A DNA stretch of 64,000 bases. It comes from Trypanosoma brucei. Lineage: Eukaryota. The position numbers were made by a program, and so were the translations under genes. Below, piece by piece: positions 1 to 64,000 of this stretch. The stretch lies in NCBI GenBank assembly GCA_000002445.1, contig CP000066.1, forward strand, positions 352,001-416,000, given 5' to 3'. The notes under the pieces are model-generated. The model was not told where the DNA came from, made no database searches, and saw only the letters and a list, made by a program, of their open reading frames with translations. Within the stretch, counting starts at the first letter, position 1, and each line of letters opens with the position of its first letter.

Positions 1-869
1 AGTTGAAGTGTAATCCCAATAGGGTCACGTCACCGTTATTTGTTAGCTGTAAAATTTTCTTTACATACTGTCAGTTTAAATTGACCGCTGCAGTTGTGAT
101 TTGTAATCATATATTATAGGGGGACGAGAGGAGAGGATGTGTATTATTGTTTCTACGGTGAATGTGGGACGGTAACTTGAGTATAACCAATAGCAACAAG
201 AAAGGATCTATTTTTTTTTGTTTTTGTTTTTGGTGTTTTATGAAGGGTCTGTAGGTTCAAGAAGACGACTTGAGCGTGGTTTCTTCTTCTTGTGCCCTTG
301 AATTAAGTTAATGATGGTCGTGAATTGCATCGTGTGCCCTTATGTATGTATATATATATATATATATACGGGTGCTTGTGTTTGTATCAGTGAGATGCAG
401 GGAAACCATGAAGGCGAACACAACGGAATGTCTAACTGATCCCCCTTTACGTGTAGCGTGTTTCACATTGCTCCGTCTTGTGTTGATGTTTATTGTTTAG
501 GGGTGGCAGAACGTTGAAAGGTTATTGCATGACTTAATAACAAATAATTGAAACGAAAAGAACTAAGCTGGTGAAACGGATTAGTGGCCACTCCGTTTCA
601 GAAACAGTGTATGACACTTTAAACTGCATTGTGTTGAGTGATGGGTGAGATGGCTTCCTTATTGTGTTACTGTGCAAGTAAGTTTTGAGTACACGCTAAA
701 TCCGAATACATCAATCCTTTTTTTTTTCGAATTTCCCATTATGTTCACACAAGTAAACGTCTATTTCATACGCAGTTAGTTGTGAATTAGACCTTTATTA
801 TCGCTATCAAACAATTGTTACCAAACATACATAAAGGGGGGAGGTTTATTTATTTATATATTTTGAACA

Positions 870-1367
870 ATGCCGCGTCCCTTTGGTGTGTGGGCTCCTG
901 CGACAACCCTCGCGGAGTACCGCGCCCGTATTCCTGGTATGAGCAATTTTAAGCTGCGATGGGTATTTGGTGCTCGGCGAGAGGTTTATTACCACCCGGA
1001 GGCACTTGCTCACTTTAAGGACCATCAACAATATAAAGACGCTGTGGATACCGTACGTGCAATGCGCACTTCCGACAAGTTCTTCGGTGAGGGCGTCAAG
1101 TTACCGCACCACCCCCTCATTAAGATGGGTGTTATATTGTCGATTCATGGTTATTTGACGTACTGCTGCCTGCGATATTACTATGGTACGCATGTTCCGG
1201 CCAATAATCCAACATGGAGAAAAATTGTGAACAAGGAGTGGGAGGAGGCAATTAACAACTCTCCATGGGATCATATGTCGCACGTGTGGCAATACAGTGA
1301 TCAATACGCGTCGTCCATTGGCGAGGCGGCAGCCCTGGGCAGACGTAAGTTCTATATTCCTGCCTAG
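870..1367 (+). CDS. hypothetical protein (165 aa), first ORF of the + strand gene block in this window
   Basis: Long ORF in the same orientation as the downstream polycistron. A poly-T/pyrimidine tract (200-300) lies upstream, as expected for trans-splicing. No recognisable domain. Confidence 0.4.
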   Translation: MPRPFGVWAPATTLAEYRARIPGMSNFKLRWVFGARREVYYHPEALAHFKDHQQYKDAVDTVRAMRTSDKFFGEGVKLPHHPLIKMGVILSIHGYLTYCCLRYYYGTHVPANNPTWRKIVNKEWEEAINNSPWDHMSHVWQYSDQYASSIGEAAALGRRKFYIPA

Positions 1368-1758
1368 TACAATATGCATGGATGTTAAATTATCTCCGTT
1401 GTCGTTCGTTCGTTTATTGGTTCCTTTGGGCTATTATTATTTTTCCTTCTTGTTTAGTAGCACTAGTAGGTAGGGTTATCGATTCGGTGAAGACGATGTA
1501 ATATTATGTTATTATAATCATTATTATTATTATTTGCGAGAATGGAGCCAAACATTAGTAAAAGAAAGTTGGAAATCAGGGGAAACATATGTGTGCATTT
1601 TCTTTTTGTATTGAAGGTCTTATGTTACACGCCAAAAACGTTCACAACTGCATTCCGTATATTTATGTTGTCTCACTTTTAATTTTTGTATTCTGTTTAT
1701 TTTTGCGATTTACATGCTTCTCCTTATCCCTCTGTATGTTTAGTGGGGGGAAAACAGA

Positions 1759-4700
1759 GTGTTAGGAGGCGCGTTTGTAAGCGCACACAACGCTCGTTTC
1801 CAAAAGAGGGACGGAAATAACGTCATTTCTTTTCCATTGAAAGAAACCTCCGCTGAAGTGCACCACCGAATGGAGGCGCCCGGGGGTCAATTAACCATCG
1901 CGCGGCTTGAAATTCGGCGCTTTTGTCTCCAACCAGAGGAATTAGTGCAGCGTTGCGCCCAGCCAAGCGCCGGTAGTGTTGGCGGTTCTGTACAGCTTTA
2001 TGTTTCATTCACCACTCCGCGTGGTGTAGAGATAAGTCTGCAAGGGGTGGCCGCCAACCAACAAACCGATGAGAAGGGCGTAAGGCGAGTTCAGTGCGCA
2101 GCAAATACAAACCTCATGGATGTTTCTTTTGTTGTGACACAACTCAAAACAGACGGGATCCAGAAAGATGGGTGTGAATCCGTAAAGAGTGTTATGTGTC
2201 AGGTTTGGTATAGTCGAGCAGAGCAGCAGGAACAAGTTATGAAAGGAGGAGGGGGAGAGGCTAAACTCCCCGTTAACAATCTCGTGGATGGAGACTGGTC
2301 GTCGTTTGAAGATTCGCCTCCTTCCTCAATAACAGCGTTGCCACATGTTGAGGACGAAGAAAAGTTGGAGGAGAAAGCACCGGCGGCAGTTGAGTCGCAT
2401 TGGGAGGTTCTTGCAGATGTCAGTCTTGAAATTATGAAATATGGTGTACAAACGGTCAATTTTGCGATGGGGGATGTGGCAAAGGAGTACACTAGCGCGT
2501 CACTGCAAGCTTCGATATTCATAGAGCCGAAGTTGCTTGCGGTAGAAATAGAGGAAGCAGCTGCTCCACTCGCAACTAAACCTCCAGTTGAGACAACGCA
2601 ACCGGGGTTACCGCCGGACAACAATCCCTTATCACTGGATCACGGGACGGCTCCCTCGACAGGATTTGCTGAGGAACGTTGTGGTGAAGCTACCTCTGCT
2701 CCTTCTGGTAGATCCACTGCTGTCGGTACCGGTGAGGCACCAGTTTGTGGAGCGGGCGTGGTAGAAGTGCCAAAGGGAAATATGGAGGCAGCCACTCAAG
2801 AACAGGCAGATACAATGGTTGTTGTGCTTGCGGAGCAGCCGAAACATATGGGAGCACGATGGCTACTACTACTAGATATGTCCCGATGGGATGATTGTGA
2901 ACCTAACGGTAGTGATGAACTTAAACAAGAAAAAGTAAATGTTGCCACCCAAGGTGCTGGTGATGCCACTAGCCGGAGTGTAGTTGAGGGTGGCATTCTG
3001 TTCCGGTTGGTGTTGTGTGGGGCGGATGCGAACGTGTTAGCGTATGGTTCTCCGTTCAGTGGGTCATTGTGTCGCACCAGTGGTTGGAGCGATGCCTTGC
3101 TGGCTGTCGGTGACGACATAGTTGCTTGTTCCGTTGTCTCTGTAAAGCTTCAGATGTTCAACCACAATGCGATGCCTAACTGCCAGACCGATGCGGAGGC
3201 GACCGCTGAACCCTTACAGCTGAATAACACGTCGCGTGAAGCGGCGAAGGCATGGGTGACAGTAGCTTCCTCTCAACTTGTGCCGATTGCTTCACTATTA
3301 GCTTCACTGAAGGAGTCCTCGATGCTCCCGATACCGTTGACTGCGGTGGACCTCCCAAGTGCCGTAGCACCCCCGACCGAGTTCGTGTCTGTGAACAGAG
3401 GGCAAACGATAAGTGCGCAAGCGAGTTTAGTTAGGGTTCCAGCTGTTGTCGGTGAAACAAAAAGTGTTAGACATTGGATGAAGACAATCAGGATCGCAAC
3501 GGACTGCTTCTTCAGGAAATCGTGTCAAACACTCGACACAGTCGCACCTCCAAGTGAGATTAGTCTGCCAAAGGAATGTGAGTGGAAACAAAGTGGAACG
3601 GGGTGGATGTGCTCCGTTGAACTGAATGTGTCTGCGGTGGTGCTACAAAAGGTGGTTCCTTACGTTGATGCGGGTGCAGCGTGGCCTGTAACAGCGCTTT
3701 CCGTTTCTGGTGGTTGCGAAATACTCCTTGAGGAAACTAAAATGAGTGATATTTTCTTCAGTGCCTACACCGACAACGAGTGGTCCGAGACCCGACGCAG
3801 TCCAGTTTCCCATTTTGACACCGTCGTTCAAGCCACGGTTAACGAGACGCATCCCGTGGTTTTAATTACGTTGCACAGTTCAGTATCACAGGAAGTGCTG
3901 TTTGGTCACGCAGTTTTTGCTCCCCTTGGGTTAAGGCAGGATGTAGGTCACGTGTGGTTACCATTACAATATAAGAACCACATTGGATACCATAAGCATG
4001 GTGAGGACGACAGTTCCCCCACTGTAGGGTGGGTTCACTGTAGTTACATTTGTGTGTTCTCTAGTGCGGGCGCCAGTTCTTCCTCTGTGACCGCGGGAAA
4101 TGAGGAGGTTCTTCAGCAACCTGTCCTGTTTCCCTCTCCATTGTCAGTGCCCAAGTACATCGCGTCCCCTTGTCTTACACCCGCTCTGCGATGGAATTCG
4201 ATAGAGGTGTGTATTGTGAAGGCAAGCGACCTGCGTATTGACGTGAATTCATCATCGCGTTGCAGTGACGGTAAGGGCGGAAACGATGGCGGCGCTGGTG
4301 GAAATGTTGAGGGTTTCCTCCACGCTAGTGTGCAGCTTCTTCCCAAGTCTGACCTCAACCCGTTTGTTACTCCCGCTGCTTCTTACGAGTACCCTCACTG
4401 GAATTCCACGTGCAGAGTAGGCATTGCGGCAGCTGCAACACATCTGATCGTGCAGGTCCTTGTTGGTGACGGACGTGGCGGCGAAGGCAAATCTGTTGGA
4501 ATTGTTGATATTACCCGCGTTGCCACTTCAGGTTTCTGGACTACAGCTTCGTGCGATGGGGTGTGGTTGCCTCTGGTTTCCAACCACTCTTCAGGTGGCG
4601 AACGCCGTTACTGCGGTTCTCTGTTTATCCGCTGGTCATTTGGCTGCGTTGGAGATCTGCCTAAAGAGGTCGTTATCGGTATGGGCGCTGCGCTGCGCCC

Positions 4701-7700
4701 TACGTGGAGCAACGTCGGCCTCCCCAGTGCCTCCACTGCCCACAACAATCGGTTTGACAGGGGCCACTGGTTACGGTTGGAACGTGTGGAGGTACAATTA
4801 CCATGGAGGTTGTGGCACATGGGGCGTCATTGTGAGGCACGGTGGAGGGAGGTTCTTGGCCTCAAACCCACGGATATGTTGCCGGACATAACTCTTCGGC
4901 TACAATCAGGAGATTTTACACACGAATCAAACTTGGTGCTGCTGTCCGCGGGTGGTTTCGGTTTTTGTCTGCGTGAAGCTGTTTTCCTTCCACTAACCGA
5001 TAACTTTAACGTGGTTGTGTGCTTTCGTTACCACGGAAATACACTTGCCTCTGAGACGCCTGGTGGAAAGACAACCGCCGGGAGTGAAATTTGTAACACA
5101 GTCACTGTGGCTGAAGGTGAATTGTCTCTTTCTGCGCAAGACCGCGTAGATCTTCTCACTTACCGTCAGCAGCAATCGTGTCGCCGCATATTCATGAGGG
5201 TACATCCCCGGTCGATTTCGCCACATTTTAATATTCCTTTTGGTTTGCTTACCGCTGAGGTTACTTCTTCAGTTATTAAACGAAACGACGAGATCCGCTG
5301 GACTTGGCCTCAACCACATATCGCTGCGTCAGTGGAATTGCAACTTGGAAAAGTTTTTTCCTTGCGGCGCCACGATTCAAAGGACTGGCTTCCCGCTACT
5401 GCGAATGCGGCGTCTCCTCGATGGATCGTAAATGTTAGAGAAACGGGGTCCGCGTGCCCGGAACAAGAGGGAAGTAATAAGGAACGGGTAACGGGTATTT
5501 TGTTCGGTGCTTCACCCAGGGCGGCTGTTCTTCGTGGTGGATGCAGCACCCGCAGTAGTGCAGTGAGTAACTTCGGCGGGCTAAGTTCCCAACACACAGG
5601 AGACGCTGCAGAGAAATTGTACTTGCATTGGCCACCCGCACCGCCGGGCGCTGATCACAGACGACGCCCGCCACCTCCGACTATCGAGCTTTTGCTTTCT
5701 CGCATAGTGGATAATGACGCTGTGGACGTTGGTGGTGACTCGAAAGCCGCACCGAAAATTGAGAAGGAAAGTACCGTGAACGTGGGGGTCGTGACGCTCA
5801 ATTTGGCCAGGTGCTTTTCAGATTCCTCTGGGTCTAGCTTATATGAATTGCACCACCCGCAAACGCCACCGACGGTGGCGGAAGGAAGACCTCCAACGAT
5901 CGGTTACGTGGAGCTGCACTACCTTCATAACTTTGCACAAGATAACAACACAAACCGTGGTGGACAGGAAACGGACAAGGTTGAGCAGGAGCAGCATGAC
6001 AGATGCAGCAGACATTCACTTCTGTTGCTGACTGTGGTTGGAGCACGATACAGGGAACGTGGGCAAATTTCAGCAGCCCCGGTGAGGTCGCAGCGTGATG
6101 GAAAGGAGGGTGTGTCGGTGAAAACGATACTAACATCCTTCGTTGTCGGCGTAGGGCACATGTCATGGCATACCTCAAAGGAAGTGGGTATGACCCCTCA
6201 CTTTGGCAGTACGATGCTGTTTGAACGTCCATATAGTCATACCGGAGAGGACGCTGATGGTGAACGCAATGTTGTAACTGTTCGACTGCAGATGCTGGCA
6301 GAATCGTCAAGTAGGGCGAAGTTAGGCTCCCCCGATCGTGAAGTGGGTGGGAAACAAAAGACATGTTTGCGAGGGGAGCAGAAAGAGGCTGAGATGCTTC
6401 CCACATCATTTGCTCTCCTTCATCTCAACTGGGACACTGTCCCTGCCGCTGTAATGGAGAGAATGAGAGGCTGTTGGCTTCCTCTGTTCACAGCTGCAGC
6501 GCAAATTGATGGCTCATACCATCTTTCCGGAGAAGTGCTCGTCCAGTGGAGTTGGTTTGATCCCTCTTACGGATTTTGGCGGTATGCGCTTCCTCTCTCC
6601 GTCAATCAAATATCACCAATGGATTGTACAATGGCAAGTGTCCCACAAATGTTGGCTGCATCGGAGGACCACGTGGAGACACCTGCATCCTCATTCCCAT
6701 CCTACTTGTCAATTTATATTGATGAATTTACCTTTTCCCATAACGTTGTTGTTGAGACACCGCGGAAAGATACACGAGTATCGCTTATCGTAAGCGTTTG
6801 CGTGAATGGGGAAAGGGGACCGCTCAGCCCGCCGTCTCTTACTGCTTCATCTTGGACGCTTCGGTGCACGGAGGGAGAGGCAGATTCCCTAAAAGTTTGT
6901 TATGGAGACTGTACCGGCGCAACTCCCTTCGAGACCGAAGGGAAACGCAGCAGGTGGAGAGAAAGATGTATACTTCCCTTTTGTTTTCCTGGCGATGCAC
7001 AGCAACAGATATCTTTTCAACTGCGTCACGGCTGGAGTCCGTTCAGTACGGTTGGCGAGGGATGGTTAAGTTGGAAGGGCACGCCATCACAGGGGACTTA
7101 TGCTGTTCCTATCTTTGTAAGCGATGCAAGCTGCCGCAACAGCAGTGACGATTACCAACGGTGCGGCGTTTTGATGGTGTCCGTTGAGCAGGGGCCGCTT
7201 CATTTGAACTCAATGCAGGTAACTACCACTGTCCCACCTCCCTCATCCAATGAGGAAGTGCAATTCGATGATGGGAAAGGCCCTCAGCGTAAGGAAAAGC
7301 ACAGTGGAAAGCATGAGGACCATCACGCGACGGTGGATGGCAATCCTTCATTCATTGTATTGGTGGATCTACGTGTGGACTCAGTTGAGGTTGACGGGTG
7401 GAACGTCCTCCCTGATGATGGTAACTGCCTGGAGTTGGTGGTTTTGGGAGATGCTCTGTATAACAACGGTAAATCAAAACAAACAGTACGGTTGGAAACG
7501 GCATGTTCTCCTTTCGACGGTGGCGCAACCGGTTGGCAAGGTCTGATTTGCGTGCAGAATTCGTCCGAGCTCGAAGTGCACCTCTACCGAAGGACTCAAA
7601 CGGTGCCGGGTAACTCTGTGGAAAAGAGTGTGAGACATCGCATGATAAGTGGTCGGTTTGTGTTAAATCTTTTGCCGTCCGAGGATGGGGGTCTCTGCAG

Positions 7701-10700
7701 CAACTCCCTCTGCGTCGAGTTGCGGCAACGTCCCATGCGCCCCATGACTGCAGACGGCAGTGGCAGTTGGAACTACCCTGTGGGGCAAATGCACGTGACA
7801 TGCCGTCCGCTCTTGCACTCTGGTGTGCTGTACGACCCGCGTAATGTGTTTTTTCAGCGACATCTGGGAGTAGAGTTATTGAAGCTTAAGGGTGTGATTC
7901 ACATGCAAACTGAAGGTGAACGTGCCCGTGGTCGTAGAAATAGTAAAAGGGGGAGAGGACCGCTTTCATATGTTAGTTTGCACTGTGGTGCGGTGACAGT
8001 GAAGTCCCTACCCTTCACTCTTCCTTCTCATCGACACGGAACCTTCAAAGATGTTGAAAGTAATGATGGAATTGATTGTAGTGGTGCATCCACTCCTCAC
8101 TTCACTGAGCGACTCGTGTGTTCTCCGAACGGTGCTACCGAAGTACGCGTTTCGTTGTATCTGGAAAACGATGCGAAGGAACGGAATGACAATGCTGTTG
8201 AAGCGTCTCCCATTCACAACCCCTCGGAGACTGGAAATGCAGAGGATGATGAGGTTTACTATACCAATGTATGTCTGCCTGTTGGTGAAGGGGCTGTGAA
8301 AATTCGTGCACCCTCACGTGACGAAGATGGGTTCAAGAGCGGGGAGGTAATTCCAAAAGATATATGGGTACCGTTCAATAGCGCAGATCCCGGGAGAAAC
8401 ATTTCTGCACTGCTACGGTATAAGTGGTTCCAAAAAGTTACATTTGGTACATGGCTTTCGTGCATTGGCTGGCGCTGCACCTCCGCACCTTTACACCGGC
8501 CATCGCTAATCTTTAGACTCCGATTTCTGGGTGGTGAGTTGTGCAGTTTGCCACTTGATTTGTTTGATCGAGATTTGCCGGAGCAGGAACCGACGTCGCG
8601 ACACTGCACTGTGGCTGCTACGGCCGTCAATGTGGTGCCTTCGCTAAGTAGTCACTGGAGTTTCTCATACATTCAACTTCCAACCATCTGGCCCTTGGGT
8701 GGTCGAGTCGAGCGTGTGGAGCTGCACGACTGTGTTACCGATGGTTTCTCGCTGTTGTTGGGGGTCCATGAGTGGGACGCGGTGGACACCCAACTCCTCA
8801 CTGAGTTGGAGGGGCCTACGGTTAGCCATGATTCCCTCGAGGCAGTTGGAAAGTTTCCCTCGGCGTCCGGTGCCGGGCATTGGCTTTCATTTGGTGAACA
8901 TGCGCTCCTCTTCGCGCGAAGCCGCCGTCCGCCAGTGCCAACGCGGTCGAAACGTTTGTTCGTGCCCTTCTGTTGGTGGCCAGTGGTTGCGGAGTTTCAC
9001 CTCGGCAGTCTCGATTGTAGTGGCGGAACGGTGGAAGCGGGAAGGTTAGCCATAAGTTGTGAGGTCATCCTCGGGCGGTGGCACAAGAACGGGTGGGTGT
9101 GGGAGGAAAATTCACCGACTACACGAGAAGCCTATGCCTCGCAAGTAACTGTGGATGCTTGCGCCGCTGCAGTTCAGGCCACTTGGCGTTGTGATGCATT
9201 TGATGAAGAAACTTTCATTCGACAGTTTTCCGTCGATGAACTGCGACAGGGACGTGAGCGTTATGCCGTACGAACGAAGCTCGTTTGTAGTGTCGTGCCC
9301 ACATGTAGATTTTCCGGCTCCGAGACTCCTTCCAGTGACGAACAACGTGAGACGCCTACTACCACTTACGTGCTTGAAGCTGTGTCGGCTGTGGATGATC
9401 ATCTCGCCAACACCAGCGGCAGGGTATCCCTGAAGTTGGCTGAATGTGGGGCCCACGTGAACGAAGCGACTGCTGGTGCAAAAGTTGAGGGTTCTCTTAC
9501 TCTCGCATGGTCTCTAAAACATGATGAATTGGCGCTTGAAGGAACAAAGGGGGAATCGACGAAAGTCGGGAGGATCCTCCACCAACGTAGCGTCTCGGGT
9601 AAGTCAAATGGTAAAGATAGGGAGGAAAAGGAAACTTCGAAGGTCACGAAGGAGTTACTGCCTGAGTGGGAAGTGGTGTCTGTCGAAGTACGTAACCTAT
9701 CCGTTGTGCAGGATCCTTCACGACAAGCACCAGAGAAACGTGAAAGTTTCGATGTGCCGGTTGTGGTCCAGTTACTCGCATCTGAGCGGAGAAGGCATAA
9801 TAGAGATGGTGAAGGTGGAGCACAAAGCCCTGAGTCACGAAAGAAGAAATCGACGTCACCCCGCGTGTCAAGTGTCTTTGCTTTAGCATCTACTAACGCC
9901 ACACCAGCGCCAGGCGTGAGGCAGTCCTTGTTAAGAGCCAACATTACACCGAATTGGCGTCTAGAGGCACACGAGTGGTCGGACCATCGGAAGGTGTTAA
10001 TGATGTCACTCTGGCAGATGCTTCCAGGAAGTGATGCTTGTGCCTATGCGCTGGGATCGTTACGGCTTGACTCCGTAGTTCGTAGCGCTTACGAGCAATT
10101 TTCTTCAGGGACGCCGGTAGCTGAAGCAGCAAGGGGTTTAAAGGAAGGAACGTCCCTGGAGCAGGACCTGGTGGTAACAGATTGGCTTCCACTCAAACGG
10201 AGCGATTTGCTGCAGGAGTATTGGGGCCTTGCGAGGCTGCAGTTGCGGCCCAATGTAAAAGCGGCAACGGTGGCTGACGCATCTGAGAAAAATATGTCGC
10301 GTGTATACGAGCACCTCCCCATTTGCATCGAGCTGCTCAGCGCGAGCATAGATTCAGCTGAAGACGTGAGTAGGTATGTACAAGAAGGTCGGCTGGGACT
10401 TCTATTTGTCCCTGGATGCAGAGACAGAAAGGAAGGACGTCCTTTGTACAGTTCGACTCTTTTATGTAAAGCAGAAAGAGAGGTCAACGCGGAGCGTGAG
10501 ATAAAGGGGCATGGGGAAAAAACAGCCGAAGGTGAAAATCAGGATGGAAACTTTTCGTGCTCTCTTATGGCGACCACGTCAATCCACACTTTGTTGCTTA
10601 GTGGAGAAGTGCAGAGTGGTCAACCTGCATCAGTTGACGGCGATTGGCTAGGGCTTTTCGTTTTCTTAATTGATCGTGCACATGAGGGTGAGAGGATAAA

Positions 10701-12648
10701 AAATAAACACTCCTCCCAGCTAGTGGAAATTGTAGGAAAGGGGGACTGGGGTGATGTCCTAGCGGTGCAGCGTTTGCATGTTGGTCAAATTCCGAAGGAT
10801 CAGCCCCGTCTGTCTCTGTTTGGGGAAAGCAAAGAAAACGCACCGACATTCCTATCTGGTGAAGTTACTGCAACGTTTAATTGCGAATCATTTAGTGTAT
10901 CGCTTCGGCTGCATATTGTTATGCTTCCCCAAGCAACAGAAGCCGTTTCGACCGGTGTTGGATCTATGTCTGATGTGGGTGGAACATCTCCACAACCGTT
11001 GAGGGGAAACTCAGTTTTTCACTGCATTGCAGAAGGACACGGAGAGGAAAACAGCTTATTAGGCAACGACGGTGTACTTTGTATGGTAGAGGGCACTGTC
11101 TATAAGATAACAGAAGACAGGACAGTTTTCATGTGGAATGCGCGGGATGTGAGCCACGTCCGTCGACCATCCTCCTGTTCCTCTGGCAATGCCGTTGCAC
11201 TTGCCGCATCACGCGGACGCCCCAGGTGGGTACAAGTCAGTGAAAGCAAGGGGTCTCCGCAACGGCACTCCGGGAAACGGGGGTACGGTCGTTGCATGGG
11301 TCTGACGGTGTGGGCATACAAGTACGGTAACGACGCATGCTTCCTCATCGCGGAGTGCGCGTCACATCACGTTATTACTCTGTCTACGTTGCCGAGGCAT
11401 GCACCCGAACCACCACCAACGGTTCAGTTACCGCGTGTGAGGAACAGACGGTCCAGGAAGAGGCGAGTCATCAGCGAGGGATCCGTTATTGCTGCTCCCA
11501 CTCCCCCTTCCTGCGGATCGCAGCTGCACTGTTACAACCTTCAGCAGCGGCGCTGGAGTGTACTAAAGACAGAAGGAAGTAGCTCTGGAGTATCCGACAA
11601 CTGTGGCGCAGCGGCCACGCCCTCGACTAGGCGCATTTTTCATTCCACCGTTGAAGTTGAGGGGAAGGTGTGGCTTTTTGGGGGTTGTAAGCTTCGTGGA
11701 GAAGTTTGTGGCGCGTCTCTGGATAGGGTTGGCATGCGTGTGGCGAATAGGGTGCTGATTGCATCCGAAGCGGCATTGTCAAATGAACTTATGTACCTAG
11801 ATCCCAGTATGCGAGTGTGGCAAAGCGTGCAACCCGTTCCATCATGGCATGATTTACCGTCTGCCGGTACCGGTCCCTTTCACGGAGTTGCAAGGGTATC
11901 GCTCGGTTTGTTGCCACCCCCTCCTGTAGCGTGCCATGCAGCCGTACACTGGATGGGACACATGTTTGTGTTCGGCGGGCTGTGTGAGTCATCTTCCATT
12001 AGTGGTAGCCTAGAACCCACTGCAGAACTCTACATGTTTCACGCAACCCACATAACTTGGTGGTCACTATCTCCAAACAAAAGTGCCGATCTTAGCGGGA
12101 GGTTTTTTGAGTGTAAGGGGAATGGCGGGTGGCCTGCTGCGCGATATGGTCACGCTGCTGCCGTCGTACCGGGCCATCCCCATGGGGCGTTTCTCATCTT
12201 GGGGGGAGCTATGAAAGTTGGAATTGAGTGCTCTTCACAACGCACTAATGCCTTAGTTGATTCAGGCCGTTGCGCCCACAGTGAACTTCTTTGGGTGTAT
12301 TACCCAGCCCTCGGTTTCTGGCAAAACATTAGTGTTCCGCTGGGCGTCCCACTGACGCGGCGGGCCTTCGCATCATTGCAAGTGGCGCAACTCTCAAGTG
12401 CCTCATGCTCCTTGTATGCCGTTGTTCTTGACGGAGGGTGTGACGCGGCCCATGTTGAAACTTGGCTGCAGCGGCGGCGTTCTGAAAAGGATGAGCAAAA
12501 TTTATTGAAGAAGAATCTAAACGGGTTACTTGGCGTTGTTTCTGCCTTCGTAAGCGCTCCATCATTAGGCACCGCGTGGATAACATTGGGGGAGGAGTGC
12601 AAGCAGCACATCCCCATGACACCCGCGGTAGACGCATTATGCGAGTAG
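1759..12648 (+). CDS. giant hypothetical protein (about 3629 aa) with a kelch/galactose-oxidase-like beta-propeller at the C-terminus. The true start Met may lie downstream of 1759.
   Basis: A 10.9 kb stop-free ORF. The C-terminal ~450 aa carry repeated kelch-like blades (GKVWLFGG, GHMFVFGG, GAFLILGG, LYAVVLDGG). The opposite-strand ORFs here are short and read as noise. Confidence 0.75.
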   Translation: MLGGAFVSAHNARFQKRDGNNVISFPLKETSAEVHHRMEAPGGQLTIARLEIRRFCLQPEELVQRCAQPSAGSVGGSVQLYVSFTTPRGVEISLQGVAANQQTDEKGVRRVQCAANTNLMDVSFVVTQLKTDGIQKDGCESVKSVMCQVWYSRAEQQEQVMKGGGGEAKLPVNNLVDGDWSSFEDSPPSSITALPHVEDEEKLEEKAPAAVESHWEVLADVSLEIMKYGVQTVNFAMGDVAKEYTSASLQASIFIEPKLLAVEIEEAAAPLATKPPVETTQPGLPPDNNPLSLDHGTAPSTGFAEERCGEATSAPSGRSTAVGTGEAPVCGAGVVEVPKGNMEAATQEQADTMVVVLAEQPKHMGARWLLLLDMSRWDDCEPNGSDELKQEKVNVATQGAGDATSRSVVEGGILFRLVLCGADANVLAYGSPFSGSLCRTSGWSDALLAVGDDIVACSVVSVKLQMFNHNAMPNCQTDAEATAEPLQLNNTSREAAKAWVTVASSQLVPIASLLASLKESSMLPIPLTAVDLPSAVAPPTEFVSVNRGQTISAQASLVRVPAVVGETKSVRHWMKTIRIATDCFFRKSCQTLDTVAPPSEISLPKECEWKQSGTGWMCSVELNVSAVVLQKVVPYVDAGAAWPVTALSVSGGCEILLEETKMSDIFFSAYTDNEWSETRRSPVSHFDTVVQATVNETHPVVLITLHSSVSQEVLFGHAVFAPLGLRQDVGHVWLPLQYKNHIGYHKHGEDDSSPTVGWVHCSYICVFSSAGASSSSVTAGNEEVLQQPVLFPSPLSVPKYIASPCLTPALRWNSIEVCIVKASDLRIDVNSSSRCSDGKGGNDGGAGGNVEGFLHASVQLLPKSDLNPFVTPAASYEYPHWNSTCRVGIAAAATHLIVQVLVGDGRGGEGKSVGIVDITRVATSGFWTTASCDGVWLPLVSNHSSGGERRYCGSLFIRWSFGCVGDLPKEVVIGMGAALRPTWSNVGLPSASTAHNNRFDRGHWLRLERVEVQLPWRLWHMGRHCEARWREVLGLKPTDMLPDITLRLQSGDFTHESNLVLLSAGGFGFCLREAVFLPLTDNFNVVVCFRYHGNTLASETPGGKTTAGSEICNTVTVAEGELSLSAQDRVDLLTYRQQQSCRRIFMRVHPRSISPHFNIPFGLLTAEVTSSVIKRNDEIRWTWPQPHIAASVELQLGKVFSLRRHDSKDWLPATANAASPRWIVNVRETGSACPEQEGSNKERVTGILFGASPRAAVLRGGCSTRSSAVSNFGGLSSQHTGDAAEKLYLHWPPAPPGADHRRRPPPPTIELLLSRIVDNDAVDVGGDSKAAPKIEKESTVNVGVVTLNLARCFSDSSGSSLYELHHPQTPPTVAEGRPPTIGYVELHYLHNFAQDNNTNRGGQETDKVEQEQHDRCSRHSLLLLTVVGARYRERGQISAAPVRSQRDGKEGVSVKTILTSFVVGVGHMSWHTSKEVGMTPHFGSTMLFERPYSHTGEDADGERNVVTVRLQMLAESSSRAKLGSPDREVGGKQKTCLRGEQKEAEMLPTSFALLHLNWDTVPAAVMERMRGCWLPLFTAAAQIDGSYHLSGEVLVQWSWFDPSYGFWRYALPLSVNQISPMDCTMASVPQMLAASEDHVETPASSFPSYLSIYIDEFTFSHNVVVETPRKDTRVSLIVSVCVNGERGPLSPPSLTASSWTLRCTEGEADSLKVCYGDCTGATPFETEGKRSRWRERCILPFCFPGDAQQQISFQLRHGWSPFSTVGEGWLSWKGTPSQGTYAVPIFVSDASCRNSSDDYQRCGVLMVSVEQGPLHLNSMQVTTTVPPPSSNEEVQFDDGKGPQRKEKHSGKHEDHHATVDGNPSFIVLVDLRVDSVEVDGWNVLPDDGNCLELVVLGDALYNNGKSKQTVRLETACSPFDGGATGWQGLICVQNSSELEVHLYRRTQTVPGNSVEKSVRHRMISGRFVLNLLPSEDGGLCSNSLCVELRQRPMRPMTADGSGSWNYPVGQMHVTCRPLLHSGVLYDPRNVFFQRHLGVELLKLKGVIHMQTEGERARGRRNSKRGRGPLSYVSLHCGAVTVKSLPFTLPSHRHGTFKDVESNDGIDCSGASTPHFTERLVCSPNGATEVRVSLYLENDAKERNDNAVEASPIHNPSETGNAEDDEVYYTNVCLPVGEGAVKIRAPSRDEDGFKSGEVIPKDIWVPFNSADPGRNISALLRYKWFQKVTFGTWLSCIGWRCTSAPLHRPSLIFRLRFLGGELCSLPLDLFDRDLPEQEPTSRHCTVAATAVNVVPSLSSHWSFSYIQLPTIWPLGGRVERVELHDCVTDGFSLLLGVHEWDAVDTQLLTELEGPTVSHDSLEAVGKFPSASGAGHWLSFGEHALLFARSRRPPVPTRSKRLFVPFCWWPVVAEFHLGSLDCSGGTVEAGRLAISCEVILGRWHKNGWVWEENSPTTREAYASQVTVDACAAAVQATWRCDAFDEETFIRQFSVDELRQGRERYAVRTKLVCSVVPTCRFSGSETPSSDEQRETPTTTYVLEAVSAVDDHLANTSGRVSLKLAECGAHVNEATAGAKVEGSLTLAWSLKHDELALEGTKGESTKVGRILHQRSVSGKSNGKDREEKETSKVTKELLPEWEVVSVEVRNLSVVQDPSRQAPEKRESFDVPVVVQLLASERRRHNRDGEGGAQSPESRKKKSTSPRVSSVFALASTNATPAPGVRQSLLRANITPNWRLEAHEWSDHRKVLMMSLWQMLPGSDACAYALGSLRLDSVVRSAYEQFSSGTPVAEAARGLKEGTSLEQDLVVTDWLPLKRSDLLQEYWGLARLQLRPNVKAATVADASEKNMSRVYEHLPICIELLSASIDSAEDVSRYVQEGRLGLLFVPGCRDRKEGRPLYSSTLLCKAEREVNAEREIKGHGEKTAEGENQDGNFSCSLMATTSIHTLLLSGEVQSGQPASVDGDWLGLFVFLIDRAHEGERIKNKHSSQLVEIVGKGDWGDVLAVQRLHVGQIPKDQPRLSLFGESKENAPTFLSGEVTATFNCESFSVSLRLHIVMLPQATEAVSTGVGSMSDVGGTSPQPLRGNSVFHCIAEGHGEENSLLGNDGVLCMVEGTVYKITEDRTVFMWNARDVSHVRRPSSCSSGNAVALAASRGRPRWVQVSESKGSPQRHSGKRGYGRCMGLTVWAYKYGNDACFLIAECASHHVITLSTLPRHAPEPPPTVQLPRVRNRRSRKRRVISEGSVIAAPTPPSCGSQLHCYNLQQRRWSVLKTEGSSSGVSDNCGAAATPSTRRIFHSTVEVEGKVWLFGGCKLRGEVCGASLDRVGMRVANRVLIASEAALSNELMYLDPSMRVWQSVQPVPSWHDLPSAGTGPFHGVARVSLGLLPPPPVACHAAVHWMGHMFVFGGLCESSSISGSLEPTAELYMFHATHITWWSLSPNKSADLSGRFFECKGNGGWPAARYGHAAAVVPGHPHGAFLILGGAMKVGIECSSQRTNALVDSGRCAHSELLWVYYPALGFWQNISVPLGVPLTRRAFASLQVAQLSSASCSLYAVVLDGGCDAAHVETWLQRRRSEKDEQNLLKKNLNGLLGVVSAFVSAPSLGTAWITLGEECKQHIPMTPAVDALCE

Positions 12649-12806
12649 CAATTTATGTGCAACGGCAGTGCGGTAGGACATCAGCACGCCTATATACATA
12701 TATAGAGAAAAAGTGAGTGGTTTATCCTCTGACCATAGATAACACGTGCCGTTTGTTTGTTTGATACATTTTGCTTTACAACTTGAATCACTTTCTTTTA
12801 ACTTCG

Positions 12807-12808
<2 letters not shown>

Positions 12809-12843
<35 letters not shown>
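12809..12843. repeat. (TA)n microsatellite, about 17 units, intergenic
   Basis: Read directly in the sequence: tatatata... run. Confidence 0.95.
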
Positions 12844-12846
<3 letters not shown>

Positions 12847-13343
12847 ATTCCAGGGTATGGCTTTCGTGCGTCTTTTTCCAGTAGTTTGCTCCGCCAGGAA
12901 AAGGAAGCAGGGCGCAACTTCTTGGTGTAAGTTGTTACAAATTATACAATTTTTGAGGGACGTATGTATTATGTTTCGTGTTCAAGGAATCGTGATGGCT
13001 TTTCACTCAGTGCAAACTATATTTGTTCTCTCTCCTTCTTCTGTTTTTTTCTTTGAGGGGTGAGGTGGTGTGTGCGTGTGTGGAGTTATTAGTTGGTTAT
13101 AGCGAGTTAATTTTGCCACAAGAAGAAGGGCTAGCGCTGATTCTCGACCTACCGATACCCGACGCCGGTAACCTTCCGTAACTGCACGGAAGAGTGGAGG
13201 CGAGAAGAAAGGGAGGCATAGTTTTCACTTTTGTGAGTGTGTTGGACAACACAGCGCCAGTGAGTGAGTTGAAGGCAGGCCTTTCATCCTTCCTTCTCAT
13301 TTGTTTGCCCTGCGCAGGCGCAAGGGACGCCGCGCATTTATCG

Positions 13344-13345
<2 letters not shown>

Positions 13346-13377
<32 letters not shown>
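13346..13377. repeat. (TA)n microsatellite immediately upstream of the DnaJ start codon
   Basis: Read directly in the sequence. Confidence 0.95.
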
Positions 13378-13379
<2 letters not shown>

Positions 13380-13421
13380 GCTGGGTATAACTGGTATACG
13401 TGTATTTTAGTTGCTTTGGGG

Positions 13422-14573
13422 ATGCGCTGCACAATGTCTTCGCCCCTTTTCCGACTCACTCGACTAAGCGTTGTCATAACCATTGCTTTTTTCCGGAATG
13501 TACATGCCGAAGAGGAGGATGATTACTATCGAGTTCTTGGGCTTGATGCGGAGCACGAAGACGTGAGTGAGCGTGATATCAAATCAGCATGGCGTAAACT
13601 CTCAAAGAAGCACCACCCTGACGTGGCGGGGGAATCGCAGCGCGTCATGTACCAACGTATTCAGCGCGCGTACGAAGTGCTTGGAGACCGCAGGAGGCGA
13701 AAGATATATGATATACTTGGTACCGAGGGGTTGAAGAAGTATGAAAAACCCCAAGAACAGGGAAGACATCAGAGCATCTTTGATACATTTTTCTCCTTTA
13801 TTGGCGGAGAATCAGGTGGTAACGCAGACCGTGGGTCCGATGAAGAGTTGATGTTGCTTGTGACCCTTGAAGACATGTATAAGGGTGCCGCCCACACCGC
13901 TAAGTTACCGCGCATAAAAATATGTCGCAAATGCCGTGGCACAGGAGCACGAAGCAAAGACGACTACGTTAAGTGTCCCCACTGCGGGGGCGGTGGGCGC
14001 GTTGTTCGGAGAGTCCAAATTGCACCGGGATTCATACAACAAATTGAACAGGTATGTGGGCAGTGTGGTGGTGGTGGCCGCGTTGTTAGGAGAAAGTGCC
14101 CCGTCTGTGGTGGGCATCGGCTAGTTCGCGGCAGCTCCTCAGTGAGCATTGATATTGAGCAAGGCACGCCCAATGGGTACAAAATGACGTATGAAATGGA
14201 GGCTGACCAGCAACCAAATAAAATGCCAGGTGACCTTATTTTTACAATAGTAACCATTCCACATCCTGAGTTTGCGCGCATGAGCAGCGGCAAGGAGGGC
14301 GTTCCCGACGACCTTTCAACGGCAGTGGAACTCACGCTTAAAGAGGCCTTGTTGGGATTTAACAAAACACTGAAGCACCTTGATGGTCGCGTGTTGTCGT
14401 TGGTAGAGACGGGTGTCACCAAGTTTGGACAAATCCGCAAATATGCGGGTGAAGGGATGCCACGCCATCATGTGCCGTCGGAGCGGGGGAATCTTCTGGT
14501 GCTGTACACGGTGGAGCTCCCAAAGATTCTTACGGAGGAACAGAGAAAGGCTATTGAAAGGGCACTCGACTGA
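13422..14573 (+). CDS. DnaJ/Hsp40 type I chaperone with an N-terminal signal peptide (ER-lumenal ERdj3-like?). ORF-track start 13194 is probably too far upstream.
   Basis: J domain DYYRVLGL...HPD...YEVLGD, then four CxxCxGxG zinc-finger repeats (CRKCRGTG, CPHCGGGG, CGQCGGGG, CPVCGGH) and a C-terminal peptide-binding domain. The likely start MRCTMSSPLFRLTRLSVVITIAFF is hydrophobic. Confidence 0.85.
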   Translation: MRCTMSSPLFRLTRLSVVITIAFFRNVHAEEEDDYYRVLGLDAEHEDVSERDIKSAWRKLSKKHHPDVAGESQRVMYQRIQRAYEVLGDRRRRKIYDILGTEGLKKYEKPQEQGRHQSIFDTFFSFIGGESGGNADRGSDEELMLLVTLEDMYKGAAHTAKLPRIKICRKCRGTGARSKDDYVKCPHCGGGGRVVRRVQIAPGFIQQIEQVCGQCGGGGRVVRRKCPVCGGHRLVRGSSSVSIDIEQGTPNGYKMTYEMEADQQPNKMPGDLIFTIVTIPHPEFARMSSGKEGVPDDLSTAVELTLKEALLGFNKTLKHLDGRVLSLVETGVTKFGQIRKYAGEGMPRHHVPSERGNLLVLYTVELPKILTEEQRKAIERALD

Positions 14574-15078
14574 AGGGAGTGAAGTTGGGGAAAGAGAAGA
14601 GCAATATAAGTGAGGACTTACAAAATTGCACTTGCACCAATGCACGTTTGCGCCCACTTGTACGCACTCGCTACAGTATATGTTATGTGTGTGTATGCGT
14701 TTGTGTGTCAGGGGGGAAGGTCATTACCGTGACATGAAAAGTATTGAAATGTGTAGGTAGCTTTACCTTCACATGCACTCACATTGCAATAACTGCTGGT
14801 ATTCTCCGTTTGCCTTTCCCATCTGTATGTTGGTGCTTCTTCTTATTGGCGTTTCCGTTTGTTAATTTACTTGCATTAGATGTGTTGCCACCTTCCGCGC
14901 AAAAATTTGCGGAGTATATAGGAAGGTAGCGGTTGTGGCACCAGACAATCCACACGATTTTTCCTGGTTTTGTCGGCTATAATAGAGGGCAATTTCAAAT
15001 ACTAAAATCAGATCCACAGAACTAAGTTCCAAAAGAAGGAGGGGACGGAGACGGGAATTTCGTTTCTACAAAAATTCG

Positions 15079-15099
15079 TATATATATATATATATATAT
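15079..15099. repeat. (TA)n microsatellite abutting the AAA ATPase start codon
   Basis: Read directly in the sequence. Confidence 0.95.
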
Positions 15100-17542
15100 G
15101 GGTCGCCACCATGATGTGTCAACGGCAACTGTTAGTGCATCCTCTAAAGGTCCTCTCTTCTCGCTTACGGGAAGGGGTGGTGAAGTTAAACGGGCCCGTG
15201 AGTTGATTGCCTCCATTGGGGGCACTGTTACTTCAAATGATAACAAGGCGGATTACCTCGTTGCTGTAAAGGGCGCAGGGCGGCGTAAGGTGGAGGATTT
15301 TTGCAACGCAAGGCAAAATAATTCTCCCACTGACAGTGGAAACAAGGTGGTCCTTCTGGACATGTTGGAAGAGTGGAGCAGTAATGGTTCTCTGCCTAAG
15401 CGACGTGTAAGAATGGAAGACGCGGAGTTAACGAATTTGTTCAGCGCAGCCGCGAACGAACGTGCACGGCGCTCGTATGAAGTTCCTCCTAGTTTTCTGA
15501 AACGGTCCCGCGTAACACTCGATGCGGAGGGAAGCGTGGTGGATGAGTCAGACAACGCTGTGCTCCTTAAATGCGGCCCAACCCGGTCTCAGTTAGGGAA
15601 GATGACGCCGTCACCCTCCTCAGCTGCTACAGTGGAAACTGTACGTTGCAACGACCGAACGTCTCCTGTGAAGAATGGAAAGGCAGCTGGGACTACGCGC
15701 TTCCGACCACTACTTCTTGATGACGAGAGTCCTGACGATCAACCGAGCCGGCATCAAAAGATGGCTACTGAAATGAGTGGAAAGGTGAATCCGATGCGAT
15801 TAGCTTTCCGGCAGCGCCCTAAGCCCGACTGGGACACATATTTTTCGGATCCTTCTGTAGATTGCGGCGTATTAACCACTGAGGGAAGCACCACATCAAC
15901 AACGTTTCACCACCCAGCTTGCTCGTCAAAAAGTATTGGGTCGCAGCCCAAGGTGAAGCATACCCGTAACGAAGCTATATCTGATGGAAATATCGCAAAA
16001 CAGAAAAAAAATGGTGTCCTGTTACTGTTTGACACTAACAAGGTAAATTCCAACGGTCGGTCTTCTGTGCCTCCCAAAAGCGGCCAACGGCAAAGGGGGA
16101 CTGCAAGTATTCACAGTTGTAGTGTTGGTACAAAAACCGCTTCGGTATTGAGTAGGAGTGCAGGGAGTGCCAAAATACCTCCGCGACAGTTGTCGACAGT
16201 ACAGCAAAAAAAGAAAGAAGAGCAAAGCATCAGCCACGCAAGCAGAAACGCACCGGAGGGGGATCGAGGGCCACGCATCGAGTGCCCGACTGGCACATCT
16301 GCATCACTCTGCCGAGTCGTGCCAACAGTCCGCAGAGCCAACGAAGACAGTGCGAGCAGCAAGAAGGCGGCAACCAGTGGGGCGTCTCGAATGCCACCAT
16401 CACTTCCCCCTCGTCTCCAGGCCGCCTCAAAATCCTCTCGGACTGACGGAGTCGTCACAACTACGGACGGAGCGGTACCCCCGTCTACCCGGCAGTCCTG
16501 GAACTCACGGCCATCGTCGGCACCCGCAGCGCCCGCCAAACAAACTGGTGTTGCTGCCCGACGTTCAACGTGTTCGGATCCATTGCTAAAGCGCGTCCGC
16601 CAGAGCATATACTGCGAGGGCATTTCCGAGGAGGCCTGTGCAGCGGTGCTTCAGCAGGTTGTGGACCGCGCGTGCCCCGTCAACTTTGACAGCATCGCTG
16701 GCTTAGACACGTGCAAGCGTATTCTGCAAGAAACCATTATTCTTCCGGCGAAATGTCCACAACTGTTCACAGGTCTGCGCCGGCCTTGCAGTGGGTTGCT
16801 GCTTTTCGGGCCACCAGGAAACGGTAAGACATTATTGGCGAAAGCAGTGGCCAACGAGTGCAACACAACCTTTTTTAGCATCTCCGCAGCGGCGATTACT
16901 AGTAAATGGGTGGGTGAAAGTGAAAAGATGGTACGGGCGCTGTTTTCGGTTGCGCGCGCTCTTGCACCTAGCACAATATTTATTGATGAGGTCGATTCGT
17001 TGTTGCAAGCCCGTGGGGCTGCGCAAGAGGGTGAGGGGTCGCGTCGAATGAAAACGGAGTTTCTCGTGCAGATGGATGGAGCTGGGAACGACACGCAGAT
17101 GGCACGCGTATTGGTTATGGGGGCCACAAACCGACCATTTGACCTAGATGAAGCGGTAATTCGCCGGTTCCCGAAGCGAGTGTTCGTCCCACTCCCCGAT
17201 GCCCCCGCGCGGGCACAAATTCTACAAAAACTACTTAACACGGTGGAAACTCCAAATACTTTGAGCTCAGAGGCGTGGGAGAGGGTCGTCAAACTTACTA
17301 GTGGCTACAGTGGGCACGATTTGAGGCAACTCTGCGAAGACGCAGCGATGATTCCTGTGCGGGAGCTTGTGGCAGAGAAGCTACGAAAGGGGGAGAACTT
17401 GGCGGAGCACGCACACAACGCACTGTTGAGGCCGTTAACGCTCACTGATGTTGAAGCCTGTGTTAGTGGAATGAACCCCAGTTGTTGCCCGAAGCTATTA
17501 AATGCGTTGGAGGAGTGGAGCAAAACTTTCGGAAGTAAGTAG
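15098..17542 (+). CDS. AAA+ ATPase of the meiotic clade (fidgetin-like/spastin/katanin-p60 family) with an N-terminal BRCT-like domain and a long Ser/Pro-rich linker
   Basis: Walker A LLFGPPGNGKTLLAKAVA, Walker B IFIDEVDSL, ATNRPFDLDEA and the second region of homology are all present. The AAA core aligns closely with FIGNL1 as I recall it. N-terminal residues ~20-95 (LFSLTGRGG...ELIASIGGTV...DYLVAV...VVLLDMLEEW) fit a BRCT pattern. Confidence 0.85.
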   Translation: MGRHHDVSTATVSASSKGPLFSLTGRGGEVKRARELIASIGGTVTSNDNKADYLVAVKGAGRRKVEDFCNARQNNSPTDSGNKVVLLDMLEEWSSNGSLPKRRVRMEDAELTNLFSAAANERARRSYEVPPSFLKRSRVTLDAEGSVVDESDNAVLLKCGPTRSQLGKMTPSPSSAATVETVRCNDRTSPVKNGKAAGTTRFRPLLLDDESPDDQPSRHQKMATEMSGKVNPMRLAFRQRPKPDWDTYFSDPSVDCGVLTTEGSTTSTTFHHPACSSKSIGSQPKVKHTRNEAISDGNIAKQKKNGVLLLFDTNKVNSNGRSSVPPKSGQRQRGTASIHSCSVGTKTASVLSRSAGSAKIPPRQLSTVQQKKKEEQSISHASRNAPEGDRGPRIECPTGTSASLCRVVPTVRRANEDSASSKKAATSGASRMPPSLPPRLQAASKSSRTDGVVTTTDGAVPPSTRQSWNSRPSSAPAAPAKQTGVAARRSTCSDPLLKRVRQSIYCEGISEEACAAVLQQVVDRACPVNFDSIAGLDTCKRILQETIILPAKCPQLFTGLRRPCSGLLLFGPPGNGKTLLAKAVANECNTTFFSISAAAITSKWVGESEKMVRALFSVARALAPSTIFIDEVDSLLQARGAAQEGEGSRRMKTEFLVQMDGAGNDTQMARVLVMGATNRPFDLDEAVIRRFPKRVFVPLPDAPARAQILQKLLNTVETPNTLSSEAWERVVKLTSGYSGHDLRQLCEDAAMIPVRELVAEKLRKGENLAEHAHNALLRPLTLTDVEACVSGMNPSCCPKLLNALEEWSKTFGSK

Positions 17543-17859
17543 TACCGCCGAGCGACTCCACAAACTATGTGCACCCTGCGTTCCCCGTGACATAACCTGA
17601 AACATTTTTGTCAAGCTATTCTCCTCATCAACATGTTCTCCGCGTTCCCACAACATCTGCGCACTTTAAACAGTTTTGGACGGAACGGTTACAACACGTG
17701 TCCCGCCTCGCTGCCTTCGGTTACCATGTGGAGATGCCATCATGTAAACTGTTGGGAGGTGACGAAGTTGTCCCTGCAACGGGCACTCTTAATTGTATCA
17801 TTTGCCCCTTTCACAATTATGTCAGTCAATCACTTCCTTAATGAGTTCTTGTGTGCGCA

Positions 17860-17886
17860 TGTGTGTGTGTGTGTGTGTGTGTGTGT
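17860..17886. repeat. (GT)n microsatellite (mirror copy as (CA)n at 49505-49534)
   Basis: Read directly in the sequence. Confidence 0.95.
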
Positions 17887-18123
17887 CTTTCCATCATTTC
17901 TTCTTTTGGGCGATTGATTGCATGTGATGTATCGCGACGCTTGTAGCGGCCAATGTTTCCATTGCGTCAAGCGCCAGCGTATGTGTGTCCCACCCACCTT
18001 TTCCTAATTTCTCTGTGAGTTGGAAGTGTTTAAGTAAGTAATCGTAAGCCATTTACTTTCTTCAAACACAACAAGTGGTACTGAAGGTGTGAAACTTACC
18101 ACAAGTACGAAGACACTGATTAG

Positions 18124-19329
18124 GTGCGTGCAGATTCATACGTTGTGGCAATGCCGTGTGCCACTAAAGGAGAGGCTTCACCTCCCGTAACCACACCAGT
18201 GGGACGTGACGGGTGCCTTTGTGTCGTTACATGGCAGACTGCAGGGCGCATGTCACTACAAACATGTGCTTTGGAATCTGCTGCAGATGCACTAGTTTTC
18301 TTACGCAACAACTTACCGGGAATTGCACTGTGTGGTTTATGGGTGGACATGCAGAAGTGCAGTGAAGAAGAGCATCGGCAAGTTTTACAGCTGCTTTACC
18401 CAAACATGCAGCCGAGTCACGTGGAGGCTGTGCTTGCAAATGATATGTACGACGTGGTGGAGTTGCAACCTACGGAAGGTGAGTATGTTGTTGGCTGCCT
18501 TTCGTGTTCCCCGAGCCACGGCGGACCGTTTCCTGCTGCAACCGCTATGTCGCGCACTGAGTTAGGTTGCGAGGAAGGGGTTTTGTGCTCGTTTGTGTGT
18601 AGTGAGCGTGTACTACTGACGCTGCATACAGCACCGTTTGCCGGTCTCGCGGAGTTATTTCGTCATGTTCTGAGGGACAACTCCCAGTGGCCCATGAGTA
18701 TGTCGGCTATCCTTTGCACCCTCGTGTGTTACACATGCGAATTGAGCCTTCCCGATCCTACGGCCCTAATTGGGGAGGTGGATTGTATCGACGAGATGAT
18801 GCTGTTGGTTGCCCCGGGAAAGCGCGACCAAACGGATATGCTCCGACGGGTAGCTTTACTTCGCCGCCACCTTTCGGCATTGAACCGAAAGCTACAAGAA
18901 AAAGCGAAACTTATCTCAGAGATGACTGGTCCTGCAATGCGTACGACTTTTGTGTCACGTGAGTTGCATTTGGGTTATATGTATCGGGAGGCGCTTGAAG
19001 GACTTTCGCAAGTGCTGTCACGCCTCGAGTGTGCACAAGATACACTGGATCATGCAAACCTCAACTTTATGTACGCCATAACAATGCGGATGTCGCAGAC
19101 GTCAGCGGGTTGCGATCGCCAAGTTATGATTGTTAACAAGATTGCCACTATTTGCCTTCCAGCCATTCTGGTGGCCTCCTTGTTTGGAATGAACTGCAAG
19201 GTGCAGTGGGTGGCAGACGACTGCGACAGTCTTTACCCATTTTGGACTATTGTTGCTCTCATGATAGTTTGGATGGCTGCTCTCCTGTTTCAACCGGTCC
19301 GTGACCTCATCAGGGAAAAGGGTGGATAA
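18124..19329 (+). CDS. CorA/MRS2-family magnesium transporter-like protein (GMN motif), paralog 1. Start possibly at M10 (18151).
   Basis: C-terminal ...SLFGMNCKVQW... is followed by a hydrophobic transmembrane helix, the signature [FY]GMN plus two C-terminal TM helices. The N-terminal 176 aa are identical to the right-arm paralog and the C-terminal part is about 50% identical. Confidence 0.7.
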   Translation: MRADSYVVAMPCATKGEASPPVTTPVGRDGCLCVVTWQTAGRMSLQTCALESAADALVFLRNNLPGIALCGLWVDMQKCSEEEHRQVLQLLYPNMQPSHVEAVLANDMYDVVELQPTEGEYVVGCLSCSPSHGGPFPAATAMSRTELGCEEGVLCSFVCSERVLLTLHTAPFAGLAELFRHVLRDNSQWPMSMSAILCTLVCYTCELSLPDPTALIGEVDCIDEMMLLVAPGKRDQTDMLRRVALLRRHLSALNRKLQEKAKLISEMTGPAMRTTFVSRELHLGYMYREALEGLSQVLSRLECAQDTLDHANLNFMYAITMRMSQTSAGCDRQVMIVNKIATICLPAILVASLFGMNCKVQWVADDCDSLYPFWTIVALMIVWMAALLFQPVRDLIREKGG

Positions 19330-20818
19330 GCCACGAGGGTATCGTTGTTTTGTGCTTGAGGTTGAGATTAAAAACTCATCATTGAACGTTCTAACGGGTG
19401 TCGATCCTCGACTTGGGTGTAGTTTGCGATGTGTCCGGTGTGCCCCAAAGGGCGAGTGTGTAAAGTCACTTCATCATTTTGTTAATCTGTTGCTGTCCCC
19501 ATTTGTATGATCCGCACTTCCATGTGGTTGGCGGAGTTTCCCTAGCGCAGAAAGCGCTTAATTGAGTACCTCGTCTTTTCCTAAACCTTTGAAAAGGGGG
19601 AAATTGTGACCATATACGGAAAGCATACATTTAAAAGAAGGTGGAAAATGCGTCTTTCGGTCGAAAAGGAAAGTGTTGGGGGGCGAAGGTATGTTATTGT
19701 TCAGTGGAAGACCCTTCATCCTACCGGCGGGCTCACAAGTGATCGGCACCACCGCTACCACAAATGAAACCACTGATGACTATAACGTTTCACTCTTGTC
19801 GTACGAAATGTCTTGACGAAACTTATACTTCGTTTGATTCTGAATTATTTATTCCTTCCTTCACACCCTATCATTCGTCGCCCCTTATTTACTCTTTCCG
19901 TTGGAACAATGATGTGAATCTATCTGTGCAAATGACACCTCTAGTCTGAAACACAACATGACGCGAGCACAAATACAAGTTATCCCTGGCTGAGTAATCC
20001 AACTCCATTCTCTGTCCCTTCCCTAAGCAATTCATATCGAGTTCTCTACTGAGAGAATTCGCATATATTTTTTTTATTTCCCATGTAACAAGGTGTCTGA
20101 CGCCTTATTATATGCTGCTCAAGGCTGGTGTTACTCGTGAGTTTGCTCCCCGACGGCAACTTAAATTTTACCATAACACTTACGGAACTGTGTCTGTTGG
20201 TTGTTGACAGTGCCGAAGTTCAGTGCTCTTCCCTGATGAGTGTGAAGGTAAATGTCGCTACTTTCCCTCCGGTTGCTGAAACGGAGGTGCCAACGGGACT
20301 TGAGAGTGTGTTTAGATGGTTTCTTCCTTCAGTGGTGGGATACACTGCAGAGAAACTTGCAAAAAAATTTAACAGTATCTAAAACAATTTCATGACAAAG
20401 TTGACAATAAACAACTTTACGCCCATCCTTTCCCCGCCCCTGCTGGTGTTGCACGCAATGTTGTCGTTGGAGGGCTTTATGTCTTTCTGTTACAGAAGAA
20501 TGTCTCGCAACTCCTTTTCTCCACACTTCCCTGCGTATTTAATCGGGAACTAAAAGGATCACGGGGTTGCAGTAAGAGAAGACGTCGTTTCCATAAAGTT
20601 TGGGTCGAGGCGAGAGCAGCAGCGACATGTGGAGACAGAGTTTAAACAAATAGCACCAAATTATTAATTCTTCACTAAAGTCTTTAAAGTTCACTTACAG
20701 GTTTATACAAAGTGAAGAAATATGGCACGAAATAAAAAGCCATTGGACCACCATCTAGACAAACGGATTACCTGTAGGTTTTTGGAGGGATATTAACGCG
20801 TTCCGTTTCCCGCTTTCG

Positions 20819-21349
20819 TTGCCGCACATAATATGCCGGAAAAAATCCATGTTGAGTTACCACCGGATGGTCTTCTTTGCATATTTTCTCTCTTTAATTT
20901 TTGAGTCTTCTCCTTCTCCTCCTCCAATCACAAGCCTTCGTCTTTTTGAAAGTGCATCTCAGTGTGTAGGCAAAATGAGTTATATAATTGGCCATGTAAT
21001 GAAAAAGACGGTTTTTGTGCTAGTGTTTGCGATTGTTGCGGCATCCAAAAGTGATGAAGATGATAATGATGATGATTTTCGAGTACCCACATGTGAGCAA
21101 TTACTCCCACGGTGGCGGGACGATTTGATGTGCTGTGCTGAGAAGGTACGGGATAAAAACACTTGGTGTTGTGTCAACAACGTGTCAAAAAGCATGTGGA
21201 CTGCTTTAGAGGAATGTGCCAAACAATCCCCGCGTGATTTTACCACATACCCGTGTAGTTGTCTGTCGCAACAAATGATAGAAGCAAATGGTTGGACTGA
21301 AGAAAAGGAAAGAAGCATTAAGAATGCGGAGGAACGGGAATCGCAATAA
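20819..21349 (+). CDS. small Cys-rich acidic secreted protein. The likely true start is at 20975 (MSYIIG) or 20999 (MKKTVFVLVFAIVAAS signal peptide), giving a mature protein of about 100 aa with a poly-Asp/Glu tract.
   Basis: Conserved ORF in both inverted-repeat arms (46622-47161 on -). Signal-peptide-like hydrophobic stretch, 10 Cys, a DEDDNDDD tract. An upstream (GA)n(TA)n microsatellite follows the usual intergenic pattern. Confidence 0.45.
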   Translation: MPHIICRKKSMLSYHRMVFFAYFLSLIFESSPSPPPITSLRLFESASQCVGKMSYIIGHVMKKTVFVLVFAIVAASKSDEDDNDDDFRVPTCEQLLPRWRDDLMCCAEKVRDKNTWCCVNNVSKSMWTALEECAKQSPRDFTTYPCSCLSQQMIEANGWTEEKERSIKNAEERESQ

Positions 21350-22531
21350 AACATCAAGTGAGCTGGCAGCTGAAGAGGAAATTGTGGATTGAAAAGCGGA
21401 ACAAGCAATAAAGGAAGTTAGCTCGGCAACCTAGTTAGGCACACGTTTGGGAGTAAGACCAACCTCATGAAAAGAATAATCCTTACAGTAAGCAAATGAG
21501 AAGATGAAACAGATACATCAGTATCAAAAAAGGAGAGTCTGTCCCCCCCTCCCTTTACATTTGGTGACACCACTTCTCTTTATTGCTTTTACTTCATTAC
21601 TTATTTTATTTTAAGGTTTATCCATTGTGGGTTGTTTCTAGTTGCTATTTCACGATTTGTTTCATGCCAAACATGTACATGTCCCTTCGATAAGAAACAA
21701 GGTTTTCGAGTTGCAATGTTCATGTTGTTGCATGTGTATAAAGTTGGGCACTATTCCCTTTTATCCGCATCCGCAACTTCATCACTGTTTTGTGCAAGGA
21801 GGGGAGGGGAGGTATTTTAGCAAATTCTTTTCAGAATAATGTGAAACATAATTGGGAAACGCAATAAAACAAGGTAATGATGGGACGATGTGATGTGATG
21901 TTTTTGTTGTTGTTTTTGTTATTCTCGATTGTAGTTGATACCGCTAATTTTTTTTAACTTTTCAATACGGGGATGCATACATTTGATCGCTTTGCCTCCT
22001 TGATGTTGTGTACCTCTTATGAAATTATGTGTAGCATATCCTCCATGGGCTTTAATTCTTTTGATAGTAGTTGGTTGTCCCCCATTTGTAAAGTGTTGTC
22101 CACAAGATTTCTCCACAATAGATTTTGATCTGCTTGAAAACACGTTTTTTTTTATATTATGGTACAATAATATGTCACTCTTACAAACGTCACCTACAAA
22201 CGCATTACCATTATTAGTTGTTGAATATGTTTGCCCATTAGGCGAAGTGCTGGAGGTGCAAATGATAGTGAATAAACGGATTGAATTTTTGCACATTTAT
22301 GCTGAAGTAGATTATATTATGCGTAAATGAGTGTGTTTGGTTATTGGTGATTCCCCTTGTGAGGGGAATGGAAAAATTACGCTTAAGTTACATGCGGTGC
22401 TGGTGGAAACTTTAGTTTCCGTAATAAAGGCCACCATCGGTAACTTGGCTTACTTTCTTCTTTGTATTATGAAATTGGTGTGTCTGTGCTTTTACTTTTG
22501 ATTTTTCGAAAAAGGACAAAAGAAATAAAGG

Positions 22532-23629
22532 ATGCGGATATATTTCTCATTTATTGTCGTATTGTTGACTGGGACAGTGGAAAGTTCAAAAGCAGGAAAG
22601 AAGGGTTCACAAATATTGAATGAAAACGAGTTTAAAACATTATGTGGATTTGTCAATCTGACGTTTGAAATACAGAAATTGGCGAGTGAAGGAAAGCCAA
22701 CACTTGGAGGATTGAAACCTGAAAGTGTTAACGAGTCCGTGAATACCATTTTGTACGGCAACAAAGGCAGCACCGAAATTGGTTTCGAAGGCGAAAACGA
22801 CAGGAAAGATTACTGCGGGGACAGGCAAAATCGAGCCCACAAATATGCGGGGAAAAGCTTAATAAAGGATATTTTGTGTCTATGTAAACCCCACAGAAGG
22901 CAGGGCCAAAACGGGGCTGGTGCAGAAGATCTGTGTTTTAGCGGTAACAAGTGGTACAAGGGCGGTGAGGTGTGGAGCAATAAAGAGCAAGCTAAGCAGC
23001 ATTGGGAGAAAATAAGGTTGCATTGTAACCAACTTCCGAAACGGGAGCAACATATACAAAATCAATTATACCACTTAAAGGAAAAAGTTCAAGCAGTACT
23101 GAGAACAGCGACAGAAAAGAAGGGAAGGGAATCAGATCAAAACATACGACTCGGGGGTCATCAGGCAACAGAAGTGAAGCAATGCTCAGCAACCACTGGA
23201 AAGGGTAATTCGGTGTGTTTGATGTATAACATCACTTCCGGCACACTCACCAACCATAGCATCCCCTGGTTAAAGCATCTTGAAGAACTTGCCGAGAAAA
23301 TACCGAATGATACACGAACCAATTTGGGCACGAGTGAAAACGACGTCGAAACCGTTCCAAATGGAGTTGGAGATGCCGCACCTTCAACGGACCGAAAGAT
23401 TAACGAAGGCATTCGCACTAATGATGATAATAACAATAATAATGATAATGATAATATTAATTACAAGCACAATGATGGTAATAACACTGAATATAATCTA
23501 GAAGATCCACTAATGAATGAAAGCGGAACTAATACATCCGCAGAACCACAAACACGACCACTTTGGTCAGTAAATGGGAACCCTAACCCTAACCCTTTAA
23601 AAATACTTCTTTTACTGCTCTTAAATTAA
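22532..23629 (+). CDS. surface protein A: 365-aa putative GPI-anchored, N-glycosylated secreted glycoprotein (N-terminal signal peptide, C-terminal LKILLLLLLN hydrophobic tail), left-arm copy
   Basis: Signal peptide MRIYFSFIVVLLTGTVES. About 8 NxS/T sequons. Conserved Cys including a DILCLCKP motif. Asn/Asp-rich low-complexity region (NDDNNNNNDNDN). Short hydrophobic C-terminus typical of a GPI addition signal. Distantly related to gene B (shared NxxEFKTLCG and LCLC motifs). Confidence 0.7.
   Translation: MRIYFSFIVVLLTGTVESSKAGKKGSQILNENEFKTLCGFVNLTFEIQKLASEGKPTLGGLKPESVNESVNTILYGNKGSTEIGFEGENDRKDYCGDRQNRAHKYAGKSLIKDILCLCKPHRRQGQNGAGAEDLCFSGNKWYKGGEVWSNKEQAKQHWEKIRLHCNQLPKREQHIQNQLYHLKEKVQAVLRTATEKKGRESDQNIRLGGHQATEVKQCSATTGKGNSVCLMYNITSGTLTNHSIPWLKHLEELAEKIPNDTRTNLGTSENDVETVPNGVGDAAPSTDRKINEGIRTNDDNNNNNDNDNINYKHNDGNNTEYNLEDPLMNESGTNTSAEPQTRPLWSVNGNPNPNPLKILLLLLLN
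23583..23599. repeat. short telomere-like repeat (CCCTAA)x2.5 inside the 3' end of gene A (mirror copy TTAGGG x2.5 at 44378-44394)
   Basis: aaccctaaccctaaccc read directly. It encodes the NPNPNP just before the GPI signal. Confidence 0.6.
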
Positions 23630-26600
23630 AAATATATGCATATAAATATTAAAACTATTATATTTATGATGAGATACATGGGTTTTTTTAATACCGTCGG
23701 AAAAATTAATCAAATGTTTCTGTTTCAATATGTGCTTCCCTTTGGATGGCATAAAATATAATGGGGGGTGTGCAAGGTGTAATGTAAACATTTTTAGTTT
23801 TCGCTGTGGTGGCAGATGCTTACATATATTAAAATGATTTTATCGTTTCAGTGCCTAAGCCGTTTCTGCTTTGATGTCGGTGAGTGCCGAGCGAATTCGC
23901 GGATGATGTGCTGTACGAGTGGGGGATTACGTAAATAATTGATTTTTCGACTTATGTAAAGAAACGTATTTCGACATGCTTAAGATATTTTAAGTTAGGG
24001 AAATGTATACCCTTAAATGCATGCGGAGAGCGGCGGCAGGTGCTGTCGTCCACATTTTCCACAACGCTGAATACGACAGTACAGGCGAAAAAATTGCGAC
24101 AACATTCGTGAAGTGGGGGACTTGTATGTAAAGGTCCGAGAATTAAAAAAGTGTGGGTAAGCTTATGCAGATTAGGTCCCGAGTCCCCGTGACTCCTTTT
24201 CTATCAAATCTAGTGCATGCTGCGAGGACACCTTTTTGAGGTACTCCGACGCTGCGTTTTTAACGTCATTAATATCATTTGGGAATTTGAGCAATGAGGT
24301 AAGCGGTTGAGTTAGTGGGTAAGAATATTGCTTACTGGTAAGTGTGTTCTTAGGTTCAACTTACCAAATCAGGTAGATGTTGCCGATGTGTATGCCGGAG
24401 GGAGGTGGAAATGCAAGAGAGGGAGCCACTTCATTATTACATTTTTCGCGGATATGCAAGACGGTCACCTGCAAAGAATTTTGCTACGCGACTGAAAACA
24501 GAGAAAACAGAGTGTGTATAGGCTGAAGTATCAAAAAGGGGAGGCAAGTTCCCAGGGGGTGTTCTAGTATAAATGGCCCGAAAATTGAGAAAAAAAAGAT
24601 CGGGTACTGATTATCCAGTTAATGGCCTAAGACTGCTTGTGGTTGAGGTGTCTGTGTTTTCCCTAATTCATTCTCCTCTGGAGATGCAAATAAATTCATG
24701 TTTGGTGGTGTACTATATGACCGAAAGTTGTGTTCTTTGAGAATAATAAGGCGGTTGTATGCGGCTTCGTTTATGAGGAGCCGTAACGATTTGGGGCGAC
24801 TCTCCGCGATGGAGCGATGAGGGAGTTCACCGCCACCCGAGGGGGTTTTGGTCGATTTTGGAGATTTTGTAACATTGGGGCAGGGGCGAGAGAGTACTGA
24901 GGATATGTTAAGTATCCTTTCTCATAATTTGACTTAAAAGCGAAGTCTTACGTGGGGAGGAACGAGAGGTTACGTTGAACTTGTGCGTGCTTCCAGTTAG
25001 TATTCTGCTGGCTGTGTGGATGCACAACTTGAACCTGACTTACTTTTACCATATGCGGGAGACGGCGTATTCATGTCGACGAAATGTGGTGGTATCTGGG
25101 TATTGATCATATTGCCCGTTTGGCGCATCTACGATAACAATAGTGATGAGAGAGGTGTGCTGATTGCGTACGATGGTGCAACGTTATTTCAGGGGCAGTA
25201 TCGAAGTTGTATAATTTCATGTGCAGGCGAGTAGGATTGCTGGGAAGGAGAGTTTGTGTATGGTGCGTGTGCGAGAGTAAGGGCTATACGGCACCATAGC
25301 GAACTAAAGTGACTGAACTTATTTTCTCATTTGGTGCAAGGTCGCAGCGCAAACCAGCCACGAGTGGCACTCCCATAATAGGCGGCTCGTCGATACGTCA
25401 TGTGTATACTTCCAGAAAAAGTGCTCGTGCGGAGTAAGCAAAAACGTCATGTATATGGTTAGTGTTCACACGTTGGGAGCACAGTGTTTTATACCGAGAA
25501 GATATGGGTAATATTGCATATACAGTGGGTTTTTTTTAGCAAAGTAAGGAGTAACTTAGCAAACGGGTTGTGTGAAATGGCGTCTTTTTTCGGTGATGCC
25601 ACAATCGTCTGTGATGGCGAGGGAGGGAGGGTTGACATCAACGTAACCAATGTGAGTGTCTTCTGGACTGATGTGAGGAGCAGTGGAGTTCTGCTATTTG
25701 GAAGGATAACGAATGACAGGTATATTAACGTTCACAGAGGTAGACTAGATGCCAGGCTGCTTCTATTTCTCGTTCCTTCCTCGTGGTGACCGCGCCGCCG
25801 TTCTGCCCACAAATATGCATTACGTGTAAGTGGTGGTAAAGAAAGGGGGGATTGTTTACCTATCCCTCATGAAAGGACGTGTTAAAGGCGAAATGGCTTC
25901 TCAAAAGTGCAGAGAATGTTTTCTAGGTGGAGCACCGTCTTTCTGAGAACCGCGAGCAAGGGCTCACCCAGTTTGGTCAAGTGTTGTCTGCTTCATTTTC
26001 TATGCTTTGGTGTACCTCGCCTTTACAGTTTGAGGTGAAAGGGGAACATAATTAACTTAACCGCCCCCGCTCATTTGCACTCTGACTTCCGCAGTATGTG
26101 TTGTTTCTGCGTGGGCGTAGAGGAGCTGTTAGGCGAGTGGTGCCTTCACATTACGGAGGGATGAAATAACGAATGACAGACTGCAGTTTGTTTTTAACGT
26201 AACATGCATCTTTCTTTAGGTAGCGGACGTTGAACCCGCAGAAAGTGTGTTATTGTGACGTTAGAGGAAGAGGCAAGTCAAAAGATAAGCGGATACTAAC
26301 TAAACACTTTCGAGGCCGCCTGCATGGATAAATGGATAAATCAAGAGAAACAACAGATAAAACACGAGAATTACCTTTTATCGCGCGTCGCTCCTGCAGT
26401 AGGACGACCTTCTTCAGAATTCCTGGGCACAACTGCTGTCAGTACGTCCAGCAGGCTAGCTCGGGAAGAAAACTTAACCATAGTCTTCAACATACGCGCA
26501 TAAGTTCCTTTTGATTAAACAACCGGGTGGGATGGTTTTCCATCGTTTCCAGTCTACCAAGGGCAAATAGAAAAGCGGCAGCACCGCATTCATAACGCGA

Positions 26601-27404
26601 TTCATGCAGTGAGGACTCCTTCCTCGCCATCCGCGGCATGCCTTTTATACAATAAGGATCGCGCGACTCCGTGCTGCCTCCGCAGCCAAATAATTTTATC
26701 GTCGGCACCGTTTTGGTTCTACAGGGAAGGAGTGCCAGGCTTCAAACAAGTGCGGACATTTTGTGTTTGGGAAAGTGCTTTGTACCCCCGTCCCACACCA
26801 CCACCACTTTATGATTGCAGCAGAAAACATTCTTGAGGGGCCCGCCCACCTAGTGTCGAAAGTTGAGGGAACAGCACTTTCTTTACTCCTTGTAACGGTT
26901 GCAATTCTGAATTTCCTTCCGGTAAGTGACCTAATGGTAACGGGCAAGGTGCTGTCGCTTTCCTTGCTGCACTGGAAGGTGTCGAAAAGGGGGTGTCCTT
27001 CCTGTTGTCGGCACAGAAGTGGCATGGGTGAAGGTGGAAACAAAATGTGGGGAGAAGTATCAAACTTCAGTCAAAGGGCCTGTGCGTTGTTTGCATTGGT
27101 GGTACACGATGCCTGGAAGGTAAAAAAAAAGCGGCACATCGCGATTGGGAGCACTACTTGACCATTTGCGGTGCGGCGTGTGTAACACTAAAATATAAAA
27201 CAGTGATCGTGGGTAAGCAACAAACGACTGAACAGATTTATTATCTGGCCTCGCCTACTTGTATGTTGTGGTCCCTCGCTTCTTTTCCAATGTTCTTACC
27301 CACTCATCACTTCATATCATGCGTGGCTGAGTGTGAATTTCCCTACGTTCTATTGATACTGTCTTTTTCATTCTCATGTAGTCGCGTGTGCGGGACGCGC
27401 AAAC

Positions 27405-28307
27405 TTGTTGGATCTGAAAATGACGAGTGCTTCAAAAAAATCAACGGAAGAAAATAGTGAGGAAGTGGAATGTACCAATAGCTCCAGGAAACGGCGGATG
27501 AGACAGAGGGAACGGAACATATACATCTCGGAATGCCATGGAATAAAGGAGCTATCGTCGCTCGTACGTCGCGGGTTCCAGCAGATAATGACGGCGAGAG
27601 GGTTGTTTATATCTGGGTGCCCTGATCTCGTAAAACTGGATGATGGGACCAGTGGGGAAGAAGAGGGGGGAGAATATTACAGGCAGCTGGAAGAAGTCCA
27701 AGTTAGCAGGTGCCCTCGACTCACCGATTTAAGCGGGTTGGGGAAGTGCAAGTACTTGAAGGTGGTTGATATTTCTGACTGCCGAAAACTGGAAAACATA
27801 GGGGAACTTAAAAGTTGTCGAACACTGGAGAAACTCGCGCTCTCACGGTGCACAGGCTTGGTGGATGTGAATTTGAGGGGATTTGGTAAGTTGTTATCTT
27901 TCGATATTTTCAAATGTGCGAACTTGACAAAGATATGCGGACTTTTCGGATGCCCCATACTAGAAACATTAACCGTTGAGGAGTGTGGAGACGTGAAAGA
28001 AATGGAGGTACGAACTATACGAGGACGGGTGGAAACGCTGAGAATTGCAGGGAAGAGGGCTATGGAAAATGTGGGATTTTTGTGCCTCTTCACCAATATG
28101 AAAAAGCTCGCACTATGTGGGTGTGTTGGGACTGTCGCGGAGGTACTCGGAGAGGAGGCCGGTGGGCTTCCCCGTCTAAAATGGTTGGAGTTGATTGGCA
28201 TCCGCATGGAAAGGCAAATGAAGGATAAGCCTGGAAATGGTGTTGCAGCGACTGAGGAAGGAAATAACGCTAAACGGGTATTACCAATGATTGTTCAGAA
28301 CGAATGA
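27405..28307 (+). CDS. leucine-rich repeat protein (LRRP/ESAG8-like), short 300-aa member or fragment
   Basis: Tandem ~23-aa LRRs with the LxxCxxLxxL pattern (LSGLGKCKYLKVVDISDCRKLENIGELKSCRTLEKLALSRCTGL...), the same type as the 816-aa neighbour. The N-terminus is basic and its extent is uncertain. Confidence 0.5.
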   Translation: MLDLKMTSASKKSTEENSEEVECTNSSRKRRMRQRERNIYISECHGIKELSSLVRRGFQQIMTARGLFISGCPDLVKLDDGTSGEEEGGEYYRQLEEVQVSRCPRLTDLSGLGKCKYLKVVDISDCRKLENIGELKSCRTLEKLALSRCTGLVDVNLRGFGKLLSFDIFKCANLTKICGLFGCPILETLTVEECGDVKEMEVRTIRGRVETLRIAGKRAMENVGFLCLFTNMKKLALCGCVGTVAEVLGEEAGGLPRLKWLELIGIRMERQMKDKPGNGVAATEEGNNAKRVLPMIVQNE

Positions 28308-29469
28308 TCACCATCTTGACTAGCTGGTAAACTCATCGACAGTGATATGGGGCTGAAAACTATCACAGTCTCTCTTTGGAACAGCCTTTCTCGCACGCCA
28401 GATGGATATTACCACAGCGGGGTTTGTCATGTAATTACAGTGTGTATCTGAGTTTGAACGCGAGAATGGCCGGAAATTTTGTAGTTGTTGGTGTTTGTGG
28501 TTTCCTACGCAGGAAACCTTGTGATGGCGACAATTTCTTTAAACCAGTGCAAGTAGGCAGGAACACTGAACTGATTCAGTGCCACCTCAAAGTTGTTGAA
28601 AAGGTAGCCTGCGCCCAATAAGACCTTAAACAGACTTGCTATACGGTTCCTTTCGAAGTGGAAAACACGTTGTAGAGAGTAACTGTTAGTAAAAAAAAAC
28701 ACTATTACGAGATGACTAGGCGTGTGTGTGTGTGCAGGGGTGGTATTAAATTCTTATGTGTACTTGGGTGTTGTAGGTGTCTCTTATGGGAATTTCAAGA
28801 GTGGTCACTTGTTTGCCAGCGCGTGTGAGTGAGAAAAGGTTGTCGAGTGGGACGGCTTTTAAACTGCTTTATGAAAATGTGTATGTGGAAAAGTGTGCAT
28901 GGTGGGTAGTTGGTGCGATCCAACTTCAGGAAGTACCCGGTGACAATCAGCCATGTGGCGTGGGCGACCAAAAAAAACAAAGTTGGCAGATATTTTTTGT
29001 ACGTGGGGGAGTTGGGTTATGGAAAAAGCATATCATCAGCGCCATCGGGGGTTGGGAGGAGGCTGATAAAGTGAGAAGTGGGAGCGTTTAGGCTGTCTCC
29101 GGTGGTTTGTTTCACTTACAGTGGAAGTTGTCCGCCTTCTACCGATATTATGAGAGCCATGATAAACGCAGAGAAAGCAGTTGTCCCACCTATGCTTATA
29201 GGTACGTCGTTTCTATTGGCACACAACTGGAATACGTAAAGAGTTATGTGTTTTATAAACTCACGCGCATTTGTCGAGGAGATTGAAAAATTATGCAGAA
29301 AAGAAAACAGGGTAGTAATGTGTTGAATTTTATTCTGAAGACATACGTGTATGTCTACGACGGCTGTTAGTTGCGAAGAGCTGGTTGTTTTTCTCTGCTA
29401 TTGTCTCTGCTGCTTTACCTACCGTTTTTCCTTGATTTTCCTTGAAGCGTGTTAGGGAAAGTTCCATAG

Positions 29470-31920
29470 ATGGCAACACAGTTAAATAGTGATACGGTGA
29501 CAGACTCGTTTCCGAAAAGTGGGGAACAGCAATCGCGGTCAGACAGCGGGCTTGGTGAAAGGATGAACGCGGCAAGAAACAAAGGATGGAAAGAATTAGA
29601 TATATCCTATTTCAAGGAGGTGGAGGATGTGGGGAACCTCTGTGAAGTGGCAGGTTTGTTCTTGGAGGACCTAAACTTTAGCTGGTGCACGAACATCCGC
29701 ACAACTGGGTTGGAAAAAATATGCACAGTTGAGTGCTTTCCGAGTCTGCAAAGGCTGTATCTGAACGGCACAGGGACAAATGACAGATGCATCGACAAAC
29801 TCAGCCGTGGGAATCTAAGAGTTTTGGAGTGCGGGTATTGCAGAAACATTACGGACGTTAGGCCCCTTGAAAGGAATGAAACGCTGGAAGTACTTTCGCT
29901 TCGAGGGTGCCAGAACATCGTCCATGGGTTGGAGGATGTTTGCGGTCGGTGGCTAATAAATTTGAGAGAATTGTACTTGAGCGATATGGTAGCCGTCACG
30001 GATGCGTGCATAGAAGCTATCGGTAATAGTAAAAAAAGCCTGGTCCGCTTGGAATGTGAAAATTGTGAAAGAATCACAAACGTCAGTGCGTTGGGAAACG
30101 TCAAGACATTGAAGGTATTGTTGCTCAATCACTCCAAGAACATCGCAGAAGGAGTTTCTAATATCTTCGAAATATCGGAGCTTCAAGACTTAGGCTTCCG
30201 TGGTTTTGCTAAAATTACGCAAGTAAATTTGATGCCGTGGCAGCGTTGTGCGAGTTTAACAACCCTTGATCTCTCTGGATGCAAAAAAGTAACGAACTTG
30301 AATCTGGGTGGGGAGTGTAGAAAACTCGTGTGCCTTAAGCTTTCAGAGTGTCCGCAGCTGCGGGAAGTGGATATCACCGGGTGTGAAAGTTTGACTGCAC
30401 TAAATATTTCCGGACGTTGGCATCTTAAAGTTGTGAAATTGAATGGATGCAAGGAGTTGAAGTCGATTGATCTTTCCGTGTGTCCGCACCTTGAAGACGT
30501 ATATGGAGTATGCGACTGCAAAAACTTGGAAATTTTTAACCTTTGTTTTTGTTCACGACTCACAAAATTGGAACTGGTTGAGCTTGAAAAGTTAAAAATG
30601 TTGAATCTTTGCGGGTGTAAGGACCTTGAAGATATCGGAAGTCCAAGCAGGTGGGGCAAAAACTTGGTGGAGCTTAATGTTTCAATGTGCCGGAAGCTTA
30701 ACTACATGGATTTAAGCGGAAGAGTGAAGCTGGAGAAACTTAACCTTTCTCAATGCGACAGCCTTGTAGAGGTGAATTTAAGTGGGTGCCAAAACCTCTC
30801 TTCTTTACTTGATCTTTCAAACAGCAGGGAGCTCGAAATCTTGAATTTGTGCAACTGTGGGGAGTTGCCGGCGCTTAACGTTGACGGATGCGTGAATCTG
30901 CAAATACTGATTCTGAGCGGATGCCGCAGTCTGTCGACCATGAAACTTTCCGAATGCAACAACCTCAGGGAGACAGATTTTAGCGGCTGTGCGAAGTTGT
31001 CGGCTATCAAACTTTCCAGTAGAAGGGGGATAAAGTTAGTTAAATTGGACGGTTGTATAGATTTGATGTCTCTGGATTTGTCAGAGTGTGTGAGCCTTAA
31101 GGATTTGATTGGAGTAAGTGGCTGTACCCAACTCAAGTCACTCAATCTCTCAGGTTGCAGCAGGCTCGCTGATGTCGCCGCACTAAAGGACCTCAAGGGG
31201 CTGGTGAGGCTCAACCTTTCCAGGTTGGTGGAGGTTGTGGACCTGAGCATGCTGACTGGGCACGAGGATCTGGAGGAGCTCAACCTATCTCAATGTAACG
31301 CACTTGCCGATATAAGCGGACTGAAGGGCGAATGCTCGACAAAACTGATATCTTTGAATGTATCATGGTGCAGGAGCCTTTCGGCTATCTGTGTGCTGAG
31401 TGAGTGTTGCCGTAATTTGACCACGCTGGATATTTCAGGTTGCTGGAACCTCGATGATATGAGCGTGTTGGGGTCGTTAAAGAGCTTGAGTGTTCTTAAT
31501 CTTTCTTGGTGCAGTCAACTGACCGACATAAATATGTTAGCGGGTTTGAACTGCTTGGCTGTTCTTAACCTTTCTTGGTGCAATCAGCTGGTTGATGCGA
31601 GTGTAGTGAGCGAGTTGGAAAGTATAGCCATTCTTAACCTTTCATATTGTTGTGAATTAGCGCGTTTAAATTTGAGCGGATGCATAAAACTAAAGTGCCT
31701 TGATATCTGTGGATGCGTATCCCTCAAACATTTAACTGGATTACGCAAGTGCACGAATTTAGAATCACTCTTCGCTTGCGGATATCGCGACGCGGCAGAA
31801 GACGTTCGTGACGAGTTCCTGAACATTCCATGCTCCGCTACGTTACATATCGATGAAAGCACGGACCGGGAGGTAATACAGGAACTCATGGGTTGGGGTG
31901 TTAGAGTCAAAACAATCTGA
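29470..31920 (+). CDS. leucine-rich repeat protein (LRRP, ESAG8-related LRR family), 816 aa, about 25 LRRs, no RING finger seen
   Basis: Long array of 22-24-aa Cys-containing LRRs (L-S/N-L-S-x-C-x-x-L-x-D/E-x-x-x-L). This is the repeat type I recall for T. brucei ESAG8/LRRP1. It is the last + strand gene before the strand switch. Confidence 0.8.
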   Translation: MATQLNSDTVTDSFPKSGEQQSRSDSGLGERMNAARNKGWKELDISYFKEVEDVGNLCEVAGLFLEDLNFSWCTNIRTTGLEKICTVECFPSLQRLYLNGTGTNDRCIDKLSRGNLRVLECGYCRNITDVRPLERNETLEVLSLRGCQNIVHGLEDVCGRWLINLRELYLSDMVAVTDACIEAIGNSKKSLVRLECENCERITNVSALGNVKTLKVLLLNHSKNIAEGVSNIFEISELQDLGFRGFAKITQVNLMPWQRCASLTTLDLSGCKKVTNLNLGGECRKLVCLKLSECPQLREVDITGCESLTALNISGRWHLKVVKLNGCKELKSIDLSVCPHLEDVYGVCDCKNLEIFNLCFCSRLTKLELVELEKLKMLNLCGCKDLEDIGSPSRWGKNLVELNVSMCRKLNYMDLSGRVKLEKLNLSQCDSLVEVNLSGCQNLSSLLDLSNSRELEILNLCNCGELPALNVDGCVNLQILILSGCRSLSTMKLSECNNLRETDFSGCAKLSAIKLSSRRGIKLVKLDGCIDLMSLDLSECVSLKDLIGVSGCTQLKSLNLSGCSRLADVAALKDLKGLVRLNLSRLVEVVDLSMLTGHEDLEELNLSQCNALADISGLKGECSTKLISLNVSWCRSLSAICVLSECCRNLTTLDISGCWNLDDMSVLGSLKSLSVLNLSWCSQLTDINMLAGLNCLAVLNLSWCNQLVDASVVSELESIAILNLSYCCELARLNLSGCIKLKCLDICGCVSLKHLTGLRKCTNLESLFACGYRDAAEDVRDEFLNIPCSATLHIDESTDREVIQELMGWGVRVKTI

Positions 31921-34900
31921 GACCGGCATGATTGCTCGCCAGGTGGTGTAAGCAGTTGTGTGGCCGAAGCTGATCTTTACACATTTTTTTTGCGCGCGGC
32001 ACAGGGTCAAACACATGCTACCGGAAAGCAGGCTAGCCTATACCCACTCCCTTTCATAGACAGACAACTTTTTTTCTGGAACAAGTCCAGTTGCGCCATC
32101 ATTTTAAGCGTTGAACGTAGTGGCTGCCATCGTACGGGTGCGCGGGGCCGTAGGTGCACACACCTTTCGGCCACATATGTCTACTTCAATTGAGGCTATG
32201 ACGTTGCTTAACGCTAAGGTGAAATGACAACTCTACGTGAATAGGTGCTTTTATTTCAAACATGACCTAATAGTTACGAAATACATAACATTCTTTGATA
32301 ACACAGCGGATTATTCACCACCCAACCACTATCACCTTGTCTTCTCGTATTTTCTCTCGCCCTTTCATTCCAGCACACTTACGAACTGGTATTTTCCACG
32401 CTTCTTCTCATTTTTTTTGCATGCCCACACGGTCCTTAAAGTTCACAAATTTTAGTTTGTAACCCGCCTTCTAAATGATAGAAGTTGTTGTGACAAAAGC
32501 GTAAGAGGTCGCCGAATACACATATCAACGCAGACGAAGCCACGACAAAAAAATTAAAAGGCACGCATAAAGCGACATATGTTATCCATAAGTACTAACA
32601 CATTGGGTAACAACACCCCGAGGCATCGCATCTTCAACAAAAATGTAAAACAAATGATCATTAGCCACACTTTTACAGCGCCGAAATGTTATCTGCTTTT
32701 CTTGTAAACCCCAAACCTCCCAAACATATTTAAAAAAAATTTAGCACAATTCTGATTTGTAACTTTTTCTTACCTCCGCTAAACCTACCTCTTTTAGCAC
32801 CCATCGATTAAGTACCTAGCATCTCCCTATGTTTACTTTTTGTTTGACATCTTTTAGCTAGCGGTCGACTTCGCATTACTACTTCACCCACTGCGGCGTT
32901 AGGTCTGTTCGCGCTGGCAACAGTGATGCCCCCGGCACCTTCTGATTTAGTTGCATTGTTACGTGCCATGGTTTCAGCCGACGCATACCTTTAAACCTTG
33001 CTGTTTGGATTTCTGTGTGCCGCATCGGAGGGAGGCAGCGCTTCCTTTTCTACATCGTCGGGCCTAAACAACTTTACCAAGAAAATTTCCACATCTACGC
33101 GAAGCCGTTAACCTCTTTTCTCTGGTCTAATCAAGCCACATTATCCACTTAGTGCTCAGGGGCTATTCATTGTAGTAAGTGTGTGGGAGTTTCCACTCAC
33201 CCTACTCTTAGAGCGTCACAGCAGCCCTCTATTTTGTGCCCACGCCAGTGCTACAAGTTCTCGATGAGGGTACCTTGTTCCATACATTTTGTCGGGTGGT
33301 GCGTGCATTGGAGATTCTTTGGAACCGTTTTCAATGTCAGGAACGCTCCGCTTCTCAATCTCTTCCCATTCAATTTTTATCTGGGTGTTTGTTCCCATAA
33401 AGTAGAGTACCCCCCGCCACATCAATGCGCTCGGCTGCACCTTCAATAGAGTAATTGGCTCCGACGCCAAGACCACGTGGCCAGTGCCGTAAAGGTCTTC
33501 CGTTCGCCCGTAGGACCTGATTAAAGTTGAAAAGACGTCCAAATGCGTTGCGTTGGTGTGTGGAATAACGTGGCGACGAAAAGTGGTAACTTCAACAGAA
33601 GGTAGCGGCTTTCAGTGAAGGCTCTTTTTCCAAAGCGTCGTTGACACCTCACCCGCCAGTGAGGTAAGTGGCCGCTAATTTTACACCCATGGGGTTTCCT
33701 CAACTGGCAAAGCCCATTCTCTAAGGTTGAGCTTCCTGTGGCCTCGTCTGCTCGCAGGTGAAATTTATGCAGTTTTATTCTTCACTAACTGTTTGATTTT
33801 CCGCGTGGTGTAAAGTGGGCAACAAAAACGAGGGGGTATTATTGTAGGCATCAAGCAATCCTAAGGGTGTACTTCCTTCGGAGTGGACTCAAATTCTTTA
33901 CAACCAAGAGCCCTACCAATTAAAAAGAAGGTGCAAGCAAGAAACCTCACTGCGCGTACAAAAGTAAACAAAAGAGGTGAATAATAACGGCCGAATACTG
34001 TAAAAAAAAACTAATGCGGAACAGTTGTGTGTGTTGTGGTTTGATCAATGTTATTCGCAGCCTCGGGCTCCCACCAAAAAACTAAGACTTGTAGGAGAGT
34101 GGTGTGTGACAACCAAGCTTGGGTGTTCTTGCAGTCAGTCAGAAAGTGGTGGTTATTTTTCAATTATAACAATGAGCACTATAACTGTACTAAGGAACTT
34201 TAGAAAACAGACACGAAGAGTCTTGCCACTAGCAGTACCGTTGAGTTGGAGTCAAAGTTAAATTAGGAGCGGTTTCCAGTTCCCTGCAGACCACCAGAGT
34301 TAACACCAACCTCTTCTTCAGCATCTTTCAAAGTTCGCCACCGCTGGAGTGTCAGCAATTGCGCTTTAAATATCACCTCTCGACCATGTGGTGTTCTATG
34401 CGAGAAGTGATGTGGCTACCACAAACTTTGTGCCTTTTGTGTTCATTTCCATGGACCTCCCTAGAGTTCCATCAAGTAGCCCACCTGCATTCAATGTTTC
34501 ACTAACTGCATACTACAGTGGTGTACGCGGCATTCTAGCAACAGCCTTCCTCAGTCAGTCGTGTCTCACCTCGAGGTGTTTAATCTTGTGACGGCTACTT
34601 GGCGATGGTCTCTAAGTTCTTTGGCCGTAATGCACCTTATATTTGTGTCACTGACAGAATTCTCAAACCCACTATCTGTTGTGCGTTCCGCTAACCGCTG
34701 TAACGACCTATTGGCTTCTCCCACTTCCGCAGATGGGTCCTTCGTTTCTAGGAGATTGATTCGTAGCATCGTCTGCGTTCTTGTATGTCCTCCCTTCCTT
34801 TGCAAACACCCCCACCCTGTAACCCCCATACCCATCACCCTCATGTTCTTTTTGTTCACCTTACTCTCCTGTCCACCTATCTGTATCACCGGACTGTTGT

Positions 34901-36093
34901 TGTATCTCTACTCCAAAACATGCAACACTGTTCCACGTAACTTTCGCAATTTTCCTCACTACACAAATTTCCACGAACTCCTTAAACCTCCGAAAGCGAC
35001 GAATCGGCCCCACTTTGGTGATATCCCCCTCAACCTTGTCAAGTATCCCCCTGCTCTTCCCTTGTGATGCGGTTGTTGAAAACGACTAATACACACAAAA
35101 CTCCCAGTGTACTCCATCCTACCACAAAAAAAAAACATATAGTTGCATCCTCCATCGCCTGTTACCAACATTTGATTTCCGATTATTTTTTGTATGCGCA
35201 GCATAAAGTTCCTTAAATTACCCTCACACCATGATATTTATAGTGGTTAACAACAGTCTCTCTCCTATCGATAAAGGGGTGAACCAGCCGCTTTGCACAC
35301 ACTTTGTGCCCGGCTACATCTTTTTGTCTCTAAGGTGAGGGCATTTTCCCGTGAATTTATGATTTCACCGCATTTTTTTCCTCCAAATTTCTGCCAACTC
35401 TGTATTGAAACAACTGAACTCATTCTATCAAATATTCCGTTAATTCTTGAGCACATCAGCACACACTCTCGAAAACCCGGTGAATGCTGCGACAAAACCT
35501 CCATCGGAGCGATCACGCTTTAGACAGAAATGCAATTCCTGAGAACATTACCGATAAAACGTGTAACCATCCGCACTACATTCAACTCTACACTTTTCTG
35601 GGAGTCTTTACCACACACCTTTATCCCTTCTATTCACTTAAGGTGTTAAATCTAATTTACTCAATACCTATTTCAAGGGATTGTCAATTCCATCTTGTTA
35701 AAAAAGGGACAAACCAGCTTGGAAGGAGTTTTCCTTTCTATTCCGCATTCTTTCACTTCACGGGATACTGAGAGTATTGTTCAGTCAATATTATTGAAAA
35801 AAAAATGTCAACACACTGCTGTAGCAAAAAAAAAAAAGAAAGCATAACTTGAGTGATATTTGAATCACATCACGTCGCTTACTATATGAATTTCCCATTT
35901 ACATTTGCTATCCTCTAATTCACATCCCTCCCCTGCCTTGAATCCACTAGTGTTTACCTGTTGTTGACGTTACCATCGTTAAACGTCAGAAGAGCCTTTT
36001 TTGGAATCACGCCCGTGCTCATTCTGACGTTGCTTTCCTTTTCTCTTAGTTTCCCGTCTTACCTGATATTTGCCAATTCAAACCAGGTTTTAC

Positions 36094-37194
36094 TTAATTT
36101 TTGGCATTGCCAATTTTCCTGTTTGACTCTTCAAACTCTTTTTGTAGCTTTTCAATGGCATCTGCGAGCGTTCTCTTATCATTCTCGTAGTCTTTCAGAT
36201 CCCTCATTTCGTTGAAAACTTTTAACAACTCCCTCATCCACGGTATATTCTTAATATCTCTGTTCCTACCCCTAACCACGTAGCGCACACGGTGGCCAGG
36301 GGCTTCTTGGGGCAGAATCCAGAGCCGCCAGAAGCTGAACTTTCTCCTATCACCAAAGACATAGGTAGTTCCGGTACATCCATCAACACCGTGGTTAATC
36401 ATGTCGCGGAAGTCGTTTACTAGTTTGTTAAACCCTTCTTGTGGGCCTTCCATACTTGAGCACTGTTCTTTGAGAAAATACCACCTTTCCCCCGCGTCTT
36501 CATCTGGTCTCCACACCGCCCTATTATCTCCCCTAGCGCAACGACTACAGCAGAGCTGAGTTTCTCTTCCCAAATTCATACGAGGCGCGCACAAACACAA
36601 CAAATCCCTACTCAATGATACGGACGCTTTAAGCTTTTGTGAACGTGAGAGTTGCTGCTCACATACCTGTCTCCTGTCGGAACTGCGTGCTTTAATTTCT
36701 TGTGGTCGATATGGAACACCATACAGCGCGCGATTAATACCTTTTTCGAGATCACTTGCTTTCAAAACCCATCTCCGATTTTTGGTTATATTTTGGAATA
36801 TCTGCGCAACGGAAAGAACCTTTTTTCTAATCTCCACCACTTCACGTTCGGACAATCCTCCTACCGAAAGTAGGGTTGTATTTCCCCTAGTTGCCAATTC
36901 TTTTTTCGATTCATTCCAAAACACTTTGTGGAGTGCACAGTTTCTTTTCCCCGCGCCTTCGCAAGTTTTGTTCAAATCCCTGTCTCCACTCATTTCCAAA
37001 TACATTGCTCCAATTCGAGCCGCCCCTTTAGTGATTTCCTGTGCTTCTTTCATCTTTCCAAGTGCTGCTTCTGCCAAATTTATCATGCCACACAATGTCT
37101 TAAACTCATCCCCGTTAACTATCCGCCGATCACCCGAGACAGTTGCCGGGAATACCAGCGCAAGCAAAACAGTGCAAAGATTTATAGCGCGCAT
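36094..37194 (-). CDS. surface/secreted protein B, copy 1 (366 aa). Signal peptide present, no hydrophobic C-terminus, so it is secreted or partners with a GPI-anchored protein.
   Basis: Signal peptide MRAINLCTVLLALVFPATVSG, NGDEFKTLCG and DLLCLCAP motifs shared with gene A, several NxS/T sequons. On the - strand, consistent with the right-hand gene block. Confidence 0.7.
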   Translation of the reverse strand: MRAINLCTVLLALVFPATVSGDRRIVNGDEFKTLCGMINLAEAALGKMKEAQEITKGAARIGAMYLEMSGDRDLNKTCEGAGKRNCALHKVFWNESKKELATRGNTTLLSVGGLSEREVVEIRKKVLSVAQIFQNITKNRRWVLKASDLEKGINRALYGVPYRPQEIKARSSDRRQVCEQQLSRSQKLKASVSLSRDLLCLCAPRMNLGRETQLCCSRCARGDNRAVWRPDEDAGERWYFLKEQCSSMEGPQEGFNKLVNDFRDMINHGVDGCTGTTYVFGDRRKFSFWRLWILPQEAPGHRVRYVVRGRNRDIKNIPWMRELLKVFNEMRDLKDYENDKRTLADAIEKLQKEFEESNRKIGNAKN

Positions 37195-40100
37195 TCTCTC
37201 CCTTCACTTCAATCAACAACTTCACCTCTTAAAAATACACAAGAAGATCATATAAAAATGCGAATGCATACCCCACATGCACCTTTGAATAAGTTATAGG
37301 AGTTGATAGAAAGGTAAATATACTACAAGTCAAATACCAACATTTGATGGATGTGCTTCTAAAAGTAAAAAAAGACTTAAGTAGTGTTAGATGGCAGTTT
37401 ACAAAAGTGGAGGTAAGTGTCCTTGGTGCCAAATCGACGCATGCTCTGGCATTTCATTTGGACCTTGATTTCTGCTGTAGGGAGGTTGCATCACTTCCGT
37501 AAATCTTGGGCTTATCCACTGTAGAAATAACCTATGACACTTTATACTTCCGAAGAATTAACTTTTTTCATTGTTATTTTCTTTGAGGAACACAGAAAAT
37601 CTGTACGAAGGTGGTTTTGAGTTGGGCTTTTGTTTTCACCAGTTTCTTCTGCATTTCGCATCCACAAAGTTTTGCAGACTCTACTTTGGTTGCCTGTTAT
37701 TTCGTTTGCCTTAGTAGTTGCATTTTTTTCTTTCAGTTTTGGCATACATAAACAAACGCCGTTACTGGTGCCGTCGTAAATTAAGCAAAGGCGGTGCCGC
37801 AACGTAAATTTGCCCGAACATTGGCGAGTGCCCAGTTCTTCATCTCCTCTAAACGAGCGGGAAATCTCATTCTGACTTGACCTCTGCGGTTTGTGTTTCT
37901 CCAAAGGAACCGCTCATACATCTGACACATCTAAAAACGCAAGTTTCAATGCAACACCACTATGTTTTCGGCAGTCTCTGTCATTCAAAAATTATTATCC
38001 CCATAGCAACCATTCAATCTTCCAATTATTTTCCACAAACCCGACTGTGACATTAAGAATTATCGTGCGCTTTCCAGTTGAGATGACGTGCACATAGGAG
38101 AGACAAATTCAAAAGATAGAGTAAAAATGTTAAAGTTAAGTTTGCTAATAAAGCGATATCGTTTTTGAACCATCGGGTAGTCACATTTTTGATGGTTAGG
38201 TTAACAAAATGCTGTTTTTACAGGAAAACATCAGAGTTGTCCGTGACGTGTCTTAATCAGTTACGTCGCTGAATTCCAAGCTACTAAGAGCGGTCCCGCG
38301 TTAATTTTTCCAGATCTTAAACCGCTAAATGTATCATTTTCTAGTTAACCTCAAGTTCTGATGCATTTTCACGCAGGAGCCTGCACCCAAAATTGTAATT
38401 CGAGGCTACGTTACAAAACACCACCTAAAACGCACAATTACAACTCTTCATCTCCAGCACTTGGACGTGCGCATCGCACACAATGACCACCTGCCTTCTT
38501 TGAACTCAATCTGATGCAGAAAAAAAGCGCATCTCCCCTCTCCGACAGCGAAAAAAGCATGCATGCACCCACAATCGCCACGAAAATAGTTTCCCCTCTC
38601 ACCATAAAATCTTCCAATAATCCTTAATCTACCTAAAAAAATATAAGAACAGAGTAAGTGACCACGTATAGAATCATTCCCAATCAAACCGTTCACTACG
38701 AGCAAGACTATGTCATATGCCGATCACTTGATCCGCACATTTCATCAAGCTTGCCACGTACTGTCTTTATCCCATTAGCTACTAATCATCGGTTTTATTA
38801 CCTATTTCCCACCAATCCCGCACGTCCACCAATAAGAGCAATTTACATTTTACGCAGTACGCCAGTGCTCCTCGATTAAGTACCTAGCATCTCCCTATGT
38901 TTACTTTTTGTTTGACATCTTTTAGCTAGCGGTCGACTTCGCATTACTACTTCACCCACTGCGGCGTTAGGTCTGTTCGCGCTGGCAACAGTGATGCCCC
39001 CGGCACCTTCTGATTTAGTTGCATTGTTACGTGCCATGGTTTCAGCTGACGCATACCTTTAAACCTTGCTGTTTGGATTTCTGTGTGCCGCATCGGAGGG
39101 AGGCAGCGCTTCCTTTTCTACATCGTCGGGCCTAAACAACTTTACCAAGAAAATTTCCACATCTACGCGAAGCCGTTAACCTCTTTTCTCTGGTCTAATC
39201 AAGCCACATTATCCACTTAGTGCTCAGGGGCTATTCATTGTAGTAAGTGTGTGGGAGTTTCCACTCACCCTACTCTTAGAGCGTCACAGCAGCCCTCTAT
39301 TTTGTGCCCACGCCAGTGCTACAAGTTCTCGATGAGGGTACCTTGTTCCATACATTTTGTCGGGTGGTGCGTGCATTGGAGATTCTTTGGAACCGTTTTC
39401 AATGTCAGGAACGCTCCGCTTCTCAATCTCTTCCCATTCAATTTTTATCTGGGTGTTTGTTCCCATAAAGTAGAGTACCCCCCGCCACATCAATGCGCTC
39501 GGCTGCACCTTCAATAGAGTAATTGGCTCCGACGCCAAGACCACGTGGCCAGTGCCGTAAAGGTCTTCCGTTCGCCCGTAGGACCTGATTAAAGTTGAAA
39601 AGACGTCCAAATGCGTTGCGTTGGTGTGTGGAATAACGTGGCGACGAAAAGTGGTAACTTCAACAGAAGGTAGCGGCTTTCAGTGAAGGCTCTTTTTCCA
39701 AAGCGTCGTTGACACCTCACCCGCCAGTGAGGTAAGTGGCCGCTAATTTTACACCCATGGGGTTTCCTCAACTGGCAAAGCCCATTCTCTAAGGTTGAGC
39801 TTCCTGTGGCCTCGTCTGCTCGCAGGTGAAATTTATGCAGTTTTATTCTTCACTAACTGTTTGATTTTCCGCGTGGTGTAAAGTGGGCAACAAAAACGAG
39901 GGGGTATTATTGTAGGCATCAAGCAATCCTAAGGGTGTACTTCCTTCGGAGTGGACTCAAATTCTTTACAACCAAGAGCCCTACCAATTAAAAAGAAGGT
40001 GCAAGCAAGAAACCTCACTGCGCGTACAAAAGTAAACAAAAGAGGTGAATAATAACGGCCGAATACTGTAAAAAAAAACTAATGCGGAACAGTTGTGTGT

Positions 40101-42162
40101 GTTGTGGTTTGATCAATGTTATTCGCAGCCTCGGGCTCCCACCAAAAAACTAAGACTTGTAGGAGAGTGGTGTGTGACAACCAAGCTTGGGTGTTCTTGC
40201 AGTCAGTCAGAAAGTGGTGGTTATTTTTCAATTATAACAATGAGCACTATAACTGTACTAAGGAACTTTAGAAAACAGACACGAAGAGTCTTGCCACTAG
40301 CAGTACCGTTGAGTTGGAGTCAAAGTTAAATTAGGAGCGGTTTCCAGTTCCCTGCAGACCACCAGAGTTAACACCAACCTCTTCTTCAGCATCTTTCAAA
40401 GTTCGCCACCGCTGGAGTGTCAGCAATTGCGCTTTAAATATCACCTCTCGACCATGTGGTGTTCTATGCGAGAAGTGATGTGGCTACCACAAACTTTGTG
40501 CCTTTTGTGTTCATTTCCATGGACCTCCCTAGAGTTCCATCAAGTAGCCCACCTGCATTCAATGTTTCACTAACTGCATACTACAGTGGTGTACGCGGCA
40601 TTCTAGCAACAGCCTTCCTCAGTCAGTCGTGTCTCACCTCGAGGTGTTTAATCTTGTGACGGCTACTTGGCGATGGTCTCTAAGTTCTTTGGCCGTAATG
40701 CACCTTCCATTTGTGTCACTGACAGAATTCTCAAACCCACTATCTGTTGTGCGTTCCGCTAACCGCTGTAACGACCTATTGGCTTCTCCCACTTCCGCAG
40801 ATGGGTCCTTCGTTTCTAGGAGATTGATTCGTAGCATCGTCTGCGTTCTTGTATGTCCTCCCTTCCTTTGCAAACACCCCCACCCTGTAACCCCCATACC
40901 CATCACCCTCATGTTCTTTTTGTTCACCTTACTCTCCTGTCCACCTATCTGTATCACCGGACTGTTGTTGTATCTCTACTCCAAAACATGCAACACCGTT
41001 CCACGTAACTTTCGCAATTTTCCTCACTACACAAATTTCCACGAACTCCTTAAACCTCCGAAAGCGACGAATCGGCCCCACTTTGGTGATATCCCCCTCA
41101 ACCTTGTCAAGTATCCCCCTGCTCTTCCCTTGTGATGCGGTTGTTGAAAACGACTAATACACACAAAACTCCCAGTGTACTCCATCCTACCACAAAAAAA
41201 AACATATAGTTGCATCCTCCATCGCCTGTTACCAACATTTGATTTCCGATTATTTTTTGTATGCGCAGCATAAAGTTCCTTAAATTACCCTCACACCATG
41301 ATATTTATAGTGGTTAACAACAGTCTCTCTCCTATCGATAAAGGGGTGAACCAGCCGCTTTGCACACACTTTGTGCCCGGCTACATCTTTTTGTCTCTAA
41401 GGTGAGGGCATTTTCCCGTGAATTTATGATTTCACCGCATTTTTTTCCTCCAAATTTCTGCCAACTCTGTATTGAAACAACTGAACTCATTCTATCAAAT
41501 ATTCCGTTAATTCTTGAGCACATCAGCACACACTCTCGAAAACCCGGTGAATGCTGCGACAAAACCTCCATCGGAGCGATCACGCTTTAGACAGAAATGC
41601 AATTCCTGAGAACATTACCGATAAAACGTGTAACCATCCGCACTACATTCAACTCTACACTTTTCTGGGAGTCTTTACCACACACCTTTATCCCTTCTAT
41701 TCACTTAAGGTGTTAAATCTAATTTACTCAATACCTATTTCAAGGGATTGTCAATTCCATCTTGTTAAAAAAGGGACAAACCAGCTTGGAAGGAGTTTTC
41801 CTTTCTATTCCGCATTCTTTCACTTCACGGGATACTGAGAGTATTGTTCAGTCAATATTATTGAAAAAAAAATGTCAACACACTGCTGTAGCAAAAAAAA
41901 AAAAAAGAAAGCATAACTTGAGTGATATTTGAATCACATCACGTCGCTTACTATATGAATTTCCCATTTACATTTGCTATCCTCTAATTCACATCCCTCC
42001 CCTGCCTTGAATCCACTAGTGTTTACCTGTTGTTGACGTTACCATCGTTAAACGTCAGAAGAGCCTTTTTTGGAATCACGCCCGTGCTCATTCTGACGTT
42101 GCTTTCCTTTTCTCTTAGTTTCCCGTCTTACCTGATATTTGCCAATTCAAACCAGGTTTTAC

Positions 42163-43263
42163 TTAATTTTTGGCATTGCCAATTTTCCTGTTTGACTCTT
42201 CAAACTCTTTTTGTAGCTTTTCAATGGCATCTGCGAGCGTTCTCTTATCATTCTCGTAGTCTTTCAGATCCCTCATTTCGTTGAAAACTTTTAACAACTC
42301 CCTCATCCACGGTATATTCTTAATATCTCTGTTCCTACCCCTAACCACGTAGCGCACACGGTGACCTGCGAGACTGTGTGCCATGATCGGATAGCGCCAA
42401 AAGCTGAATCCAACCCCACCCCCCAAAGTATATGCCGTCCCTCTGCATTCATCTTCACCGCCGTACGTAGCCTTGCGAAAGTTGTCCACCAGTTTGTTAA
42501 ACCCTTCTTGTGGGCCTTCCATACTTGAGCACTGCTTTTTAAGGAAGTGCCATCTTCCAGTTGCATTCTTATTTGTTTCCCACATACCTTCATTTTGATT
42601 CCTAACACACTCTTTGCAGCAAAGATGGGCTTTCCATCCCAAATTCATACGAGGCGCGCACAAACACAACAAATCCCTACTCAATGATACGGACGCTTTA
42701 AGCTTTTGTGAACGTGAGAGTTGCTGCTCACATACCTGTCTCCTGTCGGAACTGCGTGCTTTAATTTCTTGTGGTCGATATGGAACACCATACAGCGCGC
42801 GATTAATACCTTTTTCGAGATCACTTGCTTTCAAAACCCATCTCCGATTTTTGGTTATATTTTGGAATATCTGCGCAACGGAAAGAACCTTTTTTCTAAT
42901 CTCCACCACTTCACGTTCGGACAATCCTCCTACCGAAAGTAGGGTTGTATTTCCCCTAGTTGCCAATTCTTTTTTCGATTCATTCCAAAACACTTTGTGG
43001 AGTGCACAGTTTCTTTTCCCCGCGCCTTCGCAAGTTTTGTTCAAATCCCTGTCTCCACTCATTTCCAAATACATTGCTCCAATTCGAGCCGCCCCTTTAG
43101 TGATTTCCTGTGCTTCTTTCATCTTTCCAAGTGCTGCTTCTGCCAAATTTATCATGCCACACAATGTCTTAAACTCATTCCCGTTAACCAGCCATTCCGA
43201 ACCCGAGACAGTTGCCGGGAATACCAGCGCAAGCAAAACAGTGCAAAGATTTATAGCGCGCAT
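42163..43263 (-). CDS. surface/secreted protein B, copy 2 (366 aa). Identical to copy 1 except for a ~90-aa mosaic patch and a 5-aa patch near the mature N-terminus.
   Basis: Same frame, length and termini as copy 1. The differences are confined to residues ~210-300 and ~22-27. Confidence 0.7.
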   Translation of the reverse strand: MRAINLCTVLLALVFPATVSGSEWLVNGNEFKTLCGMINLAEAALGKMKEAQEITKGAARIGAMYLEMSGDRDLNKTCEGAGKRNCALHKVFWNESKKELATRGNTTLLSVGGLSEREVVEIRKKVLSVAQIFQNITKNRRWVLKASDLEKGINRALYGVPYRPQEIKARSSDRRQVCEQQLSRSQKLKASVSLSRDLLCLCAPRMNLGWKAHLCCKECVRNQNEGMWETNKNATGRWHFLKKQCSSMEGPQEGFNKLVDNFRKATYGGEDECRGTAYTLGGGVGFSFWRYPIMAHSLAGHRVRYVVRGRNRDIKNIPWMRELLKVFNEMRDLKDYENDKRTLADAIEKLQKEFEESNRKIGNAKN

Positions 43264-44342
43264 TCTCTCCCTTCACTTCAATCAACAACTTCACCTCTTA
43301 AAAATACACAAGAAGATCATATAAAAATGCGAATGCATACCCCACATGCACCTTTGAATAAGTTATAGGAGTTGATAGAAAGGTAAATATACTACAAGTC
43401 AAATACCAACATTTGATGGATGTGCTTCTAAAAGTAAAAAAAGACTTAAGTAGTGTTAGATGGCAGTTTACAAAAGTGGAGGTAAGTGTCCTTGGTGCCA
43501 AATCGACGCATGCTCTGGCATTTCATTTGGACCTTGATTTCTGCTGTAGGGAGGTTGCATCACTTCCGTAAATCTTGGGCTTATCCACTGTAGAAATAAC
43601 CTATGACACTTTATACTTCCGAAGAATTAACTTTTGTTTGTTTTTTCCCTTTATGCTAGTTGTTCCAGCCATTGCTCGACGTCTTCTATAAACTGAAGTT
43701 TACAGTTGGTGGAGTCGAGTCATTAAAAGGTTATTGAGATGTAATAATACTCTGTAGCGTGAAGCATCATCATTGAATATGAAATGAACTTCCCCAACAA
43801 CATCGACCATCTGACGCAACGCCACACACTTCACTCGAGTGCACCCCTTCACCCTCCACTTACTATCATAACGGGCGCACAAAAACAAAGACTGCAACCA
43901 AAGCCTGTCAGAACCATGATTTACGAAAATCATAAAACAGAAACTTCCACGGATAAGTTAGCATACGGCATTTACGTCTGAGCCGTCTGCCTTCGAAACT
44001 GAATATCAGCTTCCGATCTCACACAAAAACTTGGCATAAGTTTCCTGTACCAGCAGGAGCCACACAAAAATATAACAAATGCACATAAACAAAACCTCCT
44101 TCCTCCCCCTCCAGCTTTTTATTATAAATCACAATCATGTTAATATATGTAAGTATCTGCCACCACAGCGAAAACTAAAAATGTTTACATTACACCTCGC
44201 ACACCCCCCATTATATTTTATGCCATCCAAAGGGAAGCACATATTGAAACAGAAACATTTGATTAATTTTTCCGACGGTATTAAAAAAACCCATGTATCT
44301 TATCATAAATATAATAGTTTTAATATTTATATGCATATATTT

Positions 44343-45440
44343 TTAATTTAAGAGCAGTAAAAGAAGTATTTTTAAAGGGTTAGGGTTAGGGTTCCCATTT
44401 ACTGACCAAAGTGGTCGTGTTTGTGGTTCTGCGGATGTATTAGTTCCGCTTTCATTCATTAGTGGATCTTCTAGATTATATTCAGTGTTATTACCATCAT
44501 TGTGCTTGTAATTAATATTATCATTATCATTATTATTGTTATTATCATCATTAGTGCGAATGCCTTCGTTAATCTTTCGGTCCGTTGAAGGTGCGGCATC
44601 TCCAACTCCATTTGGAACGGTTTCGACGTCGTTTTCACTCGTGCCCAAATTGGTTCGTGTATCATTCGGTATTTTCTCGGCAAGTTCTTCAAGATGCTTT
44701 AACCAGGGGATGCTATGGTTGGTGAGTGTGCCGGAAGTGATGTTATACATCAAACACACCGAATTACCCTTTCCAGTGGTTGCTGAGCATTGCTTCACTT
44801 CTGTTGCCTGATGACCCCCGAGTCGTATGTTTTGATCTGATTCCCTTCCCTTCTTTTCTGTCGCTGTTCTCAGTACTGCTTGAACTTTTTCCTTTAAGTG
44901 GTATAATTGATTTTGTATATGTTGCTCCCGTTTCGGAAGTTGGTTACAATGCAACCTTATTTTCTCCCAATGCTGCTTAGCTTGCTCTTTATTGCTCCAC
45001 ACCTCACCGCCCTTGTACCACTTGTTACCGCTAAAACACAGATCTTCTGCACCAGCCCCGTTTTGGCCCTGCCTTCTGTGGGGTTTACATAGACACAAAA
45101 TATCCTTTATTAAGCTTTTCCCCGCATATTTGTGGGCTCGATTTTGCCTGTCCCCGCAGTAATCTTTCCTGTCGTTTTCGCCTTCGAAACCAATTTCGGT
45201 GCTGCCTTTGTTGCCGTACAAAATGGTATTCACGGACTCGTTAACACTTTCAGGTTTCAATCCTCCAAGTGTTGGCTTTCCTTCACTCGCCAATTTCTGT
45301 ATTTCAAACGTCAGATTGACAAATCCACATAATGTTTTAAACTCGTTTTCATTCAATATTTGTGAACCCTTCTTTCCTGCTTTTGAACTTTCCACTGTCC
45401 CAGTCAACAATACGACAATAAATGAGAAATATATCCGCAT
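44343..45440 (-). CDS. surface protein A, right-arm copy. The 365-aa protein is 100% identical to 22532-23629.
   Basis: Identical translation in the ORF track. Confidence 0.7.
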   Translation of the reverse strand: MRIYFSFIVVLLTGTVESSKAGKKGSQILNENEFKTLCGFVNLTFEIQKLASEGKPTLGGLKPESVNESVNTILYGNKGSTEIGFEGENDRKDYCGDRQNRAHKYAGKSLIKDILCLCKPHRRQGQNGAGAEDLCFSGNKWYKGGEVWSNKEQAKQHWEKIRLHCNQLPKREQHIQNQLYHLKEKVQAVLRTATEKKGRESDQNIRLGGHQATEVKQCSATTGKGNSVCLMYNITSGTLTNHSIPWLKHLEELAEKIPNDTRTNLGTSENDVETVPNGVGDAAPSTDRKINEGIRTNDDNNNNNDNDNINYKHNDGNNTEYNLEDPLMNESGTNTSAEPQTRPLWSVNGNPNPNPLKILLLLLLN

Positions 45441-46621
45441 CCTTTATTTCTTTTGTCCTTTTTCGAAAAATCAAAAGTAAAAGCACAGACACACCAATTT
45501 CATAATACAAAGAAGAAAGTAAGCCAAGTTACCGATGGTGGCCTTTATTACGGAAACTAAAGTTTCCACCAGCACCGCATGTAACTTAAGCGTAATTTTT
45601 CCATTCCCCTCACAAGGGGAATCACCAATAACCAAACACACTCATTTACGCATAATATAATCTACTTCAGCATAAATGTGCAAAAATTCAATCCGTTTAT
45701 TCACTATCATTTGCACCTCCAGCACTTCGCCTAATGGGCAAACATATTCAACAACTAATAATGGTAATGCGTTTGTAGGTGACGTTTGTAAGAGTGACAT
45801 ATTATTGTACCATAATATAAAAAAAACGTGTTTTCAAGCAGATCAAAATCTATTGTGGAGAAATCTTGTGGACAACACTTTACAAATGGGGGACAACCAA
45901 CTACTATCAAAAGAATTAAAGCCCATGGAGGATATGCTACACATAATTTCATAAGAGGTACACAACATCAAGGAGGCAAAGCGATCAAATGTATGCATCC
46001 CCGTATTGAAAAGTTAAAAAAAATTAGCGGTATCAACTACAATCGAGAATAACAAAAACAACAACAAAAACATCACATCACATCGTCCCATCATTACCTT
46101 GTTTTATTGCGTTTCCCAATTATGTTTCACATTATTCTGAAAAGAATTTGCTAAAATACCTCCCCTCCCCTCCTTGCACAAAACAGTGATGAAGTTGCGG
46201 ATGCGGATAAAAGGGAATAGTGCCCAACTTTATACACATGCAACAACATGAACATTGCAACTCGAAAACCTTGTTTCTTATCGAAGGGACATGTACATGT
46301 TTGGCATGAAACAAATCGTGAAATAGCAACTAGAAACAACCCACAATGGATAAACCTTAAAATAAAATAAGTAATGAAGTAAAAGCAATAAAGAGAAGTG
46401 GTGTCACCAAATGTAAAGGGAGGGGGGGACAGACTCTCCTTTTTTGATACTGATGTATCTGTTTCATCTTCTCATTTGCTTACTGTAAGGATTATTCTTT
46501 TCATGAGGTTGGTCTTACTCCCAAACGTGTGCCTAACTAGGTTGCCGAGCTAACTTCCTTTATTGCTTGTTCCGCTTTTCAATCCACAATTTCCTCTTCA
46601 GCTGCCAGCTCACTTGATGTT

Positions 46622-47161
46622 TTATTGCGATTCCCGTTCCTCCGCATTCTTAATGCTTCTTTCCTTTTCTTCAGTCCAACCATTTGCTTCTATCATTTGT
46701 TGCGACAGACAACTACACGGGTATGTGGTAAAATCACGCGGGGATTGTTTGGCACATTCCTCTAAAGCAGTCCACATGCTTTTTGACACGTTGTTGACAC
46801 AACACCAAGTGTTTTTATCCCGTACCTTCTCAGCACAGCACATCAAATCGTCCCGCCACCGTGGGAGTAATTGCTCACATGTGGGTACTCGAAAATCATC
46901 ATCATCATCATCATTATCATCTTCATCACTTTTGGATGCCGCAACAATCGCAAACACTAGCACAAAAACCGTCTTTTTCATTACATGGCCAATTATATAA
47001 CTCATTTTGCCTACACACTGAGATGCACTTTCAAAAAGACGAAGGCTTGTGATTGGAGGAGGAGGAGGAGAAGACTCAAAAATTAAAGAGAGAAAATATG
47101 CAAAGAAGACCATCCGGTGGTAACTCAACATGGATTTTTTCCGGCATATTATGTGCGGCAA
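46622..47161 (-). CDS. small Cys-rich acidic secreted protein, right-arm copy. Its poly-Asp tract is 3 residues longer than the left copy and it reads PPPP where the left copy reads PSPPP.
   Basis: Mirror ORF. It differs only by a GAT-repeat length change and one substitution. Confidence 0.45.
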   Translation of the reverse strand: MPHIICRKKSMLSYHRMVFFAYFLSLIFESSPPPPPITSLRLFESASQCVGKMSYIIGHVMKKTVFVLVFAIVAASKSDEDDNDDDDDDFRVPTCEQLLPRWRDDLMCCAEKVRDKNTWCCVNNVSKSMWTALEECAKQSPRDFTTYPCSCLSQQMIEANGWTEEKERSIKNAEERESQ

Positions 47162-47957
47162 CTCTCCCTCTCTCTCTCTCTGTCATATATATATAAATCC
47201 ACGGAGTTCCCTTCAAGCCAACAAACTTGCCAAATGGAAGGTTGCCATCAAAGTGAAGAGATGAGTGAGTATCAAAAAAGAAAAAAGAAAATACAACTTG
47301 AAAGGAAGCAAACGCTCCTCTTGAAGGGAAAATCGGGGAAGATAAAAAAGAACTCACAGGAACCAACAGGTAACTCTCGGACTCCGAATACATTTAAGTA
47401 GAATTAATAACCATCGTAAAGTGTGACCGCGAGAAAATCAGCGCATAACAAATATTACTTGTGCTCAACGGAAAATATTCTTTCGGCATAACAGTTCGCT
47501 AGTATTTTAAAGCGAAGATGGAGGAGGTAAAAGAAAATTGTTCGATCAATGTATTTCGTGTTATTGTCGTGACTCGAACGAATCTTCGTCTTGGATGCAG
47601 CAAAGTGTTAGCTTCAACAGACCCAAAACCAACTAACTCACATGCGCCGAGGTGAAAGTCGTATGAGTGTGAACCGACAACGGTGGAATACAATTAAAAA
47701 AAAAGTGGATTTGCAACTGCCTTAACAACAACAAAAAAAAGATGTTTTGTAAACAAAATACCTGAGGCAGTTAACCCTCTTATGGGCCGTCAATTAAATA
47801 CCTACTTTCAACTACCACTTTTTAATTACAACAAAGCAAATTCGCCCAAACTAAATATTAGTAATGCACGAATATTCCAGAACGGAATCCGTTTCCTCCA
47901 CCCCCCCCCCTGGCTGTGGAAACTTCTCTCGCACTTAAAAACTTTTGCACTACTTGT

Positions 47958-49247
47958 TCACTCATATGGAGCAATCGGATCATTTTTGAGACCCCGCTGC
48001 GCTCTACGGAAGAGCGGCGTTAAGCAAATGCCCGCCCACACAACAAAAACAGCGCAGATTGTCCAAAATGGTATGAGTGTGCTGCCCTCGCCAGTCATAA
48101 ACGGAACTTTTAAGTTCATACCGAACAAAGATACGACAAGGTTGATGGGAAGAGAAACAGCAGCAACACTGTTCAGAATATTCATCTTGAAGTCGAGTCC
48201 TGCGGACGCCTGCGACATGCGCATAGAAACACCCGTAATGAAGTTCAGGTTTGCATGATTTAACATATCACGAGCATCATCCAGCTTCTCTGAAACCTTT
48301 TGGACTCTTGCCAGTATTTCCTTGTAGGCCACAGCACTCGGGTGACTCTTAGAAACGAACGTTAAACGCATTGCTGGTGAAATAAGCTGGTGAATCAGTT
48401 TTTCCTTCAGGAACAATGCTGTTCGAAAACTAGAAATACGGCGCCGTAACAACGCTACACGACGGAGGAGGTCTGTCTGATCCTGCTCACCAGGCGAAAT
48501 CAGAAAGACCATTTCATTAATATCACCAACCTCACTCAGCAGCGAGGCAGGTGCTGGAAAGGAGGCCTCACAAGTGAAACACACGAGAGTACATAGGGCA
48601 TCTGTTCCCATAGCAACAGGAACAAAAGAAGAACGATGTGACGAAGGATCCTTCACAATGCCAACAACCGAATCCTCGCATTCACGGCTATGTCTCTCCG
48701 CTTCACTTCCATTACATTTGAGAACATGACGAAATAACTCCGCGAGACCGGCAAACGGTGCTGTATGCAGCGTCAGTAGTACACGCTCACTACACACAAA
48801 CGAGCACAAAACCCCTTCCTCGCAACCTAACTCAGTGCGCGACATAGCGGTTGCAGCAGGAAACGGTCCGCCGTGGCTCGGGGAACACGAAAGGCAGCCA
48901 ACAACATACTCACCTTCCGTAGGTTGCAACTCCACCACGTCGTACATATCATTTGCAAGCACAGCCTCCACGTGACTCGGCTGCATGTTTGGGTAAAGCA
49001 GCTGTAAAACTTGCCGATGCTCTTCTTCACTGCACTTCTGCATGTCCACCCATAAACCACACAGTGCAATTCCCGGTAAGTTGTTGCGTAAGAAAACTAG
49101 TGCATCTGCAGCAGATTCCAAAGCACATGTTTGTAGTGACATGCGCCCTGCAGTCTGCCATGTAACGACACAAAGGCACCCGTCACGTCCCACTGGTGTG
49201 GTTACGGGAGGTGAAGCCTCTCCTTTAGTGGCACACGGCATTGCCAC
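47958..49247 (-). CDS. CorA/MRS2-family magnesium transporter-like protein (GMN motif), paralog 2 (429 aa)
   Basis: The N-terminal 176 aa are identical to paralog 1. The C-terminal ~250 aa are divergent but homologous. ...VVSLFGMNLKVPF... is followed by a TM helix. Confidence 0.7.
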   Translation of the reverse strand: MAMPCATKGEASPPVTTPVGRDGCLCVVTWQTAGRMSLQTCALESAADALVFLRNNLPGIALCGLWVDMQKCSEEEHRQVLQLLYPNMQPSHVEAVLANDMYDVVELQPTEGEYVVGCLSCSPSHGGPFPAATAMSRTELGCEEGVLCSFVCSERVLLTLHTAPFAGLAELFRHVLKCNGSEAERHSRECEDSVVGIVKDPSSHRSSFVPVAMGTDALCTLVCFTCEASFPAPASLLSEVGDINEMVFLISPGEQDQTDLLRRVALLRRRISSFRTALFLKEKLIHQLISPAMRLTFVSKSHPSAVAYKEILARVQKVSEKLDDARDMLNHANLNFITGVSMRMSQASAGLDFKMNILNSVAAVSLPINLVVSLFGMNLKVPFMTGEGSTLIPFWTICAVFVVWAGICLTPLFRRAQRGLKNDPIAPYE

Positions 49248-49505
49248 AACGTATGAATCTGCACGTACCTAATCAGTGTCTTCGTACTTGTGGTAAGTTT
49301 CACACCTTCAGTACCACTTGTTGTGTTTGAAGAAAGTAAATGGCTTACGATTACTTACTTAAACACTTCCAACTCACAGAGAAATTAGGAAAAGGTGGGC
49401 GGGACACACATACGCTGGCGCTTGACGCAATGGAAACATTGGCCGCTACAAGCGTCGCGATACATCACATGCAATCAATCGCCCAAAAGAAGAAATGATG
49501 GAAAG

Positions 49506-49536
<31 letters not shown>

Positions 49537-49722
49537 CGCACACAAGAACTCATTGAGGAAGTGATTGACTGACATAATTGTGAAAGGGGCAAATGATACA
49601 ATTAAGAGTGCCCGTTGCAGGGACAACTTCGTCACCTCCCAACAGTTTACATGATGGCATCTCCACATGGTAACCGAAGGCAGCGAGGCGGGACACGTGT
49701 TGTAACCCTCTCACATTTACAT

Positions 49723-50631
49723 TTATGTTGACCTTCTAGCAACTGTTGAAGTAATGATGTACCAACCGGCGATACCCCCGCAATAGGCACCGCCGTACAC
49801 CAAACGTTTAAGCCATGTTTTCTCTTGGAGAAAGTCAAAAGTTGGAGGCCCAATAAAGTTGCAGAGTGCATGAGTGACTATAGTGGAAGGTAAGTTCCTC
49901 TTTCCAACAACAACATAGCAATACCCGGTGAGCAAACCACAGGCAAATGTGCAGAGGTACAAACCAGGAAGTTTTTTTGCTGCACGTCTCCAGCACACTA
50001 GTTGTTTCCCGGGTTGAAGCTCATTATTTCCCATTATATAACGATATTCCCAAGCCACAGAGGGAAAGATATGGTGCGTGTGTGATATAGCAAACAGTAC
50101 TGACGATATGACTATAGATGACGTCACGGACCGTCGCTGAAGTAATATTTGAAGAAGCAGTGCGCGGAAAAAAATTTCTTCACCTGTTGGACAAATCACA
50201 TTGTCTCGAAGAAAAATTTCATCCGCGTCCTGTTGAAATAGAGCGATTCCCTTCTCTAACAGGGCTCCACTGAAGAGCGCGAGCGTGGCCAAGGCGGTGG
50301 ATACAGTAACGTGAAGGGCTCGCAACACATTGCCCTCTTGACAAAACAGAAAGTGGATTACAGCACTGGGACCAACAGATGTTTTATCGCGTGCTTCCTT
50401 GAAGAGAAGATACTCCAACACCAGCCAACTAACAGCAGTGGATCCAACAAAAGAAATAAGTCGCCTTCGAAATGTTGAGGGATCATTTCGGTCCAAATGT
50501 TCCGGCCCGCACTCCCATGCCTTTTCGATATCTTTCATGCAGAGAAGGGCAAAAGTCCGCTCCTTCCGCCATAAAAAGATGGTCCCAACAAACCCACCAC
50601 AAAGAAGAGTGCAGATGCCGACATCACTCAT
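49723..50631 (-). CDS. CPBP-family intramembrane metalloprotease (RCE1-like type II CAAX prenyl protease)
   Basis: Multi-TM protein with the three CPBP/Abi motifs in the canonical order: EEIFFRALL (EExxxR), LFAISHTHH (FxxxH), HALCNF (HxxxN). Confidence 0.75.
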   Translation of the reverse strand: MSDVGICTLLCGGFVGTIFLWRKERTFALLCMKDIEKAWECGPEHLDRNDPSTFRRRLISFVGSTAVSWLVLEYLLFKEARDKTSVGPSAVIHFLFCQEGNVLRALHVTVSTALATLALFSGALLEKGIALFQQDADEIFLRDNVICPTGEEIFFRALLLQILLQRRSVTSSIVISSVLFAISHTHHIFPSVAWEYRYIMGNNELQPGKQLVCWRRAAKKLPGLYLCTFACGLLTGYCYVVVGKRNLPSTIVTHALCNFIGPPTFDFLQEKTWLKRLVYGGAYCGGIAGWYIITSTVARRST

Positions 50632-51845
50632 CTATTGAAAACGTCCCCACAATGCCAACGTGCACAATTTCTTTTTTTTTTCAAAAAAAGAAAGAAAGGT
50701 ATGAATAACTCCGCTGAAGGGAATAATGGTTATCACATAGGAATTCAGGCGACCAGAAGCAAACTGAGTTGCGATGAAAAGAAGCGTACCTAAAAGGGGG
50801 AAAAACGGCACCCAAGAAAAATCCGCCCCGTACACGAAAGGAACTAATGGAAACCTCATGAGTGAGTGGTGTTCATTTAAAACTTCCTTCAGGGACGGTC
50901 ACATCACTCAGATGGAAGAAGACACAAGTTGGATAAAAACCCGCTTAGCGGCCATGCGAACAAATGACATCAGCACCTGCCGCTTTGTTGCACACGATTC
51001 ATACGTGCATCTTTAGTAGCGAGCTAACGAAAGAAATAGAAAGTCTGATATTAGTCGGAAATCATGCATCAAACACAGAAATTTTGGCTTCCCATCCATC
51101 CCATTTGTGTGTGTAGAGCCGCAATCGTTGCGCCACAGTTTATGCGGTGGGAAGGGGGAAATGGTTCTTTATTTTTTTTTAAAAAAGTAAAAAGTTATTT
51201 CTTGTGTCTCAGGCATCACGCGACAGAAATTCATCATTCGTGATGATGCAACAAAAAATTTTATGCACTGTTAACTTCACACTTGTCATCGTAGGCTTTA
51301 TAATGCACATCACAGTTCTCTACAGAAATACTTTGCTATTTGTTGTGGTACCAAGGTTAAAAAAAAAAAGAATGAAGCACCAGTTTAGTAGTCAGTGCTG
51401 AAGCTAATAGCAGACACGGAGGGGGGAAAAAAAAGGAAAATGCCACACGACTTGCGGTACACATACACGAGTAAACGCACACAATTATATTTGCAGGTAA
51501 AATAAAAGCGTACGTGAGGGGAGCGTTGCCGGTCGCAGATATGATTAATGAAGAAGCAACACACCTTTTTATCACTAATGTCAGAACGACTAGATATGTG
51601 CGGCGTTATGTGTATATAATGGCAACCATAATAAAAAGTAACGAATCGCAATATTAAACTACACAGAAGATATTCACAGTTCCACTTCGAACTGCTGCCC
51701 GGTGTGTCGGCAGTCAGGGAATTTTTTTTTTTTTTTATAGAAAAAAAAAGAAAACCAAATAAAAATAAATGCATTCCCACATCATCCTATTTGAACAAAT
51801 CAAGACAAAAAAAGAAAAAGAAAAAGAAAAAAGAAAAGAAAAACA

Positions 51846-54800
51846 CTAAAGTACTTCCTCGGCCAGCGTTAGTGCAACGCGGAAAGTCCCTCCCTCGTCT
51901 GTTTCTGCGATCATTTGCTGAAAACACGGTGTTGTATTTAATGGGCGCTCTGCCATACACGTGGCGCGGAGGTATGTCGAAATGGGCGAGCGCTCATCTT
52001 CTGAAAAACGCTCAAAGACACGACACCGATGCCATACATCCCATCGGAGCGAGCCGGTACGCAAGCGAAGAGAAGTTAACGCACTGTCGCTGTTTTTTGG
52101 TACCTGTGGTGATGAGAGCGCTGCAATAAATTCCCTTAAAGCCTCATGATCAGCCTCTTCCGTGACAGCTCCTCTCGTCACTGGAGATGTTAACATCTGA
52201 CAATTGACGTCAAGCGTACAAAGCGTTCGCTCGATGGCTATGGCCACGCATACGCTAGTCTCAATCTCCTCAACTCGGCGTATTGCTGTGCTGTATGTCG
52301 TTCGAAGAGTCTCAACATTAGAAAATAGCGGGTCGCTGTAAAACAAGTCCTTTATGCTGCTCGTAACTTCCTCCGATTTCTGCATAACATAAGCCGCAAT
52401 CGCTTCGTTGGTTTCAACGTGGCGATGGGAAAGTAAAGGATGGAGGGCGTTACTGAAATTGGCTTGCACTGTCTCCAAGAGGAGCATATCTAGTTGTAAC
52501 TCGCTTTCCATCCAGTTCACGACATCATGTGCCTGCTCTTCCGGCACAAACAACTGCTCAATAATCTCCTCTGGGGAACGGGGGGCGGCCTGCTCCCACA
52601 ATAGCCACCATGTATTGTCCTCACGGCGTTGCATCCGTTCAGAGAGATAAGCACTGTCATTTATATCAACCTCAAAGTCGGGTTTAGTTGGACCACCAGT
52701 TTCAGTGGTTCCAGTGGCGGGTGAATGTGGCGGAGAAACAAAGTCACGCGGGCTGTACCAATGAACAAAATCAGCAAAGCGGACCACCCGTCCCTCATGG
52801 GATCGATTTACATAAAGAAATAAACACATGTCGTTGAACAGCCCCTCGTTAAGTACCAAACTGGGACTGTGCTGAGAAGAGGAGGCAGAGTGCGAGTGTG
52901 GATCACGTTCCTCCTGACTCTTTGCGAGTAGGATATCAGTTGTATAGGGAGGAACAGGAAGGGGTTGCGGTTCCACAAGCACCTCACCATTTGTAATAAG
53001 TCTTTTGACCCTTTTTGTACAACGTCCATAAAATTCACTATCATTTGAGCGGTGGATCACGTCTTCCACACCATCTTGCGACCCATCCAATTTTGGTGAA
53101 CCTTGTTCATTTGCGGAACCCCATTCGTCCTGTGCGGGCTGATCAGCAGGCACAGTTGCGTTTTTCTCTAGCATCCGCCTGGAACATATGACAAGCAACT
53201 GCATCTTTTGTATGATCAAAGGCATTCCGTGATTAATTTCATCCACAGCTGGTATGCCAATGGTGGCAATTAGTTTCTGCAGTGACCCCTTCCTGTCCTC
53301 GCTGTCGTCAAGAAGGGCTTTTAGACGCTGCACAATAACTTTCCACAAGGCACGCACACCATCAATATCGTGTACATCACGTGCGCAGGCACATGCAAAG
53401 CGACATAATAATGAACCGGGGTAGTAGACATTGCGGACATCCGATTTGAATTCTCCCTTACATGCAGGAAACATTGCCAGCGGACTGACGGGTGAGTTAC
53501 GGTCCTTCCACATACCTCCGCAGCGGTCCATGATATCATCCGCCAAACCAATTATATCGTCCGTAATATTTGGAGAGTTTTCCGATCCACTACCCTGAGA
53601 AATGTATTGCATTACTGTTTCATAGTACTTTGAGAGATACTTACAAGATGCGTGATTCAAGTCGGATTCATCTTTGGGAATTGCTACGGCTGTAATATTT
53701 AACTTGTCTTCCAACATATATTTGGCTTCAGGTGTGAATGGGTTCAAGTTGGAGGCGCGCGCTCCGTCGTCCCGCGCTTCCGTATCCCGCAGCTGATTCC
53801 ACTGAAACGTGAAATAAATTCCACGTAATGGTGCGGTCCCTGTGCCAAAAGGGAAAGTCGTTCGCATAGTGGACGGGAGAATATTATCGTTTTCATTGTC
53901 CAGTGCAGCACCCCACGACAACGCAAGCTCACCATGACGTATGTCACTGGACGTGATCCGGGGTAGTGCGGGATTCATGGAAAAGCGGCGAGGCGGCATC
54001 AACTTAAACTTACGTTGAAGCGACACACAAATGCCTTCAAATGTATCCCTTCGCACACGGCTTTGTTTCCCAAGGTGTAGTTGGAAAACATCAAGGCAAT
54101 CAATTACTCTCCTACAGCAATCGGGAGTGCTCGGGTACGCGGTGCAACAAAAGCGACACTTCACCACCAGATGAACAAAAAGTTGGTGCAATGTGGCATG
54201 TGTGGTATCCAACGCAGCGCCTCCGTTGCTAGTGAACGCATCCACCAATGCAGGCGGTGCCACTCCCATAAATGTCAGTTGCGACGGATCACCGACAGCA
54301 ACAAAGCAAGGTACTGTTCCATTTGCATAATAAAAAGGCGATGTGAGACTCAGTGGGTCACGCTCAAAGTAAAGTGAAAATGAGACACGCATAGCGCGAC
54401 TCACAGCGCAGACAAGGAGAGAAAGGTAAAAGGACGATTCGCTGTAACTGTGATGTAAAGATGTGGCCGTATTCCGCACTAAAAAAAACACAGGAACTGC
54501 AAATAGGCGAACGATCGGGTGTTGTTGTTGTTGTTGCTGCTCAAAATTATGGACGTGAATTTCAACCATAATCTCCTCCCCATCATTGTCACTCCAAGCT
54601 TCACGAGCACTCCTGCGGTTGATGGTGAAGCGCCGACCCAACACCATCTCCCTGTTGTCATCATCATTATCAGTTCCACGTGTGCATCTGGTCTTCCCTT
54701 CACCCACCGCATTCGTAGTCAAGGCAAACCGTTGCAATTCGGGATGCGTGCGGAATTCCATTATAATGTACTGTTCCATCTCTTTAACAACTTCCTCAAA

Positions 54801-54875
54801 GAGTGTATTGCAGGAATAATCTTCTATTTCTAAAGGAATCTCCTCTTCAACATCCGCTAATTCCATTGAACTCAT
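51846..54875 (-). CDS. conserved hypothetical protein, 1009 aa, no confidently recognised domain
   Basis: A 3 kb stop-free ORF in the orientation of the gene block. Poly-Gln (QQQQQQ) and acidic N-terminus. Confidence 0.65.
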   Translation of the reverse strand: MSSMELADVEEEIPLEIEDYSCNTLFEEVVKEMEQYIIMEFRTHPELQRFALTTNAVGEGKTRCTRGTDNDDDNREMVLGRRFTINRRSAREAWSDNDGEEIMVEIHVHNFEQQQQQQHPIVRLFAVPVFFLVRNTATSLHHSYSESSFYLSLLVCAVSRAMRVSFSLYFERDPLSLTSPFYYANGTVPCFVAVGDPSQLTFMGVAPPALVDAFTSNGGAALDTTHATLHQLFVHLVVKCRFCCTAYPSTPDCCRRVIDCLDVFQLHLGKQSRVRRDTFEGICVSLQRKFKLMPPRRFSMNPALPRITSSDIRHGELALSWGAALDNENDNILPSTMRTTFPFGTGTAPLRGIYFTFQWNQLRDTEARDDGARASNLNPFTPEAKYMLEDKLNITAVAIPKDESDLNHASCKYLSKYYETVMQYISQGSGSENSPNITDDIIGLADDIMDRCGGMWKDRNSPVSPLAMFPACKGEFKSDVRNVYYPGSLLCRFACACARDVHDIDGVRALWKVIVQRLKALLDDSEDRKGSLQKLIATIGIPAVDEINHGMPLIIQKMQLLVICSRRMLEKNATVPADQPAQDEWGSANEQGSPKLDGSQDGVEDVIHRSNDSEFYGRCTKRVKRLITNGEVLVEPQPLPVPPYTTDILLAKSQEERDPHSHSASSSQHSPSLVLNEGLFNDMCLFLYVNRSHEGRVVRFADFVHWYSPRDFVSPPHSPATGTTETGGPTKPDFEVDINDSAYLSERMQRREDNTWWLLWEQAAPRSPEEIIEQLFVPEEQAHDVVNWMESELQLDMLLLETVQANFSNALHPLLSHRHVETNEAIAAYVMQKSEEVTSSIKDLFYSDPLFSNVETLRTTYSTAIRRVEEIETSVCVAIAIERTLCTLDVNCQMLTSPVTRGAVTEEADHEALREFIAALSSPQVPKNSDSALTSLRLRTGSLRWDVWHRCRVFERFSEDERSPISTYLRATCMAERPLNTTPCFQQMIAETDEGGTFRVALTLAEEVL

Positions 54876-55114
54876 ATGGGCAACCGTATATATATATATA
54901 AATATTTACTATAATTGTATTTGGTGTTGTTTTTATGTATTTTATTTTTGTATTCCACCCCTTGTTTGTGCGTGTGCGCTAATGGGCGACCCAACGCAAC
55001 GGCAACTTGCCAACACCCCTTCTGTTATTTGATGAAATATACCCTAAGAATAATGTGCACACAGCAAAAGAAAAAGAAAAAAAATATGTACAAGAATCAG
55101 CAGTACATGTATGC

Positions 55115-55138
55115 ATATATATATATATATATATATAT
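55115..55138. repeat. (TA)n microsatellite
   Basis: Read directly in the sequence. Confidence 0.95.
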
Positions 55139-55628
55139 CCCTAAATATACAAACAACATATTTGCATGCATATAATTCCTTTAGGCTTTGGGACACGATA
55201 AAGAGGGGGAAAAGATACATTCCATATCTAACTCCCATTAAGTTGTCATCCCTTCCCAAATCTCAGTTTCCTCATTCTTTTCTTTTCTTGTGTGTCACCT
55301 CCCCCTCCTCCCAGTAGCGGATGAAGACACAACAGAGGATGAGAAAGGGAAGGGAACAAAATGGAAGACATGTCTTTTTTTATTCTTTTCTTTTCTTCTT
55401 TCGCACACGCACGCACAGACGCACACACATAAACGCACGTACACCTCTGTGTGCTTTTGCTGAAGGAGTTGTGACGCAGGATCTAAAGCTTCCACTGCTA
55501 TTGAATGTATCACATCATATTTGTCCTTTCCATTAACCTCCTTGTTCGTTCCTTCCTTTTATTTCCATTTTTGTATTCATATTATTTCCTCTGCAATCAC
55601 ACTATTTTCCACAGGTGCACGCACACGC

Positions 55629-55682
55629 ACACACACACACAAAAAAAAAACCAGACAGAGACAGAGACAGAGACAGAGAGAC
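55629..55682. repeat. compound microsatellite (CA)n-A10-(CAGAGA)n
   Basis: Read directly: cacacacacacaaaaaaaaaaccagacagagacagagacagagacagagag. Confidence 0.95.
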
Positions 55683-55830
55683 ACCTGCTTCGCCACTTTT
55701 ATACTCTGCGTCGCAACGCAGTTCCAACCCCACCAAACCACCGTCTATCATACGATTGCCCGCCCGTAATAGCTTAGAAACAACCTAAAATAAAAATAGT
55801 AAAAAGTAAAAAAACAAAAACAAAAACAAA

Positions 55831-56973
55831 CTATGAAAAGAACCCCCGAAGACAAAGCGGTTTATAACGTTTCGTCTCGGGACACAGGAAATAAGTTCTC
55901 GTGCATGCGTCGCGACTAATGAGCGGTTTGCATCTATCTTCTGAAGTGCACCTCTGTTGTAATGGGGAACCGGCACTACTCACGGGCACATTCCGTCGTT
56001 CATTTTCCATCTCTACAGAGCTACACACGCCTTCTGTTTCCAACGCGACCGTTGGTGGCGTATTACTATTATTATTGTTATTATTATTATTGTTGTTGTT
56101 GCTATTGTTATTGTTATTCCGCGGAACTGACCCGGATGCCTCCGACTCGGGTGACTCTTTTTCCTCCGTGCCACGTGATGGAGTCGGTGTTTCAATAAGT
56201 GGTGGCGAACCTTCTGCATTCGATGGTGGCGTTATTCTCTCAGCTGAACGGGATGTCGTTCTTCTTCCACGAAAAGACCGAGTCTGCTGCAATTGTAAAT
56301 CCTGTTCCGTGAGCGTCATAGCGGGTTGTATGGAAGGTTCCGTTCCAATCACTTCCGGTGACGACTTTCCCTCTGAAACTTTGTTCCTTTTTTCTTCTTT
56401 CTTCTGCCCTTCTACGCCGTCCTCCGAATCCGGTGTTGATATGAACCGCAAAACCGATAACCAAAACACCGCTTGAGTCCCGTCATTTCCCCCCTGCTGA
56501 AACTCCGTAGCTGCGTGGCGCATTAGGTTAATTACAATGGAGTTCATTATGGATTTTAGTCGTTCGAAGCGTTGTAGATCAACATGTTCAGTTAAGTACA
56601 GAACTTCCTCTAACATCGCCTTTCCCAAGTCAGCCGTCATTGGCTGAACGCTTAAGGCCTCAGCCACCATCGTATATTGAGTGGCAGCATCTTTCGACAT
56701 GGAAAGAATTTCAGGCACACTGCGTAAGTCGCGTTTGGCCATATAAACGTTAATGGCACCTCTTAGTGGAGCGCTAAGTTCGGGATCTTGTCCGACAATA
56801 TGACGAAGAGGCATTTCGTAGGCTGCAGCAATGGCATCTGCAACACAACGGCATGCAGTGTCATTTAACACGACGTCACCATGCATCACATCAATAAAAA
56901 GTGCAATCACCTGATGCGAGTTTCGCTTTTGCTGCACGTCCTCGCTCAACATTAAGCTACAATTCTTTTTCAT
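55831..56973 (-). CDS. hypothetical protein (380 aa) with a long poly-Asn/Ser low-complexity tract. The N-terminal ~200 aa are globular.
   Basis: ORF in the orientation of the gene block. The AAT/AAC codon repeat (56050-56110) encodes NNNNNSNNNNNNNNNNNS. Confidence 0.5.
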   Translation of the reverse strand: MKKNCSLMLSEDVQQKRNSHQVIALFIDVMHGDVVLNDTACRCVADAIAAAYEMPLRHIVGQDPELSAPLRGAINVYMAKRDLRSVPEILSMSKDAATQYTMVAEALSVQPMTADLGKAMLEEVLYLTEHVDLQRFERLKSIMNSIVINLMRHAATEFQQGGNDGTQAVFWLSVLRFISTPDSEDGVEGQKKEEKRNKVSEGKSSPEVIGTEPSIQPAMTLTEQDLQLQQTRSFRGRRTTSRSAERITPPSNAEGSPPLIETPTPSRGTEEKESPESEASGSVPRNNNNNSNNNNNNNNNNNSNTPPTVALETEGVCSSVEMENERRNVPVSSAGSPLQQRCTSEDRCKPLISRDACTRTYFLCPETKRYKPLCLRGFFS

Positions 56974-57662
56974 TCCCCTCTAATAATATTTCAAATGTTA
57001 TATTCTTTTTTGTGGGGAAAATATTCTACCTAACTTTTTTTTTCAATTTAGTGTGGGAGTTTGGTGCGTTTCCGAACACAAAATGTGCTACCAGTGAAAT
57101 GGCCACCGTTGCAACTTTAAAAAAAAAAAAAAGACGCACACCACACACCCCCTCCTTTTTGTGGCGTGCTCCCGTTGTCCCCTTCTCCTTTTCTTTTCTT
57201 TTTCTTTTTTTTCCCCCGCCCTCAAACTAACTTTATGTCCGGGATTGTCGTCAAAAACGACCTGTCAAATGTTTTTGTTTCGTTTTGTGCGTAATATATT
57301 TCAGACCTGAAAAAGGTCCGTTGTATTGTTTTTTTTTTTAAAAAAAACTTAAATGGTAAATAAAGGAGAAAACAACAAATAAATACACTTTGGCTTACCT
57401 TATGTGAGTGGGTGCTTCAGAGATGTGTACCTGTTGCAGTCTTACATGGGCATCAACACAGCGACAAAAGGTACATGTTTTAATAAAAAATAAAAAAAAT
57501 AAAATAGAAAGGTAAAGGTAAAGGTAGGAGAAAGAAATTAAAATAATAATTATTATCATTATTATCATAGTAGGAAGGTGTGGCATATTTGTGTTCTAGG
57601 CGTAACGTCACTGAGCTTTTACTACCAGTCACCACACACGCAACTAACAACTTCAGGAAGGA

Positions 57663-57663
<1 letters not shown>

Positions 57664-57688
<25 letters not shown>
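57664..57688. repeat. (TA)n microsatellite in an AT/pyrimidine-rich intergenic region
   Basis: Read directly in the sequence. Confidence 0.95.
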
Positions 57689-57693
<5 letters not shown>

Positions 57694-58683
57694 GTGGTTT
57701 TGATACACCAAAAAAAAACAAAAAAATAAATAAGGGAGAACCGTTCTGGAAAAGAGAGAGAGCGCAAATATTTAAAAAGGAAAAGCAAAAAAAAAAAAGG
57801 AGGAACTCACAAACGAGAAAAAGATGCCGCGAACTAATAATAACACATGCGTTTGAAATGGAATGTAAAAAAAGAAAAAAGATGGAAAGAATGTGTGTGA
57901 ACGCGTGACGTTTTCCTCCCAATCCACTGATGAATTCCCCGTATTTGCATAATATACAATAAAAAGTACGAAAGTAAACACCACAAAGGAAATATAAGGG
58001 TCAATCGTACATGGACCCTCAACAACAATAACAACAACGAAAAAGTGACGCACTTCACTACTGCGCTCTGTTGAGTTTGTGAGGTCTTTCTTTAAAAAAA
58101 GTATGTGAAGTAAAGCATTCATCAAAATAGTATAAAGGGTGGGAAAACAAAACAAGAAACGGATAGACTAACTTTTGGCTTATCCATTCAGCGCACTTCT
58201 TTTTTATTTATTTATCTCACTCCACTCCATTCCCTTCCCTTCGCCACTCACACATATCTACTTTGGGTCAGCCTATCAACACACTCCAGAACAATAATCA
58301 GAGGTGTGTACCATACAGTTATGGGAATCTTTTCAACTCATTCTTTTAAAATAAGTGTTTAGTGTTTCACAGAGTAGAAAGGGAAATAAAAAACAAACAA
58401 CAAAACATCACCGTCACAACCACACTACAAAATATACCGCACTTACATACACCTTCCTTCCCTTCCAAGGTTCTGGAATGATATGTGGTGCAGCAGCATC
58501 CTGGCTGCGACATAATGCGCTGAGGAGAGCGCCATGAGTTGGTTGTGTCCAGTGGCACAAAAGAGGTATCGTATGTTTGTACACACTTTAGAAAACAACA
58601 ACAACAACAAAATTCATTAAACTGGGAATGGAAATTAACTTCCGTAATAACAATCCAATTGGATTCTCCCTTTTGTTTCCCTT

Positions 58684-60552
58684 TCACTCGTACACAATCT
58701 TTACGTAGTCAGTTTGCACACCACATTCTACCATCAGTGGTTTCTGCATCCCTTGCGCCCCCTCTGTTGTCTCTCCATGTGACCCACGAGTTTCATATTG
58801 AAGCATTAGGGGGACTTCCGCTTTAGGCAAAAATAATGGCAGTGGCTCATTTCCAACTTCGCTATCCAAACAAGGTGTTGGCTTCCTCTCTTCTAGTTCA
58901 CCCTTTGCGGTGTTATTTGCGACCCAATTAACTCGAAGTTGTCTGGCTTGCGAGTCTTTCCCTTCACGAGGTGTCAGCAGCGGTGTTGTCAGAACAGCGG
59001 ATGGTCGCCGACGTTTCGGAAGCGTGGCTGCAGTAGGTAATATATCGGTAAAAAGACTTGCCTTCTTGAAACTACGCTGAATTGTTCGCACTACAGTCGA
59101 TTCTAACAATTCCTCACATGTGGGTCGCTTCGCTGGGTTACGATGAAGCATGAGGCGCATTAGTTGAATCATCTCTGGAGGGCGAGCGTAGTGGGAACGG
59201 TTCTCCACTTCCAATACAACTTCACCATTAGACAAGCGCAGCGGCAGCGTACCGTCGAAGGCAAGATAGTGTAATATCATTCCGAGTGACCACACATCTG
59301 TTGCTTTTGTGTGCGAATATATATATGACTCTTTCGTGCCCGGCACACACTCAAATAACTCTGGTGCCATGTACTCTACGGTTCCCGTTCCTCCCGTGCG
59401 TTCATATGACACCTCAGAAAGTAAAGTTGCAGTGCCAAAGTCGCTAACAAGAACACGTGGGACCTCCTCCGACCGACCTGTCAGCAGTAAATTTTGTGGC
59501 TTGAGGTCCCGATGGATGATGTTCTTTCGATGCAAATGCGCTGTCCCCGCAACGGCACTCAAAAAGAAGTACCATACGGCGATTGTTGGCAGAGCCGATC
59601 CGTGCCGCTCAAGGTACGAGTCAAGGGAACCTATAGTGGCATATTCCATAAGAATAAAAAGGCATCTTACGGGTGGCCCAAAATCAGCTATTTGCGCGGT
59701 ATCTACCCAGCTATGCTTATACTCCACCATGTTTGGGTGTTGTTTCACTTCCTCGAGAATACGCACCTCACTGAGTACTTTGTGCAAGTAACTGGTATTG
59801 TCTCCTACGGGAATTTTCTTTAAAGCAAAGTACCCCAACCCCACGCCTTCCATAACATGCTGACACAGATACACTCCACCAAAGGTTCCGCTTCCTAGTT
59901 TTTGTATTTCTCTAAAGTAACGCTTATAATACCCCCAGTCACCGCTGGTATTATCACCGCGTGGAGGAGACGTTTCAGGTCCGCCGCCCCTTCTGCTGTT
60001 TTCATCTAACGCCGACGAAAACACCGCTGTTGCTCCATGTGCCTCATCGGGTAGTTCCCACGTGTCTTCTTCTTCTTCTGTAACTCCCATTTTTCCTCTT
60101 ATTTCATCTTCCGGGACATATTTCTTCAAACCCTGTTCAGCCAACCGTTGCTGGAATTTAGCTTCAAGTGATGGACTGTCACATATGGAAAGCGGCCGAC
60201 GAGTAACAGTCGCAGCAAGTGCACGGAAGTATTGTGGAGTTAGTTGTCTCTCCCCCACCGTTGGCGGTGCATCATCCATCTGATTTTCAGCGAGAGGCCG
60301 ATGACATGTTGGGCAAACCGTGGGCACGGACAAGGGACCAAATGATGATTGACAAGAATTATAAAGGAATGGATCATTTTGTTTCATTGCTAATTTAAGC
60401 TCAAACTGTGGTGGAACTATGGCAAGCTCACCACATCCCGGAGAGTTACTGCGAACCAAAACTCCTCTGCTGTTGCTCCTGCTTCTGATACAAGGGCTAA
60501 TGGAACCTTCACTCATAGTGGGTGTGCCATACCCCTCCCAATGGCCACTCAT
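58684..60552 (-). CDS. Ser/Thr protein kinase (622 aa), kinase domain in the C-terminal ~330 aa with a ~200-aa N-terminal extension
   Basis: Gly-loop LGSGTFGGVY, VAIK-type FALKKIP, catalytic loop IHRDLKPQNLLL, DFGTAT, APE-type EYMAPE. Confidence 0.85.
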   Translation of the reverse strand: MSGHWEGYGTPTMSEGSISPCIRSRSNSRGVLVRSNSPGCGELAIVPPQFELKLAMKQNDPFLYNSCQSSFGPLSVPTVCPTCHRPLAENQMDDAPPTVGERQLTPQYFRALAATVTRRPLSICDSPSLEAKFQQRLAEQGLKKYVPEDEIRGKMGVTEEEEDTWELPDEAHGATAVFSSALDENSRRGGGPETSPPRGDNTSGDWGYYKRYFREIQKLGSGTFGGVYLCQHVMEGVGLGYFALKKIPVGDNTSYLHKVLSEVRILEEVKQHPNMVEYKHSWVDTAQIADFGPPVRCLFILMEYATIGSLDSYLERHGSALPTIAVWYFFLSAVAGTAHLHRKNIIHRDLKPQNLLLTGRSEEVPRVLVSDFGTATLLSEVSYERTGGTGTVEYMAPELFECVPGTKESYIYSHTKATDVWSLGMILHYLAFDGTLPLRLSNGEVVLEVENRSHYARPPEMIQLMRLMLHRNPAKRPTCEELLESTVVRTIQRSFKKASLFTDILPTAATLPKRRRPSAVLTTPLLTPREGKDSQARQLRVNWVANNTAKGELEERKPTPCLDSEVGNEPLPLFLPKAEVPLMLQYETRGSHGETTEGAQGMQKPLMVECGVQTDYVKIVYE

Positions 60553-60884
60553 ACGCAGCTGTGAATGGTTCTACAGAAAAGGTGGTGAAAACGGAATGAC
60601 AAGAAGATGTATCCCAATTTCAGTTTTTCAGTAATATTTCTCGCTTGTTTGAACTGCCTAACTTTGTCCCTATTATATCTACTTCGCGCATTGCATTTGG
60701 CATGCAAAATGAAAAAAAAACGAGTATGTTATTTCTCTCTGAACAGGTTCAAACACGATTTTTCTTTTTTTTCGCAAGGAAACGAATGGGAAAGCTTTAG
60801 CGACTTTCGATGCGACGGTTGGGAACCCCCTTACAACACTTATTGAATTGCAGTCTCCCCACCCCGCCATGTTAATGACTTTCA

Positions 60885-62639
60885 TCACATGAAAGATGTA
60901 GCCAAGCTCATAGCCTTTGCCAGCGCAGTCATCTGAGCAAAGTAGTTAATCGTCCGTGCTTCCATTCCATATGGACAGTCCTCCACTTCTACGTCGGTAC
61001 TTATACTCCTGTCTTCACATTTATTTTTTGCTCCATCATCTTCACCGCGTCCGCCACGTATGAATTGTTCCATAAGTGATAGCGGTATCATCTTCGTAAT
61101 AGTGCACAATTCACGTGTACGAACGTCGCCGAACGAGCGCTCGCTATCGACGGCACTGCGGCCGTGCGAAGGCGAAACCTCAGGATTGTGTAACACATGC
61201 GCAATAACCCACTCATCTGTATCCTCCACATACACTAATCGCCTTTGCACCCCAAATTTGTATCCTTTTCTCTTGCCTTGGTCAAGAGCCCATGTGATCC
61301 TCTCGTCAGCAGCAGATGCACTCTGCCACTGCATAACAAATCCAACAACCGCATGATTAATCCGATACGGTGGCAATTCAGTCAAAAGCTGCAGCAACTC
61401 TTCACCTTCCTCTTTCAGTAAGCATAGGCAGGGTCCTTTTGCGGTTTCAACCACAGTGGCTGCCGGAAGAATCACGCTACTATGTGTCAGATCAGCACCA
61501 GTTTCAAATTCCTCAGATAATTCTTCCTCCTCCTCACCGAAAAGAAAAGGAGTTGCAATAAATATGTACGACTCTTCTTGCACGAGAGAGATGTTTCCGG
61601 AGCCTTCCGCGCCTCGTTCCTTCGTCAACATAACCCGCAACTCGCAGGCAAGCAGCAGCCGCGCGAGAATCAACTCCACAGTTTCCACACTCCTCGTTCC
61701 ACTACGATTCGGTCGTTGCTCCACAGTCTCACATGATGTGCATTCATCCTCTTCTTCGAGGAAAGTTGCCAGTGGCGCCATTTGATCACATGCCGCGCAG
61801 TACGACACAACAACAGGACATGCAGCCGACCCTGCAGACGCAATAAAGCACGTGTGCCGCCCCTCACGATCCGCAGAACATTCAAGAAGCTCCTGCCGTG
61901 CCTCTGGCAGAGTGGCGGCCCCTTCCTCCAAAAAGTTTAGATATGCATTACGCCTATTCATATGTTCTGTGAAGTGACCCTGTACGCAATGGCGAAGGTC
62001 TGCTGCCTGTACATAGGGTTGACCTTGGCTGTTAGTATCCGTATCCGCACCAGTATCGCCGGTTTGCAGGCAGAAAAGGCAATGCACATGTGGTGGTCCT
62101 TGAAGTTTCTCTCCAACTGCTTTGCAGGCAACTGTCGGAAGCGATTTGGGATTCCCAATCGCCTTCATCGCTCCCTCACGTACAAAGTGAACACACAAAG
62201 GTGGGTTGCAAAGGAAACTGGACGTGACATTCGACTGAGAAACATCGTCACTGTTGCTCTCGTTCTGAACAAGTTGATCAAGTAGGCAACTAATGTCATC
62301 ATTAGGACTTATTTCTGCTTCCACAGCTGTGCCTTCCGTTTCACTACCTTCACTACCCACTGGTAAATTGAAGTAGTGGTCAACGTTCTTTATTCCGAGC
62401 TTTTCCCCCAAATGATATGTGAGTTGAATGTATTGCCTTCCCGTCATGTATGTTCTTGCTTCCAGCGGTGTATCCAATACACCAAAAGGATCGATAACAT
62501 TCAACGACTCAGGGACCGTTTCCATATGAAATGATGTGCTTCGGTTCCACTTCGCTACCTTATCACAGGATGCTGCTAACTTTAAATAGTAGCAACCCGA
62601 AGCGGACACTTTAGTGGAGAAAGAAATGCACCGCCACAC
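60885..62639 (-). CDS. conserved hypothetical protein (584 aa)
   Basis: Long ORF in the orientation of the gene block. No domain recognised. Confidence 0.55.
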   Translation of the reverse strand: MWRCISFSTKVSASGCYYLKLAASCDKVAKWNRSTSFHMETVPESLNVIDPFGVLDTPLEARTYMTGRQYIQLTYHLGEKLGIKNVDHYFNLPVGSEGSETEGTAVEAEISPNDDISCLLDQLVQNESNSDDVSQSNVTSSFLCNPPLCVHFVREGAMKAIGNPKSLPTVACKAVGEKLQGPPHVHCLFCLQTGDTGADTDTNSQGQPYVQAADLRHCVQGHFTEHMNRRNAYLNFLEEGAATLPEARQELLECSADREGRHTCFIASAGSAACPVVVSYCAACDQMAPLATFLEEEDECTSCETVEQRPNRSGTRSVETVELILARLLLACELRVMLTKERGAEGSGNISLVQEESYIFIATPFLFGEEEEELSEEFETGADLTHSSVILPAATVVETAKGPCLCLLKEEGEELLQLLTELPPYRINHAVVGFVMQWQSASAADERITWALDQGKRKGYKFGVQRRLVYVEDTDEWVIAHVLHNPEVSPSHGRSAVDSERSFGDVRTRELCTITKMIPLSLMEQFIRGGRGEDDGAKNKCEDRSISTDVEVEDCPYGMEARTINYFAQMTALAKAMSLATSFM

Positions 62640-63239
62640 TCAATTAACATTGGGGGACGGAGAAAAAAGGAAGTTTATTGCAACAAAACAAATGCTTCCG
62701 TTTATATACTAATCAACCCTGTTCCCTTAAATCGTTATTTTAATTACTATTTCAAACATTATCCAAGTTGGCATGTTCACTCATTACACCTTTTCTCTCA
62801 CAACACCCACCGTTAGGCGAGGGATGTATTTTTGATCCAAAACACACCGTTGCAGAGGCAATTGAAAAAAGGTTAATGCATTGTATTGCTGCTAGTTTGC
62901 TTTTGCGGGGGACACGGACACACATTTGCGGTAAATGGTACTACTCGACTCCGTCTCCAACTCTTCCTTTAACTCAAAACAATAACGCAATATCATATAG
63001 GAAGCCACTAGATCAAAACAGCAGTGACGCACGTAATCCCCGCTAGGAGAAATTACAATGTACCACTTTTCCCGGATGCAGCCAATGAACAGATTTATAC
63101 ACAAATCCATACATACGCACAAACACACAATCACGTACACAAATAAATAAGAGACCTGTGTACGCACGTGTGTGCGTGTGAGCGCATAGTGGACCAATAA
63201 ATATTATCATGGAGACAGTGCACACATCTCTTTATCCTT

Positions 63240-64000
63240 TCATCTTTTCGCAGTAACGGTCCGGAGTGTACGCAAACGATTGAGGGCAGCACCAATCTCT
63301 ATGTGCCTTGTTGCTGAGGTGAACCCTCGAGGTAGATAACATGAGGGTGTTCGCAGTTCAAGTCGCTTGTCATGCTGGTGACTGCAGCATCCAGCGATCA
63401 TAGAGGAGAAATTAGAGTTAAACTTTCCTCTTTGAATCTCGCACACGCCACCTGGAGAAGGTAATTGTGTTAGCGCACCACCCTTTGTCGTCATTTCAGG
63501 CACAATCCGCGGTTCCCCGTCGTACAGCAACGCGAGGCACTGAGCTATTGCATTTACTTGCCCCTCCTCAACAATCTGTTCCACCATCGAAAGGTCAATA
63601 GTTTCCTCCGAGAATCGGATAGATTCTGTACCAATGCCACTCACTTTGGTTCCTTCCCTGCCACGTCGACGGCGCACTGTTGTGAAGGAGCCGTCAGGAT
63701 CAAAACACCGGTTCACGTCCGGTATGAACACGGAGGCGGTGTCTCCTGGAGGGTTTAGTGCCGGCAACGAGGAATTTGAGGCAATTTCTTTCGCTTCCTT
63801 TGTGCAATCAGAGATCTGGTAGGCATTCATGACGAGCACAACACGTGCCTGTGGAAAATACTGTCCGGATCCGCCAATAACCATGATGGAGGAAACCCCG
63901 TGATTCTGTGAGAGATCTGCTACGCGCTCCACGAAAGGCGTAATGGGTTCCTGGGCCCGCGGAACAAGCATTTGCATCAGCGCATCACGGTACATTAGAT
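63240..64000 (-). CDS. hypothetical protein, C-terminal part. The ORF is still open at the window edge, so the N-terminus probably lies beyond 64000.
   Basis: 251 codons to the first in-window ATG (63995) with no stop between 63995 and the window end. Contains a G-rich loop MVIGGSGQYF, which may be a nucleotide-binding fold. Confidence 0.5.
   Translation of the reverse strand, partial: LMYRDALMQMLVPRAQEPITPFVERVADLSQNHGVSSIMVIGGSGQYFPQARVVLVMNAYQISDCTKEAKEIASNSSLPALNPPGDTASVFIPDVNRCFDPDGSFTTVRRRRGREGTKVSGIGTESIRFSEETIDLSMVEQIVEEGQVNAIAQCLALLYDGEPRIVPEMTTKGGALTQLPSPGGVCEIQRGKFNSNFSSMIAGCCSHQHDKRLELRTPSCYLPRGFTSATRHIEIGAALNRLRTLRTVTAKR

Follow-up and report, generated by a model that had tools for sequence, protein, structure and literature searches.

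The window, a 64-kb stretch of Trypanosoma brucei TREU927 chromosome 3, carries a tandem pair of annotated VSG-related (VR) genes, Tb927.3.1500 and Tb927.3.1510, that is, judged by its sequence, a two-isoform locus and not a simple doubling of dosage. It is probably an old VR pair, with a scaffold homogenised by gene conversion, three retained cassettes that yield two heads, and unequal recombination between its units. The annotation of both genes as VR is already known, as is the reported presence of the VR class at chromosome-internal strand-switch regions. The same-scaffold, head-divergent pair and its concerted evolution are apparently undescribed, no description of either being found in the literature searched, in which Jensen 2009 alone names the two gene identifiers. 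As a kind of locus it is ordinary, and current understanding is not overturned.

Self-BLAST and a repeat search aligned positions 32804-37579 directly with 38872-43646 (4782 aligned columns, 97.5% identity), with a start-to-start spacing of 6067-6069 and a period of 6068, giving 1.79 copies ((43646-32804+1)/6068). The initial annotation had described this repeat at 32805-43635 with 1.78 copies and was borne out, the endpoints 43635 and 43646 differing because the final ~11 bp are degenerate. The 6.07-kb period is made up of a 4,776-bp repeated segment (copy 1, 32804..37579) and a 1,292-bp spacer (37580..38871) that occurs only once, between the copies: copy 2 (4,775 bp, 38872..43646) stops at 43646 and a second spacer is absent. 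The repeat edges are sharp on both sides, and the flanks have no sequence in common. As had been claimed, the sole gene of each unit lies on the minus strand, a 366-aa ORF whose match to Pfam VSG_B scores 229 bits in copy 1 and 213 in copy 2, and the remaining ORFs look unconvincing, those of at least 70 aa having no Pfam match. Downstream of VR copy 1 lies a 3.29-kb segment in which no gene was recognised (32804..36093, minus strand), 99.7% identical to 38872-42162; upstream of its ATG are 385 bp common to copy 2 (37195..37579, minus strand), presumably the splice-acceptor and 5' UTR region. Neither this 3.3-kb tail nor the spacer was found to conceal remnants of other genes. The whole tandem repeat is nested inside two near-perfect inverted repeats that the initial annotation had missed. 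The arms of the 3.03-kb inverted repeat (20818..23839, plus strand; 44133..47162, minus strand) each hold a 365-aa VR gene, respectively Tb927.3.1470 (22532-23629, AAZ10182) and Tb927.3.1520 (44343-45440, AAZ10187), and a unique 486-bp linker (43647..44132) joins the tandem repeat to the right arm. On the left, the 0.99-kb inverted repeat covers the N-terminal half of a CorA-like gene together with the region upstream of it (17687..18671, plus strand), and on the right a CorA-like paralogue (48721..49707, minus strand).

Both VR genes of the pair are on the minus strand and encode 366 aa: copy 1, with head type 1 (36094..37194; AAZ10185 / XP_843744, Tb927.3.1500; Pfam VSG_B 1.6e-67; exact match present in the protein collection), and copy 2, with head type 2 (42163..43263; AAZ10186 / XP_843745, Tb927.3.1510; 1.1e-62). 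Identity along the repeat is strongly non-uniform, a feature overlooked earlier: 111 of the 125 inter-copy differences fall in three gap-free blocks, and the coding sequences differ at 114 positions. Cassette 1 (codons 22-29; 37108..37131 in copy 1, 43177..43200 in copy 2) comes right after the predicted signal peptide and reads DRRIVNGD in copy 1 and SEWLVNGN in copy 2. Cassette 2 (codons 210-243; 36466..36567 and 42535..42636) differs at 46 of its 102 nt and in copy 2 includes an extra N-glycosylation sequon, N233-A-T, and cassette 3 spans codons 260-299 (36298..36417 and 42367..42486). The 540 nt between blocks are identical in both copies, and the non-coding DNA is 0.3% different. At the protein level 51 of 366 residues differ (86% identity), concentrated in the three blocks, and the locus therefore encodes two isoforms. 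Synonymous divergence inside the cassettes is saturated and dN/dS is ~0.24, on which grounds positive selection was rejected as the source of the divergent patches; each head version is under purifying selection, with every Cys kept. Jensen 2009 (PMC2771046) names both genes and reports Tb927.3.1500 to be well expressed in bloodstream forms, with both up-regulated there; the microarray values of the pair are unequal, at 13,722 vs 1,450.

The two proteins score 228.7 and 212.8 bits against VSG_B (PF13206; cut-off 25), covering profile positions 1-352, and the predicted three-helix-bundle fold is nearest to solved class-B VSGs. Modelled helices at residues 28-69, 116-158 and 318-365 follow an order that fits class-B topology, with an inter-helix segment shorter than in canonical members; an AF2 model built on a 4-sequence alignment (pLDDT 36) was discarded. 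A phmmer search with the single protein against PDB sequences gave no relevant match, and the PDB relatives were reached by profile search, in which residues ~289-301 of cassette 3 align with the Ser317/Ser319 top-surface loop of VSG3, residues 284-299 being modelled at low confidence. By fold and alignment the cassettes are thus predicted to map to the membrane-distal top of the class-B VSG fold, and bundle topology together with this one loop alignment suggests that all three would cluster in three dimensions.

A signal peptide is predicted, but the C-terminus (...EESNRKIGNAKN) is hydrophilic, with a mean hydropathy of -1.15 over the last 25 aa and no GPI-signal-like or transmembrane stretch, so that the earlier label of surface gene goes further than the protein itself supports. 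The protein has neither the C-terminal domain nor the hydrophobic GPI-addition signal of canonical VSGs, both of which are present in the canonical relatives in the alignment. Nor does the locus have the upstream 70-bp repeats and subtelomeric or expression-site position of canonical VSGs: no tandem array of period near 70 bp was found at 20-50 kb, and the neighbours are housekeeping genes (AAA ATPase, CorA-like, Rce1, Rab3GAP). The genes are VSG-like, chromosome-internal, in a strand-switch region and free of 70-bp repeats, as in the definition of the VR class quoted in Jensen 2009 (PMC2771046), and are annotated as VR in both TREU927 and DAL972. Some VR proteins, as a class, have been reported to be surface-associated, although the Tb927.3.1500/1510 pair was not found in the supplements of the surface-proteome paper concerned; the protein is presumably secreted or associated with the cell surface.

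The tandem pair sits at the 3' end of a minus-strand polycistronic unit, beside a convergent strand-switch region. Plus-strand genes run to 31920, the last of them the LRRP gene Tb927.3.1490 (29470..31920, plus strand, 816 aa; Pfam LRR_4 1.3e-32), and minus-strand genes run from 36094 (Tb927 identifiers of the LRRP gene and the tandem VR pair were assigned via accession order, that of LRRP also via the Jensen 2009 table). Cumulative G-C skew over the whole window peaks at 31963, which is 43 bp past the LRRP stop, within a unique 883-bp gap (31921..32803), GC skew falling from +0.20 in the LRRP CDS to -0.19 in the gap; the entire repeat has minus-strand composition. The claim that the repeat adjoins the convergence of the gene blocks therefore stands, with the peak 841 bp left of the repeat and an LRRP stop-to-repeat distance of 884 bp (~900 bp had been given). 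That it occupies the termination zone does not: only its first 3.3 kb (32804-36093) lie beyond the last CDS, and the segment occurs a second time inside the transcription unit, interposed between VR copies 2 and 1. Since Tb927.3.1500 is nevertheless well expressed in bloodstream forms, the 3.3-kb segment alone would be no terminator. Pol II termination presumably takes place in the interval 31.96-36.09 kb. The 64-kb window lacks tRNA genes, and neither the siRNA nor the H3.V papers searched cover the strand-switch region beside Tb927.3.1500.

We compared the locus with the assemblies of T. b. gambiense DAL972 and T. equiperdum OVI. Independent data contain type 1 in EATRO1125, Lister 427 and OVI; type 2 is present in OVI as well, and the independent assembly of that strain also carries the spacer and both junctions at 99.9%. 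The DAL972 assembly has exactly one VR copy and no spacer; its copy has the left flank of unit 1 and the right flank of unit 2, with the switch of parentage falling within the 540-nt identical block. This hybrid is in its sequence exactly the unequal-crossover product, in keeping with the earlier suggestion that the repeat could change copy number in this way, although the single copy could be an assembly collapse. (A 467-aa T. equiperdum protein with both cassettes in series was considered as a further unequal-crossover product and rejected, since its gene model crosses a 10-N scaffold gap.) Non-coding divergence between units 1 and 2 (0.3%) is below that between TREU927 and DAL972 (1.05%). 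Both the tandem units and the two flanking inverted repeats show site patterns of concerted evolution. In the tandem units, seven derived sites are common to both TREU927 units where OVI and DAL972 agree, the OVI tail being one, possibly collapsed, sequence. For the inverted repeats, informative sites favour within-genome similarity by 23:0 and 10:0, with divergences of 0.17-0.43% within genomes vs 1.0-1.5% between them. No protein outside the locus was found with either cassette in protein searches; as VSG pseudogenes are absent from protein databases, a cassette may still have had a pseudogene donor.

The repeat, its mosaic pattern, the age contrast along it, the fold, the concerted evolution and the locus structure in other assemblies make up the demonstrated part of the explanation that we favour. 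An ancient tandem pair would lie inside a larger recombination-active VR/LRRP/CorA locus, and gene conversion would homogenise both units within each genome across the scaffold-coding sequence, the 385 bp upstream and the 3.3 kb downstream. Three short cassettes, diverged long ago, would escape this homogenisation; one corresponds to the beginning of the mature protein and the other two to segments of the cysteine-rich lobe that lies between bundle helices 2 and 3, the putative membrane-distal 'head' of the class-B VSG fold. The outcome would be two proteins that combine a common scaffold with different heads, each with preferential expression in bloodstream forms. Unequal recombination between the units is expected because they are near-identical direct repeats, and either selection for two functions or a mismatch barrier may preserve the heads.

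A less probable account holds that the duplication is recent, having arisen on the branch of TREU927 and T. equiperdum once T. b. gambiense had diverged, that the diverged cassettes were imported by VSG-style mosaic conversion from a donor such as a subtelomeric VSG or VR pseudogene, and that the single copy of DAL972 is ancestral. The sharp repeat edges without residual similarity in the flanks fit this account, as do the lower divergence between units than between strains and the lack of both second copy and spacer in DAL972, and the formation of mosaics from pseudogenes is established for VSGs (PMC2771046). However, at least two separate imports would be needed, of N1 to one copy and of C2 to the other, and exhaustive protein searches turned up no donor; the DAL972 gene is the exact single-crossover product of both TREU927 types; and the flanking inverted repeats at the locus are demonstrably converted. 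Inter-unit conversion is required in any case, because the seven derived sites of both TREU927 units are missing from OVI, which has the same array. Still, part of the identity could stem from a relatively recent duplication, because sharp edges in non-homologous sequence suit a discrete duplication better than a conversion tract.

It is very improbable that the pair is a simple dosage amplification, two equivalent copies boosting one surface protein. The identical flanks, the 86% of the protein that is identical and the bloodstream up-regulation of both genes would suit such a role, which the initial annotation proposed in stating that the duplication doubles gene dosage, but the sequence differences already contradict it: 51 amino acids differ, concentrated in three blocks, purifying selection (dN/dS ~0.24) acts on both versions, type 2 has its additional sequon, and both versions are conserved across strains. 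An artefact of the TREU927 reference assembly, for which near-perfect identity across 4.7 kb would be typical, can be dismissed because of the 114 distinguishing CDS positions and the independent occurrence of each variant in other strains, the OVI assembly moreover carrying spacer and junctions.

The VR proteins form a family specific to T. brucei, for which translation and association with the surface in bloodstream forms have been reported at the level of the class. With its differences limited to the predicted exposed tip of the fold, the pair constitutes a natural experiment, in that a head swap should alter ligand or antibody recognition and leave the scaffold untouched. More tentatively, we suggest that the two heads on one scaffold are kept distinct by selection against homogenisation, that they have different binding partners and that crossover shuffles the cassettes; if so, the heads would bind different partners, for example host factors, or form a mixed oligomer like ESAG6/7, and unequal crossover would recombine N-terminal and central head cassettes among isolates, as in DAL972. 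The locus is also a compact example of conversion and unequal crossover shaping a core-chromosome region beside a termination zone, with tandem and inverted repeats adjacent and copy number differing between subspecies, and its 3.3-kb sequence, with one copy closing the transcription unit and the other internal to that unit, could be used to separate sequence from position in termination.

VR genes were described by Berriman 2005 and Marcello & Barry 2007, as cited in Jensen 2009 (PMC2771046). The pair are annotated members of this class, chromosome-internal, adjacent to a strand switch, without 70-bp repeats and with a VSG_B domain; they are likewise expressed outside expression sites, more strongly in bloodstream forms, and show no class-level difference. 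With class-B VSGs (VSG3, VSG11, VSG615 and mVSG1954) they have in common the Pfam family and fold, a conserved CLC and a cysteine-rich top-lobe framework, and cassette 3 spans the loop homologous to the immunodominant O-glycosylated loop of VSG3. Unlike these VSGs, the window protein has no C-terminal domain or GPI-signal-like tail, a shortened helix 1-2 segment (bottom lobe) and none of the GCxG...GxCVxY cysteines, and its gene is not subtelomeric and lacks 70-bp repeats.

T. brucei tandem gene arrays and segmental duplications have been reported to be under concerted evolution (Jackson et al. 2010, PMC2854126); our locus does not figure in the Tb927.3 entries obtained from that work. In those arrays within-genome copies are likewise closer than orthologues, and T. 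b. brucei differs from T. b. gambiense in copy number and isoform content; at our locus, in contrast, homogenisation halts at three short cassettes within the coding sequence.

Mosaic VSG formation gives a similar patchwork, in which identical segments alternate in frame with strongly diverged ones inside a VSG-fold gene, but for the window pair protein searches found no donor, the site is a Pol II core-chromosome site and not an expression site, and the two versions, far from being transient, are stable from strain to strain. ESAG6 and ESAG7, which make up the transferrin receptor, are likewise a pair of VSG-fold genes, close relatives of each other whose differences fall in localised surface regions, and ESAG7 too is without a GPI anchor. 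Their class-A-like fold, expression-site location, proven heterodimer and known ligand set ESAG6/7 apart from the window pair.

The window self-comparison returned one long direct repeat, in which 32804-37579 (copy 1, 4,776 bp) aligns with 38872-43646 (copy 2) over 4,782 columns at 97.5% identity, with a spacing of 6,067-6,069 bp. At 1.79 copies this agrees with the 1.78 of the initial annotation, which as a whole was borne out in what it observed and only partly in how it interpreted it. Both edges are sharp, no similarity being left on either side of the repeat borders. The 1,292-bp spacer between the copies (37580-38871) is present once only, with no gene detected in it and no second copy within the window; it is found in T. 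equiperdum OVI and is missing from the T. b. gambiense assembly DAL972. As had been claimed, the only convincing gene of each copy is on the minus strand, a 366-aa ORF (36094-37194 and 42163-43263) matching the Pfam VSG_B profile across its whole length, and the other ORFs of the unit are short and without family match. Proteins of the window match T. brucei brucei TREU927 chromosome 3 entries exactly; those of copy 1 (AAZ10185 / XP_843744) and copy 2 (AAZ10186 / XP_843745) are both annotated 'variant surface glycoprotein (VSG)-related, putative' (VR). Gene IDs were assigned from accession order and the table of Jensen et al. 2009 (PMC2771046): Tb927.3.1500 for copy 1, Tb927.3.1510 for copy 2, Tb927.3.1490 for LRRP (the last plus-strand gene), and Tb927.3.1470 and Tb927.3.1520 for two identical VR genes. 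At the left end of the window lies a 3,629-aa plus-strand ORF (1759-12648), and no tRNA genes lie in its 64 kb.

Differences between the copies are strikingly clustered, with 111 of the 125 differing columns falling within 246 nt of CDS (P = 3e-138), in three gap-free blocks at codons 22-29, 210-243 and 260-299 (cassettes 1, 2 and 3; the remaining CDS is the scaffold). The 270 nt of codons 210-299, which include cassettes 2 and 3, hold 103 differences (pS 0.67, dS ~1.7, dN 0.40, dN/dS ~0.24), against none in the 540 nt of codons 30-209, one in the 201 nt of codons 300-366 and 11 in the 3,675 non-coding nt of the repeat (0.3%). Neither the copy 1 (type 1) nor the copy 2 (type 2) protein has lost any of the twelve cysteines or the framework Trp/Gly residues. 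Because this saturation-level divergence and residue conservation stand against a nearly invariant remainder, the cassettes are old, functionally constrained sequence within a very young or recently homogenised unit. Both uniform decay after duplication and recent positive selection are ruled out by this pattern. Type 2 has an extra N-glycosylation sequon, N233-A-T (42565-42573, codons 233-235), that is absent from type 1.

An AlphaFold2 model of the protein from an 18-sequence alignment (pLDDT 76.6, pTM 0.75) has long helices at residues 28-69, 116-158 and 318-365, a topology that would put the N-terminus, together with the cysteine-rich segment linking helices 2 and 3, at the membrane-distal end. 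Cassette 1 lies immediately before helix 1 of the model, and cassettes 2 and 3 are interspersed with the eight cysteines found at residues 178-273. In a profile alignment the core of cassette 3, residues ~289-301, pairs with the VSG3 loop G-C-T-G-S317-A-S319-E-G-L-C-V-E-Y. Since the cassettes map to the predicted membrane-distal end, the VR pair would encode one scaffold with two alternative heads. The N-terminus is signal-peptide-like; the C-terminus is hydrophilic and has no GPI-signal-like tail, so that the label 'surface gene' in the initial annotation is unproven for this pair. VR proteins as a class are enriched in a surface-labelled bloodstream-form preparation (PMC4587319), in whose supplements Tb927.3.1500 and Tb927.3.1510 were not found.

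An exhaustive search of 1.84 billion representatives yielded no cassette donor and no other protein more than 38% identical; at 90% clustering the two head types are all there is. The closest relatives are other internal VR genes, on chromosome 11 and at Tb927.7.180. Both heads are stable across strains: type 1 is unchanged in the EATRO1125 and Lister 427 entries, whose 3-5 substitutions are in the scaffold only, and both types occur in OVI. The OVI contig (CZPT02000139.1) consists of three pieces with two 10-N joins (Ns at 1334-1343 and 3167-3176). One has the spacer and its two repeat junctions (99.9%), another the type-2 cassettes within the 5' portion of unit 2 (121 of 122 diagnostic sites), and the remaining one unit 1, starting at the type-1 cassettes and continuing downstream (108 of 110). 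SCU64753.1, a 467-aa product with both head cassettes in series (2267-3682 of that contig), was rejected as a fusion protein, its gene model running across a 10-N gap. Because OVI has both head types and the spacer with its junctions, the two-copy array is older than the TREU927/OVI split. Seven tail sites have one state in both TREU927 units and another, common one in OVI and DAL972; these changes must have passed from unit to unit, in line with a divergence of 0.3% between the TREU927 units vs. 1.05% between them and DAL972.

The tandem repeat is nested inside two inverted repeats that the initial annotation did not mention. The arms of the larger (3.03 kb, 20818-23839 vs. 47162-44133, 99.5% identical, 20 kb apart), which is missing from the seven large TREU927 inverted repeats of Tschudi et al. 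2012, carry the identical VR genes Tb927.3.1470 and Tb927.3.1520 (22532-23629, plus; 44343-45440, minus). The smaller (0.99 kb, 17687-18671 vs. 49707-48721, 99.5% identical) covers codons 1-183, plus the DNA upstream, of two inversely oriented CorA-like Mg2+ transporter paralogues (18124-19329, plus; 47958-49247, minus); these are 100% identical over residues 1-183 and ~50% thereafter, which looks like a 0.99-kb conversion tract over an old duplication. In an informative-site test using both DAL972 arms (L001 and L003), the 3.03-kb arms gave 23 within-genome and 0 orthologous sites (0.17-0.43% divergence within a genome, ~1.0-1.2% between) and the 0.99-kb arms 10 and 0 (0.30-0.31% and ~1.1-1.5%). 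In the arm VR proteins a short motif reads RRQGQN in TREU927 and KKPGKD in DAL972, in each case on both arms; each version occurs once in Lister 427. Gene conversion is thus demonstrably at work across the locus, over 20-30 kb and in both orientations. The arm VR protein, 365 aa on both TREU927 arms, reaches 433-437 aa in DAL972, T. b. equiperdum and Lister 427 VSG1316 through read-through of the stop after ...ILLLLLLN; it lacks ~80 residues of the VSG_B domain (Pfam match to profile 146-336 only) and has an N/D-rich, low-complexity tail. The sole remaining self-matches of the window are short dinucleotide microsatellites in several intergenic regions (12809-12846, 13343-13380, 55107-55149 and 57660-57701).

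The 21-kb DAL972 locus, which has no Ns, contains exactly one 4.78-kb segment and lacks the spacer. This single copy is flanked on the left as unit 1 and on the right as unit 2 (295/300 each), and combines type-1 central cassettes with a type-2 N-terminal cassette, parentage switching between 36567 and 37110, within the 540-nt identical block. It has the form expected of the precise product of one unequal crossover or single-strand annealing, though a collapsed assembly would look identical; with that qualification, it supports the earlier proposal that this repeat could allow copy number to change.

We consider it probable that the locus holds an old tandem VR pair in which gene conversion homogenises the scaffolds and flanks. 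The three head cassettes would survive this either because two functions are selected for or because an identity of ~55-60% prevents heteroduplexes from forming; unequal crossover would now and then yield hybrids. A more recent duplication, with cassettes later brought in from a donor that escaped notice, a VSG pseudogene for example, would suit the sharp repeat edges, which favour a discrete duplication event. This calls, however, for two imports whose donors the search did not reveal, and inter-unit conversion has to be invoked all the same; we think it rather unlikely. Simple amplification doubling gene dosage, as first proposed, is highly improbable, contradicted by copies that are not equivalent in their three diverged CDS blocks. 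An assembly artefact, contradicted by the sequence and by independent assemblies, deserves almost no credence.

The cumulative G-C skew of the window peaks at 31963, 43 bp beyond the LRRP stop codon and 841 bp ahead of the repeat, and composition is that of the minus strand across the whole repeat, the 3.3 kb on the downstream side of copy 1 being no exception. The repeat, said earlier to occupy the convergent zone, therefore starts near the convergence point and does not straddle it, forming the final ~11 kb of the minus-strand unit. The 3.3-kb sequence occurs twice, at 32804-36093, past the final gene, and at 38872-42162, where it separates copy 2 from copy 1; it is unlikely to be an autonomous terminator, because copy 1, downstream of the internal occurrence, is the higher expressed of the pair on the array. 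In cultured bloodstream forms vs. procyclics, Tb927.3.1500 is 33-fold up (signal 13,722) and Tb927.3.1510 12.5-fold up (signal 1,450) (Jensen et al. 2009, PMC2771046). Copy 1 thus gives ~9x the signal of copy 2 despite near-identical 385 bp upstream and 3.3 kb downstream, for which the array probes, gene position or a CDS-dependent difference in stability may be responsible.

The existence and strand-switch position of the pair were already known, being reported in that study, beyond which we found no papers naming Tb927.3.1500 or Tb927.3.1510; the pair is annotated as belonging to a known class, and its kind of location is known too. Added here are the scaffold-identical, head-divergent design, a demonstration that tandem and inverted repeats evolve in concert, and, in T. 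b. gambiense, a single copy that is a hybrid; these make specific experiments possible. Upstream of the full LRRP (29470-31920, plus) lies an LRR fragment ORF (27405-28307, plus) of 300 aa, annotated as 295 aa in DAL972. VR and LRRP genes are neighbours again on chromosome 11 (Tb11.02.1564, 1566 and 1580; Jensen et al. 2009 table, PMC2771046), and this neighbourhood recalls the pairing of ESAG8-like and VSG-like genes in expression sites.

Follow-up and report, generated by a model that had tools for sequence, protein, structure and literature searches.

How can two tandem gene copies agree almost perfectly along kilobases of coding and non-coding DNA, and differ profoundly in a few short segments of the protein that they encode? 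The question is raised by a locus on chromosome 3 of Trypanosoma brucei brucei TREU927, where two copies of a gene, here called gene B, lie on the minus strand of the 64,000-nt stretch of DNA that was analysed (hereafter, the window).

Organization of the duplicated locus

Self-BLAST and MAFFT alignments define two duplicated units on the minus strand, at 32804–37581 (unit 1; 4,778 nt) and 38872–43647 (unit 2), with a period of 6,068–6,069. The original prediction of two essentially identical 6068-bp units was right about the period but not about the extent of the duplication, which covers only 4,778 nt; because the 1,290-nt remainder is a unique spacer (37582–38871), the units do not amount to 6,068 bp of identical DNA. 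Unit 1 comprises 387 nt upstream of the ATG, gene B itself, and 3.29 kb of non-coding DNA downstream; it contains no tRNA, Rfam family or tandem repeat that would account for it. The spacer is missing from the single-unit locus of T. b. gambiense DAL972, and is present together with both junctions (99.9%) in T. equiperdum OVI; neither the window nor paralogue locus L003 contains a match that would disclose its origin.

The neighbours of the gene B pair are housekeeping genes (for an AAA ATPase, CorA-like, Rce1-like and Rab3-GAP proteins, and a kinase), and the pair also adjoins a VSG-related (VR) gene that has a GPI-like tail. GC skew and ORF orientation both change at ~32 kb, marking a strand-switch region. 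A scan with a single 70-bp-repeat core motif gave no match near the gene B copies.

Identity and fold of gene B

Copy 1 (36094–37194, minus strand; XP_843744.1/AAZ10185.1) and copy 2 (42163–43263, minus strand; XP_843745.1/AAZ10186.1) each encode 366 aa and are exactly identical to TREU927 proteins annotated as "VSG-related, putative"; they most likely correspond to Tb927.3.1500 and Tb927.3.1510, respectively. Copy 1 carries type 1 of both the N-terminal and the main divergent patch described below, and copy 2 carries type 2 of both, together with an extra NAT sequon. That gene B belongs to a trypanosome surface family, as had been proposed from the sequence, is borne out by Pfam: the two copies score 228.7 and 212.8 bits against VSG_B (PF13206; gathering cut-off 25), with profile positions 1–352 of 352 covered and an E-value of 1.6e-67 for copy 1. 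A profile search of the PDB matches gene B to 8b3w (E = 2.6e-57); the equivalent search with the single sequence returned chance matches only.

AF2 models of both copies were obtained (pLDDT 81 for copy 1 and 81.4 for copy 2; pTM 0.80–0.82), and the best Foldseek matches are all class-B VSGs, namely, VSG11, VSG615, VSG3 and mVSG1954, with E-values of 7e-6 to 1e-4 and TM-scores of only 0.35–0.45. In class-B VSGs, the bottom lobe is built from N-terminal sequence (PMC9956791). The gene B models reproduce this arrangement, with a predicted three-helix bundle, a bottom lobe derived from N-terminal sequence and a top lobe derived from the sequence that follows helix 2.

The protein ends at residue 366 (...EESNRKIGNAKN), and its alignment with paralogue P0009, which possesses both features, reveals neither a C-terminal domain nor a hydrophobic GPI-addition signal. 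These absences, together with the chromosome-internal housekeeping context, do not fit a canonical antigenically variable VSG. Judging from its sequence, the gene B product would be a class-B VSG N-terminal domain that is either secreted or associated with the surface, and the pair are members of the chromosome-internal VR family. This gene family of T. brucei was reportedly treated by Marcello and Barry in 2007. It consists of divergent type-B VSG-like genes at chromosome-internal strand-switch regions (PMC2771046; the family is also cited in PMC2854126 and PMC3605285). Bloodstream-form trypanosomes produce VR proteins, which are associated with the surface (PMC4587319, PMC6988115), the family as a whole having been found on the bloodstream-form surface (PMC4587319). 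Tb927.3.1500 and Tb927.3.1510 are both listed in a table comparing bloodstream with procyclic forms, with fold changes of 33.1 and 12.5, and microarray probes picked them up separately (PMC2771046).

Three divergent blocks and a conserved island

The MAFFT alignment of the two units has 121 differing columns, 114 of which fall into three blocks of 127, 102 and 22 nt, that is, within 251 of 4,778 nt (hypergeometric P ~1e-148); only seven lie outside these blocks, and homopolymers or the edge of the unit account for several of these. All coordinates that follow refer to the minus strand. Block A (36466–36567 in copy 1, 42535–42636 in copy 2; codons 210–243) differs at 46 of 102 nt, and block B (36295–36421 and 42364–42490; codons 258–300) at 58 of 127. 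Between them lies an island (36422–36465 and 42491–42534; codons 244–258) that is identical in both copies, synonymous positions included, and the three together form the main patch, which in copy 2 spans 42364–42636. The pair of divergent blocks separated by a conserved 43-nt island had been recognized correctly: that string is found exactly at 36423–36465 and 42492–42534, within an identical run of 44 nt. A second, N-terminal patch was likewise real, although its placement at 37120–37150 was off; it occupies 37110–37131 in copy 1 and 43179–43200 in copy 2, corresponds to codons 22–29 directly after the predicted signal peptide, and differs at 10 of 22 nt, giving DRRI and D29 in copy 1 versus SEWL and N29 in copy 2.

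The replacements preserve length and frame, as had been claimed: both ORFs encode 366 aa in frame with no indels, and all 51 amino-acid differences between the copies lie in the patches. All cysteines (C215, C216, C219, C245 and C273) are retained in both copies, as had been stated, and the NAT sequon, at N233, is confined to copy 2. The main patch is downstream of the LCLC motif (aa 199–202), but does not follow it directly, beginning seven residues further on at aa 210. A parallel is offered by the neighbouring VR gene, in which non-synonymous differences are clustered right after the LCLC motif.

On the AF2 models, the bundle helices comprise residues 28–68, 116–158 and, at the C-terminus, 333–365, with residues 159–317 between the second and third according to the DSSP strings; the secondary structure within the patch is the same in the copy 2 model as in that of copy 1. 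On these models, all three divergent segments sit at the membrane-distal end of the molecule, where they make up the mature N-terminus and ~90 of the ~160 residues of the top lobe. This agrees with the surface-exposed position that was anticipated, and the modelled patch includes a loop (aa 280–305) that aligns with the top-lobe loop bearing the O-glycosylation motif in mVSG1954. The topology and the DSSP strings are the basis for the putative solvent exposure of the patch and for a putative contact of block A with the N-terminal patch.

Age and stability of the two versions

Block divergence of 38–45% stands beside ~0.1% over 4.5 kb of flank (the 3' flank has three substitutions over 2,956 nt; the 5' parts, over 977 nt, have none), and such a mosaic must stem from recombination or gene conversion rather than point mutation. 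The patch is close to saturation at its synonymous sites (Nei–Gojobori pS 0.68, rising to 0.92 in block A), with differences at 21 of 34 and 23 of 40 third positions. The ratio of transitions to transversions is still 64:39, which is a sign of old homologous divergence and not of error or recent mutation. The diversifying selection that had been suggested receives no backing from the corresponding dN/dS values, 0.23 for the patch and 0.32 for block B, which carry no sign of positive selection; saturation makes these estimates unreliable and the test weak. The identity of the island, by comparison, would reflect recombination and not protein constraint, because ~15 synonymous positions within it are identical.

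Both versions of the main patch recur in OVI, an independent genome project, without a single difference in 273 nt each, and version 1 recurs in DAL972 with 3 differences in 273 nt, the same ~1% as in the flanks; sequencing error is thereby excluded. Patch 1 is present in all four of the strains examined, the Lister 427 protein sets containing type-1 proteins only (one gene-B protein per data set), and type 2 of the N-terminal patch is common to DAL972 and OVI. The term "hypervariable" used in the original prediction is therefore inappropriate: two discrete versions are stable across strains, and the locus is dimorphic.

DAL972 has a single unit, though possibly through assembly collapse, which combines the type 2 N-terminal patch with the type 1 main patch, has the upstream context of copy 2 and the downstream context of copy 1, and lacks the spacer. 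Exactly this haplotype is expected from one unequal crossover placed between the N-terminal and the main patch. Since the spacer, both of its junctions and both versions of the patch occur in OVI, the arrangement of two dimorphic copies predates the TREU927/OVI split; the repeat is collapsed in the OVI contig, a gapped scaffold with N runs that provides only one sequence per segment. A contig of OVI reached via the Rce1-like protein ends in the repeat, and the T. b. equiperdum IVM-t1 sequence extends to the equivalent of window position 33836, ~2.5 kb short of gene B.

The 3' flank tells of more recent events. Here, copies 1 and 2 of TREU927 are separated by 3 substitutions, but lie 11 and 10, respectively, from OVI; they share six derived substitutions relative to OVI and DAL972 (AABB = 6), and three are private to one copy. 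The TREU927 paralogues are hence closer to one another than to OVI, which was already duplicated (as read from its collapsed scaffold), the pattern expected of concerted evolution. Given that T. brucei recombines sexually, tree-like reasoning of this kind across strains is approximate.

Origin of the patches

On balance, we think it probable that gene conversion homogenizes the pair and that the three segments are what is left of an old, divergent version. According to this model, the pair would evolve in concert, with gene conversion or unequal exchange repeatedly replacing the sequence of one copy by that of the other along all 4.8 kb of the unit, coding or not, and codons 22–29, 210–243 and 258–300 of a deeply diverged version would have escaped. 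They could persist because segments with ~45% nucleotide divergence are too dissimilar to enter the heteroduplex, because selection keeps two outward-facing surfaces (two antigenic types or ligand specificities), or for both reasons. Escaped relicts explain the patches better than fresh imports because the flanks were homogenized after both versions existed, and there is a precedent in tandem arrays of T. brucei, where divergent regions have been described as evading conversion (PMC1855330). Moreover, all three type-2 segments reside in the same copy, copy 2, and the closest paralogues resemble type 1 more than type 2, both at the N-terminus and in block A (where identity to P0007, for example, is 50% versus 38%); this suggests a single divergent source, since mostly overwritten. 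The analysis demonstrates the mosaic itself, how old and stable both versions are, that the flanks were homogenized, and the position of the patches in the top lobe; a relict rather than an imported origin of the segments, and their maintenance by selection, are inferred from this.

The relict model is not without difficulties. An independent conversion tract driven by homology would need more than the 44 nt of the island, so that either patchy repair or more than one event has to be invoked. The patch dN/dS below one provides no direct signature of diversifying selection, unreliable as the estimate is, and counts against the model; the presence of type 1 alone in the Lister 427 protein sets also speaks against it. 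Finally, patch 2 is no nearer to patch 1 in block A (38% aa identity) than to other paralogues (35–38%), which would also fit an import.

Such an import forms the principal alternative, which we regard as possible but doubtful: a recent duplication of a patch-1 gene, followed by short conversions into one copy from a third VSG-B or VR donor, as a germ-line counterpart of VSG mosaic formation. In its favour, patch 1 occurs in every strain examined and at the single-copy DAL972 locus, the replacements retain length and frame, and the foreign 1,290-nt spacer shows that something other than a simple unequal crossover produced the duplication. The original attribution to segmental conversion from a third donor holds insofar as an origin by recombination or conversion is concerned, but no donor emerged from annotated proteins or from the window. 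Searches of annotated proteins, covering 5.8 billion clusters and 1.84 billion representatives and with full-length copy 2 among the queries, yielded none; no patch-2-like or N2-like protein occurs in the annotations of TREU927, DAL972, the Lister 427 VSGnome or T. equiperdum; and within the window, the neighbouring VR gene is only ~22–27% identical. Set against this, the VSG archive of T. brucei consists mostly of pseudogenes, which are invisible to protein searches. The import would nevertheless require either three separate events in one copy or a single long import and subsequent back-conversion, the latter amounting to the relict model. Furthermore, OVI was already dimorphic and yet the TREU927 copies share six derived flank substitutions, such that later homogenization is needed anyway, and recombination would find almost no homology in a donor with 45% divergence.

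An artefact, whether of sequencing or through the tandem mis-assembly in TREU927 of two alleles of a heterozygous single-copy gene, is very improbable. The solitary unit of DAL972 and the one gene-B protein in each Lister 427 data set would be compatible with it, and collapsed or expanded repeats are common in such assemblies (PMC2854126), but 104 in-frame differences are exactly reproduced in an independent project, the spacer and both junctions are found in OVI, and Tb927.3.1500 and Tb927.3.1510 were detected separately on microarrays (PMC2771046).

Least credible of all is divergence in place, by very strong diversifying selection or a local mutational process on exposed loops after a recent duplication and in the absence of recombination: the modelled exposure of the patch, the restriction of 51 of 51 amino-acid differences to patches, and the non-synonymous cluster at the same structural position in the neighbouring VR gene would all suit it, but a pS of 0.68–0.92 in the patch against ~0.1% over the 4.5-kb flank effectively refutes it, and it must further contend with a dN/dS below one, with versions unchanged between strains and hence not undergoing rapid change, and with sharp block edges that enclose an identical island.

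Returning to the relict model, a more speculative extension is that the patch versions are ancient alternative cassettes, held under balancing or diversifying selection despite homogenization, and conferring two binding specificities or antigenic faces. A similar proposal exists for variants of the transferrin receptor. The GPI-tailed VR neighbour could then be a membrane-anchoring partner. We put this forward only tentatively. If true, it would make VR proteins host-interacting receptors, with the patch marking a functional site.

Comparison with known systems

The gene B pair belongs to the VR family and nothing sets it apart in this respect, although a literature search did not find its dimorphic top-lobe patch described. 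There is a parallel with the concerted tandem arrays of Jackson (2007; PMC1855330) and Jackson et al. (2010; PMC2854126), which likewise have within-genome paralogues that are closer than between-strain orthologues, a copy number that varies among subspecies, and a predicted escape of divergent regions; the tables consulted from these papers do not include the gene B array. Gene B differs in that its escape is extreme (~45% versus ~0.1% in the flanks), is limited to three small blocks of one lobe, and is broken by a 44-nt converted island.

VSG mosaic conversion is a somatic process of telomeric expression sites, fed by subtelomeric donors during infection. It too exchanges short in-frame segments of the N-terminal domain to yield chimeric surface proteins, whereas in gene B the mosaic is an inherited one, at a chromosome-internal site and stable from strain to strain, and is without a known donor. 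The ESAG6/ESAG7 transferrin receptor is VSG-derived with a type-A fold, pairs a partner that has a GPI anchor with one that does not, and bears short variable stretches at its ligand-binding tip; its genes are located in the expression sites and exist in many variants. It resembles gene B as a VSG-derived, non-variant protein with variation in short membrane-distal stretches, and in the juxtaposition of gene B, which lacks a GPI signal, with a VR gene whose product ends in a GPI-like tail. An ESAG6/7-type receptor as such finds no support: the Foldseek comparison with 6soy_B is not significant (E = 1.4, TM 0.17), and gene B does not have the type-A fold.

Taken together, the locus reveals no new kind of mechanism; it is a new example of a known pattern, real and fairly ordinary for parasite surface-gene families. 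Its value lies in the ancient, sharply bounded two-state segment within a homogenized pair, which marks the part of the protein most likely to meet the host and offers a concrete experimental target at the predicted membrane-distal tip. Equally, it provides a clean natural case for measuring the heterology barrier and how conversion tracts are structured on the core chromosomes of T. brucei.

Genomic context and expression of the gene B pair

Both copies of gene B are 366-aa ORFs on the minus strand, copy 1 at 36094-37194 and copy 2 at 42163-43263, and they match exactly XP_843744.1/AAZ10185.1 and XP_843745.1/AAZ10186.1, respectively. The database source is T. brucei brucei TREU927, from a chromosome of 1,653,225 bp, and both are annotated as "variant surface glycoprotein (VSG)-related, putative" (VR). 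Pfam VSG_B spans the two proteins end to end (E = 1.6e-67 and 1.1e-62), with neither a C-terminal domain nor a GPI signal present. From the accession order at the locus (AAZ10182 to AAZ10187) and the VR genes of a microarray study, which include "Tb927.3.1470-Tb927.3.1520", Tb927.3.1500 and Tb927.3.1510 (PMC2771046), we infer the identities Tb927.3.1500 for copy 1 and Tb927.3.1510 for copy 2.

VR genes, a poorly understood group, are described as chromosome-internal, lack 70-bp repeats and typically occur in strand-switch regions (PMC2771046, PMC3605285, PMC6988115). A convergent strand switch is located at ~32 kb, and the gene B pair is on its minus-strand side, flanked on one side by ESAG8-like leucine-rich-repeat (LRR) genes and on the other by another VR gene. 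Two inverted repeats, of 3.0 kb (20818-23839 versus 47162-44133) and 1.0 kb (17687-18671 versus 49707-48721), both at 99.5%, enclose this region, with a VR gene and a partial CorA-like gene in each arm and the LRR genes and the gene B pair in the asymmetric centre.

Fold changes of 33.1 and 12.5 have been reported for Tb927.3.1500 and Tb927.3.1510 in cultured bloodstream-form versus procyclic-form cells, taking the direction from the table footnote, with microarray signals of 13,722 versus 1,450 (PMC2771046). The copies differ approximately ten-fold in signal even though their 3' non-coding DNA and the adjoining 387 nt upstream are identical; an effect of the probes, or of the more distant upstream sequence (spacer versus native DNA), might account for it. 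As a class, VR proteins were enriched in a bloodstream-form surface proteome (PMC4587319).

Differences between the copies

Self-BLAST and MAFFT place the duplicated DNA at 32804-37581 and 38872-43647, with a period of 6,068-6,069 nt. The original prediction of two essentially identical 6068-bp units therefore does not hold, as the shared part is only 4,778 nt and the rest is a unique 1,290-nt spacer (37582-38871). No match to the spacer was found elsewhere in the window, in the T. b. gambiense DAL972 locus or in a paralogue locus, and the presence of such a segment between the units shows that the duplication was not a simple unequal crossover.

Inside the units, 121 alignment columns differ, and 114 of these fall in three blocks: block B (36295-36421; 58/127 nt), block A (36466-36567; 46/102 nt) and an N-terminal block (37110-37131; 10/22 nt), a clustering expected by chance with a probability of ~1e-148. 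The 51 amino-acid differences are all confined to codons 22-29 and 210-299, and there are no indels. Thus, the mosaic patch originally proposed is upheld as the core observation, whereas its N-terminal coordinates, like the description of the repeat unit, required correction. The exact 43-nt conserved island was recovered within a 44-nt identical run that parts blocks A and B; likewise, the retained cysteines (C215, C216, C219, C245 and C273) are seen in both copies, and the NAT sequon is found only in copy 2, at N233.

Across codons 210-300, pS is 0.68, pN is 0.31 and dN/dS is ~0.23 (Nei-Gojobori); by the same method, pS reaches 0.92 in block A and dN/dS is 0.32 in block B, while the flanking 246 codons contain no differences. 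Third codon positions differ at 21/34 and 23/40 sites, and transitions are still in excess of transversions (64:39). The divergence of the patch is deep but genuinely homologous. Diversifying selection had been suggested, but the dN/dS value gives no sign of positive selection in the patch, although saturation weakens the test. As deep divergence of the patch beside a 4.5-kb flank at ~0.1% could not have accumulated in place, the mosaic must have originated by recombination, as was first proposed. Recombination, and not constraint on the protein, also explains the 44-nt island, since it is identical at ~15 synonymous positions, whereas the adjoining blocks differ at ~60% of such positions.

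Patch versions in other strains

DAL972 has a single unit at the gene B locus and lacks the spacer. Its main patch is version 1, with 3/273 nt differing from TREU927 copy 1 and flanks that are likewise ~1% divergent, but the gene combines this with an N-terminal patch of type 2, in the upstream context of copy 2 and the downstream context of copy 1; either a single unequal crossover between the two patches or an assembly collapse would give exactly this combination. Both patch 1 and patch 2 occur unchanged (0/273 differences each) in the 6.4-kb scaffold of T. equiperdum OVI, a collapsed repeat with N gaps, which also includes the spacer and its two junctions (99.9%). In Lister 427, VSG-1554 and 1125.1401 carry type 1 at the N-terminal as well as the main patch, and their few differences from TREU927 are all outside the patch. 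The patch had been termed hypervariable; this strain record instead shows two discrete, stable versions, such that it is dimorphic and not a hot spot of continuing change.

The OVI scaffold is also annotated with SCU64753.1, a 467-aa "VSG-related" protein (CZPT02000139.1, 2267-3682 of the locus) in which patch 2 and patch 1 follow in series across an 11-N gap; we rejected this as a real internal duplication, it being a scaffolding artefact of the collapsed tandem repeat.

Predicted structure

AlphaFold2 models of both copies were built from a 31-sequence alignment (pLDDT 81, pTM 0.80-0.82), and their top structural matches are class-B VSGs without exception; mVSG1954 (8b3w) was matched by profile search with E = 2.6e-57. 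The secondary structure of the patch is the same in both models, namely, helices at ~230-246 and 255-265, a β-hairpin at 266-281 and a low-confidence loop at 282-300. Given that the N-terminal sequence builds the bottom lobe in class B VSGs (PMC9956791), residues 159-317, which follow bundle helix 2 and precede the C-terminal helices, are predicted to form the top lobe, ~90 residues of which come from the patch. The mVSG1954 loop GAPAGSGATGCDG...C, which aligns with residues 280-305, bears the consensus O-glycosylation serine, a top-surface glycan site in VSG3. The N-terminal patch immediately precedes helix 1; isolated β-bridge residues at 25(-26) and 213(-214) in both models hint that it touches the start of block A, forming one variable surface.

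The neighbouring VR gene

The neighbouring VR gene (44343-45440, minus strand), of which there is an identical copy at 22532-23629 (plus strand), has a two-state mini-patch at 45055-45076 (codons 122-129), directly after its DILCLC motif and in a position structurally matching the beginning of gene B's block A. This reads HRRQGQNG in TREU927 and Lister 427 VSG-1559, and HKKPGKDG in DAL972 (both copies) and Lister 427 VSG-1316 and 1125.1402; T. b. equiperdum IVM-t1 has KKAGKDG. TREU927 and DAL972 differ at 11 nucleotides over the first 900 nt of the gene; 7 of these lie in the 22-nt mini-patch, almost all of them non-synonymous. The protein stops at 365 aa, directly after a GPI-signal-like LLLLLLN tail, in TREU927 and some Lister 427 versions, and is annotated as 435-437 aa in DAL972 (7822-9129 of its locus) and IVM-t1 (10001-11314 of its locus); small length differences occur in Asn/Asp-rich and NPNP stretches.

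Origin of the mosaic

With the spacer and both patch versions present in OVI, the dimorphic two-copy arrangement is older than the split between the TREU927 and OVI haplotypes. Over 2,956 nt of 3' flank from four sequences (TREU927 copies 1 and 2, OVI and DAL972), six sites unite copy 1 and copy 2 against OVI and DAL972, three are private to one TREU927 copy, three to OVI and 21 to DAL972; copies 1 and 2 are separated by three substitutions, versus 11 (copy 1) and 10 (copy 2) from OVI. Together with the dimorphism in OVI, these patterns show that the TREU927 flanks were homogenized once the dimorphism already existed, in a process of concerted evolution that spared the patches.

Searched at full length against 5.8 billion protein clusters, each copy matched no cluster other than the two of gene B, even at a threshold of E ≤ 10. 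Profile searching with the two copies together found 32 relatives among 1.84 billion representatives, the nearest being a chromosome-11 VR protein (P0007; 41% identity) and Tb927.7.180 (P0008; 37%). The nearest paralogues are closer to type 1 than to type 2 both N-terminally and in block A (50% versus 38% identity to P0007 in the latter), and all three type-2 segments reside in copy 2. These observations and the DAL972 haplotype fit one old divergent version, mostly overwritten.

On balance, we therefore favour, with some reserve, concerted evolution of the tandem VR pair, in which conversion would overwrite the flanks and leave three segments of the old divergent version as relicts in the membrane-distal top lobe; these may persist through a heterology barrier, selection for two surfaces, or both. 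A recent duplication followed by import from an unsampled donor is possible but a good deal less probable: none of the 32 relatives is more like patch 2 than patch 1 is, and tblastn of the patches revealed no third donor in the window, the searches covering protein sets and window DNA, so that a donor may lie among T. brucei pseudogenes or elsewhere in the genome. An artefact is very improbable, and divergence in place, which sets near-saturated synonymous sites in the patch against ~0.1% across the flank, is the least credible explanation.

The gene B finding is real and well bounded, and we found no description of this particular patch in the papers searched. Its main value is that the patch marks a probable functional surface of an uncharacterized surface protein. 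Jackson (2007) documented that tandem arrays of T. brucei evolve in concert and predicted that less conserved regions, once diverged, escape conversion (PMC1855330); both this kind of evolution and the family are already known, and the gene B pair is a new example.
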